Of a stretch of DNA of 64,000 nt, positions 1 through 64,000 are shown one piece after another. The DNA lies in contig NC_057755.1 in NCBI RefSeq assembly GCF_004010195.1, positions 10,077,989-10,141,988 of the forward strand, read 5' to 3'. Made by a program: the position numbers and the translations under genes. This DNA is from Chiloscyllium plagiosum (Eukaryota). Each line of letters opens with the position of its first letter. Position 1 is the first letter of the stretch. Under the pieces are notes generated by a model that did no database searches, was not told where the DNA came from, and worked only from the letters and a program-made list of their open reading frames with translations.

Positions 1-255
1 AATATAACTAACTTATCATTCTGCATATTTCAATATTACACATGAAAATCAATTCCCCAGTTCGTACCTTCAGTGCTTTTTGCATATAATTGAAGAATTT
101 GGTTTCCCAAAGTCGATGTAATTTAATTTAGACCGAACATGGGTGGATCTTTTACTGGTCTCTGGGCAATTAGACATCAGCCTTAAAGAGTGATACAGCC
201 CACATTACATGAATGTGTAAAGAATATCCGTACTATGAAATAAAAGTGATCTCAC

Positions 256-394
256 CGAATGCTTGTGCATGTATGCTGTTTTCATGGTCTCCATTTGAAT
301 GGGGTTGTGGAGCTGAATATCCATTCATGGAATTCCTGGATTTAATTTCATTGCAAATGTCCGGTGTTTCAGACACAATATGTTTCTCTTTGTT
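256..394 (-). CDS. Repeat-protein exon A5 (phase 0 to 1): NKEKHIVSETPDICNEIKSRNSMNGYSAPQPHSNGDHENSIHAQAF; gene continues beyond the left edge
   Basis: Acceptor cttgctctaacAG, donor G|GTGAGA, 139 nt open frame; homologous to the exons at 4842 and 8458 (NKE...HxNGxHE). Confidence 0.75.
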
Positions 395-3084
395 CTGTTA
401 GAGCAAGATTGTAAATCATCAGCAAGGGAGTGACATTTCCTTACATATTCTGTATTGACAATAAACAGAGCAAGGGAACTGGGTTTTGATATCTGCTCTG
501 GTGAATATCTGTGTGGAGTTTGCACATTCTGTGGATTTGTAGGTTCGGCGCATTAGTCGGGGTAATGTAGCATAATTGGGTAGCGGAATGGGTCTGGGTA
601 GATTACTCTTAGGAGAGTTGGTGTGCACTTGTTTGGAGAAAGGACCTGTTTCCACACTGCTGATAATCTATGAGAATACGATTCTCCCTGTGCCTGTGAG
701 GGTTTTCTCGCATAGTCCAAAGATTTGCAGGTTTGGTCGAATGGCCACAGCAAGTTGCCCAGATGGCCATGGATGTACAGGCCAGATATATTACCCATAC
801 ACATAAGGGTGAAGTGGTTCTCCTGGATGAAATATTTTTCAAATTGGGTGAATGGCGAACTTGCATGATGAGGTTTCTCTGATTCTAACTAATTAATTTG
901 ACAAATGCCCAATGAGTTGCATTATGTTTACTTCCCTGTGACTGAAACTGCCTTTAAATGTCAAATTAAGGAGAACAATTCTCCACAAATACTTGCTTTT
1001 ACATTTTGCGTGATTGTAATGACAGACGTTAACAAGATCTCAATGTGTGATATGGCCATTAACTGTAGAAATCTTAAGGAATCCCTGCCTGGCAAAAGTA
1101 GATGCTAGACATGTTACTGACGCGTACAAATGCAGAAGGCACAGATATATTTCATCTCATATCAATTTGACTAATCCTTTGTTTGAATACAAGTGAGGAG
1201 CGATGTCTCAGAATAAAGATGTGAAGAGCACAAATGGAAGGCGTAGAAAGGTTGACAATATTGAGCCAACTTGGTGCTGACCAGAGAATAACATTTGTTC
1301 TCAGAGGCAAGGATGCCGATATGATGTGCAAGACGGAGGAAGAGTTTCAAGTCCAAAAGTCGAGGTTATCAGGGGATGTCTGAGTTAGATGTTTTAAATG
1401 TGGGTAAGGTCGATCGCCAAGCGGACAGCAGTTCAGACAGCCAGAATATAACTTTTTTTTATTATATCTTATGTCACATAGGGGAGAACTGGAGTTTGTA
1501 TCGGTTATCTCAGAAATGAAACTTTGAGGATTAATGTGACATCATTGGAAATCAGATCGACATTAATTATATTCAAGCACGCATATGAAAGTGGAATTTG
1601 TACATTCTGAAGTGGATTGCTTTTTGGTTCATTGATATGTAAGATTATGCGCTAACACTATCGAAGTGTAACAGATGCAATATTTACTTCCTTTGGAAGC
1701 CACTGACATTATTCTGAGCTAAAAGTATTCCTCGATTTTCGTCTGAAAAAATACTTAGAAGTGGGAATTGAACGAATGAATAATTTTATTATCACGTGTA
1801 CTGGACAGAGAGGAAACAGTAAAATAAAAATTCGAAAGCTCTCCCACTGTTGCCCCGGTCATACACCATTTTGAATAGTTAGAAGAATAAGGAAAATTAA
1901 CAACAAAATAAGCATGGTCTAAAGTGTGTTCATCCGTCCTGAGCCAGCGTATTATCACTGACGCCCGCAAAACCGTCCTTCCTCCAACATTTTGCTACCA
2001 TCGACACTGGAACCAACTAATATATAAGGCACCAATCTTCAAGCAGCATCTTTTGCCGCGGGGCTGATTCTGCTCACACAATCTCGCTGACAACTACGAC
2101 GTTCCCAACAACATCAGCCTGTCATCTCTTGCTGCTGTGCCAACCTCACTGATGTGTCCATAATGCCCTTCTCCCACAGCTTCGCCACCAGTGCCAGAAC
2201 CAACCAGCGACAAAGTCAGCAACCCACAGCGGCTTCCTTTCGTTCTTGGTCTTACCGTGGTCGATGTAACCGCTGCTAACAAGCAGTCACCGATTCCAAT
2301 GCTAGATTTCATGCACACTCCATGGAAAGTAAGAAATGAGTCAATTGAGTTCACAGTGGGCTCACTCACTGTCTCACTCACTGCTGCTATTACCATCAAA
2401 GATCAAGACAGGAGGGTGAGTAAAAGAAAGCAAAACGAAAAGGAAAGAGAAAGCATTAAAAAGAGGAACAGAGAAATAACAGTCAGTCATAGCGGAGATG
2501 TACTGGCTAACGACACCATCTCCATTGCCACCTTGATGATGAAAGTGCATGTGAAATGCATCAGACTGGTTACATCAAGCTGTTGTTGAATCATAGAGAC
2601 CTCAAATCATTGAATCCCAGCAGTGCGGAAACAGGCCATTCGGCCCAAAGAGTCGGCACGAACTCTCCAAATGGCATCCCACCCAAGACCACCTTCACCA
2701 CAACTCCGAAACATCACTTGGATTTTATCAAAGTTAACAAACCTGATCACATATTCTTGTACATTAGGCGGTACTTTTTTAAGCACGGCCTATCCACCTA
2801 AGCTGCACTGCTTTGCAGAAGACAAGATAGGTCCTTTGGCCCATCATGCCCTGCTGCCCAGAAACAGCCATCTAACTATTGTAGTCCTATTTGCCAGCAC
2901 TTGGCCGAGAGTCTTGCCTGCCTTGTCCCTTCTTCTCAAATAAAATCGTATATTGGATAGCAATAAGTTTATATGAATCATAATGCAAACTCATGAACCT
3001 GGAATTACCAGAAAAAAATCAGGACAAAGGAACCTCAAATTCTTTCAGAGTAAGTGAATTCTAATCGAAATAATTTACACTAAC

Positions 3085-3197
3085 CTTGTCCACATCTTTT
3101 TTACTAACTTCCAGTAGTTTGTCCTGTTGTAGCTCTGCATCTCTGGATTGTTGAATGCCAGCTTCTGTTGACAAAGGTACACCTTCTCCATTACTCT
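3085..3197 (-). CDS. Repeat-protein exon B4 (phase 1 to 0): SNGEGVPLSTEAGIQQSRDAELQQDKLLEVSKKDVDK
   Basis: Acceptor tttgcattttctAG, donor AAG|GTTAGT, 113 nt open frame; lies within ORF 3061..3417. Confidence 0.75.
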
Positions 3198-4254
3198 CTA
3201 GAAAATGCAAAATAGTAATGACTTCAGTGAAAAATGCAAAGGTGCAATATAATAAACCCAAGGAGAGGCTACATCTTTTGTTTTGGGGCTTCAATGTGTG
3301 GGATATAATGGAATACATTTTCTCACTAACGTGATAACTTTTTTTTTGTTTTACCTGTGATATTAGTTTCAACCCTTCACTCTTCATTCCCATCACAAGG
3401 AAATTATTAATTAACAATTTTACAGTTTTATGCTAGATATGAAAACTCCATTCTCTAATTAGTTCCTTAAGTAAATTTTGCATACATTCGAATTGGTTGT
3501 CCAACCCAACATCAATGCTACTTAATTATACACAGAACAAGTGCACATTCAGATCTCCCTTTTTGCTGTAATACTCTTCACATTGATGTAAAAGTTCAAA
3601 ATTTGTGCTTGATTTGCATCACTCTTCTTGCTCAGTAGTCCACAAGCAATAAGTTTTCATAATAATTTTTATTTCTTCGTTCCCCAATTCAATTCTAGGT
3701 AATAATATTGAGAAAAGAATTTCACTTTCAGCACTGGTTACTGTGAAACTTTGAATTCAGAAAGCTGTTACACCACTCTATCCCTCTTTCCTGTCTTTGC
3801 TGTCATTGAGTGTCCTTCAGACCGACATCAATAGCTTCTTCAGTCATGGAATCAAGTGTGACAAGGAGAAGGCAGGAAAATGGGGTTGAGAAACATATCA
3901 GCCATGAAGGAATAGTACAGCAGACACAGTTTACAGAATGGTCTAATTCTGCTCCTATATGCTATTGTATTATGATGGTAAGAGGAACCGCCTTCATTTG
4001 CTTCTCTTCTTTTGTTACCTCCGAAGTTAAACACAACAAGTAGATCCCTTTGCTTCTACTACACGTTCATTTCCAGTCTGAATAACCGTTCCAATTCTGA
4101 AACTGAATAACCGCTCCAATTCTGAAACGGAGCAGGAAGCTCAGCCTCTGAATTCTCACTGTCAGCTGCAGCAAAATGTCTATTCCCCTAACTCTGTCGA
4201 CTCCTACCCACACTACATTCCAATTCCATAAACAAAATCTCGACTTAAAAGTTT

Positions 4255-4470
4255 AACAATAACCATGAAACCGTTGTCGAATATCACGTAAATCCATTTG
4301 GTTCAGTGACGTCATTTCAGGAAGGAAACTGCTATCCTTACCTGGTCTGCTCTGCTTTTGACTCCAGACCCATAGCAATATGGTGGATTCTTGATTGCCC
4401 TCTGGGCAATTATGCACAAACAATAAAGGCTGGTCCAGACTAGGGTACCCACATCCCATGAATAAATAAA
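4255..4470 (+). mobile_element. Deu-domain (SacSINE1-like) SINE fragment; related copies at about 7160-7310, 17960-18285, 18860-19200, 22850-23160 and 24020-24370 (minus)
   Basis: Shared motif ggttcactaatgtcctttagggaaggaaa...tgactccagacccacagcaat, recognised from memory of the family. Confidence 0.6.
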
Positions 4471-4473
4471 CAT

Positions 4474-4805
4474 AGAACATTACAGCGCAGTAAAGACCCT
4501 TCGGCCCTCGATGTTGCACCTCCCTGTCATACTAATCTGAAGCCCATCCCACCTACACTCTTCCATGTACGTCAATTTGCCGTCCAATGACGATTTAAAT
4601 GCACTTAAACTTGGCGAATCTACTACCGATGCAGGCAAAGCATTCCATACCTTTACTACTCTCTGAGGAAAGAACATACCTCTGACATCTGTCTTATACC
4701 TATCTCCTCTCAATTTAAAGTTGTGTCCCCTCGTGTTTGCCGTCCCCATACTTGGAAAAAGGCTCTCCCTGTCCACCCTATCTAACCCTCTGATTATCTT
4801 GCATG
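4474..4805 (-). mobile_element. CR1-type LINE 3' end
   Basis: TRGHNFKL...DVRGMFFPQRVVKVWNALP C-terminal motif plus 3' tail. Confidence 0.85.
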
Positions 4806-4841
4806 ACTCATATCCATTGGAGGAAATAAATGTAACCCCAC

Positions 4842-4983
4842 CAGAAACATTTTCGCCATTTTCATGGGCTCCATTTGGATGGAGTTGTGGAGTTGAATAT
4901 GCATTCGCTGTATCCGTGGTGTTAATGTCATTGGCGTTGTCCTTAGAGCATAGCGTTTCAGTCACTCCATCTTCCTCTTTGTT
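4842..4983 (-). CDS. Repeat-protein exon A4: NKEEDGVTETLCSKDNANDINTTDTANAYSTPQLHPNGAHENGENVS
   Basis: Acceptor cttgctcaaacAG, weak donor G|GTGGGG, 142 nt open frame. Confidence 0.65.
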
Positions 4984-5999
4984 CTGTTTGAGCAAGATTA
5001 CACTTTGTTAACAAGGGAATGACAATGCCTCATCTATTCTGTAGTCACAAGGCAGAGAGTCAGGGACACGTGTTTGATACCAACTCTGCGGGACTGTCTG
5101 AGTGGAGCTTGCACATTCTACCTGTGCCTGCATGGGTTTCATCTGCTTTCCTCCCACAGTCCAAAGACATGGATTGGCAAATTTCCATGGATGTGTAGGG
5201 ATGTATAAGCGAGGTAGTTTACCCACCATAAATATGAGGAGAGAGTGGGGTTCTGCTCCTGGTTTCAATGTTCTTTAGATGGGCTGAATTGCATCTATTT
5301 TCATTTTTAGGATTCGATGATTCTGAATTATTAATTTGACAAATGCCATAAAGTTTACAACACGTTTATCTCCCTTTAACTGAAAGAGTCTTTAAATGTC
5401 AACATAAAAAGAAAAAAATAATCTTTAAAATATTTGCTTTTCCATCTTGATGCCAAGTTGATGCGTAAATTGCGTGGGAAAAATGATAGGTCAGGACTAA
5501 AATGCTCTCTTTCCATCATAGAGATCTGAAATAATAGAGATCCCTGCAATTCAGAAAGAAGGCATTCGCCCCATTTCGTCTGCACCAAATCTCAGAATGG
5601 CATCCCACCCAGACCCAAACCACCACAACCCCAAAACTGCATTGGGATTTTACCAGTAACTCCACCTAACCAACACACCGCTTAACTCTACGGAGCATTT
5701 TTGGCATTGCCTATCTAACTGAATTGCACACCGTTTATGCAGAGATAACCAGCTCGCTATTTTAATGGTATTTGCAAGCACTTGGGCCCCAGCCTTTACT
5801 GCTTGGTCTGTCTTCTCAAATAGAATCTTTCATTGGATGGGAATTACTTTTTGGCTCGTTATAGAAATTGCTGGTCCTCGAAATACAAGAAACAATATAC
5901 TTTTGGTCAAATTCAAACATCAGTTAAGATCTATTTATGACAGAGGAAGTACGATTTCTTCAAGGTGAGTGAATTTTGACGGAGTGGATTTACACTGAC

Positions 6000-6115
6000 C
6001 TTACACACATCTTCTGTACTAATTTCCAATGGATTGTTTTGCTGTTGCTCTGCATCTTTAGATTGTGGAATGTCAGCTCCTGTTGACAAATTTGCATCTT
6101 CTTCATTATCGTTCA
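6000..6115 (-). CDS. Repeat-protein exon B3: NDNEEDANLSTGADIPQSKDAEQQQNNPLEISTEDVCK
   Basis: Acceptor ttttgcatttcctAG, donor AAG|GTCAGT, 116 nt open frame. Confidence 0.75.
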
Positions 6116-7309
6116 CTAGGAAATGCAAAACAAAACGTGATTAGAACATCGCAAATTCAATGCATTGAAAATTTGAAATATAAAAATGAATTAAACCACA
6201 CGCAGAGAAAACTTCTTTTCCTTTGGGGCTTAATTGGGCTAAAAATAATGGAGTACATTTTTCACGAACGTGATACCTTTTGTGTTTTACTTTTGAAATT
6301 ATTATCAACCCTTCACTAGTGATTCCCTTCGTAACAAAATGATTATCCAGCCATTTTACAGTTCTACACGAAATCTAAAACATGCATCCCTGGTTAGTTC
6401 CTTCAACATACTTTGCATTCATTCGAGGAATTTACCCGACTTAACATCAATGTTACTTAATTGTTTCCAGAATTAATGTACATTCTGATCCCCCTGTATT
6501 CCTGTGCTCCTCTGTCACATTGATGAGTAATTTCAACAAATGTGCTTTGATTTGCATCACTACTCTTGGTCGATGATCCACAAACAATACGTTTATATTT
6601 GGATTTTTACTTCTTAGTTCACCCAGTCTAATACTACGTAATAACAATGAGAAGTAAGATTAACTTTCAACACTGATTCCCAGAAACCTCTCAATTAAGG
6701 GAAGTATTACAAAACTTCCGAGTTTTCTGTCCTTGCTGTCATTGATTGTCTTTTAGGTCGATATCGACAGGTTTTTTTAAAGTAAATGAATCAAGGGTTA
6801 CAGGGAGAAGGCAGGAGAACAGGTTTGAGAAGCATATCAGCCATGGAAAAATAGTAGAGCAGACACGGTATAACGAATAGTCTAGTTCTGCTCTGTTTTT
6901 TTATGGCATTATGTTCGTAAGAATAAGCTCTTTATCAGCTTCTCTTCTTTTGTTACAACCCGCGTTAACCGCAAATAGTTCCCTCGTTCATTTCCAGTTT
7001 GAACAAATAGCTCCAATCCTCAAACTAAGCATGTAGCACAAACTCTGAATTCTAACTTTCAGCTGCAGCAGAATGCCTATTCCCCCAACTCTACCGTCTC
7101 CTGCTTCCACTACATTCTAAATAAATAAGTGTAAATCTGGAATTGAGAGCAAAATGATGATTATGAAACATTTGTCAACTATCAGATAAATCCATTTGTT
7201 TCAGTAGCGTCCTTTAGGCACCGACACGGTCAAACCTATATGGCCTGATCTGCCTACAACTCCAGGCACACAGCAATATGTTGGACTCTTGATTGCCCCC
7301 TAGGCAATT

Positions 7310-8300
7310 AGGGTCGAGAATGTAGTGTTGGAAAAGCACAGCAGAGCAGGCAGCGTCCGAGAGGTAGGAGAATCAATGCTTCAGCCGTAAACCATTCATT
7401 ATAAATGGGGCTTGTGGGTCGGTGCTGAGAGTTAAATGGGATGGGGTGGGGCTGGTGAAAGATAACTGAAGAAGTGTCAGGTGGAGATGGTGATTGTAAA
7501 GGTGATAGGTCAGAAGATGAGTGATGGACGGGTCCAGGGGACACTGCCGAGTTGGAGATTTGAGACTGGGATAATGAGGGGAGAGGAGAAACGAGGAAGC
7601 TTTTTTTAAATCCTCATTTATCCCGTGTAGTTGCAGAGTCCCAAGGCAGAAAAAGAGGAGTTCCTCCTCCAGATGTCGCATGGAAACAGTTTGTCCCAGG
7701 ACCTGAATGTCCTTGACAGTGAGGGAGGATAGGTTGACACGTCCAGACAAGGACGGTGGGAAAGTTGACTGCCGATGTCCCGGAGATGTTCTCGGAAACA
7801 ACCCGCAAGAAGGCATCCTGTCTTCCTGATGTAGAGGATACCACATCGGATGGCAACAGATGCAGTAAATGACGTTGGTAGAGGTGCTGGTACAGTTGTG
7901 ATGGATGCGGAATGATCCCTTCAGGCCTTGGATCGAGGTGATGGGAGTGGTGTGGGCGCAGATTTTACACTTCCTGTGGTGCAAGGAGTGTGGTAGGCTG
8001 GTGGGGGATATGGACCTGGCGAGAGAGTTGCAGATGGAATGGTCTGTTCGGAATGCTGACAGGGTTGGGGAGTCAAATATATCTCTCGAGGTGCGGTCTG
8101 TTTGGAGGTGGTGGAAGTGGTGAAGGATGATGCGTTGTATGCGGATGTTGTTGGGATGGAAGGTGAAGACTAGGAGTGTTCTGTCCTTGCGTTTTAGGAG
8201 GGGTGGTGTCCAAGGGCGGTGGTGCGTGAAGTGGAGGAGATGCGCTGGAGGGCATCACCAACCAGGTGGGAAGGAAAGTTGCAGTCGTGGAAGAAGGAGG
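7310..8300 (-). mobile_element. Degraded Penelope-like element 3' part (GIY-YIG endonuclease with Cys-rich motif, Neptune-like)
   Basis: ORF 7373..7984 CKIC...TSTSTNVIYCICC...LFFCLGTLQLHGIN, followed by the typical 3' terminal sequence. Confidence 0.75.
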
Positions 8301-8457
8301 TCATATGGGACTCACTTAGTTGGAATTGGTGATCCCAGAAACAGATCCAGCGGAGGCAGAGTAATTGACAATAAAAGATAATCCCGAATGGGTTGCCCAC
8401 ACCCTATGAATGAGTAAATAAAAGTCATATCCATTGCAGGAAATAAAATAATCTCAC

Positions 8458-8599
8458 CAGAAACATCTTTGCCTTTTTCATGCTCTCCATTTGGATGTGG
8501 TTGTCGAGCTGATTCTGAATTCGTTTCAGTCATGGGTTTAATGTCATTGCAATTGTCCTTACACCGTAATATATCAGTCATAGCATTTTCCTCTTTGTT
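8458..8599 (-). CDS. Repeat-protein exon A3: NKEENAMTDILRCKDNCNDIKPMTETNSESARQPHPNGEHEKGKDVS
   Basis: Acceptor ttcttgctcaaacAG, donor G|GTGAGA, 142 nt open frame. Confidence 0.78.
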
Positions 8600-10415
8600 C
8601 TGTTTGAGCAAGAATACAATTTGTTAGCAAGGGAATGACAATTCCTTACCTATTCTGAATCTGCAATGCACAGAGTGAGGGATCTGGATTTGGTATCAGC
8701 TCTCGGGGACTGTCTGTGATAATTTTGCAAATTCTCCCCATTTCTCCGTTGGTTTCGATGGCTTTCTTCCCACAGTCCAAAGATGTAGATTGTCCATGTC
8801 AATTTTCTGCGAATGTCCAGGGAGTAATTGGCTAGGTAGATTAACCACGATTAAAATGAAGATCGTGTTGTTGTATGCTCATGGGGGAAATGTTGTTCTG
8901 ATGGGCTGCATGGTGTCAATTTGCACTGTGGGGATTCTAAGATTAAAAATGATTAATTTGATTCGCGCCAGAAGGTTTACACCACAGTTACTTCCTTTTG
9001 ACTGAAATAGGTTGTAAATGCCGAATTAAGGATAATAAATCACTCTAAAGCATTTGACCTTACATCTCGATTCATTGACAGGAGAGACAGCAAGATCACT
9101 TCACTTGTCTGATATGGCGATTGACTTTAGAAATCTCTAGGAATCCCTGAACAACAAAACAATGTGCTTAATGTGCAACTGATGAGTAAAAATTCAGGAG
9201 GAACAGATATATTTCACATCAGAAGTGTCGGAATAAAATATCAGTTTAGTAAATATAGGGAGAAATATTCCAATGTAAAGAAGTGAAGAGCACAAATGGA
9301 AAGCACAGAGTGATTGTCAAAATTGAAAGAATTGCACATTAACTAGAAAATAATATGCAATACAACAATTCGTCCTTGGAGGCAAGATGCTGATATGACT
9401 TGCAATAGAGAGGGCAAGTTAAAAATACAAATGATGGGGTGATGAGGACTGGACAGACCCAGTTGTGTTGATTATAGGTAAGATCCATCACCACCTGGAC
9501 ACCTGCTGAGACAAACAGTATGTAACTTCGTATTTCTGACATCACAAAGAGAACAACTGGAGCTATTATCACTTATCTCAGAAATAAAACATTGGCAATT
9601 CATGGGACATCATTGGAAGTCAGATCTACATTAATAATATCCAGGCTCTCGCCTAAAAGAGGTATTTCTGAAAACTTGTTGTACAGTTGTTGCTATTGAA
9701 TATGATAAAATATGCAATAACGCCATCTATAGGTAGAAGATCCAATATTCATTTAGTTTGAGAGCCAGCCACATTACTCTGGAGTGAAATATGACCACGG
9801 TTTTCAGGTAAGAGAGACATGAAAGTAGAAATTGCGTGGATAATGCATAGGTTCGTAAGAAATTCGTAGTTATAGAGTCTCAGAGATCTAGAATTATAGA
9901 ATCCCACACTGCAGAAAGAGATTTTTCTGCCCATCGAGTCTGTCCTAACACTTAGAAGGGCATCCCACCCAGACCCAAATCCATCGCCCCAATCCCTACA
10001 TTCCCAAAAGACCCTCTGGTTTTTGCAATGGTTAACTCACTAACCAACATACCCTAACTACAGGGCAATTATTCTTAACAGGCCAATCCAACTATCCGGC
10101 ACATCTATCCAAAACAATTAAAAGACGATTCAGCCCATCAGATCTGTGTCAGTTAGAGGCAACAAGACAAAAAAATTAATCTTATGTCCCAGTACTTGGT
10201 CCATGGTTTTTAATGTCTTGGTCTTTCTTCTCATGTAAAATGCAACATTGTAAATATTTATTTTCTAAGAACTGTGAGACTACTTGATGACCCTGTAAAT
10301 ACAATAAACAGTACACTTCTGTTGGGTTCCACTGTTGGATAAGATCCATTTATGACAAACGAAACTCAGCTTCAATTGAAGTGAATGAATTCTGATAGAA
10401 TGGAATTGCACTGAC

Positions 10416-10531
10416 CTCGTCCATATCTTCTTTAATTTTAAATGTATTGTCCTGCTGTAACGCTGCATCTTTGGATTGCTGAACGTCAGCCACAGTCGCC
10501 AAAGTTGCCATATTTACATTGTTATCACCCT
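10416..10531 (-). CDS. Repeat-protein exon B2: GDNNVNMATLATVADVQQSKDAALQQDNTFKIKEDMDE
   Basis: Acceptor gttttattttatAG, donor GAG|GTCAGT, 116 nt open frame. Confidence 0.72.
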
Positions 10532-10765
10532 CTATAAAATAAAACATTCATCACATCATTGCAAGATATAATGCACTAGCATCTTTAATTGGCAACAGTT
10601 CTGAACGACTGGAACATGCATAATTTACAACTGTACGAACGAATGTCAAGTACAATTGCTCATTAGAAACATGTAGAATTATTTATCTGTTTTGTAACCT
10701 CTTGCCATCCACAATAAATCTGTCGAATTGATGATTTCCTTATTTTGTTCTTACGTTTTGCAAGG

Positions 10766-12749
10766 TTTGTGAAGGTTTGTAGCTCAGGTTGAGGTTTAGG
10801 GTGTAGGTTTGCTCGCTGAGCTGTAGGTTTGATATCCAGACGTTTAATTACCTGGCTAGGTAACATCATCAGTAGCGACCTCCAAGTGAAGCGAAGCTGT
10901 TGTCGCCTGCTTTCTATTTATATCTTTCTCCTGGAGGGGGTTCCTGGGGTTTGTGGTGATGTAATTTCCTGTTCGTTTTCTGAGGGGTTTATAGATGGCA
11001 TCTAGATCTATGTGTTTGTTTATGGCGTTGTGGTTGGAGTGCCAGGCCTCTAGGAATTCTCTGGCATGTCTTTGCTTAGCCTGTCCCAGGATAGATGTGT
11101 TGTCCCAGTTGAAATGGTGGGGGTTTTTTTCATCCGTGTGTAGGGCTACGAGGGAGGGAGGGTAGTGTCTTTTTGTTGCTAGCTGGTGTTCGTGTATCCT
11201 GGTGGCTAACTTTATTCCTGTTTGTCCTACGTAGTGTTTGTGGCAGCCCTTGCATTGAATTTTGTAGATGACGTTGGTTTTGTCCATGGGTTGTACTGTG
11301 TCTTTTAAATTTGTTAGTTTTTGTTTGAGAGTGTTGGTGGGTTTGTGTGCTACTAGGATTCCGAGGGGTTTCAGAAGTCTGGCTGTCATTTCTGAAACTT
11401 CTCTGATGTTTGGTAAGGTGGTCAGGGTTTCTGGCTGTGTTTGGTCTGCTTGTCATGGTTTGTTCTTGAGGAATCTGGGCACTGCGTTTTTTGAGTATCC
11501 GTTCTTCTTGAATACGTCGTATAGGGGGTTCTCCTCTGTTTTTTGAAGTTCATCTGTGCTGCAGTGTGTGGTAGCTCGTTGGAATAGTGTTCTGATACAG
11601 CTTCGTTTGTGTGTTTTGGGATGGTTGCTGGTGTAGTTGAGTATTTGGTCAGTGTTTGTCAGTTTTCTGTATACGCAGGTTTGTAATTCTCCCTTATCAT
11701 TTCTTTCTACTGTGACGTCCAGAAAGGTGTCATCTAAGTAGCGAACCCAGATTTTTGGTTTGATAATTGGTAGGGCTGTTTGTTCTAGCCTTTGCATTAC
11801 CGCTTCTGCTATGAATCCTGATAACGGAGATCCCATGGGTGTGCCGTTGGTTTGTTTGTAGTGAAGTGAAAGTGAAGTGTGTGGTGAGGCACAGGTCCAC
11901 TAGTTTCATGATGTTTTCGTTGGTAATATGATTGATGGTGGTTGGTGTGTGTGTGATGGTCTCTTCTAAAAGTGTGGCTAGTGTTTCCTTTGCTCAGTCG
12001 AGATTGATGGAGGTGAACAGTGCTGTTACGTCGAATGAGATCATTGCTTCGTCTTCATCTATTTTGGTGTTTTTGATGATTTTTAGGAATTCCTGGGTGG
12101 AGTGGATGGAGTGTTGTGACTCTTCTACTAGGTACTTCAGTCTTGCGTGTAGTTCTTTGGCCAGTCTGTATTTGGTGTTCCGGGTAGTGAGACTGTGGGT
12201 CTGAGGGAGGCTCCTGGTTTATGGATTTTTGGTAGTCCGTAGAATCGTGGGGTGTTGGTCCCGTCGGGTTTCATTTTCTGGAATTCCGTCTTGTTTGTTT
12301 GTCCGGAATTGTGTAATTTCCTGAGGAGATATGTAATTTTGTTTCCTAGTTGTGTGGTCGGGTCTAGCGCCACCTTTTGGTAAACGTTGGTGTCTGCGAG
12401 TAGTGCATTGGTTTTCTCAATGGAGTCCGACCATTTCGACTGCGACAACACATCGATCCTGGGACAGGCTAAGGAAAGACATGCCAGAGAATTCCTAGAG
12501 GCCTGGCATTCCAACCACAACGCCATAAAAAACACATAGATCTAGATGCCATCTATCAACCCCTCAGAAAACGAACAAGAAATGACATCACCACAAACCC
12601 CTGGAACCCCCTCCAGGAGAAAGATATAAATAGAAAGCAGGAGACAACAGCTTCGCTTCACTTGGAGTTCACCACTGATGATGTTACCTAGCCAGGTAAT
12701 TAAACGTCTGGATATCAAACCTACAGCTCAGCAAGCAAACCTACACCCT
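10766..12749 (-). mobile_element. Penelope-like retroelement (RT plus GIY-YIG) with an inverted pseudo-LTR
   Basis: PRFYGLPKIHK, MGSPLS, WVRYLDDTF, NVIYKIQC..C..YVGQT..RIHEH..EAWHS; 12431-12749 is the reverse complement of about 10799-11117. Confidence 0.92.
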
Positions 12750-12899
12750 TGGCTTTTACTTGCCAAACATACAATTTGAAGTCATTGATTTTGCTTCAGC
12801 TTACTAAATATAAATTGGTGAACTGTCACATGTGTAAAGGTGTATAAATAATCGTACTACAATATGGTAACAGAAAACTTCCATTGGAATAAAACCAAA

Positions 12900-13500
12900 A
12901 TAACTGCAGAGGCTGTAAAAAATAAATAAATATTGAAATTATTGGAAATACCATGTAGGTCTGGCAGCATCTGTGAAGAGAAATAGAGTTAAGGATTCAG
13001 AATAGTCGCCCTTCCTCAGCATAGTAATTCTGCAGCCTTCTGGACTCAATATTGAATTCAATAACTTCAGGATTTGAGCTCTCCCATGACCTTACCCCAA
13101 TACCAGGCCTTGTGTAACACTGTCTGTAATAACTAATCCGTGTAACGCTGTCTGTAATGACATATTCTGTTATTACATTCAACCAATTTTTAGCAACTAA
13201 CAGTCCCTATTAATAAGTATTAACACTCCCAACCAGATGACTATCCACTCCTTTATCTGTACAGCTGTTCTTCTCCCTCTTTGGACTCTAACCCAAATTC
13301 TCTTTTACTTCTCACACCCTCCCACCACTCTATCTTCTGCGAAGAAACGACAATTTCCGAGCTACCATCAGTTTTGAGAAAGAGTAAAATATCCAGAAAG
13401 TAAACTCAGATTTCACTCTACGGGGGCTGTCAGACTGATGATTATTTTCCAGCAACTTCTGTTTTTTTTTCTGAATTACAGCATCCGCAGTCTCTTTGGC
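12900..13500. mobile_element. Short Penelope-derived element with inverted ends
   Basis: ctgcagaggctg...ctggcagcatctgtgaagagaaatagagtt on the left is mirrored by aactcagatttc...cagcatccgcagt on the right. Confidence 0.55.
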
Positions 13501-13704
13501 TTTTATCTGGCACAAAGCTTAAATGCATAAAACAGTCCTCTTAAGTCTATTTTCTCCTATTCCCAGATGATTCTTTTTAACTCACCAGCTTGAAGTCTTC
13601 TTCTGCAATGGTGACACACAACATGTCTATATATCGTCCATTTATGTCTGCCATCCACCTATCCCATACCCCTCACCCACTGCCACTCTAAACTCTCCAC
13701 TCAG

Positions 13705-14160
13705 AGTCATAGAGTCAAAGAGATGTACAGCATGGAAACAGACCCTTCGGTCCAACCCGTCCATGTGACCAAATATCCCAACCCAATCTTGTCCGACCTG
13801 CCGGCACCCAGCCCATATCCTTCCAAACCCTTCCTATTCATATACCCATCCAAATGTCTCTTAAATATTGCAATTGTACCAGCCTCCACCACATCCTCTG
13901 GCAGCACATTCCATACACGTACCACCCTCTCTGTGAAAAAGTTGCCTCACAGGTCTCTTTTATATCTTTCCCCTCTCACCCTAAACCTATGCCCTCTAGT
14001 TCTGGACTACCCGACCCCAATGAAAAGACTTTGCCTATTTATCATATCCATGCCCCTCATAATTTTGTAAACCTCTATAAGGTCACCCCTCAGCCTTCGT
14101 CGCTCCAGGGAAAACAGCCCCAGCCTGTTCAGCCTCTCTCTTTAGCTCAGATCCTCCAGC
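13705..14160 (-). mobile_element. CR1 (HER1-like) LINE 3' end
   Basis: VRVWNVLPEDVVEAGTIAIFKRHLDGYMNRKG motif and a tail shared with the SINEs. Confidence 0.88.
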
Positions 14161-14797
14161 CTCTTCAACGTAGATTCCCAATCTACGTCTCCTGTACATC
14201 TTCCTTCTGTAATGCGCCAAGCCCACTCAGACCCGTACCTAGTGTGCAAAACACTTTTTCAATTAAGACGTTATCCCCTCAGTACCTTGCCCAATAAGCT
14301 TTCATTCTTCAGGAAGTTTTCATGAGACAGATAGTGTGAAAAGGTGCAGGTTGACCTCATTGTAAATTCTCTTAGACGCTACCCGAGAGGGGCTGGATGT
14401 ATTGTTTGTGATACAGAGTGACATCAAGGGAATGTGGTAATTTCTTACACTGGCTGAGATTGCTATAAAGGTCTGTTCTTCCACACCTCTAACCTCATCT
14501 GAGGCGCAGTGACCCTGAGGTTAATCCACCAGAAAGCATCTCTCTCCTTTTTTTTAATAAGGAAGAAGTCCTATGCTCCGGGTGGACTGTTGTGACTTTC
14601 ACCCACAAGGTTTGCCATATTTTGTCAATTCATTTTCAAAGAATACTCCATGCCAAACACATTGGAGGAACATTAGGTCGTAATGCATTGTCTGATTTGT
14701 ATATCAGATATACCTTCTAATCCTGAGAAGAAGTTTATTTGTATAAAATGGTACACATTGCTGCAAATATGATTTCAACTGGAAAATAAAAACTCAC

Positions 14798-14948
14798 CAG
14801 GGCCACTTGTGTTTCTGGCATTTGGATGCTCGCAATTTTCTTCCAGTCCTAGAGGAACCTCCTCAAACATATTATTTGTCGGGCTGGCATCCTCATTGGA
14901 ACTATCACCAAAGAATATAGTTTCCATATGTGCATTTTCCTCTTGGTG
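14798..14948 (-). CDS. Repeat-protein exon A2: HQEENAHMETIFFGDSSNEDASPTNNMFEEVPLGLEENCEHPNARNTSGP
   Basis: Acceptor ttttgtttgcttAG, donor CTG|GTGAGT, 151 nt open frame, phase 0 to 1; not in the ORF track. Confidence 0.78.
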
Positions 14949-16513
14949 CTAAGCAAACAAAATTTGAATAGATGATCTGTGACAAAACCTTTATTTTCTG
15001 AACTTGTTCAGCTTTGCATGTTCCCACCCAATAACAATGAAAATCCCCCTGATCGAGTTTAGACAGGTAATAAAGAAATGAACCATACTGCAGATCGAAA
15101 TTTCAAATTGTGTTTAAAACCTTGCTAATATATGGCGTTCAGAATTGTGTGCAGTTCATCAAATTACACCTAGTCTAATTTGTGAAGAGATGCATATTAT
15201 TCTCTTATTTTGCAACCCAATAATATATGCAGGAACAGTCTGCAAAAAATGCATAGTCAGATAAGCAATAGACTGCGGTTATAGGTTGCGTGGGAATAAC
15301 AACTTTAATGTTACATGTTTCCCTGAATTCAGGCATCCAATTTGTCTCTTTACATTAACGTTTGCAGGTAGTCTATCAAACTGAGATTTTGAAATGTTCT
15401 CAATCCTAACAATTCCAGGTAATTTATTTGTTCCCCTCACTAGTTTCGGGAATGACCTCTCTTAAGGACGCAACTGTCTGCCACGTGTGACTGAAGAGGC
15501 CTATTTTCGATGTTTAAAAATGCCAGATGCATAACTGGAGCATAGTACTGGACTTGAGTCATTAATATTCTCTACAACATCACTGCCAAGTCTTTGACAT
15601 TTTTCAAAACATGATGAAGATTCATGGGCAAGTTCTTTTCAATTTGAAATCGCCTATCTATCCTTATGTCATAGCTTTGTTCTCAAAGATCGTTTCAGGG
15701 TGATTTTATTTTGTGGAAATTTCTTAATTCTCCCTTGAATGTTGTCTTTTTGATAATTGGGCAAAAGGGGCCAGGAGGAGACACATGAATCAGTTATCTG
15801 GAAATAGCATTGGATACATCGTAGTTGATCTTGTAACTGTTTTTTTTTGCCTTCATTATGTGTACAGCTGGCTCCAAGCATGAGACTCTGGCTTATTTTT
15901 CAGTTCGATAAGCTGAATAGCCTCTTTCCACCTTATAGAGATTCTACGATTCGAATCCAAACATGATTTAAACAATGCAGAATTTAACCTCACAATTTGG
16001 TCCCTTAGTTACTTCAACATCTGTGGAAACATCCAATCCATTCCCCAACGGCTTCATGTTGAACCCTCCTTAGCAATAATCGGTTTGGAATCCAATATTA
16101 GAAAGAGAAAAAATAATCATGTCCAGCAAATACAATTCTTGGGAGTTGAGATTTTCTACAAACCATGAACTACAAATCGGCTTGATGCCGATTCAATGCA
16201 TGCAGGTGCAATATACCAGTTCCACTATACCAGTCTAATTCTAGTTCTTAATGACATGTCAGGATGAAGGATGAAAGAAGGATGAAGCACTGGAGGAAGG
16301 TGAAGACTGATCGACAACATTAAGTGGCCTGGAGGCTGAGGAATGAATGTTTAGTATGCAAAATATCACAGTGTAGAGAATCACAAAGCGGCAAGTCTGC
16401 TGTTTTAAGTTTACAACAAGAAACAAAACGTGTCACATAACATTGCTTATACGCAAATGATCTCAGTTGGTATGATTTGAGAACAGGACAAAATACATTT
16501 ATGTAAAACCTAC

Positions 16514-16683
16514 CTCCAATTCTCGGTCAGTGAGTGCATTTGGTTGAAACTGATTTGGATGCATATTGTTCACAGATTCCTCACCATTTTCAGATGGACT
16601 GCCCTGCTGACTCGCTGTATCTTTGGACAGCTCAGGGTCAGCCATAGTTGACTCAATGGGTGCAGTTGCAACATTATCTCCCA
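16514..16683 (-). CDS. Repeat-protein exon B1 (long form): GDNVATAPIESTMADPELSKDTASQQGSPSENGEESVNNMHPNQFQPNALTDRELE
   Basis: Acceptor gtttattttatAG, donor GAG|GTAGGT, 170 nt open frame, phase 1 to 0. Confidence 0.78.
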
Positions 16684-17599
16684 CTATAAAATAAACATTG
16701 GGAAAACTAAAGCTGGAGAGTTGCAGGATATGGCAAATATTTCAAAAATCATCCATTCGTGAGCATCATGTGTTGCATGAAAATGTTCATGACTTCAGCA
16801 TTAAGAACACAACGATTGCAAACCAAATGCCCTGTATTTACGATATAAATGTGTCCTAACTTGTCTTCTTTCTATTCTCCAACTCGACTCTGCCACCATC
16901 CAAATCCATTTCTAAGTTTATCATTTGCTTATCCAATTTGCAGAAAACTTCAAGGGCATGTATGTGTCATAGATAACTCTCCCCATGTCTGGATGCAACA
17001 TGGACATAAAACGACGAATTGATAAATGGTCACAGTGGGTTATTAAAATGGATTGCAATTGGTTGGATATTCATTCATAGCCCCTGCCTTAATCTGGTCA
17101 ACAATACTCAAACCGATATCTGTTCTGCCAAACTCTGTCAGGAATGATGTCAGATTTGTAAAGGAAAAGCAGTAATTTGAAAGTGTTTTATCTTATTGAC
17201 TTTCGGCATGTGAGTTGGAGATATCTCCATGACTTACTGAGGTTAAAGCACATTGGTGAATATTCAGACTCTGAAATGGTGGGCACAAGACTGAAGATTG
17301 ATTGATCCTCACATGTACTGAAGTGGTTTGGATGTATGTGCTCAGGGGTTTGGGGGTGTTTGACGGGATGGGGGTGGGGCGGGGTCGTCGGAGGGCTGAT
17401 CTTTCAGCAGGGTCTCTCAGGTACATAATGATCATTTTATTGAATTGTGCCAGTCATCCCTGAATGATCCCCTGAGAGAGGGAGAGAGAGCAAGTGAGAG
17501 GGGAGAGAGAGAATAGGGGGTAGGGCTGATAGTGAACTTCTGGTGGCAACAAGGGATAGTCAATAAATACTATGAGGGAAAAAAGGTAAATCAACTCAC

Positions 17600-17744
17600 C
17601 AGTTGCACAGTCATGACTACTATTACCATGGTGTTTATTTTCCTGCAGTCCTGGATTTTCAGCCTCAGTGATCACGTGTGTTGTGTCTTTGCTGTCAGTA
17701 TCATGATTATGCAGAATTTCCATGGGTGAATTTTTGTCTTGGTC
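17600..17744 (-). CDS. Repeat-protein exon A1: DQDKNSPMEILHNHDTDSKDTTHVITEAENPGLQENKHHGNSSHDCAT (possible start Met at 17723)
   Basis: Acceptor tttgtcatatttAG, donor CTG|GTGAGT, 145 nt open frame, phase 0 to 1. Confidence 0.78.
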
Positions 17745-19399
17745 CTAAATATGACAAAGTCATGATTAGGTGTTTTATAGCTGTACCCTCAGCACATTAA
17801 GCAATCATTGCATAAGCACATGGATGATGATTGGATAGTGTAGGGGGAAGAGCTGACAATAGTTCACAGGTGGCTGCAACATTGAGGGCCAAAGGGCCAC
17901 TTATGCGCTGTATTGTTCTATGTTCTTGGGGTTTCCAAATTGATTAAGATTCACATATCACTCGCTGGACTGTTAATTCAGAAATCCAGATCATGCTCTG
18001 GTGACTGGGATTCGTATCCATCCACAGCTGATAGTGGAATTTGAATTCCGCCATAAAATCTGGAAGCATGAATCTAACGACTGTGGATTCATTGCTGAAT
18101 ATCTGAGAAACACATCTGATTCTTCAATGTCCCTTGAGGGACGGAAGCTGCCATGCTTCCCTGGTCGGGCCTACATGTGACTCCAGACCCAGAGCAATAT
18201 GGTTGACACTTAACTGTAATTATGGATGTGCAATAAACGCTGGCCCACCAGCGACGTCCACTTCCCATGAGTGAATGGAAAAACAAACTAACACAGGGAA
18301 GGGGAGAACGTACAAAAACTACACAAACAGTCTGCAGAGGCTGGAATCAAGCCCAAGTGCATGGCACTGTGAGGGTAGCAGTGCGAATCACTGAGCTACC
18401 ATGGCACCCACTGCACAGAAATCCTTAAAACAAATATAAAATATTAAAGTGTTTATTGTGTCAGAATTGAAACGAAAATGTCATCAAATTAGCTTGGGTG
18501 CATAATTTGTTAAACAAAAGTGCATTCGTTTCCTCATCCTGCCTTCAATAACATTGTTAAGCCTGGTATCTCAAACATTTTCATAATTCTCCACATCAAG
18601 CTCCACTTTCTGTGTGAGCGCATATTATACAAAGAACTCTGATCTATTGTTTCTCTTTTCAATTCCACTGTTCCATATTATTCTCATCATTCTGAAAACA
18701 AACCTCTGTGTTTTCCCTATTAATTTAAAGTGGAGAATTTCAGATGTTCTTGCATATCTCCTGTGTTATTGCTCCTCCCTGCGCCTAATAGGACTACCCG
18801 ATGTCTTTACTGATATTTGCTCACAAACGACAATCCTACCAAACTGTTTCAGCAGTAGACTGAAGGGGAGATGATGGCCTTGTGGTTCTACTGTTGGATT
18901 GTTAATGCAGAAACGTAAGTAATGCCCTGACGCCCCAGATCCAAATCCTTCTGCGGCAGATGTTGTACTTTGCATTCTACATTGTATCTAATGATAGTTA
19001 TGGATTGATTGTTTGGGGAAAATACAACCTGGCTCAGAAGTGTCCTTTGGAGGACAAAGCTTACCTTCCTGTCTGCGTTAAATGTGACCCCATACCTATA
19101 GCAATATGATTGATTCTGAACTGCCCCCTCGGAAATTCGGTATCGGCAATAAATGCTGGCCCAGCCAGCTACATCCTCACTCATGAATGAAATAAACAGA
19201 ACCTGGGAATATTGCTTTTGTTCTACAGTCACACTTCATTTACACAAATTGTGAACTTCTAAATATTATTGGGATAAACATTGTAACTGCTTCGTTAAAC
19301 TATTATAATCAAATAAATCATAATGTCATTTCATTAAAATTAGTGATGATGGTGAAGCGTGCCATTGGAATATTCTCGCTGGTTGAGTCCACAAGGAGA

Positions 19400-20370
19400 G
19401 CATGACCCCCAATTGGACTGAATGTTCAGCAGAATGGGGGATCTTGGGATGCCTGCCCAAAGATTCTTGAAGGGAGCTGCGCAGATTAACAGGGTGGTTA
19501 AGAAGGAAGATGGTATCTGTGTCTTTCTCAGTCGTTGGATCAATTATAAGGGCAGGGAGGTTAAGGTGCATCTGTACAGTACTTTTGTCAGGCTGCAGCT
19601 GGGGTGCTGATGCCATTTCTGGTCCCCTTACTACTGGAAGGATGGAATTGTACTGGAGGGGATGCAGAATTGAGTCAATATGGTATTGCCTGGGATATAA
19701 CATTTCAGCGTGGGAGAGAGGTGAGAAAAGCTTAAGTTGTTTTTTTTAGGAGCAGAGAAGTTTGGAGGCGACCTGATTGAGTTGCATCAGATTATAAGGA
19801 GCATAGACAGGTGAATAGAAAGCAGTTGTTACTCTTTTTCGAAGGGTTAGTAACAAGGGAGCATATTTTAAAAGGGAAAGTAAATGTTTCCCCCTGAGGG
19901 TGCTGGATATCTGGAATGCATTAGGTTAGATTCCCTACAGTGTCGAAACAGACTCTTCCACTCAACAAGTGCACATCAACCCACTTCCCTCAGACTAATG
20001 CAACAGGCAATTTAACATAGCCAATTCACCTGACCTGGATATCTTGAAATCTGTAAGGATACTCATCCAGATACGTGAAGAAAGTGCAAACTCCACGCAG
20101 ACACTTGCCCGAGGCTAGAATCAATCAAGGGTCCCTAGCACTGTGAGGCAGTAGCGCTGACTATTGAGCCATCATGCCGCCCTGCGGCTTGTTGAGGCAG
20201 GAAAAGTCACAATATTTTTAAAAACTACTTAGATGAGCACATGAATTATCAAAATATTCATGGTTCCGGGCCTTGTCTGGGAAAGTGGGCTCGTGCAGAT
20301 TGTCGTTCATTGTAGGCAGAACAATCTTGATGGGTTGCACGGCCTCTTTTATGCTGTATGATTCTGTGAT
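19400..20370 (+). mobile_element. Degraded CR1 3' fragment interrupted by an antisense HE1 SINE (about 19922-20182)
   Basis: LYSTFVR-like RT C-terminus; SINE in reverse orientation ending ...catgccgccc. Confidence 0.7.
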
Positions 20371-20406
20371 ACACTAACACAGTTTATTATTTTACTTCAG
20401 ACTCAC

Positions 20407-20550
20407 AGATACTGGGGTTGGGAAATATATTTGCTCACTCTTGTGGATCTAAATGTCTGAATGCTGAACTGTATGCCACCGTCTGTCTGGGTTGTCGATC
20501 ATTCTCCTGCCCACAACCATTTACCGCCTTCTCGCCACCAATCCGCCACC
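20407..20550 (-). promoter_or_regulatory. Candidate promoter (CCAAT plus GC-box-like) and short first exon for the repeat-protein gene
   Basis: CCAAT at 20538-20542, CCGCC at 20524 and 20543, local CpG enrichment, and a strong minus-strand donor TCT|GTGAGT at 20406. Confidence 0.35.
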
Positions 20551-20669
20551 ACCAGACCAAAAACACCGTCTTGTCATGCTATTCTCTCCTATTTAGTAGT
20601 AATGGCCAGAATTTTCTAACACACGACATCCAAAATGTTCTTTACAAATTGGCATCAAAATGCTTCTTT

Positions 20670-20775
20670 CTATATATATATAAGTGAAAAATCTATAATT
20701 ACAGGCAGCAGATTAAACAGGTGGGTCGAATTCAAAATTTGATGATCTTCTGTAATTCCTTCATTGCGAATTAAT
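20670..20775 (-). CDS. NLR terminal coding exon: LIRNEGITEDHQILNSTHLFNLLPVIIDFSLIYI*
   Basis: Acceptor tgtctttcAG, phase 2 entry; same position and phase as the paralog's terminal exon at 60817-60904. Confidence 0.65.
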
Positions 20776-20971
20776 CTGAAAGACATTGAAATCATGAAAC
20801 ATTTTCATCTTTAATTTTCAACCATTATTTAGTTATCACAATAAGTTTTAAAATTATGTATTAATGTTGAGACGGAAATAAAGCATTTTTCCATTATTCA
20901 AGACAAATGTACTGAAGGATAAATTAACTTTAAAAGAACAGTTAGTTAATACATACGTGTAATAAAAATAC

Positions 20972-21163
20972 CTGATTTCTTTGATATTATTTTTGCATTT
21001 GATTAGATGGTACAAGGAGGGGATGCAGTTTTCAGTCAGTTTGTTTATTTGGTCTTCATCGTGATTATCATTACTCAAGTCAAGCTCCGACAATGAACTA
21101 TTTTCACTGAGTACAGAGACGAGACCTTCCACACAATCATCTGTGAGATTGTTTGATTTTAAC
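20972..21163 (-). CDS. NLR LRR exon (192 nt): LKSNNLTDDCVEGLVSVLSENSSLSELDLSND...KEIR
   Basis: AG/GT sites, phase 2-2, ribonuclease-inhibitor-type LRR (LxxNxLxD, LxxLDLS); same length as paralog exon 61480-61671. Confidence 0.9.
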
Positions 21164-21209
21164 CTATACCATTAAAATATAAGTCATGTTTTAATAGATC
21201 AAATTCGCA

Positions 21210-21420
21210 TTCAAACACAAACAGACCAGCAAACAGGTAAACACAAAGACAAACGAAGACAACAACAACAAAAAATATCCAGAACAACATGCAAATTCAA
21301 ATACAGAATTAAATGTGCACACGTCCACATATATCCACAGAAGCACACACAAACACAAATACAAACACACAAACATGGTCAAAACACACAAACACGAAGA
21401 CACATGCATTGGTCAACACA
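21210..21420 (+). repeat. Degenerate (AC/ACAA)n low-complexity tract in an NLR intron
   Basis: acacaaacacaaatacaaacacacaaac... Confidence 0.7.
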
Positions 21421-21611
21421 ACATTTTATGAAGTATTGGCTTTGGTTTTTGGAAGGGAAATGTGTTCACAGCTTATATGTGTCTGTAAACTTTCTGATTT
21501 TCATCCTGGCATAGCTGGAGGAACATATTATAGATCATACAGAACACATTAATCTGAGGTCTGAGGGAAATTAATACATTTTCTGATCAATATTTTAATA
21601 AAGTTACTCAC

Positions 21612-21698
21612 TCCACTATCTGTATTTTGCAATCATGTTTTTTCAGAGCTGCAGCCAAGCAATTTATTCCAGCATCTCCAAACTCATTCCTGTTAAGT
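21612..21698 (-). CDS. NLR LRR exon (87 nt): LNRNEFGDAGINCLAAALKKHDCKIQIV
   Basis: Acceptor ggtctttAG, donor GA|GTGAGT, phase 2-2, LRR consensus; same length as paralog exon 61942-62028. Confidence 0.9.
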
Positions 21699-24600
21699 CT
21701 AAAGACCAGTAACATGTTGAAACCAAAAAAAAAATGACAGGCAGCAATGCAAAAAATGGAACATAGCTAATGATTCAATATATTTAACCCAAGATTGTTG
21801 GGAGCTCGGAGAGTGAAGATAGTATCTGTAAATCAAATGCAATTCAATCATTTGTGATATAGTATTAAGATGTAATACATAGTGAGCACTATAACATGTA
21901 ATTCTTTAAATGATATCTCCTTTAAGTGAATTGGACAGTACACATGTTTAAATATTTACGTGCAGAGTAGGCATGGAGTCGTTTACATTAAACTTTGGAC
22001 ATATTTGCAGGTTGCAATCATGGCAAATATTTTACACATGGCAATTCCCTAAAGTGAGAATTGCAGTCTCAGACTTAGCTAAAATATACACTGAATACAT
22101 GTGCAAAACAGATGTAGTTTTTGGAAGCTAAATCTCTAATGATCGACAGTTGTAAAGAACAAAGTGAGATGCACATCCCCTTTTGTTCTGCTTTGTTATA
22201 AAGTTTTCCACTATTTTTTTGCGACTGAAGTAAAGCTAGAAAGTATAATCCTAATTTTCAGAACCTCATTCAGAAAGCCAAAACAGATCTGTCTCTCTGA
22301 ATTGCGTTGAAAATTAGTGGTTTGAAATAAATCTGTTGGACAATAATTGGGTACTGTGTGATTTTTAACTTTATCCACCCCGTCCAACACCAACACCTCC
22401 AAATCGTGAAATGTATTGTTGTTCCTTTATCCAGCCAGATCAAATGAATAAATAAGATGCATTCCAACAGATATTTTCAATAAATCTCAAAATGCAAGTC
22501 CTTCTAATGGTCGGCCCTCGACTTTGTGCTGCTAGTCAGAGTTTACCAATGGATGCTGAATCCTGATTTCCTGGGAAAAAAAGGTACTGACAGAGGATCC
22601 CAAAAAGAAGAAATGGAGCAATGTGGAGTAGGGGGTGCGGTGGGGTGGGGGGAGGTATGGTTGAGTGGAAATGAAATGTAAAGTTGATGTCTGCTTCTGG
22701 CGACATGAGAACTTATGGCAGTTTCCTTTTGGTAATTAAAAGCACCCAGACTGAATATTGGCGAATTTATGAGTGGACACTTGCATGCGTGCAGCAAGTG
22801 AGTTAATAAATTTGAATGGGAAGTCTATGGTTAAGAAACAGGGAGGCTATAGCTTGTTGGAATTATTGCGAGTCTATTAATCCAGAGAACCAAGTAACAT
22901 TCGGAGAACCCAATTATGAGTTCCATGAAGTATGGTGGAATTTAAATTCAGTACTAATCTACAGTTAAGAGTCAAATGTAGACCATGAAAGAATTGTCAG
23001 GAGAACACCCCATCCACTTCGTTGAGATTCCTTAGGAAGTTTTGCCATGGCCAGTCCTACATGTGACTCGATGGCCGCAGCAATGTTGTTGACACTTACT
23101 TAAGGATGGGCAATAATGCTCACCCAGTCGACAATGTCCAAATCCTGTGGATGAATTTTGAAAAATGCTGGCAGACGATTTGAACATGTATGATTTATAC
23201 ATTATTAGGCATGTACCGGCTAAATTACTACCATAGCAAGATAGGACGGCCAGTATTTCGTGAGCTGGCTGCATTGCTCAGGATCATAGGTGGGTATGTA
23301 CTTTAATTGGATAGTTCTTTACATAGTGGATGGCACAGGATGAGGAAGGATGCTGGATGAGACGTGTAAGCAGGGGATTTGGTGGTATGAGTGTGGTTGT
23401 GTAAATAGCTAAGGTAGATATCTAGAATTTGTTTGAAAAGGAAAGTGAGATATTTTATTGGGTAGTTACACAAGATTAGGAGCTGAACATATAGTTGAGA
23501 AAGACAATTCATTTATTCTGTATCTCATTACGACAAGGCACACATTTGTTCAGGATGTTCTATCAAAGTTTCCAAAATGATGAATGGACAGGATGGACTC
23601 GATACGGTTCTCAATTGTAAAGGATTGAAACAAGAAGGTACAGAATTAAAAAAAAAACTTTTTCACCGAGCGAATCACATTAATAGTATGGAAAGCAATG
23701 TCATAAAATGTAGTGGCGATGGCTCGTTTATGGCATTAATAGCTTATTGGATGATTCTTTAAATGGGAAAAATGCAGATTTTTGGGATGAACGCAAGACA
23801 TTGGCAACAAGTCAAAATATTCTGTGAACCAGTAAAAATACAGTGGCTGAACGGCCACTTTCAGCAGTGTAACATTTCTGGGATTCTGTTCCTAAAGCTG
23901 GTGAGGAGCTGATGGACTCATTATTTGATTCTGTGCTGTTGGGTTCACCGAATCTATGAAAGGTCAGTTTTCAATTCCTTGAAATGTTATCAGATACTTG
24001 AATGAATGCAATGTTTTTGAATTCTTATTCGTTCACAGGATGTGTGTATTGCCTGCTGGGTAATATTTATGAGCCCGAGGACAGTTAAGAGTCAACTGCA
24101 TTGCTATAGGTCTGGAGTCACATGCCAGCAAGTCCAGCTAAGAATGTCAGTTTCTTTGCCTAAAGGGGATGAGTGAACCAGATGGCATTTTCAGGCAATC
24201 AGCAATGTTTTTTTATGGCCATCAGAAGACTCGTAATTCCGTTTTTTAAAATTCCATTCCTGCTCTGGTGGTATTTGAACCCAAATGCCAAGAAGTTTAC
24301 ATGGCTCTTGATTTACAATCCAGGGTTAATATCACGTAGTCATTACCTATCATGTTACTCCTCTGTTCGCAGAATGTGTGACACACTGGGTTGCACCAAC
24401 CAAAATTGTTTCGGTCCATAAAAATTAGGGACAAGAGTAGTGCTTTCCTCCTCTCCGCCCTGCTCTGCCATTCAATATTTACACTCCTCACGTCCACTTT
24501 ACGCCCTTTTTCCAATAATCCTTGATTCCCCGGCTGATTAAGAATATCTCACTTTCTCCCTCCCTCTGTCTGTCTCTCTGTGTGTCTCTCACTCACTCTC

Positions 24601-24968
24601 TTTCTCAGCCTTAAAAATGCACAAGGATTCTGTCCTCACAGCTGTCTGTCAGAAGGCGTTCCAAAGGCTCATAAAGAAGGAAGAACTTCCTTATTTTCTG
24701 AGCACTTTACTCTGATACCATACCCTCTGTTTCTAGACTCTCTCGTGAGGGCAACATTCTTTCAGCGTTTATCTTGTCAAGCTCCTTCAGAATCTTCGAT
24801 GTACCTGATCAGCTCTTCCTCTATCTATCAGTACATTCCTGTCTATTATAGTTCCACGAATCATATCGATGAACTGAGATAATATTCCAAATAATTTACA
24901 ATGTTCCATTTCACTACTATCATTGATATAGTGCAATGTTGTGACTTAACACGTTCAGAGAGAATTAC

Positions 24969-26682
24969 CTGAGTATTTTACATTTGGACAAAATAGGCTC
25001 TAGCTGATGAACACCTCCATCTTGTATTCCACAAGCAGAGAGATTCAGGTCTTCTATCTGTTCCATGTGTACAAATGAAGTGGCAAGAGCTGCACAGTCA
25101 GACGGTTTCAGAAGACACTGGGTGAAAGTTATTGATTGTAGCGGTTGGAAGGAGTCACTAATCAATGGTTTGTCTTGAAATTCAACAAAGCAATGCATCA
25201 GCTGTAAGAAGACCCTCTGGCTTTGCATATCGCCCGTTTTCTGAATACGCCTCCTAATATTGTCCCTGAGCCAAACAGACACGAGTTGAGTTGCTTCAGA
25301 GGGAAAATCACCCAAAAGCTTCTGGAGCTGATTGTTCGAATTGTGTGAAAGCAGGCCAATTAAGAAACGTGAAAATATCTCGAATCTGTTGTCACTGCAG
25401 GTGAAGCCTTCATCAAGCTGCCTGATCAGACCTTTTGAGGATGTGGTCAGACATTTGGCTACTGCAGCAATGAAATCTTGCAGAACAGATTGATTGAAGG
25501 CATAAGCAAATCTGTGTGACTCTCCAATCTCCCTCACAAAGGAAGAGATGAAAATGGAATCCTCAAGCTTGTGCTGATTGATTTGATCAGAATCAAATAT
25601 AATGGTTTTGCTGCTAACTCCTTTCCAGGCCACCTCGCCAATTTTTATTAGTTGACTGCAAAGATTTCTCTCATCACAATGGCATCTTGCTAAAAGTTCA
25701 GTGATGTACGCGGAAAGCATCTCTGTGCTATTTGGAACCAGCAGTGGCCCCTGTTTCTCTTGTTCTTTCAGACGTTTCGTCAATAGTGAGGAAAGAACAG
25801 CGCAGTACAGAGGGGTATAGCACATGGTGTATAATGTCTCATTCTGCTGAATAGATTCCAATACACTCGTGGCTAATTGTTCATCTGCAAAACATTGGCG
25901 AAAATATTGTTTTATACTCTTCGAGGTGAACCCCAGGATCTCCCCTCTTAGATTTATTTTTGTCTTTGCTAAGTTCCCCATTTTCCAAGGCCGACTTGTG
26001 ACCAGAATTGAACAACCATGCAGCAAGTATCCCTGGATAAGGCAACGCGCAATGTCTGATGTCCAATGCAGTGATTTGGTATCAAAACATTGATTCTGAG
26101 GGTCTTTGCATCTCTCCAAATCAATAAAATCCACGCCACTGTCAAACTTGTCTAAATCGTCGAATATGAACAATATGCTTCCAGGATCTTCCCATATATA
26201 TTCTAATTTACTTGCAAGGTAGGGGTATGAATTCAGAATTAGGGTATTTAGATTTGTTTTGACATTTATTGAGTTTAATTGTGGGAAATTTAATTGAAAT
26301 ACAAATTTAAACTCTTGGTATATTCTCCCTTTAGCCCAATCATGGATTATCTTCTGGAGCAAAGTGCTCTTTCCAATTCCTGCAGCCCCAAATACCACCG
26401 TTGTTCCAAATTTGTCTGTTTCAGAGCCACTCCTCAGTAATTGATCGATCTGAACTTGATGCACACTCTTGATACTTTCTGTTTGCATTCTTTCACGTTC
26501 TTCACCTCGGGAATTTAGTTCATTTTCTATCAAGCTAAGTTCACGTATGGGAGCTACAATCATCATGTCTGTGTATTTCTCCTCAAGTGAAGATGTCTCA
26601 CACTTATCTCTTCCTGAAGTTACTGTGGAACTCAACATCATAGTCTGTATCCGAAGGTTCTCCCTGTGTTGACACTCTTGCC
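24969..26682 (-). CDS. NLR (NACHT/LRR, NLRC3/NLRP-like) large NACHT exon: pre-NACHT segment, NBD, HD1, WHD, HD2, first LRR
   Basis: ORF 24965..26755: Walker A GAAGIGKS, DWAxG..Y..F.FVF, Walker B-like FIFDDLDK, sensor 1 LVTSR, MCYTPLYC, QDFIAA, RFLIGL; acceptor ttcttttcaattaaAG (phase 1), donor AG|GTAATT (phase 2). Confidence 0.95.
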
Positions 26683-26838
26683 CTTTAATTGAAAAGAATA
26701 CATTTATTCCCGTAGTTCGTCTAATATAGGAGCAAAATATCACGGTCATACCCAATATTTATCCACTTCTTTGATAAAAACAGAAAAACTGATTTACAGT
26801 TTAGAGGAAGGACTTCAACTTTAAATATATCATGTAGT

Positions 26839-27151
26839 GGGCGGCACGGTGGCACAGTGGTTAGCACTGCTGCCTCGCAGCGCCAGAGACCCGGGGTCAA
26901 TTCCCGACTCAGGCGACTGACTGTGTGGAGTTTGCACGTTCTCCCCGTGTCTGCGTGGGTTTCCTCCGGGGGCTCCGGTTTCCTCCCACAGTCCAAAGAT
27001 GTGCAAGTCAGGTGAATTGGCCATGCTAAATTGCCCGTAGTGTTAGGTAAAGGGGTAAATGTAGGGGTATGGGTGGGTTACGCTTCGGCGGGTCGGTGTG
27101 GACTTGTTGGGCCGAAGGGCCTGTTTCCACACTGTAAGTAATCTAATCTAA
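26839..27151 (+). mobile_element. Full-length young HE1-type (tRNA-derived V-SINE) element; degraded copies at about 460-680, 5050-5320, 8670-8940, 37497-37850, 38870-39160, 57365-57706
   Basis: GGGCGGCACGGTGGCACAGTGGTTAGCAC A-box head, B-box-like GGTCAATTCCC, V-domain TGTGTGGAGTTTGCACGTTCTCCCCGTGTCTGCGTGGGTTTCC, (AATCT)n tail. Confidence 0.92.
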
Positions 27152-27599
27152 TATAAAAGTTCCAGAAGCAACATAACAGCACGTATAAGACTTATGCATA
27201 ATATATCAACGAATATTTGGAAGCTCTGACATTGTGTATTAAAGTTTTTATGATTACTTTGAAGTAAGGGTGAAATTGCAATACACTATTGGGTTGCTAT
27301 CTCATTAGAGAGAGAAAGCTGTTGGCAGTTTAGCCTGAGGCCAGGGAAGATATTGAGAAAGTGAGTCATTCAAGATAACTTCAGCCTGAAATTGAACCCA
27401 CGCCCTTGCCATCACTGAACATCACAATTCTTCTGCCCCATCAACTGAGCTATCCAATCCCAGCACAGTCAATGTGGCCAATCTTTCAAGGTAAGTTGCA
27501 ATGTTCACTGTGTTTTGATCACGAGGCAGTCTGTGCCATCACCAGAAGCAGATAAACTCATTGCCCGATATATCACTCACTCAAATATCAACATCAAAC

Positions 27600-29990
27600 C
27601 GGGGTCACTAATTTCTTTGGGCAAAAGTCCTCTACCCATCTCTCAGACATCTTCACCAACCTCCAAAACTCTCCCTCCACCTTGATACTTCGCTCTCGCC
27701 TTTTACCAGCACCGAGACTTCATCAAGAACTACTGGTGTAACATCAGTCATCTTCATTTCTCTGTCCCCCTCATCCACCTAACCTTTTCTCTTTGGACTG
27801 AATGTATTCCATGGTTTCTTGACATACCCTGACTTACTCATTTTCCCTACCGTCAAGGCTGGTGCTGTTGTTATCGGGTGGTGGCTGAGCACCAGCTCTC
27901 AGAAATCTCCTCCTATCTCCCCTTGTACAATAACCCCACCACTGATCTTTAGGCTGTTGAGTGCACGATTGCCGTTAACCTCATCAAATCTGGGATCTCC
28001 ACGTGACAGCCTCCCAGCTCATATCCCTCAACCCTATAGCACTCGCCTCTATCTCGTTCCAACAATCCACAATCCACAAGACCATCCGGGCAGACCCATT
28101 TTTTCTGCCCCACAAAACTCATCTCTTCCTACCTTGACTTTGTTTTAACTCCACTTGTCCAGTTCCCCTCTACTTACATCTGGGATTCTTCTGACAGTTT
28201 ACGCCAGTTTTGGAATTTCCAGTTCACGGTCTCCATTCGCCTCCTCGTCACCATGGACATTCAACCCCTTAACACATCCATTCCCCCACCAGTATAGTCT
28301 GGGGGCTCTCCCGTTCTTCTTACAAAGAGGCTTGAACCATCCCCATCCATCCACTACACTTCTCCACCTGCTGAGCTGATGCTCACTTTGAACAACATCT
28401 CCCTTAACTCCTCTCATTTTCTTCAGATCAGAGGGGTGCGCCCGGATTTCTGCCCCAATTTCACCCTTCCATATTGTAGAGAATCTAATCTAAACTAAGC
28501 TATGTGGGGAATGTGGCGTGTTCCTTGCTTTAGTCATACTCTAGCCCACACCCATCGCACTTTTTCTAGTGTACTGATGATATCATCAGTGCTGCTTCTG
28601 GCGCACGTCTTGAATGGGGGAGGTTTGTCAATTTCGCTTCCAATCTCCACCCCGCTCTGACATTCACCTGTTCGATCTCTGACTCCTGCCTCTCCTTTTT
28701 CATCATCTCTGTTTCCATTTCTAAAGGTAGGCTGATCTTTAATATCCGCTACAAATCCACCGACTTTCATGGTTACCTTCATGATGCTCCTCCCTTCCTT
28801 CTTCTTCGAAGGCTCTATTCGATTTTCCCAGTTTTTCTGCCTCTGTCACATCTGTTGTGATGATGCCAACTTCCTCTGGAGTGCTGGGGGTAGTGGTGTT
28901 GAAATACTTGCATTTATCCTCAACCGAGTATTCCCCACCGCCGTAGTTCACGGGGTCCTCACCTGTGACCAGATCCTCTCCATCACTTCAGTCCTCACCC
29001 ACTCTCTTCCCTCACAATAGCAGTAAGGTAACAACGATCATCAATGACCACCCCATTCGAATATGCATCCATAGCATCGTTCATTGCCATTTCTTCTGTC
29101 TCCAGTGGAATGCCACTACTCGGCAGATTTTCCCCTCCCCTAAAGTGTCAGCTTTCCACAGGGACCATTCTATTCATCACACCCTGGTCCTCTACTCCGT
29201 CACTCCCAATCTCTGACCCACAGCCTCGTGTCACCTTCCCCTGCATTTGCATAATTTGAAACCACTGCTCAAATAATTCCTCCATCCTCAATTTCCAAGG
29301 CTTCAGACACACCTCCCAGTGTGATTTACCTGCACTTCATTCAGTCTGGTCTACTGTACTCACTGTTCACAATGTGGTCTCCCTGACACGGGGGTAGACA
29401 AAATGTTGACCAGGTGGCAGTTTTGCAGAGCCTTCGTTCTGTGTGTAATAATGACCCTGCTCTTCCTATTGCTTACCACTTTAACAAACCACCCTGTTGG
29501 CTGACAAAATCTCTGTCTCAGGCTTGCTGCATTGCTCTCGTGAGGCTCAGCGCAAGAAGGAAAAACACAATCTGATTTTCTGCTTGGTGACCCTGCAACC
29601 TTCAGTACTCAATAGCGTTCAATGCGTTTAGAACCGGAACACCTCCTTCCATGTCCTATACCCAACCCCACACCTCTGGCCCTGTCCTGATATTAGCAAC
29701 TTTGAGCACAACCAATCCATTTTCAACTACCCATTGTGAGTTTTTCTTTCTCTTTGGCTTGTCATTATCCATGCTTTTGTCTGCCCATCTGTTGATGTCT
29801 CCATCTGGGCTCAATCACTTCCTGTTGCTTTCGTGGCTTCCTCCGCTATCCAGTCTTCAGCATATTTATAAATCTTTTGCTCACTACAGTCAGTACAGAA
29901 AAATGTCACTGGACCCAAAATATTACTCTGTTTCTCACTCTTCGGATGACGCCAGACCTGCTGAGTTTCTGCAGCGAGTTCTCCATTTTT
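27600..29990 (+). mobile_element. Degraded Penelope-like element (RT and GIY-YIG remnants)
   Basis: PGRPIFS, TMDIQPL.TSIP, TDDII remnant, FTCTSFSLVYC..CSQCG remnant, and a typical 3' end. Confidence 0.75.
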
Positions 29991-30453
29991 TTTAAGAAGT
30001 AGCTCATGCTGGGTTGAACAAATCCCCAAAACACCACTTCGATGTATAGGCCAGAAAAACAAAACAAAATTAAATAACGTTTTGTCTTTATATTTTCTAA
30101 TGTGGATGAAGGGTTAGGCGCAGTCTCGTTAACTCCTTTTGTCTTTTTCCAGATACAACCAGAGGTTATCTGTCATCAGTCCATACAGGGCTGTCTACAC
30201 GTGTTTTAACATCAGATTCAGAAGGAAGTAAATCCAAGAGTACATGGCACCCTCAGCACACCTCTGGTGTTACTGCCTTCATTCACATCCTCAAGCCATT
30301 GGGAAGGATCTGAGCTCCAACTTTTACGAACGGGAGATGCTTGAGATAACTGAACCCCAGCTAAAACATTATTTCTCTAATCCACCAGTTTGGAATATAG
30401 CTTTGATATCTTCAACAATTTTAGGGCTTTCCCTTCGACTTTGCAACTGTTAC

Positions 30454-30568
30454 CTTGTGATATTATGAACGTGGTCTGATTTATGAATTGTGACTGAAAT
30501 GTTTGAGGAGGATAAAACTCAAACACTGGCCTCTGCCTTTGCTCTTTCAAGAGTTCACAAGTGCTCAT
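30454..30568 (-). CDS. Candidate NLR initiation exon: MSTCELLKEQRQRPVFEFYPPQTFQSQFINQTTFIISQ
   Basis: Acceptor atttcAG at 30599, in-frame upstream stop, donor AAG|GTAACA ends in phase 1, compatible with the NACHT exon. Confidence 0.35.
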
Positions 30569-30689
30569 TTGAAATAGTGGACAAATATCTTAGCCATCCT
30601 GAAATATCCATATTCCACTTTTGCTTACTGTTCTTTCGTGTTGATTGTTTTTGTTGGATGTGAAACAAGGTAGCGTAGTTACAAACTAA

Positions 30690-31650
30690 AATGCAATACA
30701 ATACAACGGAGCACTGGAACAGGCCTTTCAGTCCACCAACCTCATGCTGATTGCTAATCCTTGTTTCACCCGCTACTTGCTGCACATGCAGAGCCATGCA
30801 GATCTTGGCAACTAGAGCTCAATGAAATATTCCAGATGTGGTACGACAAAAGTTTTGTAAAGCTGTAACATAGCTTGCCAACTTATATATTCAATGCCCA
30901 GGCCATTGAGGACAACTTCATGTATGCTTTCTTGACTGCCTTGTCTAATGGTGTTGCCACTTTCAGGGGTTTGTGGACCAGTGCACTCAAATCGCTCTGT
31001 ATGTAAATACTCCTAAACGTTCCGACATTTATTATAAAAATTACATCTTAGTTAGATATTCCAAAATGCATCAACTCGCATTTGTCTGAATTTAACTCCA
31101 TCTGCGATTCTATTCACCAAATTTGCAATCTTTCTGTATCCCACTCTATCCTTTGACAATCTTCCTTACTATCTGCAACTGCATCAATTTTGCTGTTATC
31201 CACAAACTTATTAATCAAACCACCGACATTTTCCTCCAGATTATCTGTGGATATAACAAACAGCAAAGGTCCCAGCACTGATCCCAACACAACGCCATTG
31301 CTAACTGATCTCCATTCCAAGAAACACCCTTCCACTATTCTCTGTATTCCACGACCAAATCAGTTTTGCATCAATCTAGCTGGCTCACCATGGATCCCAG
31401 GAGGCTCTACCTTCTGTTCCATCCTGCCATGAGGCATCATATTAAATGCCTGGCTAGGGTCCACGTAGGCAACAACCACTGCCCTTCTTTAATCAACCAT
31501 TCCTGTCAACACCTCAACGAAAACTCAATCAAGTTAGTGAGACATGATCTTCCCCTCGCAAAAAAAAAACATGCTCCCTATCACTAAAAGGTCCATTTGC
31601 TTCCAAATGTAAATAAATCCTGTTACTCCCCATCTTTTCTAACTGATCCC
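30690..31650 (-). mobile_element. CR1 LINE RT fragment
   Basis: WRSVSNGVVLGSVLGPLLFVI...KFVDNSKI. Confidence 0.85.
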
Positions 31651-32034
31651 AATCATTTCGTCTGCCCAGTGCACCTAAGGTATGACATTCCTTAACAGTC
31701 TGTGCTCCACAACGGTGCAAAATTCTTCATTAAAAGTTACCTCTTACAGTCATGGGGCAGCTTGCTCCATAAGAACAGAAGAAGAGATTAATTGTGTACA
31801 CTCCTAATTCAGAACACAGAAAGAGCACAATGTCTGACAATATTTAAGTTAAACAGTTTGCGAAGCGACTTTGCTATGAATGTTAAGCATGTCTATTGTG
31901 TTTAAATCCTCAATTCGCCCATGAAAGTCATAATAGGTTACCTGCAACAGGAAATTTGTAATTGGAACACAATAAGCTGAGATAAAAAAATAAACAGATA
32001 TTTGGAATATCAATTCAGCACAAACAAATCTTAC

Positions 32035-32179
32035 AACTTTTTGGATTCTTGTTTGGTCCTTCATCTTCCAAGTATGAGCGGTTATCTTTATTGACGATTT
32101 CCGTGGAGATTTTGTCATTACTATGAACAGGTGCCATAGCAGCAATCCGTTCGTCGCTTTGATTCGACATTTCATCCAT
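32035..32179 (-). CDS. Alternative candidate NLR initiation exon: MDEMSNQSDERIAAMAPVHSNDKISTEIVNKDNRSYLEDEGPNKNPKS
   Basis: AGAATGG Kozak-like context after an in-frame stop, donor T|GTAAGA in phase 1; strong acceptor at 32628 would supply a long 5' UTR. Confidence 0.35.
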
Positions 32180-32965
32180 TCTTTAGATTTTGACAGTCCT
32201 CCAATTTGTAGATCTGTTGGTTTGAAAAGTGGTTGAGTGGTATCCCTTTCAGCAGTTTCAACTTTGAGCCTTAAATCTCCCCCAGCCGTTGATCTGCACT
32301 GATCAGTTCCTACATGTGCAATCTACATGTCATCCATCTCCATCAATATATTTCCTCCAGGAAAAGCAAATCGGGGCAAGGTTCCAACTTCTTCACTTAA
32401 GGAGAAATGTGTCGGTAATTGAATTGTTCATCCAGGCTGTGATGTGGACAAACACAATGTTCAGATCCTCCACCTAATATCACGTTGACTATGCCTCTGA
32501 AGCTATTAGTCTAAGTGTGAAAGGGACAGATGATTCTTTTGAATTTGGTTTTCATTTTTACTTTCAATTTCTGAGTTCCACATTGGGAAGTGTCTTGTTC
32601 TGAAATAAGGATGCCAGGAAGAAGATTCTGTAAATTAAAAAAAAATAATATTCAAGATTGGTATGGAAGATCGTGCTCTCTTTATGTTTTATTTGAAGCT
32701 GGGCTTTCAGAACCAGTCAAGGGGAGATGGATCAGCCTTTGATCCTATCCATTGCATAGCAGTTTCAAAGGGCCGATTACCCTTAACCCCACTACTATTT
32801 ACTTTGTTCCACCAGGAGGCTTTGCATGAATCTGCCACTATATTCAGAGAGCCATTACATGAGAAATTACATGAGGACCAGGCAAAAAGCTTGTTAAAAT
32901 GAAACAACAGGCACAAAGTGAGTTATTAACTGTTATTGCAGAAGCTCGTAATGAGGTCTCGGTGT

Positions 32966-33132
32966 TGAGTCATTGCAATGAGTCAAATGACTCCTCTGGA
33001 ACTCCGGTTGATGTAATGTGTTTAATCAGAAATGTTTCTTTGGTGTTTTACACTTCGAGAATTGATCTGAGAAGTGAATCTCTCAAAGCCTAAATGCCGA
33101 ATGACCTCCTCGGGAACACCATTTGTGACTCA
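32966..33132. promoter_or_regulatory. AP-1 / C/EBP-like motif cluster upstream of the NLR
   Basis: TGAGTCA-TTGCAA-TGAGTCA at 32966-32985, TGACTC at 32988, TGACTCA at 33126-33132. Confidence 0.4.
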
Positions 33133-33329
33133 GCTTAGAAAAACCAGTATAGATAAAACGAATCTTGGAATTAAAAGCTACACAAGGGAGAGTCCAAATT
33201 GCAACATTAAACGTGCTAACATTCTGAGTACCTGTGATGTGTGGGTTACCATACATCATTACCACGGATTGGAGAATTTAGAAGGGGAAGAAACATTTTG
33301 CCCTTCTTTATAACGTCATTTATTGTCAG

Positions 33330-34990
33330 ATCATAGGAATGGGAGTGGGCCAGCCTGCCCCTTATGCTTATTCCTCCATTCAGGGATTATGTGGCTCGTC
33401 TCTGATCTCACATTATGTACCTGCCTTTCACCCATAAATACTTATGCTTAGGACAAACTTATCTATCACAGTTTTAAAATTGAACAATAATCCAGCATCC
33501 ACTACCATGTCTAGAAGATAGTTGTAAATCTCTACCACCCTTTGGGTTTACAAATGCTTCCTGAACGGTGTCCTGAACGGTCTCACCCTCATTCTCAGAT
33601 TATTCCCAGAGTTCTAAAAGCCCCAAACAGTGGAAATAGTTTATTTTTATAAACCCTGCCTTTCCCTGCTACCATCTTGATTTGATTAGGTAATCCATTA
33701 CACTTCTAAATTTCACAGAAAACATTTGTGTAAGCTTTCCTCATAAAATGACCACTGGCATTATGTGTAATGCTTGGAAATCCTTATTGGACTCCCTCCA
33801 ATACATTGCTATGGTGAGGTGCCCAGATCTGCTCACAGTGCTCCATGTTTGGTCTAAATCGTGCTTGGATAACTGTAGCATAAATGCTACACTTTACTAT
33901 TCCAGTCCATTATAAAAAAAGGCCAGTATTCCATTAGCAAACGTCATTATTTTTCTACAGCTTTTTGTGCATTTTTAACATCTATGCACCTGAACACCGA
34001 AGACTCTACGGAAATTCATTACATTTAACTAGAAAGTACAGGAGAAATTGAGAATCAAAAAGATGGCGCTGGAAAGCACACCAGGTCTTGAAGTATCCAA
34101 GAAGTTGGATAATCGACACCTCGTACAAAAGCTCTTGGTTGGAAATTTACCTCATTCCTGATGAAGGGCTTATGTCTGAAACGGCGACTGTCTGGTTCCT
34201 TGGATGCTGCCAGGCCTGCTGTACTTTTCCAGTCCACCCCCATCTAGAAAGTACCATGATCAATCCTTTTCCAGTCCAAAATAGATAACCTCACACTTGC
34301 ATTTATTGAACATCATCTGTCACTTTTTTTCACATTCTCATGGTCTATTAATATCACTTTTTTAACTTTGTGCTAATGCATACTGTCTTATAATGATGCC
34401 AAACACTGTTTCCTCAGCACAATTGGATCTGACTTTTTAAGCCATTATCCAAATTTGTAATAAATGAAATAAATAAATGTGGCCCGAACACAAATCTTTT
34501 AGAGACACCGCTGGTCAACTCCTGACAATTTGAAAAGCTACTCATCATCCCACCTTCTGCCATCTGCCGTTTTCCCAGCCATTCTGTGAGCTTTTACCTG
34601 CACAGGGCTTTATGTGAGACTTTATTGAATACTTCTGGAAGACCATACAAACAACAAACATACACATTCCCGTGTCCACTAACTTAGTCATCAATCCAGA
34701 AAAAGTCACTAAGTTTTATAAGGCATGACCTAACGGTCACAAATACATGCTAGCTTTCCCTGATGAACTGAAAACGTTCTGGTTGTCCCGGGACCACATC
34801 TTTGTTTATAAACATTAACAATTTCCTTACCATAGTTCTTAGGTTAACTGATCTGCAATGTCCTGCTGAACGTCTTTCAGCCTTCTGAAAAAGCAAACTG
34901 ACAGGTGCAATTTTGTAATCCAGAGGGACGATTCCTGTGTCTCGAGACAACTGAGACCCTATAGTCAGGGCAGTTACATTGTGCTCCCTC
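33330..34990 (-). mobile_element. Degraded CR1 LINE with an inserted inverted-repeat Penelope derivative (about 34050-34245)
   Basis: RT remnants (DYKIAPVSLLFQK..CRSVNL) and CR1-type 3' end. Confidence 0.65.
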
Positions 34991-35929
34991 CACACCCCCA
35001 CTTTGTTTAGCACCTTCAGATGAATTCACCGACAAGTCAGAATGAAATTAGAGGACGATGCGAACAATGTGTTGGTCAAGGATGTAGTCAGGCATTCAAG
35101 TCAAAATTTAATGTCACTACTTCTGGTTACTGCTGGTAGAAATGATAAACGTAATGTCTTAGTATAATTTATGTTTTGAAGTCAAACTTGAATCTTCTGT
35201 TAGAATTAGTGAAAATGTCAACTTTTCAAACAGTCGTAGAAAGACCATACAAATATGGTCACTCGTCATTAACCTCAAACAATTTTAACCTCTGCAATAG
35301 TAAGTGTGAAGAGTCGAAGTCAACGAGAGTTAGAAAAGATGACAAAGCAATTGAACATTTAGAACAAAACCTAAGTTCACTAGATCCGTAAAAATGCAAC
35401 AAATAAGATGCAAATGCAAGAACAGGATTTTGGAAGAAGAAAATACGAATGAATTAGTGCAGGTTTTTCCTTACTTGACAATAGATACTTTTTCTTCACT
35501 GCAGATTCATTTTTGATCTCTCTTATGCTCATGCAGAAAGATAATGAAAGTAGTTACAATGCAATGATCCCGACGAAACTCGGTTGAACAGGTTCAAAGT
35601 ACTGCACCACCTTTCGACGGAATGGTAATCAAAAGGAAGTTTTCACTGCATTTGCAAAACATTAATGAGAGTTCAGGACGATACCGAACTCCTAATCTTG
35701 GTATCAGTCAAATAAATAACTGAACTTTGTGAATGGGTAGGTCCATTATTGCTTCATGAAAGCAATAAAAAATCTTACTGAAGATAACAATTGATTTGTT
35801 TTCTCGGGAGTAAAGACAAATTAAAAATATAGGAGCTGAGAGGATTACTGGGAGGATTAGAGGAGCAGATTAGTTGGCGTTTGTCAATTAAATTTGATCT
35901 TTGTCTCGGCAATCACTAAAGGAACTGGG

Positions 35930-37260
35930 AATGAGGTTTCAGTTTACAACCAGTTTCAAATTCAACAATCTGTTGGAATTCTTAAAGGAAGTAACAAGCA
36001 GGTAAAACCAAGAAGGTGACATTGATTATCAGGTAGATAGCTACCTGAACTTTTAGAGGGCCTTCTAAAAAGCTGCTGCACGGAAAGTTACCGAGTAAAA
36101 TAATGGTCCATGGTGTTAAAGGCAAGGTATTGGCATGAATAGAAGGTGGGATGTCGGGCACAACGCACAGACTAGGAATACAGGGTTCTTTCTCAGAATG
36201 GTGGCCGGTGACTAATGGTCTTCCACAAGGTTCAGTGTTGGGACCACATCTTTTCACTTTATACATTAATGATCTAGATTGAGGAACCGAGAGCATTCAG
36301 GCTCAGTCTGTAGATGGTGCAAAGATTAATGCAGGGTCAAGTAATGTTGCAGAAGGGGGAGGCTGCTGAAGGATTTGGACTGGTTAGGACAGTGGGAAAA
36401 GAAGTGGCAGCTGAAGCACAACATGGGGAAATGTGAGGTCATGCACTTTGGTACGAAAGTATCGAGACATGGACTATTTAATAAATAAGGAGAAAATTCA
36501 GAAATTGAAAGTGCAACCAGAATTGGGAGTGAAATTCACGATTCTCTTAAGGTGAACTTTCAAGTTTAGTCGGTATTTAAGAAGGCAAAAATTTAATAAA
36601 GGACGAGCATATAAAAGCAGGTATGTCCTTCGGAATATTTATAAATCCCTGGTGAGACCACATTTAGAGCATTGTGAACAATCTCTAGCCCCATATCTCA
36701 GCAAGGATGTACTTGTCCTGAAACAGGTCCAAATAGGCTTCATGAGAATGATCCCAGAAATGAAAGGTTTAACATATGAGACCTCTGGGTTCATACTCAA
36801 TGGAAGTTAGAAAGATGAGGGGGTAATCTACTTGAAACACATTGAATGGCCTGGACAGAATGGACATTGAATACGTGTTTCCATTGTTATGGGAGACTAG
36901 GATCTGAAGGCATAGCATCAGAGTAAAGGGAAGACCGTTTAAAATGGAGATAAGACAAACTTCTTCAGCCAGAAAATGGCGCATCGACGGAATTCATTAG
37001 TCTGAGGAGCCGAGGTCATTGATTAAACTTTAAACAGAGATAAATAAGGAAATCAAAGGTCATGGCGAGAACGTGGGAGAATAAGCTTGAAAAACCTCTT
37101 TGTTAAAAACAAGGACTGCAGATGCTGGAAACCAAAGTCAAGATTAGAGTGGTGCTGGAAAAGCACAGCAGGTCAGGCGCCTATTTGCAATGATCGATTT
37201 GTGTAGTAGATTCGATAAGATGCATGGCCTAATTTCTGCTCCTCCGTCTTCTTGTATTAT
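35930..37260 (+). mobile_element. CR1 LINE RT/3' fragment
   Basis: PQGSVLGP.LF.LYINDL, LVRPHLEHC remnants. Confidence 0.85.
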
Positions 37261-37879
37261 AGTCTTCTTCATGCGGCTTCTGTCAAAGAATTTACTAATG
37301 AACTATATGCCTCTTGTTTACTAGTTGCAAATAATTGTGACCAGATCTTTCTGCGGAGTAATTGGCTGGAACAGACAATGAAGAGACTGCATTTTATGTG
37401 CCATCTGCAATTTCAGATTCTATCGAACAGCTAATTCAGGAGTGACTGTTTTGCCAAGATGTTGAAAATGTGAAATTACTAATTCCTTTAATCCAAGGGG
37501 GCACAGTGACTCACTGATTAGCACAATTTCCTCACAGCACCAGGGATTTGTTTTCCATCCCACTCTTGGGCGACTGTCTGTGTGGAGTTTACATATACTC
37601 CCAGTATCTCCATGGGTTTCCTACAGGTGACAAATTTCCTCCCACAGTCCAAAGATGTGCAGAGGTTCAGTGCAGAGGCTGTGCTAAATTACCCATAGTA
37701 CTGCAGGGTGTGGACATTTGGTGCTTCACTCATGACGAAATGGAAGTTTCAAGGGATGGGGGAAGGAGATGAGTCTGATTGGGATCATCTTTGCAGCATT
37801 GCTATGGAGTCATTAGGCCAAATGACCTGCTTCCACATTGTAGAATTCTGAGGATTACGAAATTAGTTTTGCCTGTTTC

Positions 37880-38490
37880 AAGCAGACTGCAATATCAGTT
37901 GATCCAGTGGATTTTGAACGATTTTTTTCGAGACATTGGAATGGTTTAGGATTTGACCGTGGTGCGTGGAATGTAGAAGTGTACAGCACATAAAGGATAC
38001 TCTCGCTCCCGCTGGCTATTGAGAGGCCTTTAATAGTGATTACACCTTTCTTATTGCTGAGTTCTATGGGTATGGCCTTGCCTGATGATCCCTTCAAGAG
38101 GCCCTTTCTCAGTGAACCTGTGGCATTCTTCTCCATCCTTTCATAATCGTCTCCATTACGCCAGAAGCATCTAAATTCTGAGACACTGAGCAGCTAGTCC
38201 AGCACTTAACACCAAAAAGTTTACGTAATGGCTACCACATTGTACTTTGATGCACTAATCCATCCTCGAAGCTCTCTGGATTACTATTTCACTCCTTGTA
38301 TTAAAATGAATGCACTTCGGATCACTAGTCGCACTAAGTACATCAACCTGGTTCTGCCCATTCTACCCACGAGATTCAACCTTCTCTTCCTTTCTCTGCA
38401 GTCACTCCACATGCAGAACCAACGCTTTGGTTCCTACCTCCAACACTTGTTTAACCGTCCTATCTGACAACCGCAAACCTTCCTGCCAGA
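37880..38490 (-). mobile_element. CR1 5' region remnants (ORF1/endonuclease)
   Basis: IPIELSNKKGVIT and GSSGKAI endonuclease-like remnant; similar to the sequence at 50800-51230. Confidence 0.55.
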
Positions 38491-40071
38491 GTATTGATGC
38501 CCCTTAAGGTTTACTGCATCACATTCGTGTGTATTGGTCTCTCTCTCTTTCTCTCTCTCTATCTCTCCCCCTCCGCCGCCCCCGCCCATCATTGTCCTGA
38601 AGAAATCCCAATGATTCAGAAAACTGAAGCCCTCCCTGCTATACCAGCCCTTTCGCCTCTCATTCACCTCTTTTTTTTATATCTCTGACCTCATTCGCAC
38701 ATGGCACTGGAACTAAACCCAAGATCACATCTTTACATCTCACCAGATAGGTATGGAATTTTCACCTTCTGCCTGTGTTTGAATTTATTGCACATAATCA
38801 GTCATAAAACACACATACGTATCAAAGTGCACATACTTTTCCACTGTATGATAAAAGTGCAACTCCCCCACACGATGGTTCAGTGGTTAGCACTGCTACC
38901 TTGCGGAACCTGGGACCCAGGTTCAATTCCAGCCTCGTGTGACTATCTCCCCGGGTCTGCGTGGGTTTCAAGCAGGTGCTTCAATTTCGTCCCTCACTGC
39001 AAAAATGCTCAAGTTAAATGAATTGGTCACTATACATTGCTCATCGTGTTCAGTGATATTTAGGTTCAATGCATGAAGCATGGGAAAAGTTGATTAAGGG
39101 TTTAGGGGAATGCTACTTTTGTGCACTTTTTGGGTCAAATTGCCTGTTTCAACACTCTAGGATGGCTAATATTCTCTTGGTAGTCTGCTGAAATAACCTT
39201 TCGAACTTTAATAACTTTTGAGGGATAGACGATAGACCGAATCAGCAATAACTCTTTTCAGAATAAACTTTCCTGGATGAAAGGGAAATGGCTAAACTGT
39301 TAGAAAACAATTAAATGCAACATGCCAATTAACCATCACTGACTAAAAGGAGGCAAAGCTTCATAAACGAACTGTTTCCTGGGAGGGCAGAGGGAAGAAC
39401 TGCTTGATAACCTGCTGCATTCGGAAAATGGGGAATTAAGATTATCTGCCGAAAGAATGTTCTGAGAGAAAGGGTTTAATGGCAGGACAGGTTGTGGTTT
39501 GAAAAGACAGCTACCATCCAATATAAAAAGGAACAAGAAACCTACTCCTGACAAGAAGGAAGGTATAGACTTGACTACTCCAAAAGACTAGTTATTATTG
39601 TGGATGAACAGAGCGAAAGAGCTATTAACAATGTCACACCATTAATCACACAATAGTCAATTTGAGGCTAAGCTTTCATGATTGAGGGCTGTATTTTGCT
39701 TGCTACGTGCACTGAAGTTTAAATCATTGTTTCAGCACTTGATTGTCTTTGGACTTCTGAATAAGCAGAGTAATTAAAACTATATTGTCGTAATTTACAC
39801 ACAATAATATTCACCATACCTACTTATAATGACTTTATATAATCAACTGTTGTTATAGACCCGAGTCAAGATTGTGGTGCTGGAAAAGTACAGCACGTCA
39901 GACAGCATCTAAGGGGCAGGAGAATCAATGTTTTTGGAAAAGCCCTTCATTCGGTATATGTCCGAAATGAACATTCTCCTGTTCCTCGGAGCTGCCTGAC
40001 CTGCTGCGCGGTTTCCAGCACCACAGTCTCGATTCTCATCTCCAGCATCTACAGTCCTCAAATTCTCCTAT

Positions 40072-40648
40072 TGTTATGAACCAGGCCAACCACACTCAAA
40101 ATTATTTGAAAAAGGTAGCCAGGATTCTGAAGTTTTCTTACTTTAAAAGCAGATGTGAGGTGGGTGTTCCAGGTGTGATACGGCTGTTCAAACCATTCAA
40201 CTTCAAGGCAAATCAAAATTTGATAAAACACCATAGATGAAACATGAATATATGAAAACGGAAATTTTAACAACTTAACTATTGGGAATTGTAGCTGATC
40301 CATTATAGTAATATGTAGGAATTCGCTGTTCCAATCCAGTGACATCTAATAAACACAACCTTTGGCAGAAAGGTATATTGAAACACAGATTCTTACAGGC
40401 AGGAGGGAACAACTTCTCGAGAGACATTTCATTGTAAGTTAGAGGAAGTCTTACTGAAGTGTGCAACTTTCCTGTATTCACATTTCTTTCGACTGCTACA
40501 GCTAGAAACAAACTAGAGAAACCTGAACTGGGAGAACTGACCACTCTCCTGTCATTGTTAAACTAGACACTTCAGTTACTCTGCAATTACAAACTCTTCA
40601 AAAGAAACATGGACAAAGTAACCCTTTGAAAGTGACCGCATCGTCACA
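40072..40648 (-). mobile_element. Probable solo LTR (TG...CA termini); related sequence at about 54690-55265 and 54225
   Basis: Minus-strand ends TGTGACGATG ... GGTTCATAACA; tgttatgaaccag recurs at 54690 and tgtgacgatgc at 54225. Confidence 0.5.
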
Positions 40649-42215
40649 TTATGCATCAGACATGGTCACCATCCGACCAAATCGGGTTGCCCGAACACTT
40701 TATAAATGTGAATCGACTGATAAATGCCACAAAATGTGAAAACATAAGCCACTAGAAATAAAGTGTGCAAATAGTCTGATGATACATTTTAGAGAGAGAT
40801 AGCTTTAACGTCTGTGTCCTTTATGGGACACAGAAGCGTTCCCTTACTCTTTCAGAGGGGAAAATCTGGAAAGGTGTTTTTAAAAAGCACAATGTGAATA
40901 CATGCATTTTGCAATCCTTTCCATATTTCTATTAAAAGTGTCCTCGCAGACATTTGTTTACGTTTTACACTGACTGCATTTCTCACATTCTATCAAAGTT
41001 AACGTTCTCCCATTTTAAAAGTTCTACTTGCCATTGCTCTCTGCTTTTTGCTATTAAATAAAAATAATCGAAAAAGAAAATGGATTTGACCATTTCACTT
41101 TTTGCACTGCTCCGCCTTTTAATATGATAAAGACTGATCATCCGACTCCAAGTTGTTCCTGTTCTCTCCACGCACAGGGGGTCCACAATTTATGATCATT
41201 CCACGTGCAAACCCTCGTACTTATGAATATGATCCCATTGTGTGGGTCACTTAATTAAGATTGAGACAAGAGAGTTGTGAGCCTTTGTCAAACAGATATA
41301 TGGGGCAGTGTCCTTTTACACATTGAAGGCTGACATAGATCTTTGATCATTCGGGGAATCAAAATTTACTGGAAAAGGTATGAGGATTGTCAGATGTTCT
41401 ACAATTATATTCAGAGCAGGCTTGAAGAGTTAAAAGTGTCAATAAGTTTGGAACTTGGAAAGGCATAGCAAGTCAGGCACCGTCCAAGGAGCAGAAGTGT
41501 TTTGGTCATAAGCCCTCCATCTCAAAGGGTTAAAAAGTTTACCTCTGTTCCTATTTCTTCTGATCTTATGATGTAAAGTATTTTTCCAGGACTTGGCCTA
41601 CAGCTTTGTATGATTTGGCATCACAAGTGTGAATCTATCATCCTGACAAGCAGTGAGTTCCAGATTCCCACCAGCTTCTGAGTGAAAACGTTTTTACTAA
41701 CTTTCCTTCTAAACATCCTGCACCTGACTTTAAATCAATGCCCTGATGTCATTGATCATTACAACAATGGAGGTTATTTCTTCCACTCTACCCTCTCTGT
41801 GCCCGTTTTATTTTAATCCTTAGACATCACCTTCTAAATGCACAACGACGTCCTTTTAAAGGGCAGCAGAAGCATAGGAGTACCACCACCTGCAAGTGTC
41901 CATCAACCCATTCACAGTCCTGAGTTGGAAATATATCACAATGCTAGAATTCCTTCACTAAGAGCATTGTAGATCATAACACAAAATGTGGTTTTTCAAC
42001 AGTTTAAGAAGGAAGCTCCTAACATTCAAATGGGGATGGGTAATAAATGCTGGCCTGCGTCCTGCAAGTGGATTCATAAGACATCTCACTCATGTATATT
42101 CTGTAGAAATCTGCGTTTCAACTGTAAATGTATGATCACCTGGACAATATGTAAATTCAAACATGAATCAAATCCGGACATCTATTTTCCCAAGGAAATT
42201 TTATTTCACTTCCAC

Positions 42216-43608
42216 TTAATGTTTAGGCAATCCAGGAATCAAGGTTCTAGGAGTTAGCAATATTTTCTTCAACTCTTCTCGAACTTTTCTCTGAGTAGCT
42301 GCATAGATGCATGTATTTAGTGATGAACTCAAATGTTTCAGATTAATTTCGACTTCGGTGGCTTTATATCCAGGAGCTGAGTCGTCATCTCTATAATAAT
42401 TGGTGTTGGTCATTATGATCATTAGGAAACTCACAGCAGCCATCATCCAGAGCAATATAAACCTGCTTGATATAGTGAGGAGCAAAATGATTGAATTCTT
42501 CTGGTTCTCCATCTTAAGGTCGCTTTGTGCCCTGCTGTGGTGACCTCTGAGTTCCCTGTACACTCTGCTAGCCACTAAAATCCAAGTGATTATCAAAGAG
42601 TTTAATAAAATGATTACCGCAAATGGAAGCCAGACGAGCATGATGCTGTGAAATCGAGATTAAGGTAATACAACAGGTAAAGATGAGAAAGCTCCATTTG
42701 CTTAACAGCTCCCCTGCACATTACTAAGCGTTTGTTCTGCTCCATCGACAAATGCAATGTTGCTATCTTCGACAACGATAAAAATGGAGAAAGCTATTAT
42801 GCTATTATGGTGATTCTCACCGTGCAATACTTTAATTTAACCATAAGGTTGCATATAGCAATGAATCTGTCAAACGTAAAAGTAGCCGTGAACCAGGTAG
42901 ATAAATCAAGGGCAACAGTAGTCAGGTACAGAACAAACCTGCACACATATGTGAGGGATAAAAATGAAAGTGGAAAGTGGTAACTGAACATATAATACAA
43001 TATTACATTGATGATCATGACCAGTCGACCTGCTGTTGACAAAGCCACCATACATTTCGACAGGTCACCGTTTCTCTGTAAGTAAATCGTGATTGTGACC
43101 AGGTTTGCTGTAATGAAGACAGAAGGAATAATCAAGCTTATATTTCTGATTGAATTGCATTTGGAACTTCCTGTGATAGAACAGTTTACTCAATATACAG
43201 TTTAATCAGCTGAATGAAGCATGTTTAGAACAGCATTGCAATTGAAACCATCATCTAGGAAAGTTTTCCATGGGAATAATTAGCTTCTCCAACATTCACA
43301 ATGCATATGGTTATAAGAATGCCTGGAGTTCTACAAACTAACTTTCAAAGCAAACATTTACACCTCTGTAACATTAGCACATGAAAAGTCTGAATACATG
43401 TGTGTAGTTCAAGACTTTGTTCTTGGAATGAATTACTATATAAGGCTCACACTTGGCAAACAGGTTAGCTTACCAAGCATGCACTATGAGCAAGGAGATA
43501 GTTAACACCACAGTAAAATACAAAGTACAGTGTCTTACCGGGAACACAGATAATGGCACGAATCGGATAGTATATCTCCTTGATCTACAAAAGAGCCTGT
43601 TGCCCCAT
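42216..43608 (-). pseudogene. GPR139-like class A GPCR pseudogene; exon 1 43539-43608, exon 2 42216-43107
   Basis: Exon 1 MGQQALL*IKEIYYPIRAIICVP with donor GTAAGA; exon 2 ANLVTI...TFDRFIAIC...YCT and LNTCIYAATQRKVREELK; premature stops in exon 1 and at ~42797, plus frame breaks between the two ORFs. Confidence 0.88.
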
Positions 43609-44199
43609 TTTCCAAAGAATATGGCGGATTTATTATCAGCTGAATGACTTCATTTAGTGCACAGAAGAGGCAATGACAGAGTACCAATGTTTATACACAA
43701 ATTAATCCTCTAGTGATGCAATTGGTTCACTGTCTTTGAACAAACGATCTCAGTGTAGGTGTTCTTTTGTGCCAATGTACATGAAGAAAAGCAGATTAGT
43801 TATTTGTTTGACTGTGACTTTTTTTTTCTTAAAAAGACAATCTCACTCTAACTTATCAACGTAAATGAAAGTTGATATGCTCAATGTTTGGGTTGAATAT
43901 CCCTCTGAAAATCAGTTATTCGCAGACCACATTGCACTCAGTATATCACAACACTTCCCTGGACTGAGTCCAATTCGTCCACATTTTGTAGAAAGGGAGT
44001 CAGTCAGGTCCTCCAGCACAGGAGATAGATGCAACCTCGCTCATGCTGTATCCTACATGATATACATTCGGTCTACATTCACATTGATATCCACGTTGAT
44101 TTTGCTTCAAACGTGTCACATGCTTAATGTTTTACTGTTGACCAAAACCTAAATTGGACGTCCCATTACCTACGGCGGCTGTAAGAGTATCACAGAAGC

Positions 44200-44760
44200 A
44201 AATACAGTGATTAACTTACATCCTGATTCCCCAAAGCCTGTCCACCAGCTACAAGGCACACGTCAGCAGTGTCATAGAATACCCCTCACTTACCTGAATG
44301 TATGCCACTCCAAGAACACTAAAGAAGCTTGTCAACATCCAGGACAAAGCAGCCCACGTGATTGACACCATGGTCACAAACATTCCGTCCATCTTCCACC
44401 AAAGCTCAGCACCAGCAGTGTGTACCATCCACAAGATGCACTGTAGAAACTCATCAAATTTCCTTACACAGCAAAACCATAATCCACGCTGGCGTGAAAG
44501 AAAATAGCGAATACGTGGGAACACGACCGCTTTGGACTTAATACTTGCTCCCTTCCCCCCCGACCCCCAAAAGATTCACCATTCTGATTTGTAAATACAC
44601 TGTTCTTTCAGTGTCACTGGATCAAATTTCTGCAACATCCTTCGAAAAGCATTGTGGTGCACTTAGATCAGATAAACTGCAGTGGTTTAAGAGGGGAGCT
44701 CACCACCGCCTTCTGAAGCGCTGTCAGAGACAGACAGTGAGTGCTGGCCAAGAAAGCCAA
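44200..44760 (+). mobile_element. CR1/L2-group LINE 3' fragment with the tail shared by Deu-SINEs
   Basis: YKAHVSSVIEY...ATPRTLKKLVNIQDKAAHVI remnant; gctcaccaccgccttct tail. Confidence 0.6.
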
Positions 44761-46239
44761 GAAAGCATTTCCAACATCGCGAAAATCAAAGATAATAATA
44801 TTCACTCGTACACAGAGGTACCTTTATTTTCAGTCATTAACTCATTCTGTCATATTACACAATAAACTGTCTACTATGGACTGTTCTATGGTCAGATGCG
44901 AAATGTTCTGCTCCATGGTACCATCTCTAAATAATTTCACATAGATGTTACAATTGCCAATAGGATTTCTTAATTAAATTCACATGTAAATTAAAAGGTC
45001 TCATGATTGTTCCTTTATCACCGCTCCCAAAGTTACTTCTATTATATGTCTTCATACATTCTCGTCACCAGACTGTCCATCACTCCCATTAATGATTTCT
45101 TTTGCTTACTTTCCTCATGTCCATCCAAACCAATTTTACATCTTCATCTCCTGAGCCTAGAGCATCCCTGAATATTGCACTGAAACCAAACTTCATGTTG
45201 AGTCTTACCGAGATCACCATATTGCTGAACGCTATTAACCATTGAATATTCAGAACCCATTCATTGTAATCCTGCAGCAAAATCTCTGTATTGTCTTCCA
45301 AGTCATATTAATCAATTTCAGTGCAGGCTATCAAATCATGAAGTTCTTTGTGAACCTTATGTGCATTGAAACAATAAGCGTTTGTCATCTATACCATCCC
45401 CGCAATGTCTTAACACTGTAATATCTAAGTCTTGATTGCAGGTCAATGTTTTAGGGATGTTTCTATCCATTCTCTGACATTTTTGCTAAATGTGTATCTT
45501 ATCCGCATGACTCAACACTATTCCTTCATTTGTCATATTGGCTTGATCCTCTAAGCCAACTTTTGAAAATTTGCTTAAAGCTCTATTTCCCTCCACAACT
45601 GACTTGTGGAACAATAGTCCCAGTACAGTTCAAGTGTAAGTATCTGAGTGGGTCAAATCCCATTTTTCTCAGAGCTGCTGCCAGTGCCTCATGAAACAGA
45701 ACCCACTTCCCTGACACCAGACATGGAGACACGCAATCAATTCTCTCTTCGTGTCCACCTTCTGTGAAATTTCAAATGGCTCAGCTTGTAATCCCAATAG
45801 GTCTCCCTTCATACATTCTCTGTTCTAATGTGGCACTGAGTTTATTATACCTGCCTCAGCACAACTTCTTTCTGAAGTATTCCAGGCTAGTTGAGTCGGA
45901 TTTGGACAGTGATCGTGGATACTACCCCTGTCGCTGTATGTTTTTCAGTAACACAAAGCACACACCCTGTCCCTCAGCACTGACCACAAACGCACAGTCG
46001 GCTGAATGCACACTGCTTGCTGCAACGTTATTCGACAGACTATCCCACACTGACACTATATTTCTCCTTCACCCTCAATCCCAAATAGATCCTGTGCTAT
46101 GGTACAACAGCAAGTTCACTCATCCATAACGCACAACTACCTCTCATCCCAACGAGCCAAATAACCTCAAATACTTTGTACAATTGGAAATACACAAGCC
46201 TCCTTCCACTGAGCCTTTTTCCTGTCCTAAATTGCAGTC

Positions 46240-46980
46240 ACTCTGCTTTAACACAATCTAAAAGTTTGCTGATAACACTAACTTGATGGGTCGGATGTTA
46301 AACAATAATGGGTCCACGTATAATAAGGAGATAGAGAGACTAGTGGTATGGTGTAAAGATAACAAACTCACCCTCTATGTCATTGAAACAAAGGACCTTG
46401 GTATTGACTTCATCTAGCTAAGTGGAGGACACCCCCTGCCTGTACCAATGGTGCTAAGGTGGAAATGCACTCAAACACTAAGATCCCAAAGCGTAAATAC
46501 CATGAAAGATCTGTCCTGGTCCTTCCACACAAACACAACAGTGAACAAACTACAACAATCCCAATTTCTCGGAAGTATAAGCAAATTGGGCACATCTGCA
46601 ATGGTTCTTACCATTGTTTGAAAAGTAGCACCACAAAAATGATCTTACCCAGATATATCAGAGTCTGGTTTGGCAACTGCTCTCTCCAAGACCACAAGAA
46701 ATTAGTGTTGTGTACGCAGCCCTGTGAATCACACAAACAAGCCTTCCATCCACTGACTCTGTCCATACATCACCCTGCCTCAGAAAAGCAGCCACCATCA
46801 ACAAAGACCCCATCCAGGTTGTTTATATTCTCTTCCAACCTCTCCCATTAGTTGGAAGATTGAAAGGCAAGAAAACTTATTACAACAGATTCCAGACTTC
46901 TGTATTAGGGTTGATCTTTCTCTGCACCTTCTCTGTAGCTGTAACAATATATTCTGCATTCGGTTCTATTAGCATGAAGT
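46240..46980 (+). mobile_element. Rex1/L2-like LINE RT 3' fragment
   Basis: KFADNT...YNKEIERLVVWCKDNKL.L...TKDL.IDF; VWFGNCSLQD. Confidence 0.7.
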
Positions 46981-49499
46981 ATTGATGTTCCATGTTGTGA
47001 CGACATGTTGGCCATAAGAAGTGTATTTTGTGGTTTTTTTTTTAACCGAATAGATTATTTTTAAGTCATTGGCACCGAGGTGATTACTTGAATACAACAA
47101 AGTAAGAATTTGGGCAGGCTTTAGGATGTGCTTGAAATTTGGAAAAAATAGAAGCAGACTGAACAGATAAAGCCCAGCCTCCCCAGAGACAGGAATTTTG
47201 GTTTTAGTTTTTCAGCAGCAGTTGCTGCTGGGGTCTTGAAGCTGGCTTATAATGCTGCAGTAAACTATCCTTGTTACTCTGTCTCTCAGATTTTCTATTG
47301 ATATTTACTCTCCTGTATAGAATTTACATATTTCACTGAATTTGCCTTTGCAAGGGACGGTACTGAATGAGAACGGTTACTATTTAGTAGCCGAATAACC
47401 TGCTATTTTTTTTTAAGAGCTCCTATGTAGTAAAGTGATTCTAATTCTTTATGTTGTTGTATTTTAACTGTAGTGCATGATTTGTCACTACAGGTTAATC
47501 ACGCAGCAATTACATTCACCAGGAATGTCATCAGAACCTTTGAAATTGGTTAAATTGAACTCCAAATGAATCAGTTCGAGTTAAATGCAATGGCAAGGGG
47601 GAAAGAAAAAAAAAAGAGTAATCTTGGCAGAGCGAACAGAAAGACAAAAGCAAATGAAACAGTTTGAAATATGTTTTAAAGCAGAGGGAAAACAAAATTA
47701 AAAGGAAGACATTCGCTGAAGACAGGGAGAAAGCGAGAACTAAAGGCGAAAAAATGTCTTTTGAATTTCAGAGGCTGCAACTGAAATGTCAAAGTCGTCT
47801 TCAGAATGGCAGACCTGCATCTACCTATCATCTTCTCACCTACCTTCCCCAGCTCCACCCCAGCCCTCCGTTTATCTCGCATCCCCCTTCAGCTTCCACA
47901 TTCTTGAAGAAGGGATCATGCCTGAAAAATATACTGTCCAGCTCCTCACATGCTGCCTGACCTGCTATCCTTTACCAGCGCCACCCTTTGCGACTTTAAA
48001 ATGGCAGAGGTAGAGTTGAAATGTAGCAGTAATGATGAGGACAGAGATGGAGAACAAACTCATTGTCGACAAAAGCGGAGGGGGGGAGCTGTTTAAATGC
48101 TTCCAAGTGTTGTTTTTCTTCCGTAAGAAGGATGTCGAAGTCTTCTCCATTATATTTCAGAAAGAACAAAAAAGAAATGAAATGCCCAGTGACTGAGTGG
48201 GTGTGTTGATCCAAACAAATTTGATAGATGGAGTAAGAGAGGTAGATGCATCACTCCCAGAGGAGGAATCTGGGGAGTATAAGGAGGTGAAGAATGCTTT
48301 GTGAAGTGCATACGAGCTAGTACCAGAAGCTGACAGACAACATTTTATGAATCTAAATGGGAACTTGATTCACGCGAATGTGGAGTTTGAATCGAATTAT
48401 AAAAATAACGTTGACAGTTGTATAAGAGTATTAAAAATAAATCTAAACTATGACGCTCTTACAGAGATGATTATTTTGGAGGAACTCAAAACTTCATTTC
48501 CTGAAGTAACGAGAACACCTGGGAGAACAGAAAGTTAAGACTGCAAGGTTAGCAGATCAAATAGCAGATATTCATGCGTTGAAGTTTGGCTTCCAACCTC
48601 AATTTCAATTTGTAAGGGACAGAACTTGATTAAAAGGGACATCCTCAGGTGGTAATGGACAAAAACAAAGACCTCAATACAGACAGTAAAGATAGTTTAC
48701 CACAGGGTAAAAAGGAAATCCACGTGGTGAAATGAGAAATGAAAAAAAGCCCAGGTGTTTTCACTGACATAAAGTAGGCAACATGAACTTATGGTGCTGT
48801 TAGTTTAGAAGAAGGCACTTGCAAGACTGATAAGAAAAATACGATAACCCATTGCAATTTGTTGAAGTGTAAAGGAAAACACAGCACAGATATAAAGCTG
48901 CAAAATAATATAAAACATGGTCAGGGGTTGGTTGACAGTAAAATGCTATTACTGTTTAATGGCAACTATGGTTTGGAGAAGCAGGTGTGGGACTGGGGAG
49001 GATAAGGTGAAAAAAACACAATGAACCGAGTTTATATTTGAACACATTCATTTGGAAACACTAATTTTCGATGCGCTGCTTCTTCATCAGGTCAACTGAT
49101 GAACAACCTGCACTTTAAAAGCTAGTGCTTCCAAATAAACCTGTTGGACTGTAAGCTGGTGTTGTGTGATACTTAACCTAGATCTGTTTAAATAATTGAC
49201 GTGCATGCATAAGGGTAACTCAATTTTTCCGAAAGGAGCAGTTAAAATATATTAAGTTTTGATGAGATATAGGAGCATGGGAGAGATGGCGAGATATGTG
49301 ATTCAGAAGGAATATTGCTGGAAGACGTGATAACATGTGGAATTCATGGTGAGAAGAGAAGAGATCCATGACATAGATTGAGGTTACAGTGTCTAGTGAG
49401 CAGTGGTGAAGTGGTGGTCAGGGTTATAAAAAAATTCTCCGTTCCAGACATACAGTATATCCTTTGCAGTGATGTAGCAGTGTCACAAGTGAGAGCGAG

Positions 49500-51230
49500 G
49501 TCCCTGCATAACACCACTGGTCACCAAACTTAGGTGGAATGCTATCCAACAACAGGCACCCTCCATATTCAGCAGCCCAGCCAATTCTGTATCCAGCCTC
49601 CTTACTTTCTGACTTAGCTAATCATGGGGATCCTTCTCAAAAGCCTTTCTAAAGTCCATAGACACTACATCCACTGGTCTACCTTCCCCAATGTGTTTCG
49701 TCACAACTGCAAATAATTCAATAAGGTTTGTAATGCACGAACTGCCTCTCACAAAGCCATGCTGACTATCTGTAATCAAACTATGGCTTTTCAAGTAATC
49801 ATAAGTCCAGTCTGTCAGAATCCTCTCCCATAATCTTCCCAATACTGACTAAGCCTGCGTGATGTGTAATTCACAGGGTTGTCTCTCTTTCCTTTCTTGA
49901 ACAAGGGAATAGTAATTGCCATACTGTAATCATCTGGCATCACTCTCGTGGACAGTGAGTTTGCAAAGATCATCGCCAAAACCACAGCAATCTCTTCGCT
50001 CATTTCCTTTAGTAACCTCGGTTATATCGGGTCTTGCTTATGAGAGTTATCTATCCTTGTTCTTTTCAAAAATGTCAACACATCCTCCTTCTTAACATGA
50101 TACTGATGGAGCATTTCAGTCTGTTTCGCTGTGACATCAGAAACATCAAGGCCTCTCTCCGTCGTGAATACTAAAGCAATGTTAAGGGCCTCATCTAATT
50201 CCTCAAACTCCAGGCACAAGTTCCGTCCACTATCCCTGATTGGCCTGCCCTCACTCTGGCCATCCTCTTGTTTCTCACCTACGTGTCGAATGTCTTAGCG
50301 TCTTTGTTAATCATACACACGAAAGTTTTTTCATGCCCCCTTCCGGCTCTCCTAAGTCTATTCTTCAGAGTTTTCCTGGCTGTTCTTTAACCCTCTCGAA
50401 CCATGTCTGAACCTTGCCTCCAATATCTTATATATTCTTCCTTCTTCGTCTTTAGTAGATATTCCACATGCCTTGTCATACAAGATTCTTTCAACTCGTT
50501 ATCTCTTTCTTGCCTCAGTGGGACAAACCTGTGCAGCACTAACAGCAAGTGCTTCTCAAACAACGTCCACTTTTATTTGTTTTGCATTTCCCTGAGAACA
50601 TCTTTTCCCAATTTAGGCACCCCATTTCCTGCCCATTAGCATTGTAATTCCTCCGCTACTTAATTAAATATTGTCCATACCATGTGCTTCTATCCTTGTT
50701 CATACGTATAATCAAGGTCAGGGAGATGTCATCACTATCACTGAAATGTTTGTACACCGGGATCTGACACCTGGAATGGTTCGTTTCCAAGCATCTAATG
50801 CAATATGGCCTCCCACTCGTCTACGTATCTACATATTAAGTCAGGAACCCTTTCTAGGCGCACCTGGCAAAAACTGCTCAATCAAAACGATTTTAATTAA
50901 GTAGGTTCCAATCACTATTAGGAAAGTTAAAGTCAGCCATGTCAACAACTCTGTTAATTCTGAATCTTTACAAAATCTGTGTCTAAATCTGCTTCCCCGT
51001 GTCTCTGTTGCTATTGAGCATCTGTAGAAACCTCCCAAATAAGTAGCTGCTCCTTTCCCGTTCCACCCATACTGACTCAGTAGACTCACCTGCTTTGACG
51101 ACCTCTTCTTTCTGCAGCTAAGATACAACTCCTGATTAGCGATCCCTCTCCTCCAACTCTTTGACCTCCCCCTTATTCCTTGTGAAACATCTGAAGCCTG
51201 GAACATCCAGCAACCTTTCCTGCCTTCCCA
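49500..51230 (-). mobile_element. CR1 LINE ORF2 fragment (endonuclease to RT)
   Basis: SQHGFVRGSSCITNLIELF...VDVVSMDFRKAFEK; IPLFKKGKRDNPVNY. Confidence 0.88.
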
Positions 51231-51429
51231 CCGTACTTACCTTTATTCATTGATGTTTATCTTCTGTTTGTAACATTGGCTTTGTGAAATTGTTAAACAC
51301 ATCACCAGAAAAAGAAATCCGGATATCGTCCTTGTAACATCTCAGTTTCTTGATTACAAAAAGGCTTTTCAATCACAGTCGGCACCACTCTCACCTGTGA
51401 TAGTGCTATGAGAAAGTGGTTGGGTCTGT

Positions 51430-52450
51430 TAGTAACGCTGCTCATGACACAAAGTTTTGTGGAGTGTTCGATAGTGGAGGACTGTTGGAGGTTGCAATGG
51501 GACATTGAGAGGCTGCAGAACTGGACTGATAATTCACAGATGGAGTTCAACTTGGAGAAGTGCAAAATGATTCACTTTGCAAGGTTGAATTTGCATGCAA
51601 AATGCAAAGCTATAGGGAGGATCCGTTAGATCAGAAATAGAAGTATCTTGGAGATCATATCCAAAGATCTCTCAAAGTTGCCACCCAACTTGATAGAGTT
51701 GTTAAGAAAGCATATGGTCTGTTGACTTTCATTAGCAGATGGATTGAGTTTAAGAGTGGCAACATTATGCTGGAAGCCTATAAAGTCTTGTTTAGGCCAC
51801 CCTTGTAAAATTGTCTTCAGTTCTGGTTGCCACATTGTTGGAAAAATGTGGATACTTTAAAAAGAGCTCAAGGGAGATTTATCAGAATGCTGCCTAGTTT
51901 GAAAGGCTTGTTTAATGGAGAAGGAGGGACCTTTTCTCATTGGAGCAAAGAAGGATGAGTGGTGACTTAATAGCTGTATACAAAATTATGAAAAGAATAG
52001 ATAGAGTGGATAACGAGAGACATTTTCCCAGATTGGAAATGGCTATCACAAGGGTACATAATTTTAAAGTGACTTGAGGTAGATTTAGTGGAGATGTCAG
52101 AGGTAGGTTCTTTACGCAGAGAGTGGTGAGTATGCGGAAAGCACCGCCAGCAGAATAGAGCCAGATACAAAAGGAACATTTAAGCGATTCCTGAATAGAC
52201 ACATGTAAGATAGTAAAATGAAGGGTATGTAGGTTGTTCGATCTTAGAGTTGGATTAAAGGCCGGCACAACATCGAGGATTGAAGGGCCTGTATTGTGGT
52301 AAAAACAATGACTGCAGATGCTGGAAACTAGATCCTGGATCAGTGGTGCTGGAAGAGCACAGCAATTCAGGCAGCATCCAAGGATAGGCAAAATCGACGT
52401 TTTGGGCAAAAGCCCTTCATTCTGTATTGTGCTGTACTGTTCTATGGTCT
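51430..52450 (+). mobile_element. CR1 LINE 3' part, opposite orientation to the neighbouring fragment
   Basis: LQWDIERLQNW...QMEFNLEKCKMIHF; RGRFFTQRVV. Confidence 0.88.
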
Positions 52451-52942
52451 ACATTCTATTAAGTAAAAGCTCAATTATGAGAGACTAGAATTGATCAAAT
52501 GGTTGAGAAGAAATAAAACAAGACAAGTTAATAGAACTCGGTGGTATTTTTAGATCAGAGAAATTTGTCGAATTTCAACAGAGAAATGAAAAACCAAAAC
52601 AGTTGCATCCAAACTCCTTCATCCAAAATGAATCTGAGTGCATTCACGAATGTTATGATCTGAAAAATGACGACTTCATACGGAATTGGAGACCATTGGA
52701 TATTCACATGAATGAGAAATGGGTAGAGTTTCATCAGGTTGGATTACTGCTGGCTTATCAAAATGAGGTGTTGTGAGTAGCGCACGAGTAATCAGATCGA
52801 ACTTTTTGACTCGGCACCCCCTCTTGACTTGTCCTACATGTCCATCTTCCTTCCCACCTATCCACTCCACCCTCCAAGCCGATCTATCACCATTACACCA
52901 CACCTGTACCTGCCTATCTCCTTCTCCACAGCCCTGCACCCA

Positions 52943-53883
52943 CCTCTCTATTTACCTCTCAATCCCACTCCCCCTCCACATTTCTGAATGAAGGGTTTTT
53001 GCCCAAAACATTGAATCCCCTTCTCTTCAGATCCGGCCTGATCTTCTGTGCTTTTACAGCACCCTACTTTTCAACTCCAATGTGTAGAAGATTGCATGTT
53101 CCACTTACTAGAACATAGATAGAACAATACAGCACGGAACAGGCCTTTCGGCCCACGATGTTGTGCCGAACATTTATCCTAGCTTAAGCACCCATCCATG
53201 TACATATCCAATTGCCGCTTAAAGGTCACCAATGATTCTGACTCTTCCACTCCCACAATCAGCGCATTCCATGCCCCCACCTGGGTAAAGAACCTACTCC
53301 TGACATCCCCCATACTTTCCACACTTCACCTTAAATTTTTTTTTTAGATTAGATTACATAGATTAGATTAGATTACTTACAGTGTGGAAACAGGCCCTTC
53401 GGCCCAACAAGTCCACACCGACCCGCCGAAGCGCAACCCACCCAGACCCATTCCCCTACACTAAGGGCAATTTAGAATGGCCTCTCTATTTACCTCTCAA
53501 TCCCACTCCCCCTCCACATTTCTGAATGAAGGGTTTTTGCCCAAAACATTGAATCCCCTTCTCTTCAGATCCGGCCTGATCTTCTGTGCTTTTACAGCAC
53601 CCTACTTTTCAACTCCAATGTGTAGAAGATTGCATGTTCCACTTACTAGAACATAGATTGAACAATACAGCACGGAACAGGCCTTTCGGCACACGATGTT
53701 GTGCCGAACATTTATCCTAGCTTAAGCACCCATCCATGTACATATCCAATTGCCGCTTAAAGGTCACCAATGATTCTGACTCTGCCACTCCCACAGTCAG
53801 CGCATTCCATGCCCCCACCACTCTTTTCGTAAAGAACCTACTCCTAACATCCCCCCATACTTTCCACACTTCACCTTAAATTT
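52943..53883 (+). repeat. About 400 bp direct duplication (52943-53338 and 53481-53883) flanking an antisense HE1 3' fragment (53345-53482)
   Basis: Both copies start cctctctatttacctctcaatccc and end ttcaccttaaattt. Confidence 0.9.
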
Positions 53884-56800
53884 ATGTCCCCTTACTGATT
53901 TGCTGAAGTTCAGAAAATTGCTGTGGATGGAGAATTATCAGAAGAATTTGACAAACTTGAAGCTATGTTAACCATTGACCGAGTGTTAGCCAAACCTAAA
54001 CAAGCAAAAACATTCAGAGTCTCCGTCAATGTGAGTCATGTGGGTGTCATTGCGGTACTCTTGCAAGAAGACTACAAGAAGAAATAAAAACTTACTGGGC
54101 ATTGTTTTCCAGAAAATTGAATGATAATGAGAAATATTGGACAATTGAGGAGGAAAACTGGGGCTAAAGCATGTCAACATTTATATTGCCAGTAATGTGT
54201 CTGAGATGCTTGTGTATGCTGATTGTGACGATGCTGCTCCTTTGACAAGTTTATTGTGTCCTCAATATGTTTGGAAATACCTCATTAAGTAACGTTCTAA
54301 GTTTATTTTAGCACTTGTACAATGGAAGGGGTGTGGTAGTTCTCCCAGTTCGGAGTTCGTTGTGGTCTGGTATTAGCAAACTGTTTGCATTGCTTGTCAG
54401 ACCCTATCCCTTTTTTTTGTCTATGCCATTACTGCCTATATGCACCAGGAATGCTAGCTGGTCACCCTTGTTCATTTCCGGTAAAACTCGCAAAGTGACA
54501 TCTTCCACCTCCAAGAAACGCTTAGTGACTGGAAAAGCCATTATTACATAAGGGACACCCTGTGTCAACGAATTAAATGCAACACCCAAGATAGAGGTCA
54601 CTAAGACTCACAGCTCTCTGCTTTTGAGTCCAATAATCCTCAACCCAACGTGGAATTAGAGATTTTGATCCCAACCATAACACCCAGATTGTTATGAACC
54701 AGACCAAATCACCTCATAATTGAAAAAGCCGCTTGGACCCTAACTTGTTTCATATTTTAAAAGTACATGTAAGGTATGGTCCACATGCAATTTGATTGAA
54801 CAAACCACCGAATTTGAAGCAAAAGTGTACTTTATTCACATATTCTTGTTAAAATACAAAGGAAACGATAAAAATAATTCAATGAGCTGTAACTCTATTG
54901 GGAAACCTAACAGAATAACAGATTCATTGCCCACTAAAATGTAACAGCTCCAGTATCATGTAAGCCCATGAACACACCCTTGGTAAATGGCATGTTCAGA
55001 AACAGATGGAGACAGGGTGAGATGGACTGCACAACAGACCCAGCAACAATTGTTACTGCTGAAAATAAAATAAAACTAAAAATCTCTGTTCTGTGTGAGT
55101 TTGATCACGTCCGTTCAGGCTGCTTCATTTGTTCCAATATCCACAAAAAAACCTAATAAGCTGTTTACTCTGAGTTTTCAATAGGCGTCTAGGCACTTCT
55201 TCTTAAAAGCTTTCTTTTTGAAACAAAAAGAGCAAACAGAACTACTCAACCCATAGTTTAGTCAAACAAGGTTTCCAGCCTCTGTAATACTGCGCGTCTG
55301 ATTACGTCAATGATTCAGAAGGGGAATGAAAGACTGTGATAGCTATTAAATCAGCAATGTCATCGTCATCAGTCATTCATTAATCAATATGATGCCTCAT
55401 GAAGGAAATGTCCGTCAGTGCTATTCTACACCTATCTGTTCCAATTCTTCATTTTAAATCTATCTGTAGCACTTTGAAACTTCAGTGAACTTGTGTCATT
55501 CTGTTTCCGTTTGTTCATTTGTTTAATTTCTGGATTGCATATTCAATGGCGCAATCAGCTAATCAAATTATTATCTCAGAACGTAACAATAATGCACGCC
55601 ATTAAACACTAACCAGAACGAAACATTCTTGTAGACACCATCTCAATAAATGAACGCAATGTACAAAAGCATAACAGCAGTAACATCTAACAGCCTGCCT
55701 CCAAGTTCTTAGCTGCCACTGAGTTCAAATGACAAACAAAAGGGGAACAAACTTCTGAATAACGTAAAATCAGAGATTTCTGGAGAAACTCAGCAGGTCT
55801 GACAGCATCCGTGGAGAGAAAACAGAGTCGAGAAATCTGAAAGATAAATAGAAAGATCTACAGAAACTTATCATGTCTGGCAGTACTTGTTGACAGAAAC
55901 AGATTACCCATGTCGAAAGATTGGTCACTTGACACCAAACATTAACTTAACCATCTCTCATGAGACGCTGCTGATTTTCTCCAGGGATAACAGATTTTTT
56001 GGGGGAAATCCATCATCCAAACTTCATTCTTTCATTTGGAAATTCACAATCGGACCTAGCACTCAACGGCACAGGAGACGCAGGAATGCAGTCTAGTAAT
56101 ACATGGGATTATGAACAGCGGAAAGAAAATTATCAATTGGACGAACCCTGAGAGCCCAATATTCTAAACAGAGACTACCTTGCATTTATTTGTCTTTGAA
56201 TTATTCTTAAAATCAGCAGCCACGGATATTTCAGAACCTTCTTCAGCTCCTCTCTTAATGTCCTTTGTTGGGAAAAAGCCATGTCTGTTTTTTAAAGCGT
56301 ATGTCTCTGTGTTTGTGAGGGTGATTCTGAGTATCTGAGTGAGGCTTTGAGAGGGACTAAATGTATTATCCTGAAGCATTCATGCATTGTCAAAGTTTGG
56401 ATATGGAGCAATGAAGAAAATGACAAGTGAAAGAAATTTAAATGACAGGAGATTAAAATCTTAAGTAAACCAATGCCCTTTATGAATGATAGAATTTTAT
56501 AAATAATTTGCCTTCATTACCTGTCTATTAAAGAAGCACTGTGCAAATATTAGGACTTAGGATGTCAAGCTGCAGTGGTACACGGCACTGGAATCTACAT
56601 CTGGAGTACTGGGTGCATTTATCCTCAATTGTCTGACCTTAATTCTAAAAAAGAAAAATACTAGTTCCAGAATCCCAACAAGTGGGTTTAGTGGATCTTC
56701 ATCAATCCTATCTTTTTCCTGTTACGATCTTGAAGACTTTCATCAGATCACACCTTAACTTTTTATATTACAGGAAAAACATTCCTTAATTGAATAATCC

Positions 56801-58014
56801 TCCTTCTTTCAGTTGGAATCCAGGGAATCAATGGCAGCGTGGAAGTAAAGTTGATGATTATTAAATCCGTCATGATTTCATTGAACAGTGGAGAAATGTG
56901 GAGAACTAACTGTCTCTGCATTTTTGTCTCATGTACTGATTGCATCTGCTGGCTGAATCAAAAATATTCCTATCAATTTCTGGCATGTCCAAATGTCATT
57001 AGTAACTGTTAATTATCTGGTACTCATGATGACAACGGAATGTTTACATTACTGCAGTGAATTCAATTTCATTTATGATGATTATGGTGGTAATTGGGAT
57101 TCTGCTGGCTGTGGTTGTTGCATTTCTTTTCCTTTAATTTCTGCAGTATCTAATCTGTCCATCTGATATGGCAGGTATTGAGATATGCATCTCTCTGTGG
57201 CTCTCTGAGTGTGCATCTTTTTCTGCATCTCTGACATTCAACAAATTGCAGAGAAGAATTCACCAGTGGCTATCACTGATATAAAGTGAAGGGTGATCCC
57301 CCCGAGAGCTGAAACTGAATGATTCAAAGGGGAGTCCCTCAGCCTATAATCTGTTGGACAGAGATACAAAAGAATCCCTTCAGTGACGAAACAGGCCATT
57401 TGGCCGAACAAGTTCACAGTGACCCTCTGAAGAGTATCCCACCCAAACTCATTACACCACCCTCCCACTCAATATGTTCCCCGACTAATGCACCTAACCT
57501 ACACATCCCTGGACACAGTGGGCAACTTAACATCGCCAATTCACCGAAACTTCGTATCTTTGGGTTATGGTAAGAACTGCAACACCAAAAGGAAACCCAC
57601 GCAGACACAGGGAGAATGTGCAAACTCCAGACAGACAGTCGCCCAAGGCTGGAATCATACCCGGGTTTTTAGTGCTGTGAGATAGCATTGATAACCAGTG
57701 AGCCACGTATCACCCGAGAAGCGATGTAATCCATTTTGTAAAGCAGTGAAGTAAAAGAACTCAAGGATGCTAACCTGGCAATTATTAATTAAAGATGTGT
57801 TTATCTATCAGTGAAGAAATTAACAAAACTCTTAACAATTGGAACAATTCTTCTCTAAGTACCTATTACGCAAGAACACATGGTTCTAATGGTCTAATAA
57901 ATACACGTCCCAATTATGTAATAAAACAACAGAATTTAGTTTTGCAGTCAGGTTATGTTTTCCAGACATTTCTGTGCCTTCTCTGATAATCGTCTGTCAG
58001 TTCTGCTGTCAAAA

Positions 58015-59793
58015 AGGGATTAAAGAGAACACAAAGGCATTTTACTTATACGTGAGGAATAAGAGGATGATCAGGGAGAATGTAGGGCCAATGAAGGATA
58101 GTGTAGGGAACTTGTACGTGGAGTCTGAGCAGATAGAAGAAGCCCTAAATGTGTGTTTTTGCTTCAGTTGTCACCAAGGAAAGGGATTTTGTTGCAAATG
58201 AAAACTTGGAGGGGCTGGGATACAATCTTGACCAGATCAACATTGATGATGTTGATATGTTAGAAATTTTGGAAAACATTAAGATTGATAACTGTCTAGG
58301 TCCAGAACAGATATATCCTAGTCTGCTCCAGGAAGCGAGAAAGGAGGTTGCTAAACCGCTAGCGAGAATATTTGCCTCCTCACTCTCCACAGGAGCCATA
58401 TCGGAGGATTGGAAGGACGCAAATGTTGTTTTTTTTTTCAAGAAGGGTAATAGGGAAACCCTGTCAATTACAGACCAGCCAGTCTTGCGTCTGTGGCCAG
58501 CAAAGTTGTGGAATGAATTCTGAGGGATAGGATTTATGACTATTTGGCAAAGCACAGTGTGATTAAAGGCAGCCAGCATGGCTTTGCGAGGGGCAGGTCA
58601 TGCCCCACAAGTCCTATAGAGTTCTTAGAGGAATTGGCAAGACAGATCGACGACGGTCGAGCAGTGGATGTGGATATGGACTTCAGCACCTTTGATAGGG
58701 TTCCCCATGTAGGCTCATTCATAAAGTCAGGAAGTATGGGATACAGAGAGATTTGTCCATCTGGATTCAGAATTGGCTGGCTAACAATAGGCAGAGAGTG
58801 GTTGGAGATGGGAAGTATTCTGCCTGGAGGTCAGTGTTGAGTGGGGTCCTGCTAGGCTCTGTTCTCGGGCCTCTGCTCTTTGTAGTTTTTATAAATGACG
58901 TGGGTGAGGAGGTTGAGGTGTGGGTTAGCAAATTTGCAGATGACACCTAAGGTTGGAGTGTCATCGATGCAGAGCTGGGCTGAGAAATGGCAGATGGAGT
59001 TCAACCTGGATATAGGTGAAGTGATGCACTTTGGAAGATCGAACTCAAATGCTGAATATAGGATTAAAGACAGGATTCTTGGCAGTGTGGAGAAACAGAG
59101 GGATCTGGGAGTGCAAGTAGATAGATCCCTCAAATTTGCAACCAAGTGGTTAGGGTTGTTAAGAAAGCATATGGTATTTTGGCTTTCATTAACAGGCGTA
59201 CCATGTTTAAGAGTCGTGAGGGTTTGCGTCAGCTCTACAAGTGCCTGGTGAGATCACACTTGGAATATTGTGTCCAGTTCTGGTCGCCCTACTATAGGAA
59301 AGATACAGGGGCTTTGGAGAGGCAGCAAAGAAGGTTTACCTGGATGTTGCCTGAACTGGAGGGTTTGTCTTATGAAGAAAGTTTGAATAAGCTCAGCCTT
59401 TTCTCTCTGGAGAGAAGGAGGAAGAGAAGAGACCTGATCGAGGTGCACAAAGTAATGAGAGGAATAGATAGAATCAATAGCCAGAGAAGTTTCTCGAGGG
59501 TAGGATTGACTGGTACGAGAAGTCATAGTTTGAAGACATTAGGAGGAAAGTATAAAGGAGACATCAGAGGTAGGTTCTTTACGCAGAGTTGTGGATAGGA
59601 TGCATTGCCAGCTGTAGTGGTGGAAGCAGAGTCAGTGGGGACATTTAAGCGACTGCTGGAAATCCACATGGATAGCAATGAGTTGAGGGGTGTGTAGGTT
59701 AAGTCAGTATACTTTACATTAGGATTATCTCTCTTCACAACATCGTGAGCCAAAGGGCCTGGTCTGTGCTGCACTTTTCTATGGTCTATGTTC
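58015..59793 (+). mobile_element. CR1 (HER1-like) LINE, 5'-truncated and frameshifted
   Basis: SQHGFARGRSC, GSVLGPLLFVVFIND...KFADDT, LVRSHLEYCVQFWSP, RGRFFTQ. Confidence 0.93.
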
Positions 59794-60109
59794 TAAATGT
59801 TCTCTTTGTGAATTCGGTTGTCTTGAATATTAGCGAAGAGGACAACAGTACCATTATTAATTAGATCGTGGTTTCTCTGAGAGCGGAAATTTCTTATTTC
59901 TTGGGAGATTGCATTGACTCCCTTCCTGAATACACCTGATGACTTATCAATATTTGTCAAAACCATCAGACTGGGAGATCCAGTGTCGGGAAATATATCA
60001 TCCATGATTAAATGCCGGAACAGACTCGATGGATTGAATGTTCTCATCTACTCCTCTATCTTGTGGAGTGTGTAAGTTCAATTATATTCGTGAAGTAGCA
60101 TGATATTGG

Positions 60110-60630
60110 GTAAAAGATGTTGTGAAACGTGTAAGGGTTCAGAAAAGATTTGCAAGGATGTTGCCAGGGTTTTAGGGTTTGAGCTTTCAGAGCAGTCTGA
60201 ATAGGCTGTGGCTATTTTCCCTGGAGGTTTGGAGAATGGGCGCGGGGGGGGGAGGTGACCTGACAGAAGATTACAAAATCATAAGAGGTAAGGGTATGGT
60301 GAATAGACAAGGTCTTTTCCTGGGGTGGGGCAGACTCAAACTAAAGGCCATAGGAGTTTGGTGAGAGAGGAAAGATTTAAAAGGGATCTAACGTGTTCAG
60401 ATAGTCGGTGTATGGGTGTATGGAATGACCCACCACAGGAAATAGTGGAGGCTTGTGCAATTACAACACAACAATTAAAAGACATCTGGATGAGTACATG
60501 AATAGGAAAGGTTTAGATGGATATGGGTTAAATGCTGTCGAATGGGAATACATTTTTTAGCATACCTGGTCGGCATGGACATGTTGGACCGAAGGGTTTG
60601 TTTCCATACTGTATGCCTCTATGACACTGA
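60110..60630 (+). mobile_element. CR1 LINE 3' fragment
   Basis: LNRLWLFSLE..R..GDLTEDYKIIRG; tail similar to 13705-14160. Confidence 0.8.
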
Positions 60631-60816
60631 GGACTCTCTGGAATCTGGGGATTGTGAAATGAGTTTGTGCGAGGTCTTTTTTATCTGTTTGTATGATGCA
60701 CAGGCTATTCCAGTGTCTAGTATGACTCCGTAAACGCATTTTGTTCAGGGACTGATTCTAAAAAGCATATCCCACAATACAGACCAAATCATTAGAAAAA
60801 ATGTATTCACGCTCCT

Positions 60817-63800
60817 TCATTCTTTTATTACAATTAAACCATTCGATGCATGAATCAACTTCAGTTTTGTCAGTCCTTCCTCAGAAAATTGATTGTTTAT
60901 CAATCTGAAAAATAAATCACAATAATTACTGATAAGTAGCAGCTTCTGAGATTGACAATGGCTAATGATTTTACTTTGTTTTAAGAGATTGTTTTTACTG
61001 CAAACTTAAACAAATATTGTTTTTATCCATGAGATACACACATCACTGGCCAGTACACATGTCTTGAATTTCCTAATTGTGATTTAGAGTCATGCAACAC
61101 GGAAATAGATCCTTTGGGTGTACTCATCTGCACCGACCAGACATTCCAACCTGACCTAGTCTCATTTGCCAGGGTAACTATTTGTGACAGCATTCCAGGG
61201 GAGTGATCGCGTGCTTGTAAGAAAGCAGTAATAAATTTTAAACCAGTATGTTTTGTGTCTTAGTGCAAAACTGTTAGAGTTGGCAGAGATGTCTTAAAGT
61301 ATTTTCTAGGCCTTTATGTTAGGACTCTGTTGCACATTCAATCCTTCAGTCACTGTTGTCAGAGGTGATACAATTCATTTAAAAAATCTATTAATTTGTG
61401 TATATCCTGCAAATCAATGCAAATAATTTATGGAAGAAGAACATTTTCCCTTCAAAGAAATTTTAAATAACAAACTTACTTGATTTCTTTCATTTGCGTA
61501 CTACCCTGAATGAACTGGGTTAATGAATGAATAGATTTATCTGTCAGCTTGTTGGTATGGTCACCATTTAGGTCATCATTGCTGATGTCCAGTTTTAGCA
61601 GCACAGTATTTTCACAGAAAGCAGAGATTAGGATTTCTGCAGAGTCATATGTGAGAGTGTTGGATTTTAAACTGCATTGAATGAAAAATAAAACAAGTTG
61701 TATTTACGGTAACATATGACACATACGGAGAGGCAAAGGTCAAAATAAATGCCAACTTGCAAACAATCACATTTATTTTCCAAATTAATTGTAACAGTTG
61801 CTTTATATGCCATTCTTATGTCTAAACTATTACCAGAATAATCCAACTGAAAAAAGTATGATTTGCTATTTACTAACACAGAATTTAAAATTTGTGTGGA
61901 TCAATAATGTGTTGTTTTACATTTCAAACATAATTACTTACAATAATGTCCGTATTTTGCAATGTTCCTTCTTCAGAATGGCAGAGCGACATATCGCTCC
62001 CAAATCGCCCGATTTATTCCTGTTGAGACTAATAAAGAATTAAAAGAAATTCACAGGTAGAAATGAGTAGGATTAGAAATGTTCTGTTACTGGTGGTTTG
62101 GAGATAGAGGATATGAAAAAAAAAGTACAATTTAGATTTCGTTCCATGGCTTGTGTCTAACTGTTTTGATGTGAGAATATTACTGGCTCCCAGAAACGAC
62201 AGATCCTTTATCCTATTGTAACTGTACAAATGGAGCAAGAATTTGCCATACTTTATAATAAATCAGTCTCAAAATGTGCTACAATATAATACGGTTGAAT
62301 AAAGTTATTGACGTTGAAATACAGCAGAGTGTTCAAAACCAATCTGGCGAGTAAGAAAATAATTTATTTACCAAGGAAGTAATCTGATTGGCTCTTTGTG
62401 GTATGAGACACGTTTCAAGTCGGATCTCCCCGTGGCATTTTATTACGGGTCTTGATTCTCATCTAATTTATTAATAACCTGCAGTTTGTTGTTCAAGAAA
62501 AGAAGAATTCTAGAAATGAATTTCCACTGTGTGAGAATTCTAGAATTATGAGCACGTTCTGAGAATTAGGGCCAAACCATTCAGGAGAGAAGTGAGGAAG
62601 CCTTTTCCACACAAAGGATGGTAGAAGTTTGAAACTTTTTTCTACAAATGGCAGTGAATGCTACGTCAGGTGTTAATTTAAAATCTGACCTTAAGCAATT
62701 TTTGTTGAGCAAAACTATTAATGATTGAGGGCCAACGCTTACCAAATAATATACCGTAAAATATGTTTAATGTGCCTACAAGATGAATATTTCAGTGATT
62801 AAATCAATGAATCAGATTCGTTTTAACTGTGTACAAAATCCTAATGTGTTATTGTTAAAATCTATTTACTGACAGACTGTTGCACGAGATGGTATTAAAC
62901 TGATGGTTTGATTATGTTTATTGATTTCATGTCATTTCTCTGAATGTTAAGACAAAACCGTGTTCTTGATTAATTTTGCAGAGACTATTTATAAACATTA
63001 CTCAACAGTTTGCTCCATCACATTATGATGCAATAATGTTATTAAATAATTGCATTGCATTACCTAAGTACCTCATATTTTTGTAGCACTGGATTCAGCT
63101 GCTGACTGCACTCATTTCCTATCCCAGAAAACTGTCCAGATCCAGCTCTTCAATCTCCTTTACCAACATTAAGGCTTTTGTTAGAACTGTACAGTCAAAC
63201 ATTTTAAGTGGGCATTTTGTAAATCGTAATGTCTTCACTGGAGTTAAGACATCTTCCATTAGTGCTGCATCTCCAAATTCAAGAAGACAATACAACATTT
63301 CAAAGAGTCCTTTTGGGTTATTTTCACTTTTCAAATTCTTCATACAGCTGTTGATTTTGTCTTTCAGCCAGTCTGATACATTTGAAGCTGTTTCAGAGTG
63401 CTGTACCCCCAGCAAAATCGAGGCTGTTTCATTTAATTTGGTGATGAGAGTCCAATAAAAAAAAAAGTGAAAAAAACTTAGACCTGTCATCATTGCGATT
63501 GCACCATTCAGTAAGCATTCGCGTCACTTGGCCTCCTGGGGCACTTTGACATTTAAATAGTGCAATGATAAAATCCTTCAAAATGGAGTGAGTGAACACT
63601 TAGCCAAAACCAGTATTGCCACGAATTTCCATCATAAATCCAGAGATGAAATTGGAAATAAGGATCTGTTGCTTTTTGAATTGGCTTCTTTTAAACACGA
63701 TGGTTTTGGTGCAAATTCCCCATTAGGCCAAACTACTCAATTTCAGAAGCATATCGTGAGCAAAGACATTATCATAACAACAGTTCTTCAGAAGACACGT

Positions 63801-64000
63801 GAGGTAAATGAGGAGTACCCTTGTACAGGTTGTGAATGCTGGTATCTGGGCTCCTTCTTTCTGCTAGGTTTCCTGGATTGAACATAGAACCGAGCAGAAG
63901 CGAGGATTATGGCACATGGTGTATAATTTCTCATCCTGCTTGATATAATCTGAAGCAAACTGTCTAGCTGCAGAGCAGCGATGAGAATGTTGTTTCATCG
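60817..64000 (-). pseudogene. NLR paralog pseudogene, 3' part: NACHT exon 63064 to >64000, LRR exons 61942-62028 and 61480-61671, terminal exon 60817-60904
   Basis: LYTMCHNPRFC, VFTHSILKDFIIA, WLKDKI...YCLLEF, EELDL; at least 3 in-frame stops and 2 frameshifts in the NACHT exon; exon sizes and phases match the intact NLR; terminal exon LINNQFSEEG...VIKE*. Confidence 0.9.

Follow-up and report, generated by a model that had tools for sequence, protein, structure and literature searches.

An acidic, predicted disordered exon array in a putative NLR gene with C-terminal CARD-like domains from the bamboo shark Chiloscyllium plagiosum

Background

To which gene belong nine short exons of two alternating types, A and B, that lie 7 kb downstream of a NACHT exon on the same strand, and what might the peptide that they encode do in an immune receptor? 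The exons occupy the first part of a 64,000-nucleotide stretch of the Chiloscyllium plagiosum genome (contig NC_057755.1, positions 10,077,989 to 10,141,988; "the window" below). The initial annotation, made from the letters of this DNA, took them for a hidden segment encoding an acidic, disordered repeat protein next to an NLR, and suggested selection on the array and an analogy to the disordered N-termini of NLRP1 and CARD8. Here we examine the splicing of the array, its place in the surrounding gene, the domains encoded downstream, and the mode of its evolution.

Results

Structure of the A/B array

All nine exons were recovered on the minus strand exactly where the initial annotation had placed them (base-exact check), from A1 at 17744-17600 to A5 at 394-256, each preceded by AG and followed by GT. 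In the order of transcription they are A1 (17600..17744, 145 nt), B1 (16514..16683, 170 nt), A2 (14798..14948, 151 nt), B2 (10416..10531, 116 nt), A3 (8458..8599, 142 nt), B3 (6000..6115, 116 nt), A4 (4842..4983, 142 nt), B4 (3085..3197, 113 nt) and A5 (256..394, 139 nt), which ends the array. The A exons run from phase 0 to phase 1 and the B exons from phase 1 to phase 0; A+B exon pairs, 258-315 nt long, are in-frame, and the units, of two alternating types, measure 38-57 amino acids. Joined together, the nine exons give 1234 nt, or 411 codons, with no stop in frame; the two alternative frames contain 9 and 53 stops. Among 200000 joins of nine minus-strand segments drawn at random with matching lengths, none was free of stops (mean 21.3 stops); taken singly, a segment of 140 nt has a 12% chance of being open in a given frame.

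The A and B peptides contain the recurring motifs that had been claimed for them, NKEE...HPNG.HE and AD.QQSKDA.LQQ, respectively. Their composition is dominated by Asn (11.7%), Glu (11.7%), Asp (9.0%) and Ser (8.3%), and the net charge is -56; acidity is kept throughout, with a net charge of -2 to -10 in each of the nine exons. A profile search matched no Pfam family to the A/B peptide, in agreement with the initial annotation, which recognised no domain in it. The tandem unit was copied together with its introns, which align at 60-72%. The introns also hold repeats, in line with the transposons noticed earlier, among them the remains of a Penelope-like retroelement in the A2-B2 intron (10798..12749, unstranded), which lies outside the gene product and is recognised by an RVT_1 match of 25.3 bits and a weak GIY-YIG match of 16.9 bits, both under the cut-offs, and by inverted 324-nt arms that are 95% identical.

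Splicing of the array

Run X1 is taken here as RNA solely on account of its spliced, exon-only coverage, the library type not being on record. Its spliced contigs join seven exon pairs, namely two leucine-rich exons of the NLR to each other (LRRa>LRRb, joint 21161|21610), the second of these to a bridge exon (LRRb>X, 20775|20972), the bridge to the array (X>A1, 17743|20702), and, within the array, A1>B1 (16683|17600), B1>A2 (14948|16514, with 151 letters on the shorter side), A2>B2 (10531|14798) and A4>B4 (3197|4842, depth 549.8). All seven joints have GT..AG ends (CT..AC on the plus strand) and a depth of 434-1218, and the depth in intron bins is 1-8. The depth is 434 over both X>A1 and A1>B1, 434-1218 in the LRR part and 550-864 inside the array. 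The A/B exons share a transcript with the leucine-rich exons of the NLR.

RNA junctions over the eight predicted introns were thus found for A1>B1, B1>A2, A2>B2 and A4>B4, and the contig that reaches the end of B4 (3085) continues into 32 letters that correspond to the start of A5; the 15 joints listed, of 344 in X1, do not include B2>A3, A3>B3 or B3>A4. The bin depth in X1 is 918 for A3 and 1.38 for B3, which may reflect skipping, divergence or filtering of B3 in that run. NCBI gene models likewise contain the exons, as parts of an "uncharacterized protein", and the reading of the array as spliced and coding holds on both counts.

Layout of the gene

Upstream of the array, exon E1 (32035..32179, minus strand) begins with a start codon at 32179 and comprises 48 codons and one base with no known domain; it was located by tblastn with residues 1-52 of the C. 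punctatum protein P0004 (77% identity), reads M...NPKS before a GT donor, and is in frame with the NACHT exon. The latter (24969..26682, minus, 1714 nt) encodes NACHT, winged helix and HD2, and is 95.4% identical to P0004 at the amino acid level. In the Pfam search of the window at 24968-26758 (minus), NACHT scored 104.6 bits (cut-off 26.7) and NLRC4_HD2 46.2, and NOD2_WH, at 19.3, fell below its cut-off; the P-loop GAAGIGKS is visible in the NACHT reading frame. This exon is also 41% identical to a Pristis protein that NCBI names "NLRP1 homolog", a similarity that involves no test of orthology.

Three short minus-strand exons connect this part to the array. LRRa (21612..21698, 87 nt; joint depth 1218.6, CT..AC ends) was checked for frame, with its acceptor assigned from homology to the paralogue P0036; LRRb (20972..21163, 192 nt) is 91% identical to P0004 in amino acid sequence; and exon X (20703..20775, 73 nt; depth 434, CT..AC ends) is the bridge from the LRR part to A1. 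LRRa and LRRb read as LRR-like by eye, with no Pfam LRR match in the window at 20857-21171 (minus; E<=0.01) or in P0003 and P0004 (E<=1). Reading from the ATG at 32179, no stop occurs through NACHT and as far as A5, and within the array A1 and B2 are 94% and 95% identical to P0004. We also inspected the sequence to the left of the window, as the initial annotation had proposed in search of a CARD or NACHT exon, and placed there four C repeats, C1-C4 (window -1603..-7233), and two CARD-like domains, D1 and D2 (window -10373..-15174), all contained in the predicted C. plagiosum protein P0001.

The last 195 amino acids of the spliced A/B peptide are the first 195 of P0001 (LOC122544125), which begins at an internal Met in A3 and holds A3-A5, C1-C4, D1 and D2: its residues 1-25 and 26-64 match A3 and B3 at 100%, A4 is likewise included, and residues 149-195 map to A5. 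The junctions E1>NACHT, NACHT>LRRa and A5>C1...D2 are taken from predicted models only. We infer that the array is the middle of a single NLR gene of C. plagiosum with an open frame of ~1917 codons, encoding a 48-residue N-terminus, NACHT-WH-HD2, two short leucine-rich exons, the bridge, the A/B part of 411 amino acids, four C repeats of ~140 amino acids, and two C-terminal CARD-like domains. The repeats do lie close to an NLR exon, but they are not a separate gene "next to" the NLR, since X1 contigs splice the leucine-rich exons via the 73-nt exon into A1 and no stop interrupts the frame that starts at ATG 32179.

The same layout is found in one paralogue and in two other orectolobiform sharks. 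P0004, the C. punctatum orthologue, has NACHT, LRR, all nine A/B exons and C repeats; the paralogue P0036 in the C. plagiosum genome has E1, a NACHT remnant, LRR, A/B, C and one D domain; and C. punctatum P0002 passes from E1 directly to a B1-like exon, skipping NACHT-LRR. In Stegostoma, X and an A1-like stretch close the NLR model P0038, and the adjoining model P0006 starts within the last part of B1; NACHT identity is no more than 71% there, and the layout is still conserved. The copy number of units differs across paralogues and species, as had been supposed, with 5A/4B, 6A/6B, 4A/3B and 2A/1B in four predicted proteins. The segment is hidden only in part: LOC122544125 already includes part of A3 through A5, and the C. 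punctatum model all nine exons, but neither the NACHT exon nor A1-B2 of the window is present in any C. plagiosum protein in the length bands of 313-998 and 790-2517 amino acids.

C-terminal CARD-like domains

The D domains form the last part of P0001, at residues about 735-844 and 850-956. An AF2 model of P0008, which is 85% identical to P0001 820-956, has six helices in residues 26-123 (pLDDT 64). In a fold search of 48161 chains with this domain, 20 or more of the 24 best rows were CARD entries (Z 8.7-6.1, 74-97 aligned residues), the best match having Z 8.7 and rmsd 2.7 over 85 residues and DED and DD rows scoring lower (Z <=6.1), within a range (Z < ~13) in which, by the search's own caution, helical bundles may merely share a common arrangement. 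The top rows of a Foldseek search are also CARDs. Pfam CARD (PF00619) matches the homologue P0012 at 30.3 bits (cut-off 23.9) inside the stretch that corresponds to D2, and P0009 at 23.4 bits; it has no match on the D domains of the gene itself (P0001, P0002 and P0005, E<=1), and a profile of nine homologues found no CARD among PDB sequences. The modelled fold suggests that D1 and D2 are CARD-like, with a six-helix death fold closest to solved CARDs.

Disorder and rate of change

By charge and hydropathy the A/B region falls on the disordered side, with a mean hydropathy of 0.365 below the boundary of 0.462, net charge -56 and a hydrophobic fraction of 0.18; the NACHT exon, for comparison, has a hydropathy of 0.477 versus a boundary of 0.418. 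The AF2 model of P0001 has no helix or strand in residues 1-732, a weak result because pLDDT is below 50 everywhere in the whole-protein model, helices included. The A/B region is thus predicted to be acidic and intrinsically disordered, as the initial annotation had it.

Residues of the array change rapidly. Amino acid identity to C. punctatum is 88.2% for A/B and 95.4% for NACHT, and dN/dS between locus 1 and locus 2 is 0.81 and 0.31, respectively; among repeat copies it is 0.69-1.97, from small counts. Identity between copies is 75-77% in exons versus 61-79% in the adjacent intron. At the same time, gaps occupy 11 of 1530 exon positions versus 970 of 5985 flanking-intron columns in the comparison of the two loci, and frame and splice sites have stayed intact despite residue drift. 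Of 18 B copies (..QQSKDA.LQQ..) and 22 A copies from three species, 70-90% retain the motif cores; the B core includes a conserved Gln-Ser pair. A/B residues change at a near-neutral rate, yet the frame, splice sites and short motif cores are maintained. A dN/dS near 1 also fits a functionless part.

Discussion

It is likely that the array supplies internal coding exons to a lineage-specific bamboo shark NLR, and that these encode a disordered tether which would control the C-terminal CARDs. The array would be the first part of an acidic disordered tether of ~950 residues, leading from the sensor half to the signalling half of the protein, where it would act as a motif-bearing linker. Such a tether, flexible, negatively charged and multivalent in its motifs, may hold the CARDs from polymerising or from being reached, and may release them once the NACHT module oligomerises, or upon binding, modification or cleavage of the tether itself. 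Gain and loss of in-frame A+B exon pairs would tune the length of the tether and its number of motifs.

It is rather unlikely that the A/B-C-CARD part is mainly a separate adaptor-like protein, with a disordered N-terminus and CARDs, made from an internal or alternative start, with the splice from the NLR exons a minor read-through. NCBI splits the gene in two in C. plagiosum and Stegostoma, so separate transcripts may exist: P0001, starting in A3, and Stegostoma P0006, starting in B1, are without NACHT, P0002 goes from E1 to a B1-like exon without NACHT-LRR, and the NACHT exon is in no C. plagiosum protein of 313-998 amino acids. However, X1 depth over X>A1 and A1>B1 is as within the LRR part and the array, the frame is open across X, the fused layout recurs in P0004, P0036 and P0038, and the two Stegostoma models part precisely at the A1/B1 boundary, resembling a break in prediction. 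That the array is drifting exonised filler, spliced and tolerated with no role of its own and retained solely because the downstream CARDs would be lost with a shift of frame, appears unlikely. The high dN/dS values, the exon identity between copies, barely above that of the adjacent intron, and the freely varying copy number would all suit it; against it stand the motif cores kept across three species, the acidity of every one of the nine exons, and the conservation of the layout as far as Stegostoma.

Another reading assigns the array a function of a different kind, that of a protease bait, or "tripwire". The repeats would display many decoy cleavage motifs, and a cut anywhere would free CARD-CARD from NACHT-LRR and start signalling, with neither FIIND autoproteolysis nor proteasomal "functional degradation" being needed. 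The Gln-Ser pair in the conserved B core would suit 3C-type proteases. CARD-like domains behind a long disordered stretch, fast residue change relative to NACHT, variable unit number and conserved short cores are all as one would expect of a bait, and NACHT-less P0002 is reminiscent of CARD8 beside NLRP1; viral proteases cut fast-evolving regions of both of these proteins, according to two reports (PMC7857732, PMC10249858). Cleavage in the shark array is putative, though, dN/dS lies below 1 and, at this resolution, does not point to positive selection, and the conserved cores suggest binding or modification sites just as well; we regard a bait as quite unlikely. More doubtful still is its fullest form, a FIIND-independent NLRP1/CARD8-like tripwire of separate origin in orectolobiform sharks, in which the CARD pair moved C-terminal behind a ~950-residue acidic decoy array, a cut at any repeat would seed an inflammasome-like filament, and the set of baits would be rapidly retuned by gain or loss of in-frame A+B exon pairs and by an isoform or paralogue devoid of NACHT.

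Regardless of these alternatives, the tethered NLR that we favour invites comparison with several known systems. NLRs with a C-terminal CARD are known in the form of NLRP1, where FIIND makes release of the CARD possible. The analogy to NLRP1 and CARD8 holds in that the shark gene ends in CARD-like domains behind NACHT-LRR, has a fast-changing disordered stretch, and has a NACHT-less relative or isoform (P0002) with such a stretch and CARD; the fold matches of the D domain include the CARD of NLRP1 itself (3kat; Z 7.3, to be read with the caution above). It fails in other respects: the shark gene lacks FIIND/ZU5-UPA between LRR and CARD, has no PYD (E1 is 48 residues, and no Pfam family was found N-terminal of NACHT in P0004), has its disordered part not N-terminal but between LRR and CARD, and has two CARD-like domains versus one. 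No FIIND was found on P0001-P0005 (E<=1) or on a C exon, and the five FIIND matches of the genome all map to C25 and C13, with no match on contig C46; with no FIIND in the gene, the known release mechanism cannot apply.

Teleost NLR-B30.2 (NLR-C) proteins have peptide repeats of ~30 amino acids N-terminal of FISNA-NACHT, as set out by Howe et al. 2016 (PMC4852459). In their described layout they resemble the shark gene in having lineage-restricted short NLR peptide repeats, variable in number and shuffled as exons, and differ in that the shark units are 38-57 amino acids long, of two alternating types, and C-terminal of LRR; Pfam FISNA, B30.2 and SPRY/PRY had no match on the NACHT exon or on P0003 and P0004. 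Elasmobranch "NLRP3-like" NLRs have the same NACHT family and a homologous D domain (E-values from 7e-16 to 7e-4; some 26-31% identity across about 105 amino acids), but in 12 of 12 matches with Pfam NACHT the D-type domain is N-terminal of NACHT, whereas here it is C-terminal, behind ~950 disordered residues. NOD2 and RIG-I/MDA5 also have two tandem CARD-fold domains, and the RIG-I and MDA5 CARDs are among the fold matches (Z 5.7-6.2, under the same caution); theirs, however, are N-terminal, with short linkers to the sensor.

Conclusion

Our search of the literature on shark and cartilaginous-fish NLRs, Chiloscyllium NLRs, and NLRs with C-terminal CARD and FIIND found no paper on this gene. 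A whale-shark genome paper reports an NLRP-related expansion, and this NLR layout is unmentioned in the passages covered here (PMC8455134). A sensor half joined by an acidic linker to two C-terminal death-fold domains is an arrangement not known to have been described for NLRs. For annotation, no C. plagiosum model found contains E1, NACHT, LRR or A1-B2, and NCBI lists the downstream half on its own, as an "uncharacterized protein"; the layout given here corrects this. For the family, the gene represents a cartilaginous-fish NLR in which the sole recognisable signalling domains would be C-terminal, behind a disordered array derived from tandem exon duplication, with FIIND absent. If the protein is made as we infer, it raises the question of how an NLR signals via CARDs ~950 disordered residues distant, and it would be a natural case of exon-pair copy number altering the length of an immune sensor.

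The A/B exon array

The array occupies positions 256-17744 of the window on the minus strand and consists of two kinds of exon in strict alternation: A1 (17744-17600), B1 (16683-16514), A2 (14948-14798), B2 (10531-10416), A3 (8599-8458), B3 (6115-6000), A4 (4983-4842), B4 (3197-3085) and A5 (394-256), all of them with AG directly before and GT directly after. Exons of type A (139-151 nt) begin in phase 0 and leave one base over, and those of type B (113-170 nt) finish that codon. Spliced in silico, the nine exons yield 1234 nt, or 411 codons, with no stop; the positions, phases and splice sites proposed in the initial annotation are exact to the base. The two remaining frames hold 9 and 53 stops, which rules out LRR exons read in a shifted frame. 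Random joins of nine minus-strand segments of matched lengths, 200000 in all, were never free of stops (mean, 21 stops).

Self-alignment of the window indicates tandem duplication of the whole unit, introns included: 2516-4412 matches 5442-7310 (67% over 1975 columns), 4808-5451 matches 8425-9071 (72%), and 682-1770 matches 8742-9834 (65%). In the younger copies, exons are 75-76% (A3/A4/A5) and 77% (B3/B4) identical, hardly more than the 200 nt of intron on each side (61-79%). The introns contain repeats, as had been claimed of transposons, among them Penelope-like remains between A2 and B2 (Pfam RVT_1, 25.3 bits, and GIY-YIG, 16.9 bits, both below their cut-offs). A 3.4-kb piece comprising B2, flanking intron and the Penelope-like element (9825-13198) has a second, inverted copy of about 92% identity some 66 kb away (-56020..-59489, stretches L013/L012; negative positions lie left of the window), which carries a stray open B2-like exon at -56720..-56604. 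One extra A-type exon, 80% identical to A4, is found on a small unplaced contig (C87536:6233-6435).

Evidence of splicing

Of 16 sequencing runs, none of them recorded as RNA, four (X1, X2, X3 and X5) were compared with positions 2901-22900. The library type of X1 (798 M letters) is not recorded, and its nature was judged from spliced, exon-only coverage, by which it behaves as RNA: depth is 1-8 in intron bins and 434-1218 in exon contigs, and its joints have CT..AC ends on the plus strand, that is, GT..AG on the minus strand. Proceeding in transcript order, joints connect two LRR-like exons, LRRa and LRRb (21161/21610), LRRb and a bridging exon X (20775/20972), X and A1 (17743/20702), A1 and B1 (16683/17600), B1 and A2 (14948/16514), A2 and B2 (10531/14798), and A4 and B4 (3197/4842), and one contig exits B4 at 3085 and continues with 32 letters of the start of A5. 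The joints B2-A3, A3-B3 and B3-A4 are absent among the 15 listed of 344 X1 joints; bin depth at B3 is 1.38, which may mean that in this sample B3 is skipped or filtered, or has diverged. Within A3, all X1 contigs carry variant letters at 8518 (A>C) and 8571 (A>G), where depth is about 2500, above that of neighboring exons; these may stem from a different allele, or from reads of a paralogous exon resembling A3. Coverage in X2 and X3 is even and looks unspliced, and the single-cell polyA run X5, about 2% of which was read, shows repeat-like coverage only.

Structure of the complete gene

Upstream of the array, also on the minus strand, lie E1 (32179-32035, with ATG at 32179), the NACHT exon (26682-24969), LRRa (21698-21612), LRRb (21163-20972) and X (20775-20703). 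The frame stays open for 1148 codons from this ATG through E1, NACHT, LRRa, LRRb, X and A1-A5, when the RNA-supported joints are combined, for E1-NACHT and NACHT-LRRa, with those of the gene models. The sequence to the left of the window, where the initial annotation had suggested looking for CARD or NACHT exons, contains four C exons of about 430 nt (-1603..-2034, -3772..-4203, -5287..-5718 and -6814..-7233), flanked by two degenerate, stop-bearing C copies, and then two CARD-like domains, D1 and D2, between -10373 and -15174, each encoded by a pair of exons of about 170 nt (D1, -10373..-10543 and -12140..-12310; D2, -13430..-13597 and -14977..-15174). A/B, C and D are all tandemly duplicated exons or exon pairs, and the entire 3' half of the gene is thus built in this way.

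The window corresponds to C46:10077989-10141988 in a genome of 3.56 Gb. A protein search with a downstream repeat exon matched five proteins. P0001 (LOC122544125, "uncharacterized protein", 964 aa, C. plagiosum) begins at a Met within A3, and its residues 1-195 are identical to the final 195 of the spliced A/B peptide; with its residues 196-964 added, the full protein would comprise about 1917 residues. The window's NACHT exon was found in none of the C. plagiosum proteins of 313-998 aa searched, nor A1-B2 in those of 790-2517 aa, and for this reason the 5' half of the gene looks unannotated in these collections. The segment had been described as a hidden one next to an NLR. Its exons are real and coding, and the X-A1 joint places them inside the NLR, not in a separate neighbor; "hidden" holds for the 5' half, which is in no C. 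plagiosum model found, and not for the 3' part, which is annotated automatically.

The C. punctatum model P0004 (1438 aa) combines E1, NACHT, LRRb and X with C repeats and the complete set of nine A/B exons. The Stegostoma tigrinum NLR model P0038 terminates in X and an A1-like stretch, and P0006, adjoining it on the same contig, starts in the end of B1 and continues with A/B, C and D-D.

Paralogous loci and copy number

A paralogous locus (locus 2) at C46:10190001-10260000 (L014-L020) shares the exon order of the window's gene (locus 1), with A1-B1 doubled; the comparison was made by mapping the window's own exons, in place of the C. punctatum protein P0002, which maps uncleanly (only six stretches at 70% or more). 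The NACHT exon of locus 2 (86% DNA identity) has four stops, and one D domain was found. The NCBI model LOC122544084 (P0036), about 125 kb to the right, is spliced around the broken NACHT portion and contains E1, a NACHT remnant, LRRa, LRRb, X, four A and three B units, one C and one D. There are five A and four B units in the window's gene and in P0004, six and six in P0002, and two and one in Stegostoma P0006, so the variable copy number that had been anticipated is seen among predicted proteins. An A+B pair measures 258-315 nt, and the frame therefore survives when a pair is gained, lost or skipped.

At its right edge the window contains another NACHT-type exon (63119-64000, running past the end; C46:10141429-10142526), which shares 34% identity with the main one, has eight stops in the matched stretch and is likely a pseudogene. 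Some 225 kb to the right, close to stop-bearing NACHT fragments at 10344667-10345970, the plus strand carries two more D-type exon copies (C46:10365085-10369243), with 69% and 55% identity to D1b. Downstream of the NLR gene there is an intact 315-codon ORF for a rhodopsin-type receptor (7tm_1, 56.6 bits; -27975..-27031, L010:2025-2969, minus strand), and a broken copy of it, in two pieces of 17.9 and 19.0 bits, below cut-off, sits between the two NACHT exons of the window (42216-43189, minus strand); joint duplication of the NLR and the receptor gene seems likely. The GA-rich minisatellite of about 4 kb at -39424..-35046 (L011/L012) has three open frames, reading (GERERERE...)n, and is a simple tandem repeat and no gene.

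The C-terminal CARD-like domains

Pfam searches with P0001, P0002 and P0005 gave only sub-threshold chance matches, such as PIN_5 and CdhC, and no CARD on the tail; the acidic repeat part, as the initial annotation had it, matches no recognized domain. An exhaustive phmmer search with P0001 retrieved 31 proteins at E≤0.001, P0001 included; the repeat part is covered only by P0003, P0006 and P0007, and the other 27 match the D region alone. Pfam NACHT is present in 12 of the 28 matches scanned, and in all 12 the D-type stretch is N-terminal to it. Pfam CARD reaches 30.3 bits within the D-matching stretch of homologue P0012 (cut-off 23.9) and 23.4 bits, slightly under the cut-off, in P0009.

The D region was modelled with AF2 on P0008 (C. 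punctatum, 85% identical to P0001 820-956; alignment of nine sequences), which gave six helices in residues 26-123 (pLDDT 64, pTM 0.50). Foldseek returned no match at E≤0.001, and its top, non-significant rows are CARDs, including CARD8, ARC, RIP2 and zebrafish ASC. In a VIA-align comparison with 48161 chains, CARD entries take at least 20 of the top 24 places, with DED and DD entries ranking lower; the Z values (zebrafish ASC 8.6, NLRC4 8.6 and 8.0, ARC 7.8, caspase-1 7.7, NOD1 7.6, NLRP1 7.3) are middling for helical bundles by the tool's own warning, which is why we call D CARD-like and stop short of a proven CARD. A profile of D-domain homologues found no CARD among PDB sequences, only a weak AcaB match (E 0.023). 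ESM Atlas features of the D region point to CARD clusters at 0.81, at the level of a lead only, and its structure matches are unrelated bacterial proteins (TM<0.4). That these exons are the N-terminus of a downstream NLR is ruled out by their order (repeats, CARD-CARD, stop), and also by the next downstream ORF being the 7tm_1 receptor.

Predicted disorder and constraint

The A/B part is rich foremost in N, E, D, S, A and T and has a net charge of -56, all nine exons being negative (-2 to -10). Its hydrophobic fraction is 0.18, versus 0.38 for NACHT. The charge-hydropathy plot agrees with the disorder that had been predicted (H 0.365, well under the boundary of 0.462), while the C region falls on the boundary and the D and NACHT parts on the folded side. 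AF2 of the whole P0001 has no helix or strand in residues 1-732, with helices confined to 733-961; this is weak evidence of disorder, since pLDDT is below 50 throughout, and is compatible with a fold in the C repeats. ESM Atlas gave no usable match for the A/B region.

A comparison of loci 1 and 2 over 11 A/B exon pairs yields pS 0.181, pN 0.151 and dN/dS 0.81. The corresponding dN/dS is 0.31 in NACHT, 0.25-0.59 in LRRa, LRRb and X, and 1.14 in a C exon. In the D1 exons it is about 1.1, with divergence very low (pS 0.055), which suggests recent conversion. Identity to C. punctatum is 88.2% in A/B (350 of 397 aligned residues) and 95.4% in NACHT (544 of 570). Gap columns number 11 of 1530 in the A/B exon pairs, versus 970 of 5985 in flanking introns, and all A/B splice sites are intact; preservation of frames and splice sites despite divergence is thus borne out, but constraint at the level of residues looks weak. 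The recurring motifs do exist: in copies from three species, 22 of A and 18 of B, the short A cores D..CNDIKP and H.NG.HEN and the B core ADIQQSKDA.LQQD are kept at 70-90%. In sum, A/B looks like a disordered stretch under weak constraint, though not free of it.

Possible function and relation to known NLRs

Two CARD-like domains at the C-terminus are the only recognizable signalling domains of this NLR; between them and NACHT-LRR lie about 950 residues, acidic and of low hydropathy, that exon arrays encode. We consider this anatomy, an NLR with an exon-array tether and a C-terminal CARD-like pair, to be probable, and any single mechanism much less so. The most likely reading is that the A/B array serves as a flexible, negatively charged tether with repeated short motifs, which would keep the CARDs soluble and non-polymerizing and set their reach; activation would follow when NACHT oligomerizes, or when the tether is bound, modified or cut.

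Other readings differ in what they make of the array. NCBI's split models would be explained if the A/B-C-CARD part were a gene separate from the NLR, which is unlikely given X1 contigs of equal depth across the X-A1 joint. The array might be pure filler, as the dN/dS would allow; this conflicts with the conserved motif cores, and we find it a little less likely still. The least probable of these readings is the protease bait, or tripwire, of the initial annotation, with its putative cleavage: C-terminal CARDs, fast change, variable copy number and the NACHT-less P0002 are all compatible with it, but Pfam finds no FIIND, a domain that NLRP1 and CARD8 require. The earlier interpretation is, in sum, partly supported and can be made more precise: the array forms a disordered linker within an unusual NLR.

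The most similar layout is that of NLRP1 and CARD8, with a C-terminal CARD, a disordered fast-evolving stretch and a NACHT-less relative. In NLRP1 and CARD8, viral proteases cleave regions that evolve rapidly (PMC7857732, PMC10249858; on the biology of these proteins see also 10.1101/317834). The shark gene, however, lacks FIIND and PYD and has its disordered part elsewhere in the protein, and does not belong to that family. Peptide repeats shuffled as exons also occur in teleost NLR-B30.2 proteins, where the units are about 30 aa long and lie N-terminal to FISNA-NACHT (PMC4852459). A literature search found no paper describing this shark NLR gene. Other elasmobranch NLRs also possess the D-type domain, but at the N-terminus, which gives the orectolobiform gene the look of a domain permutation.
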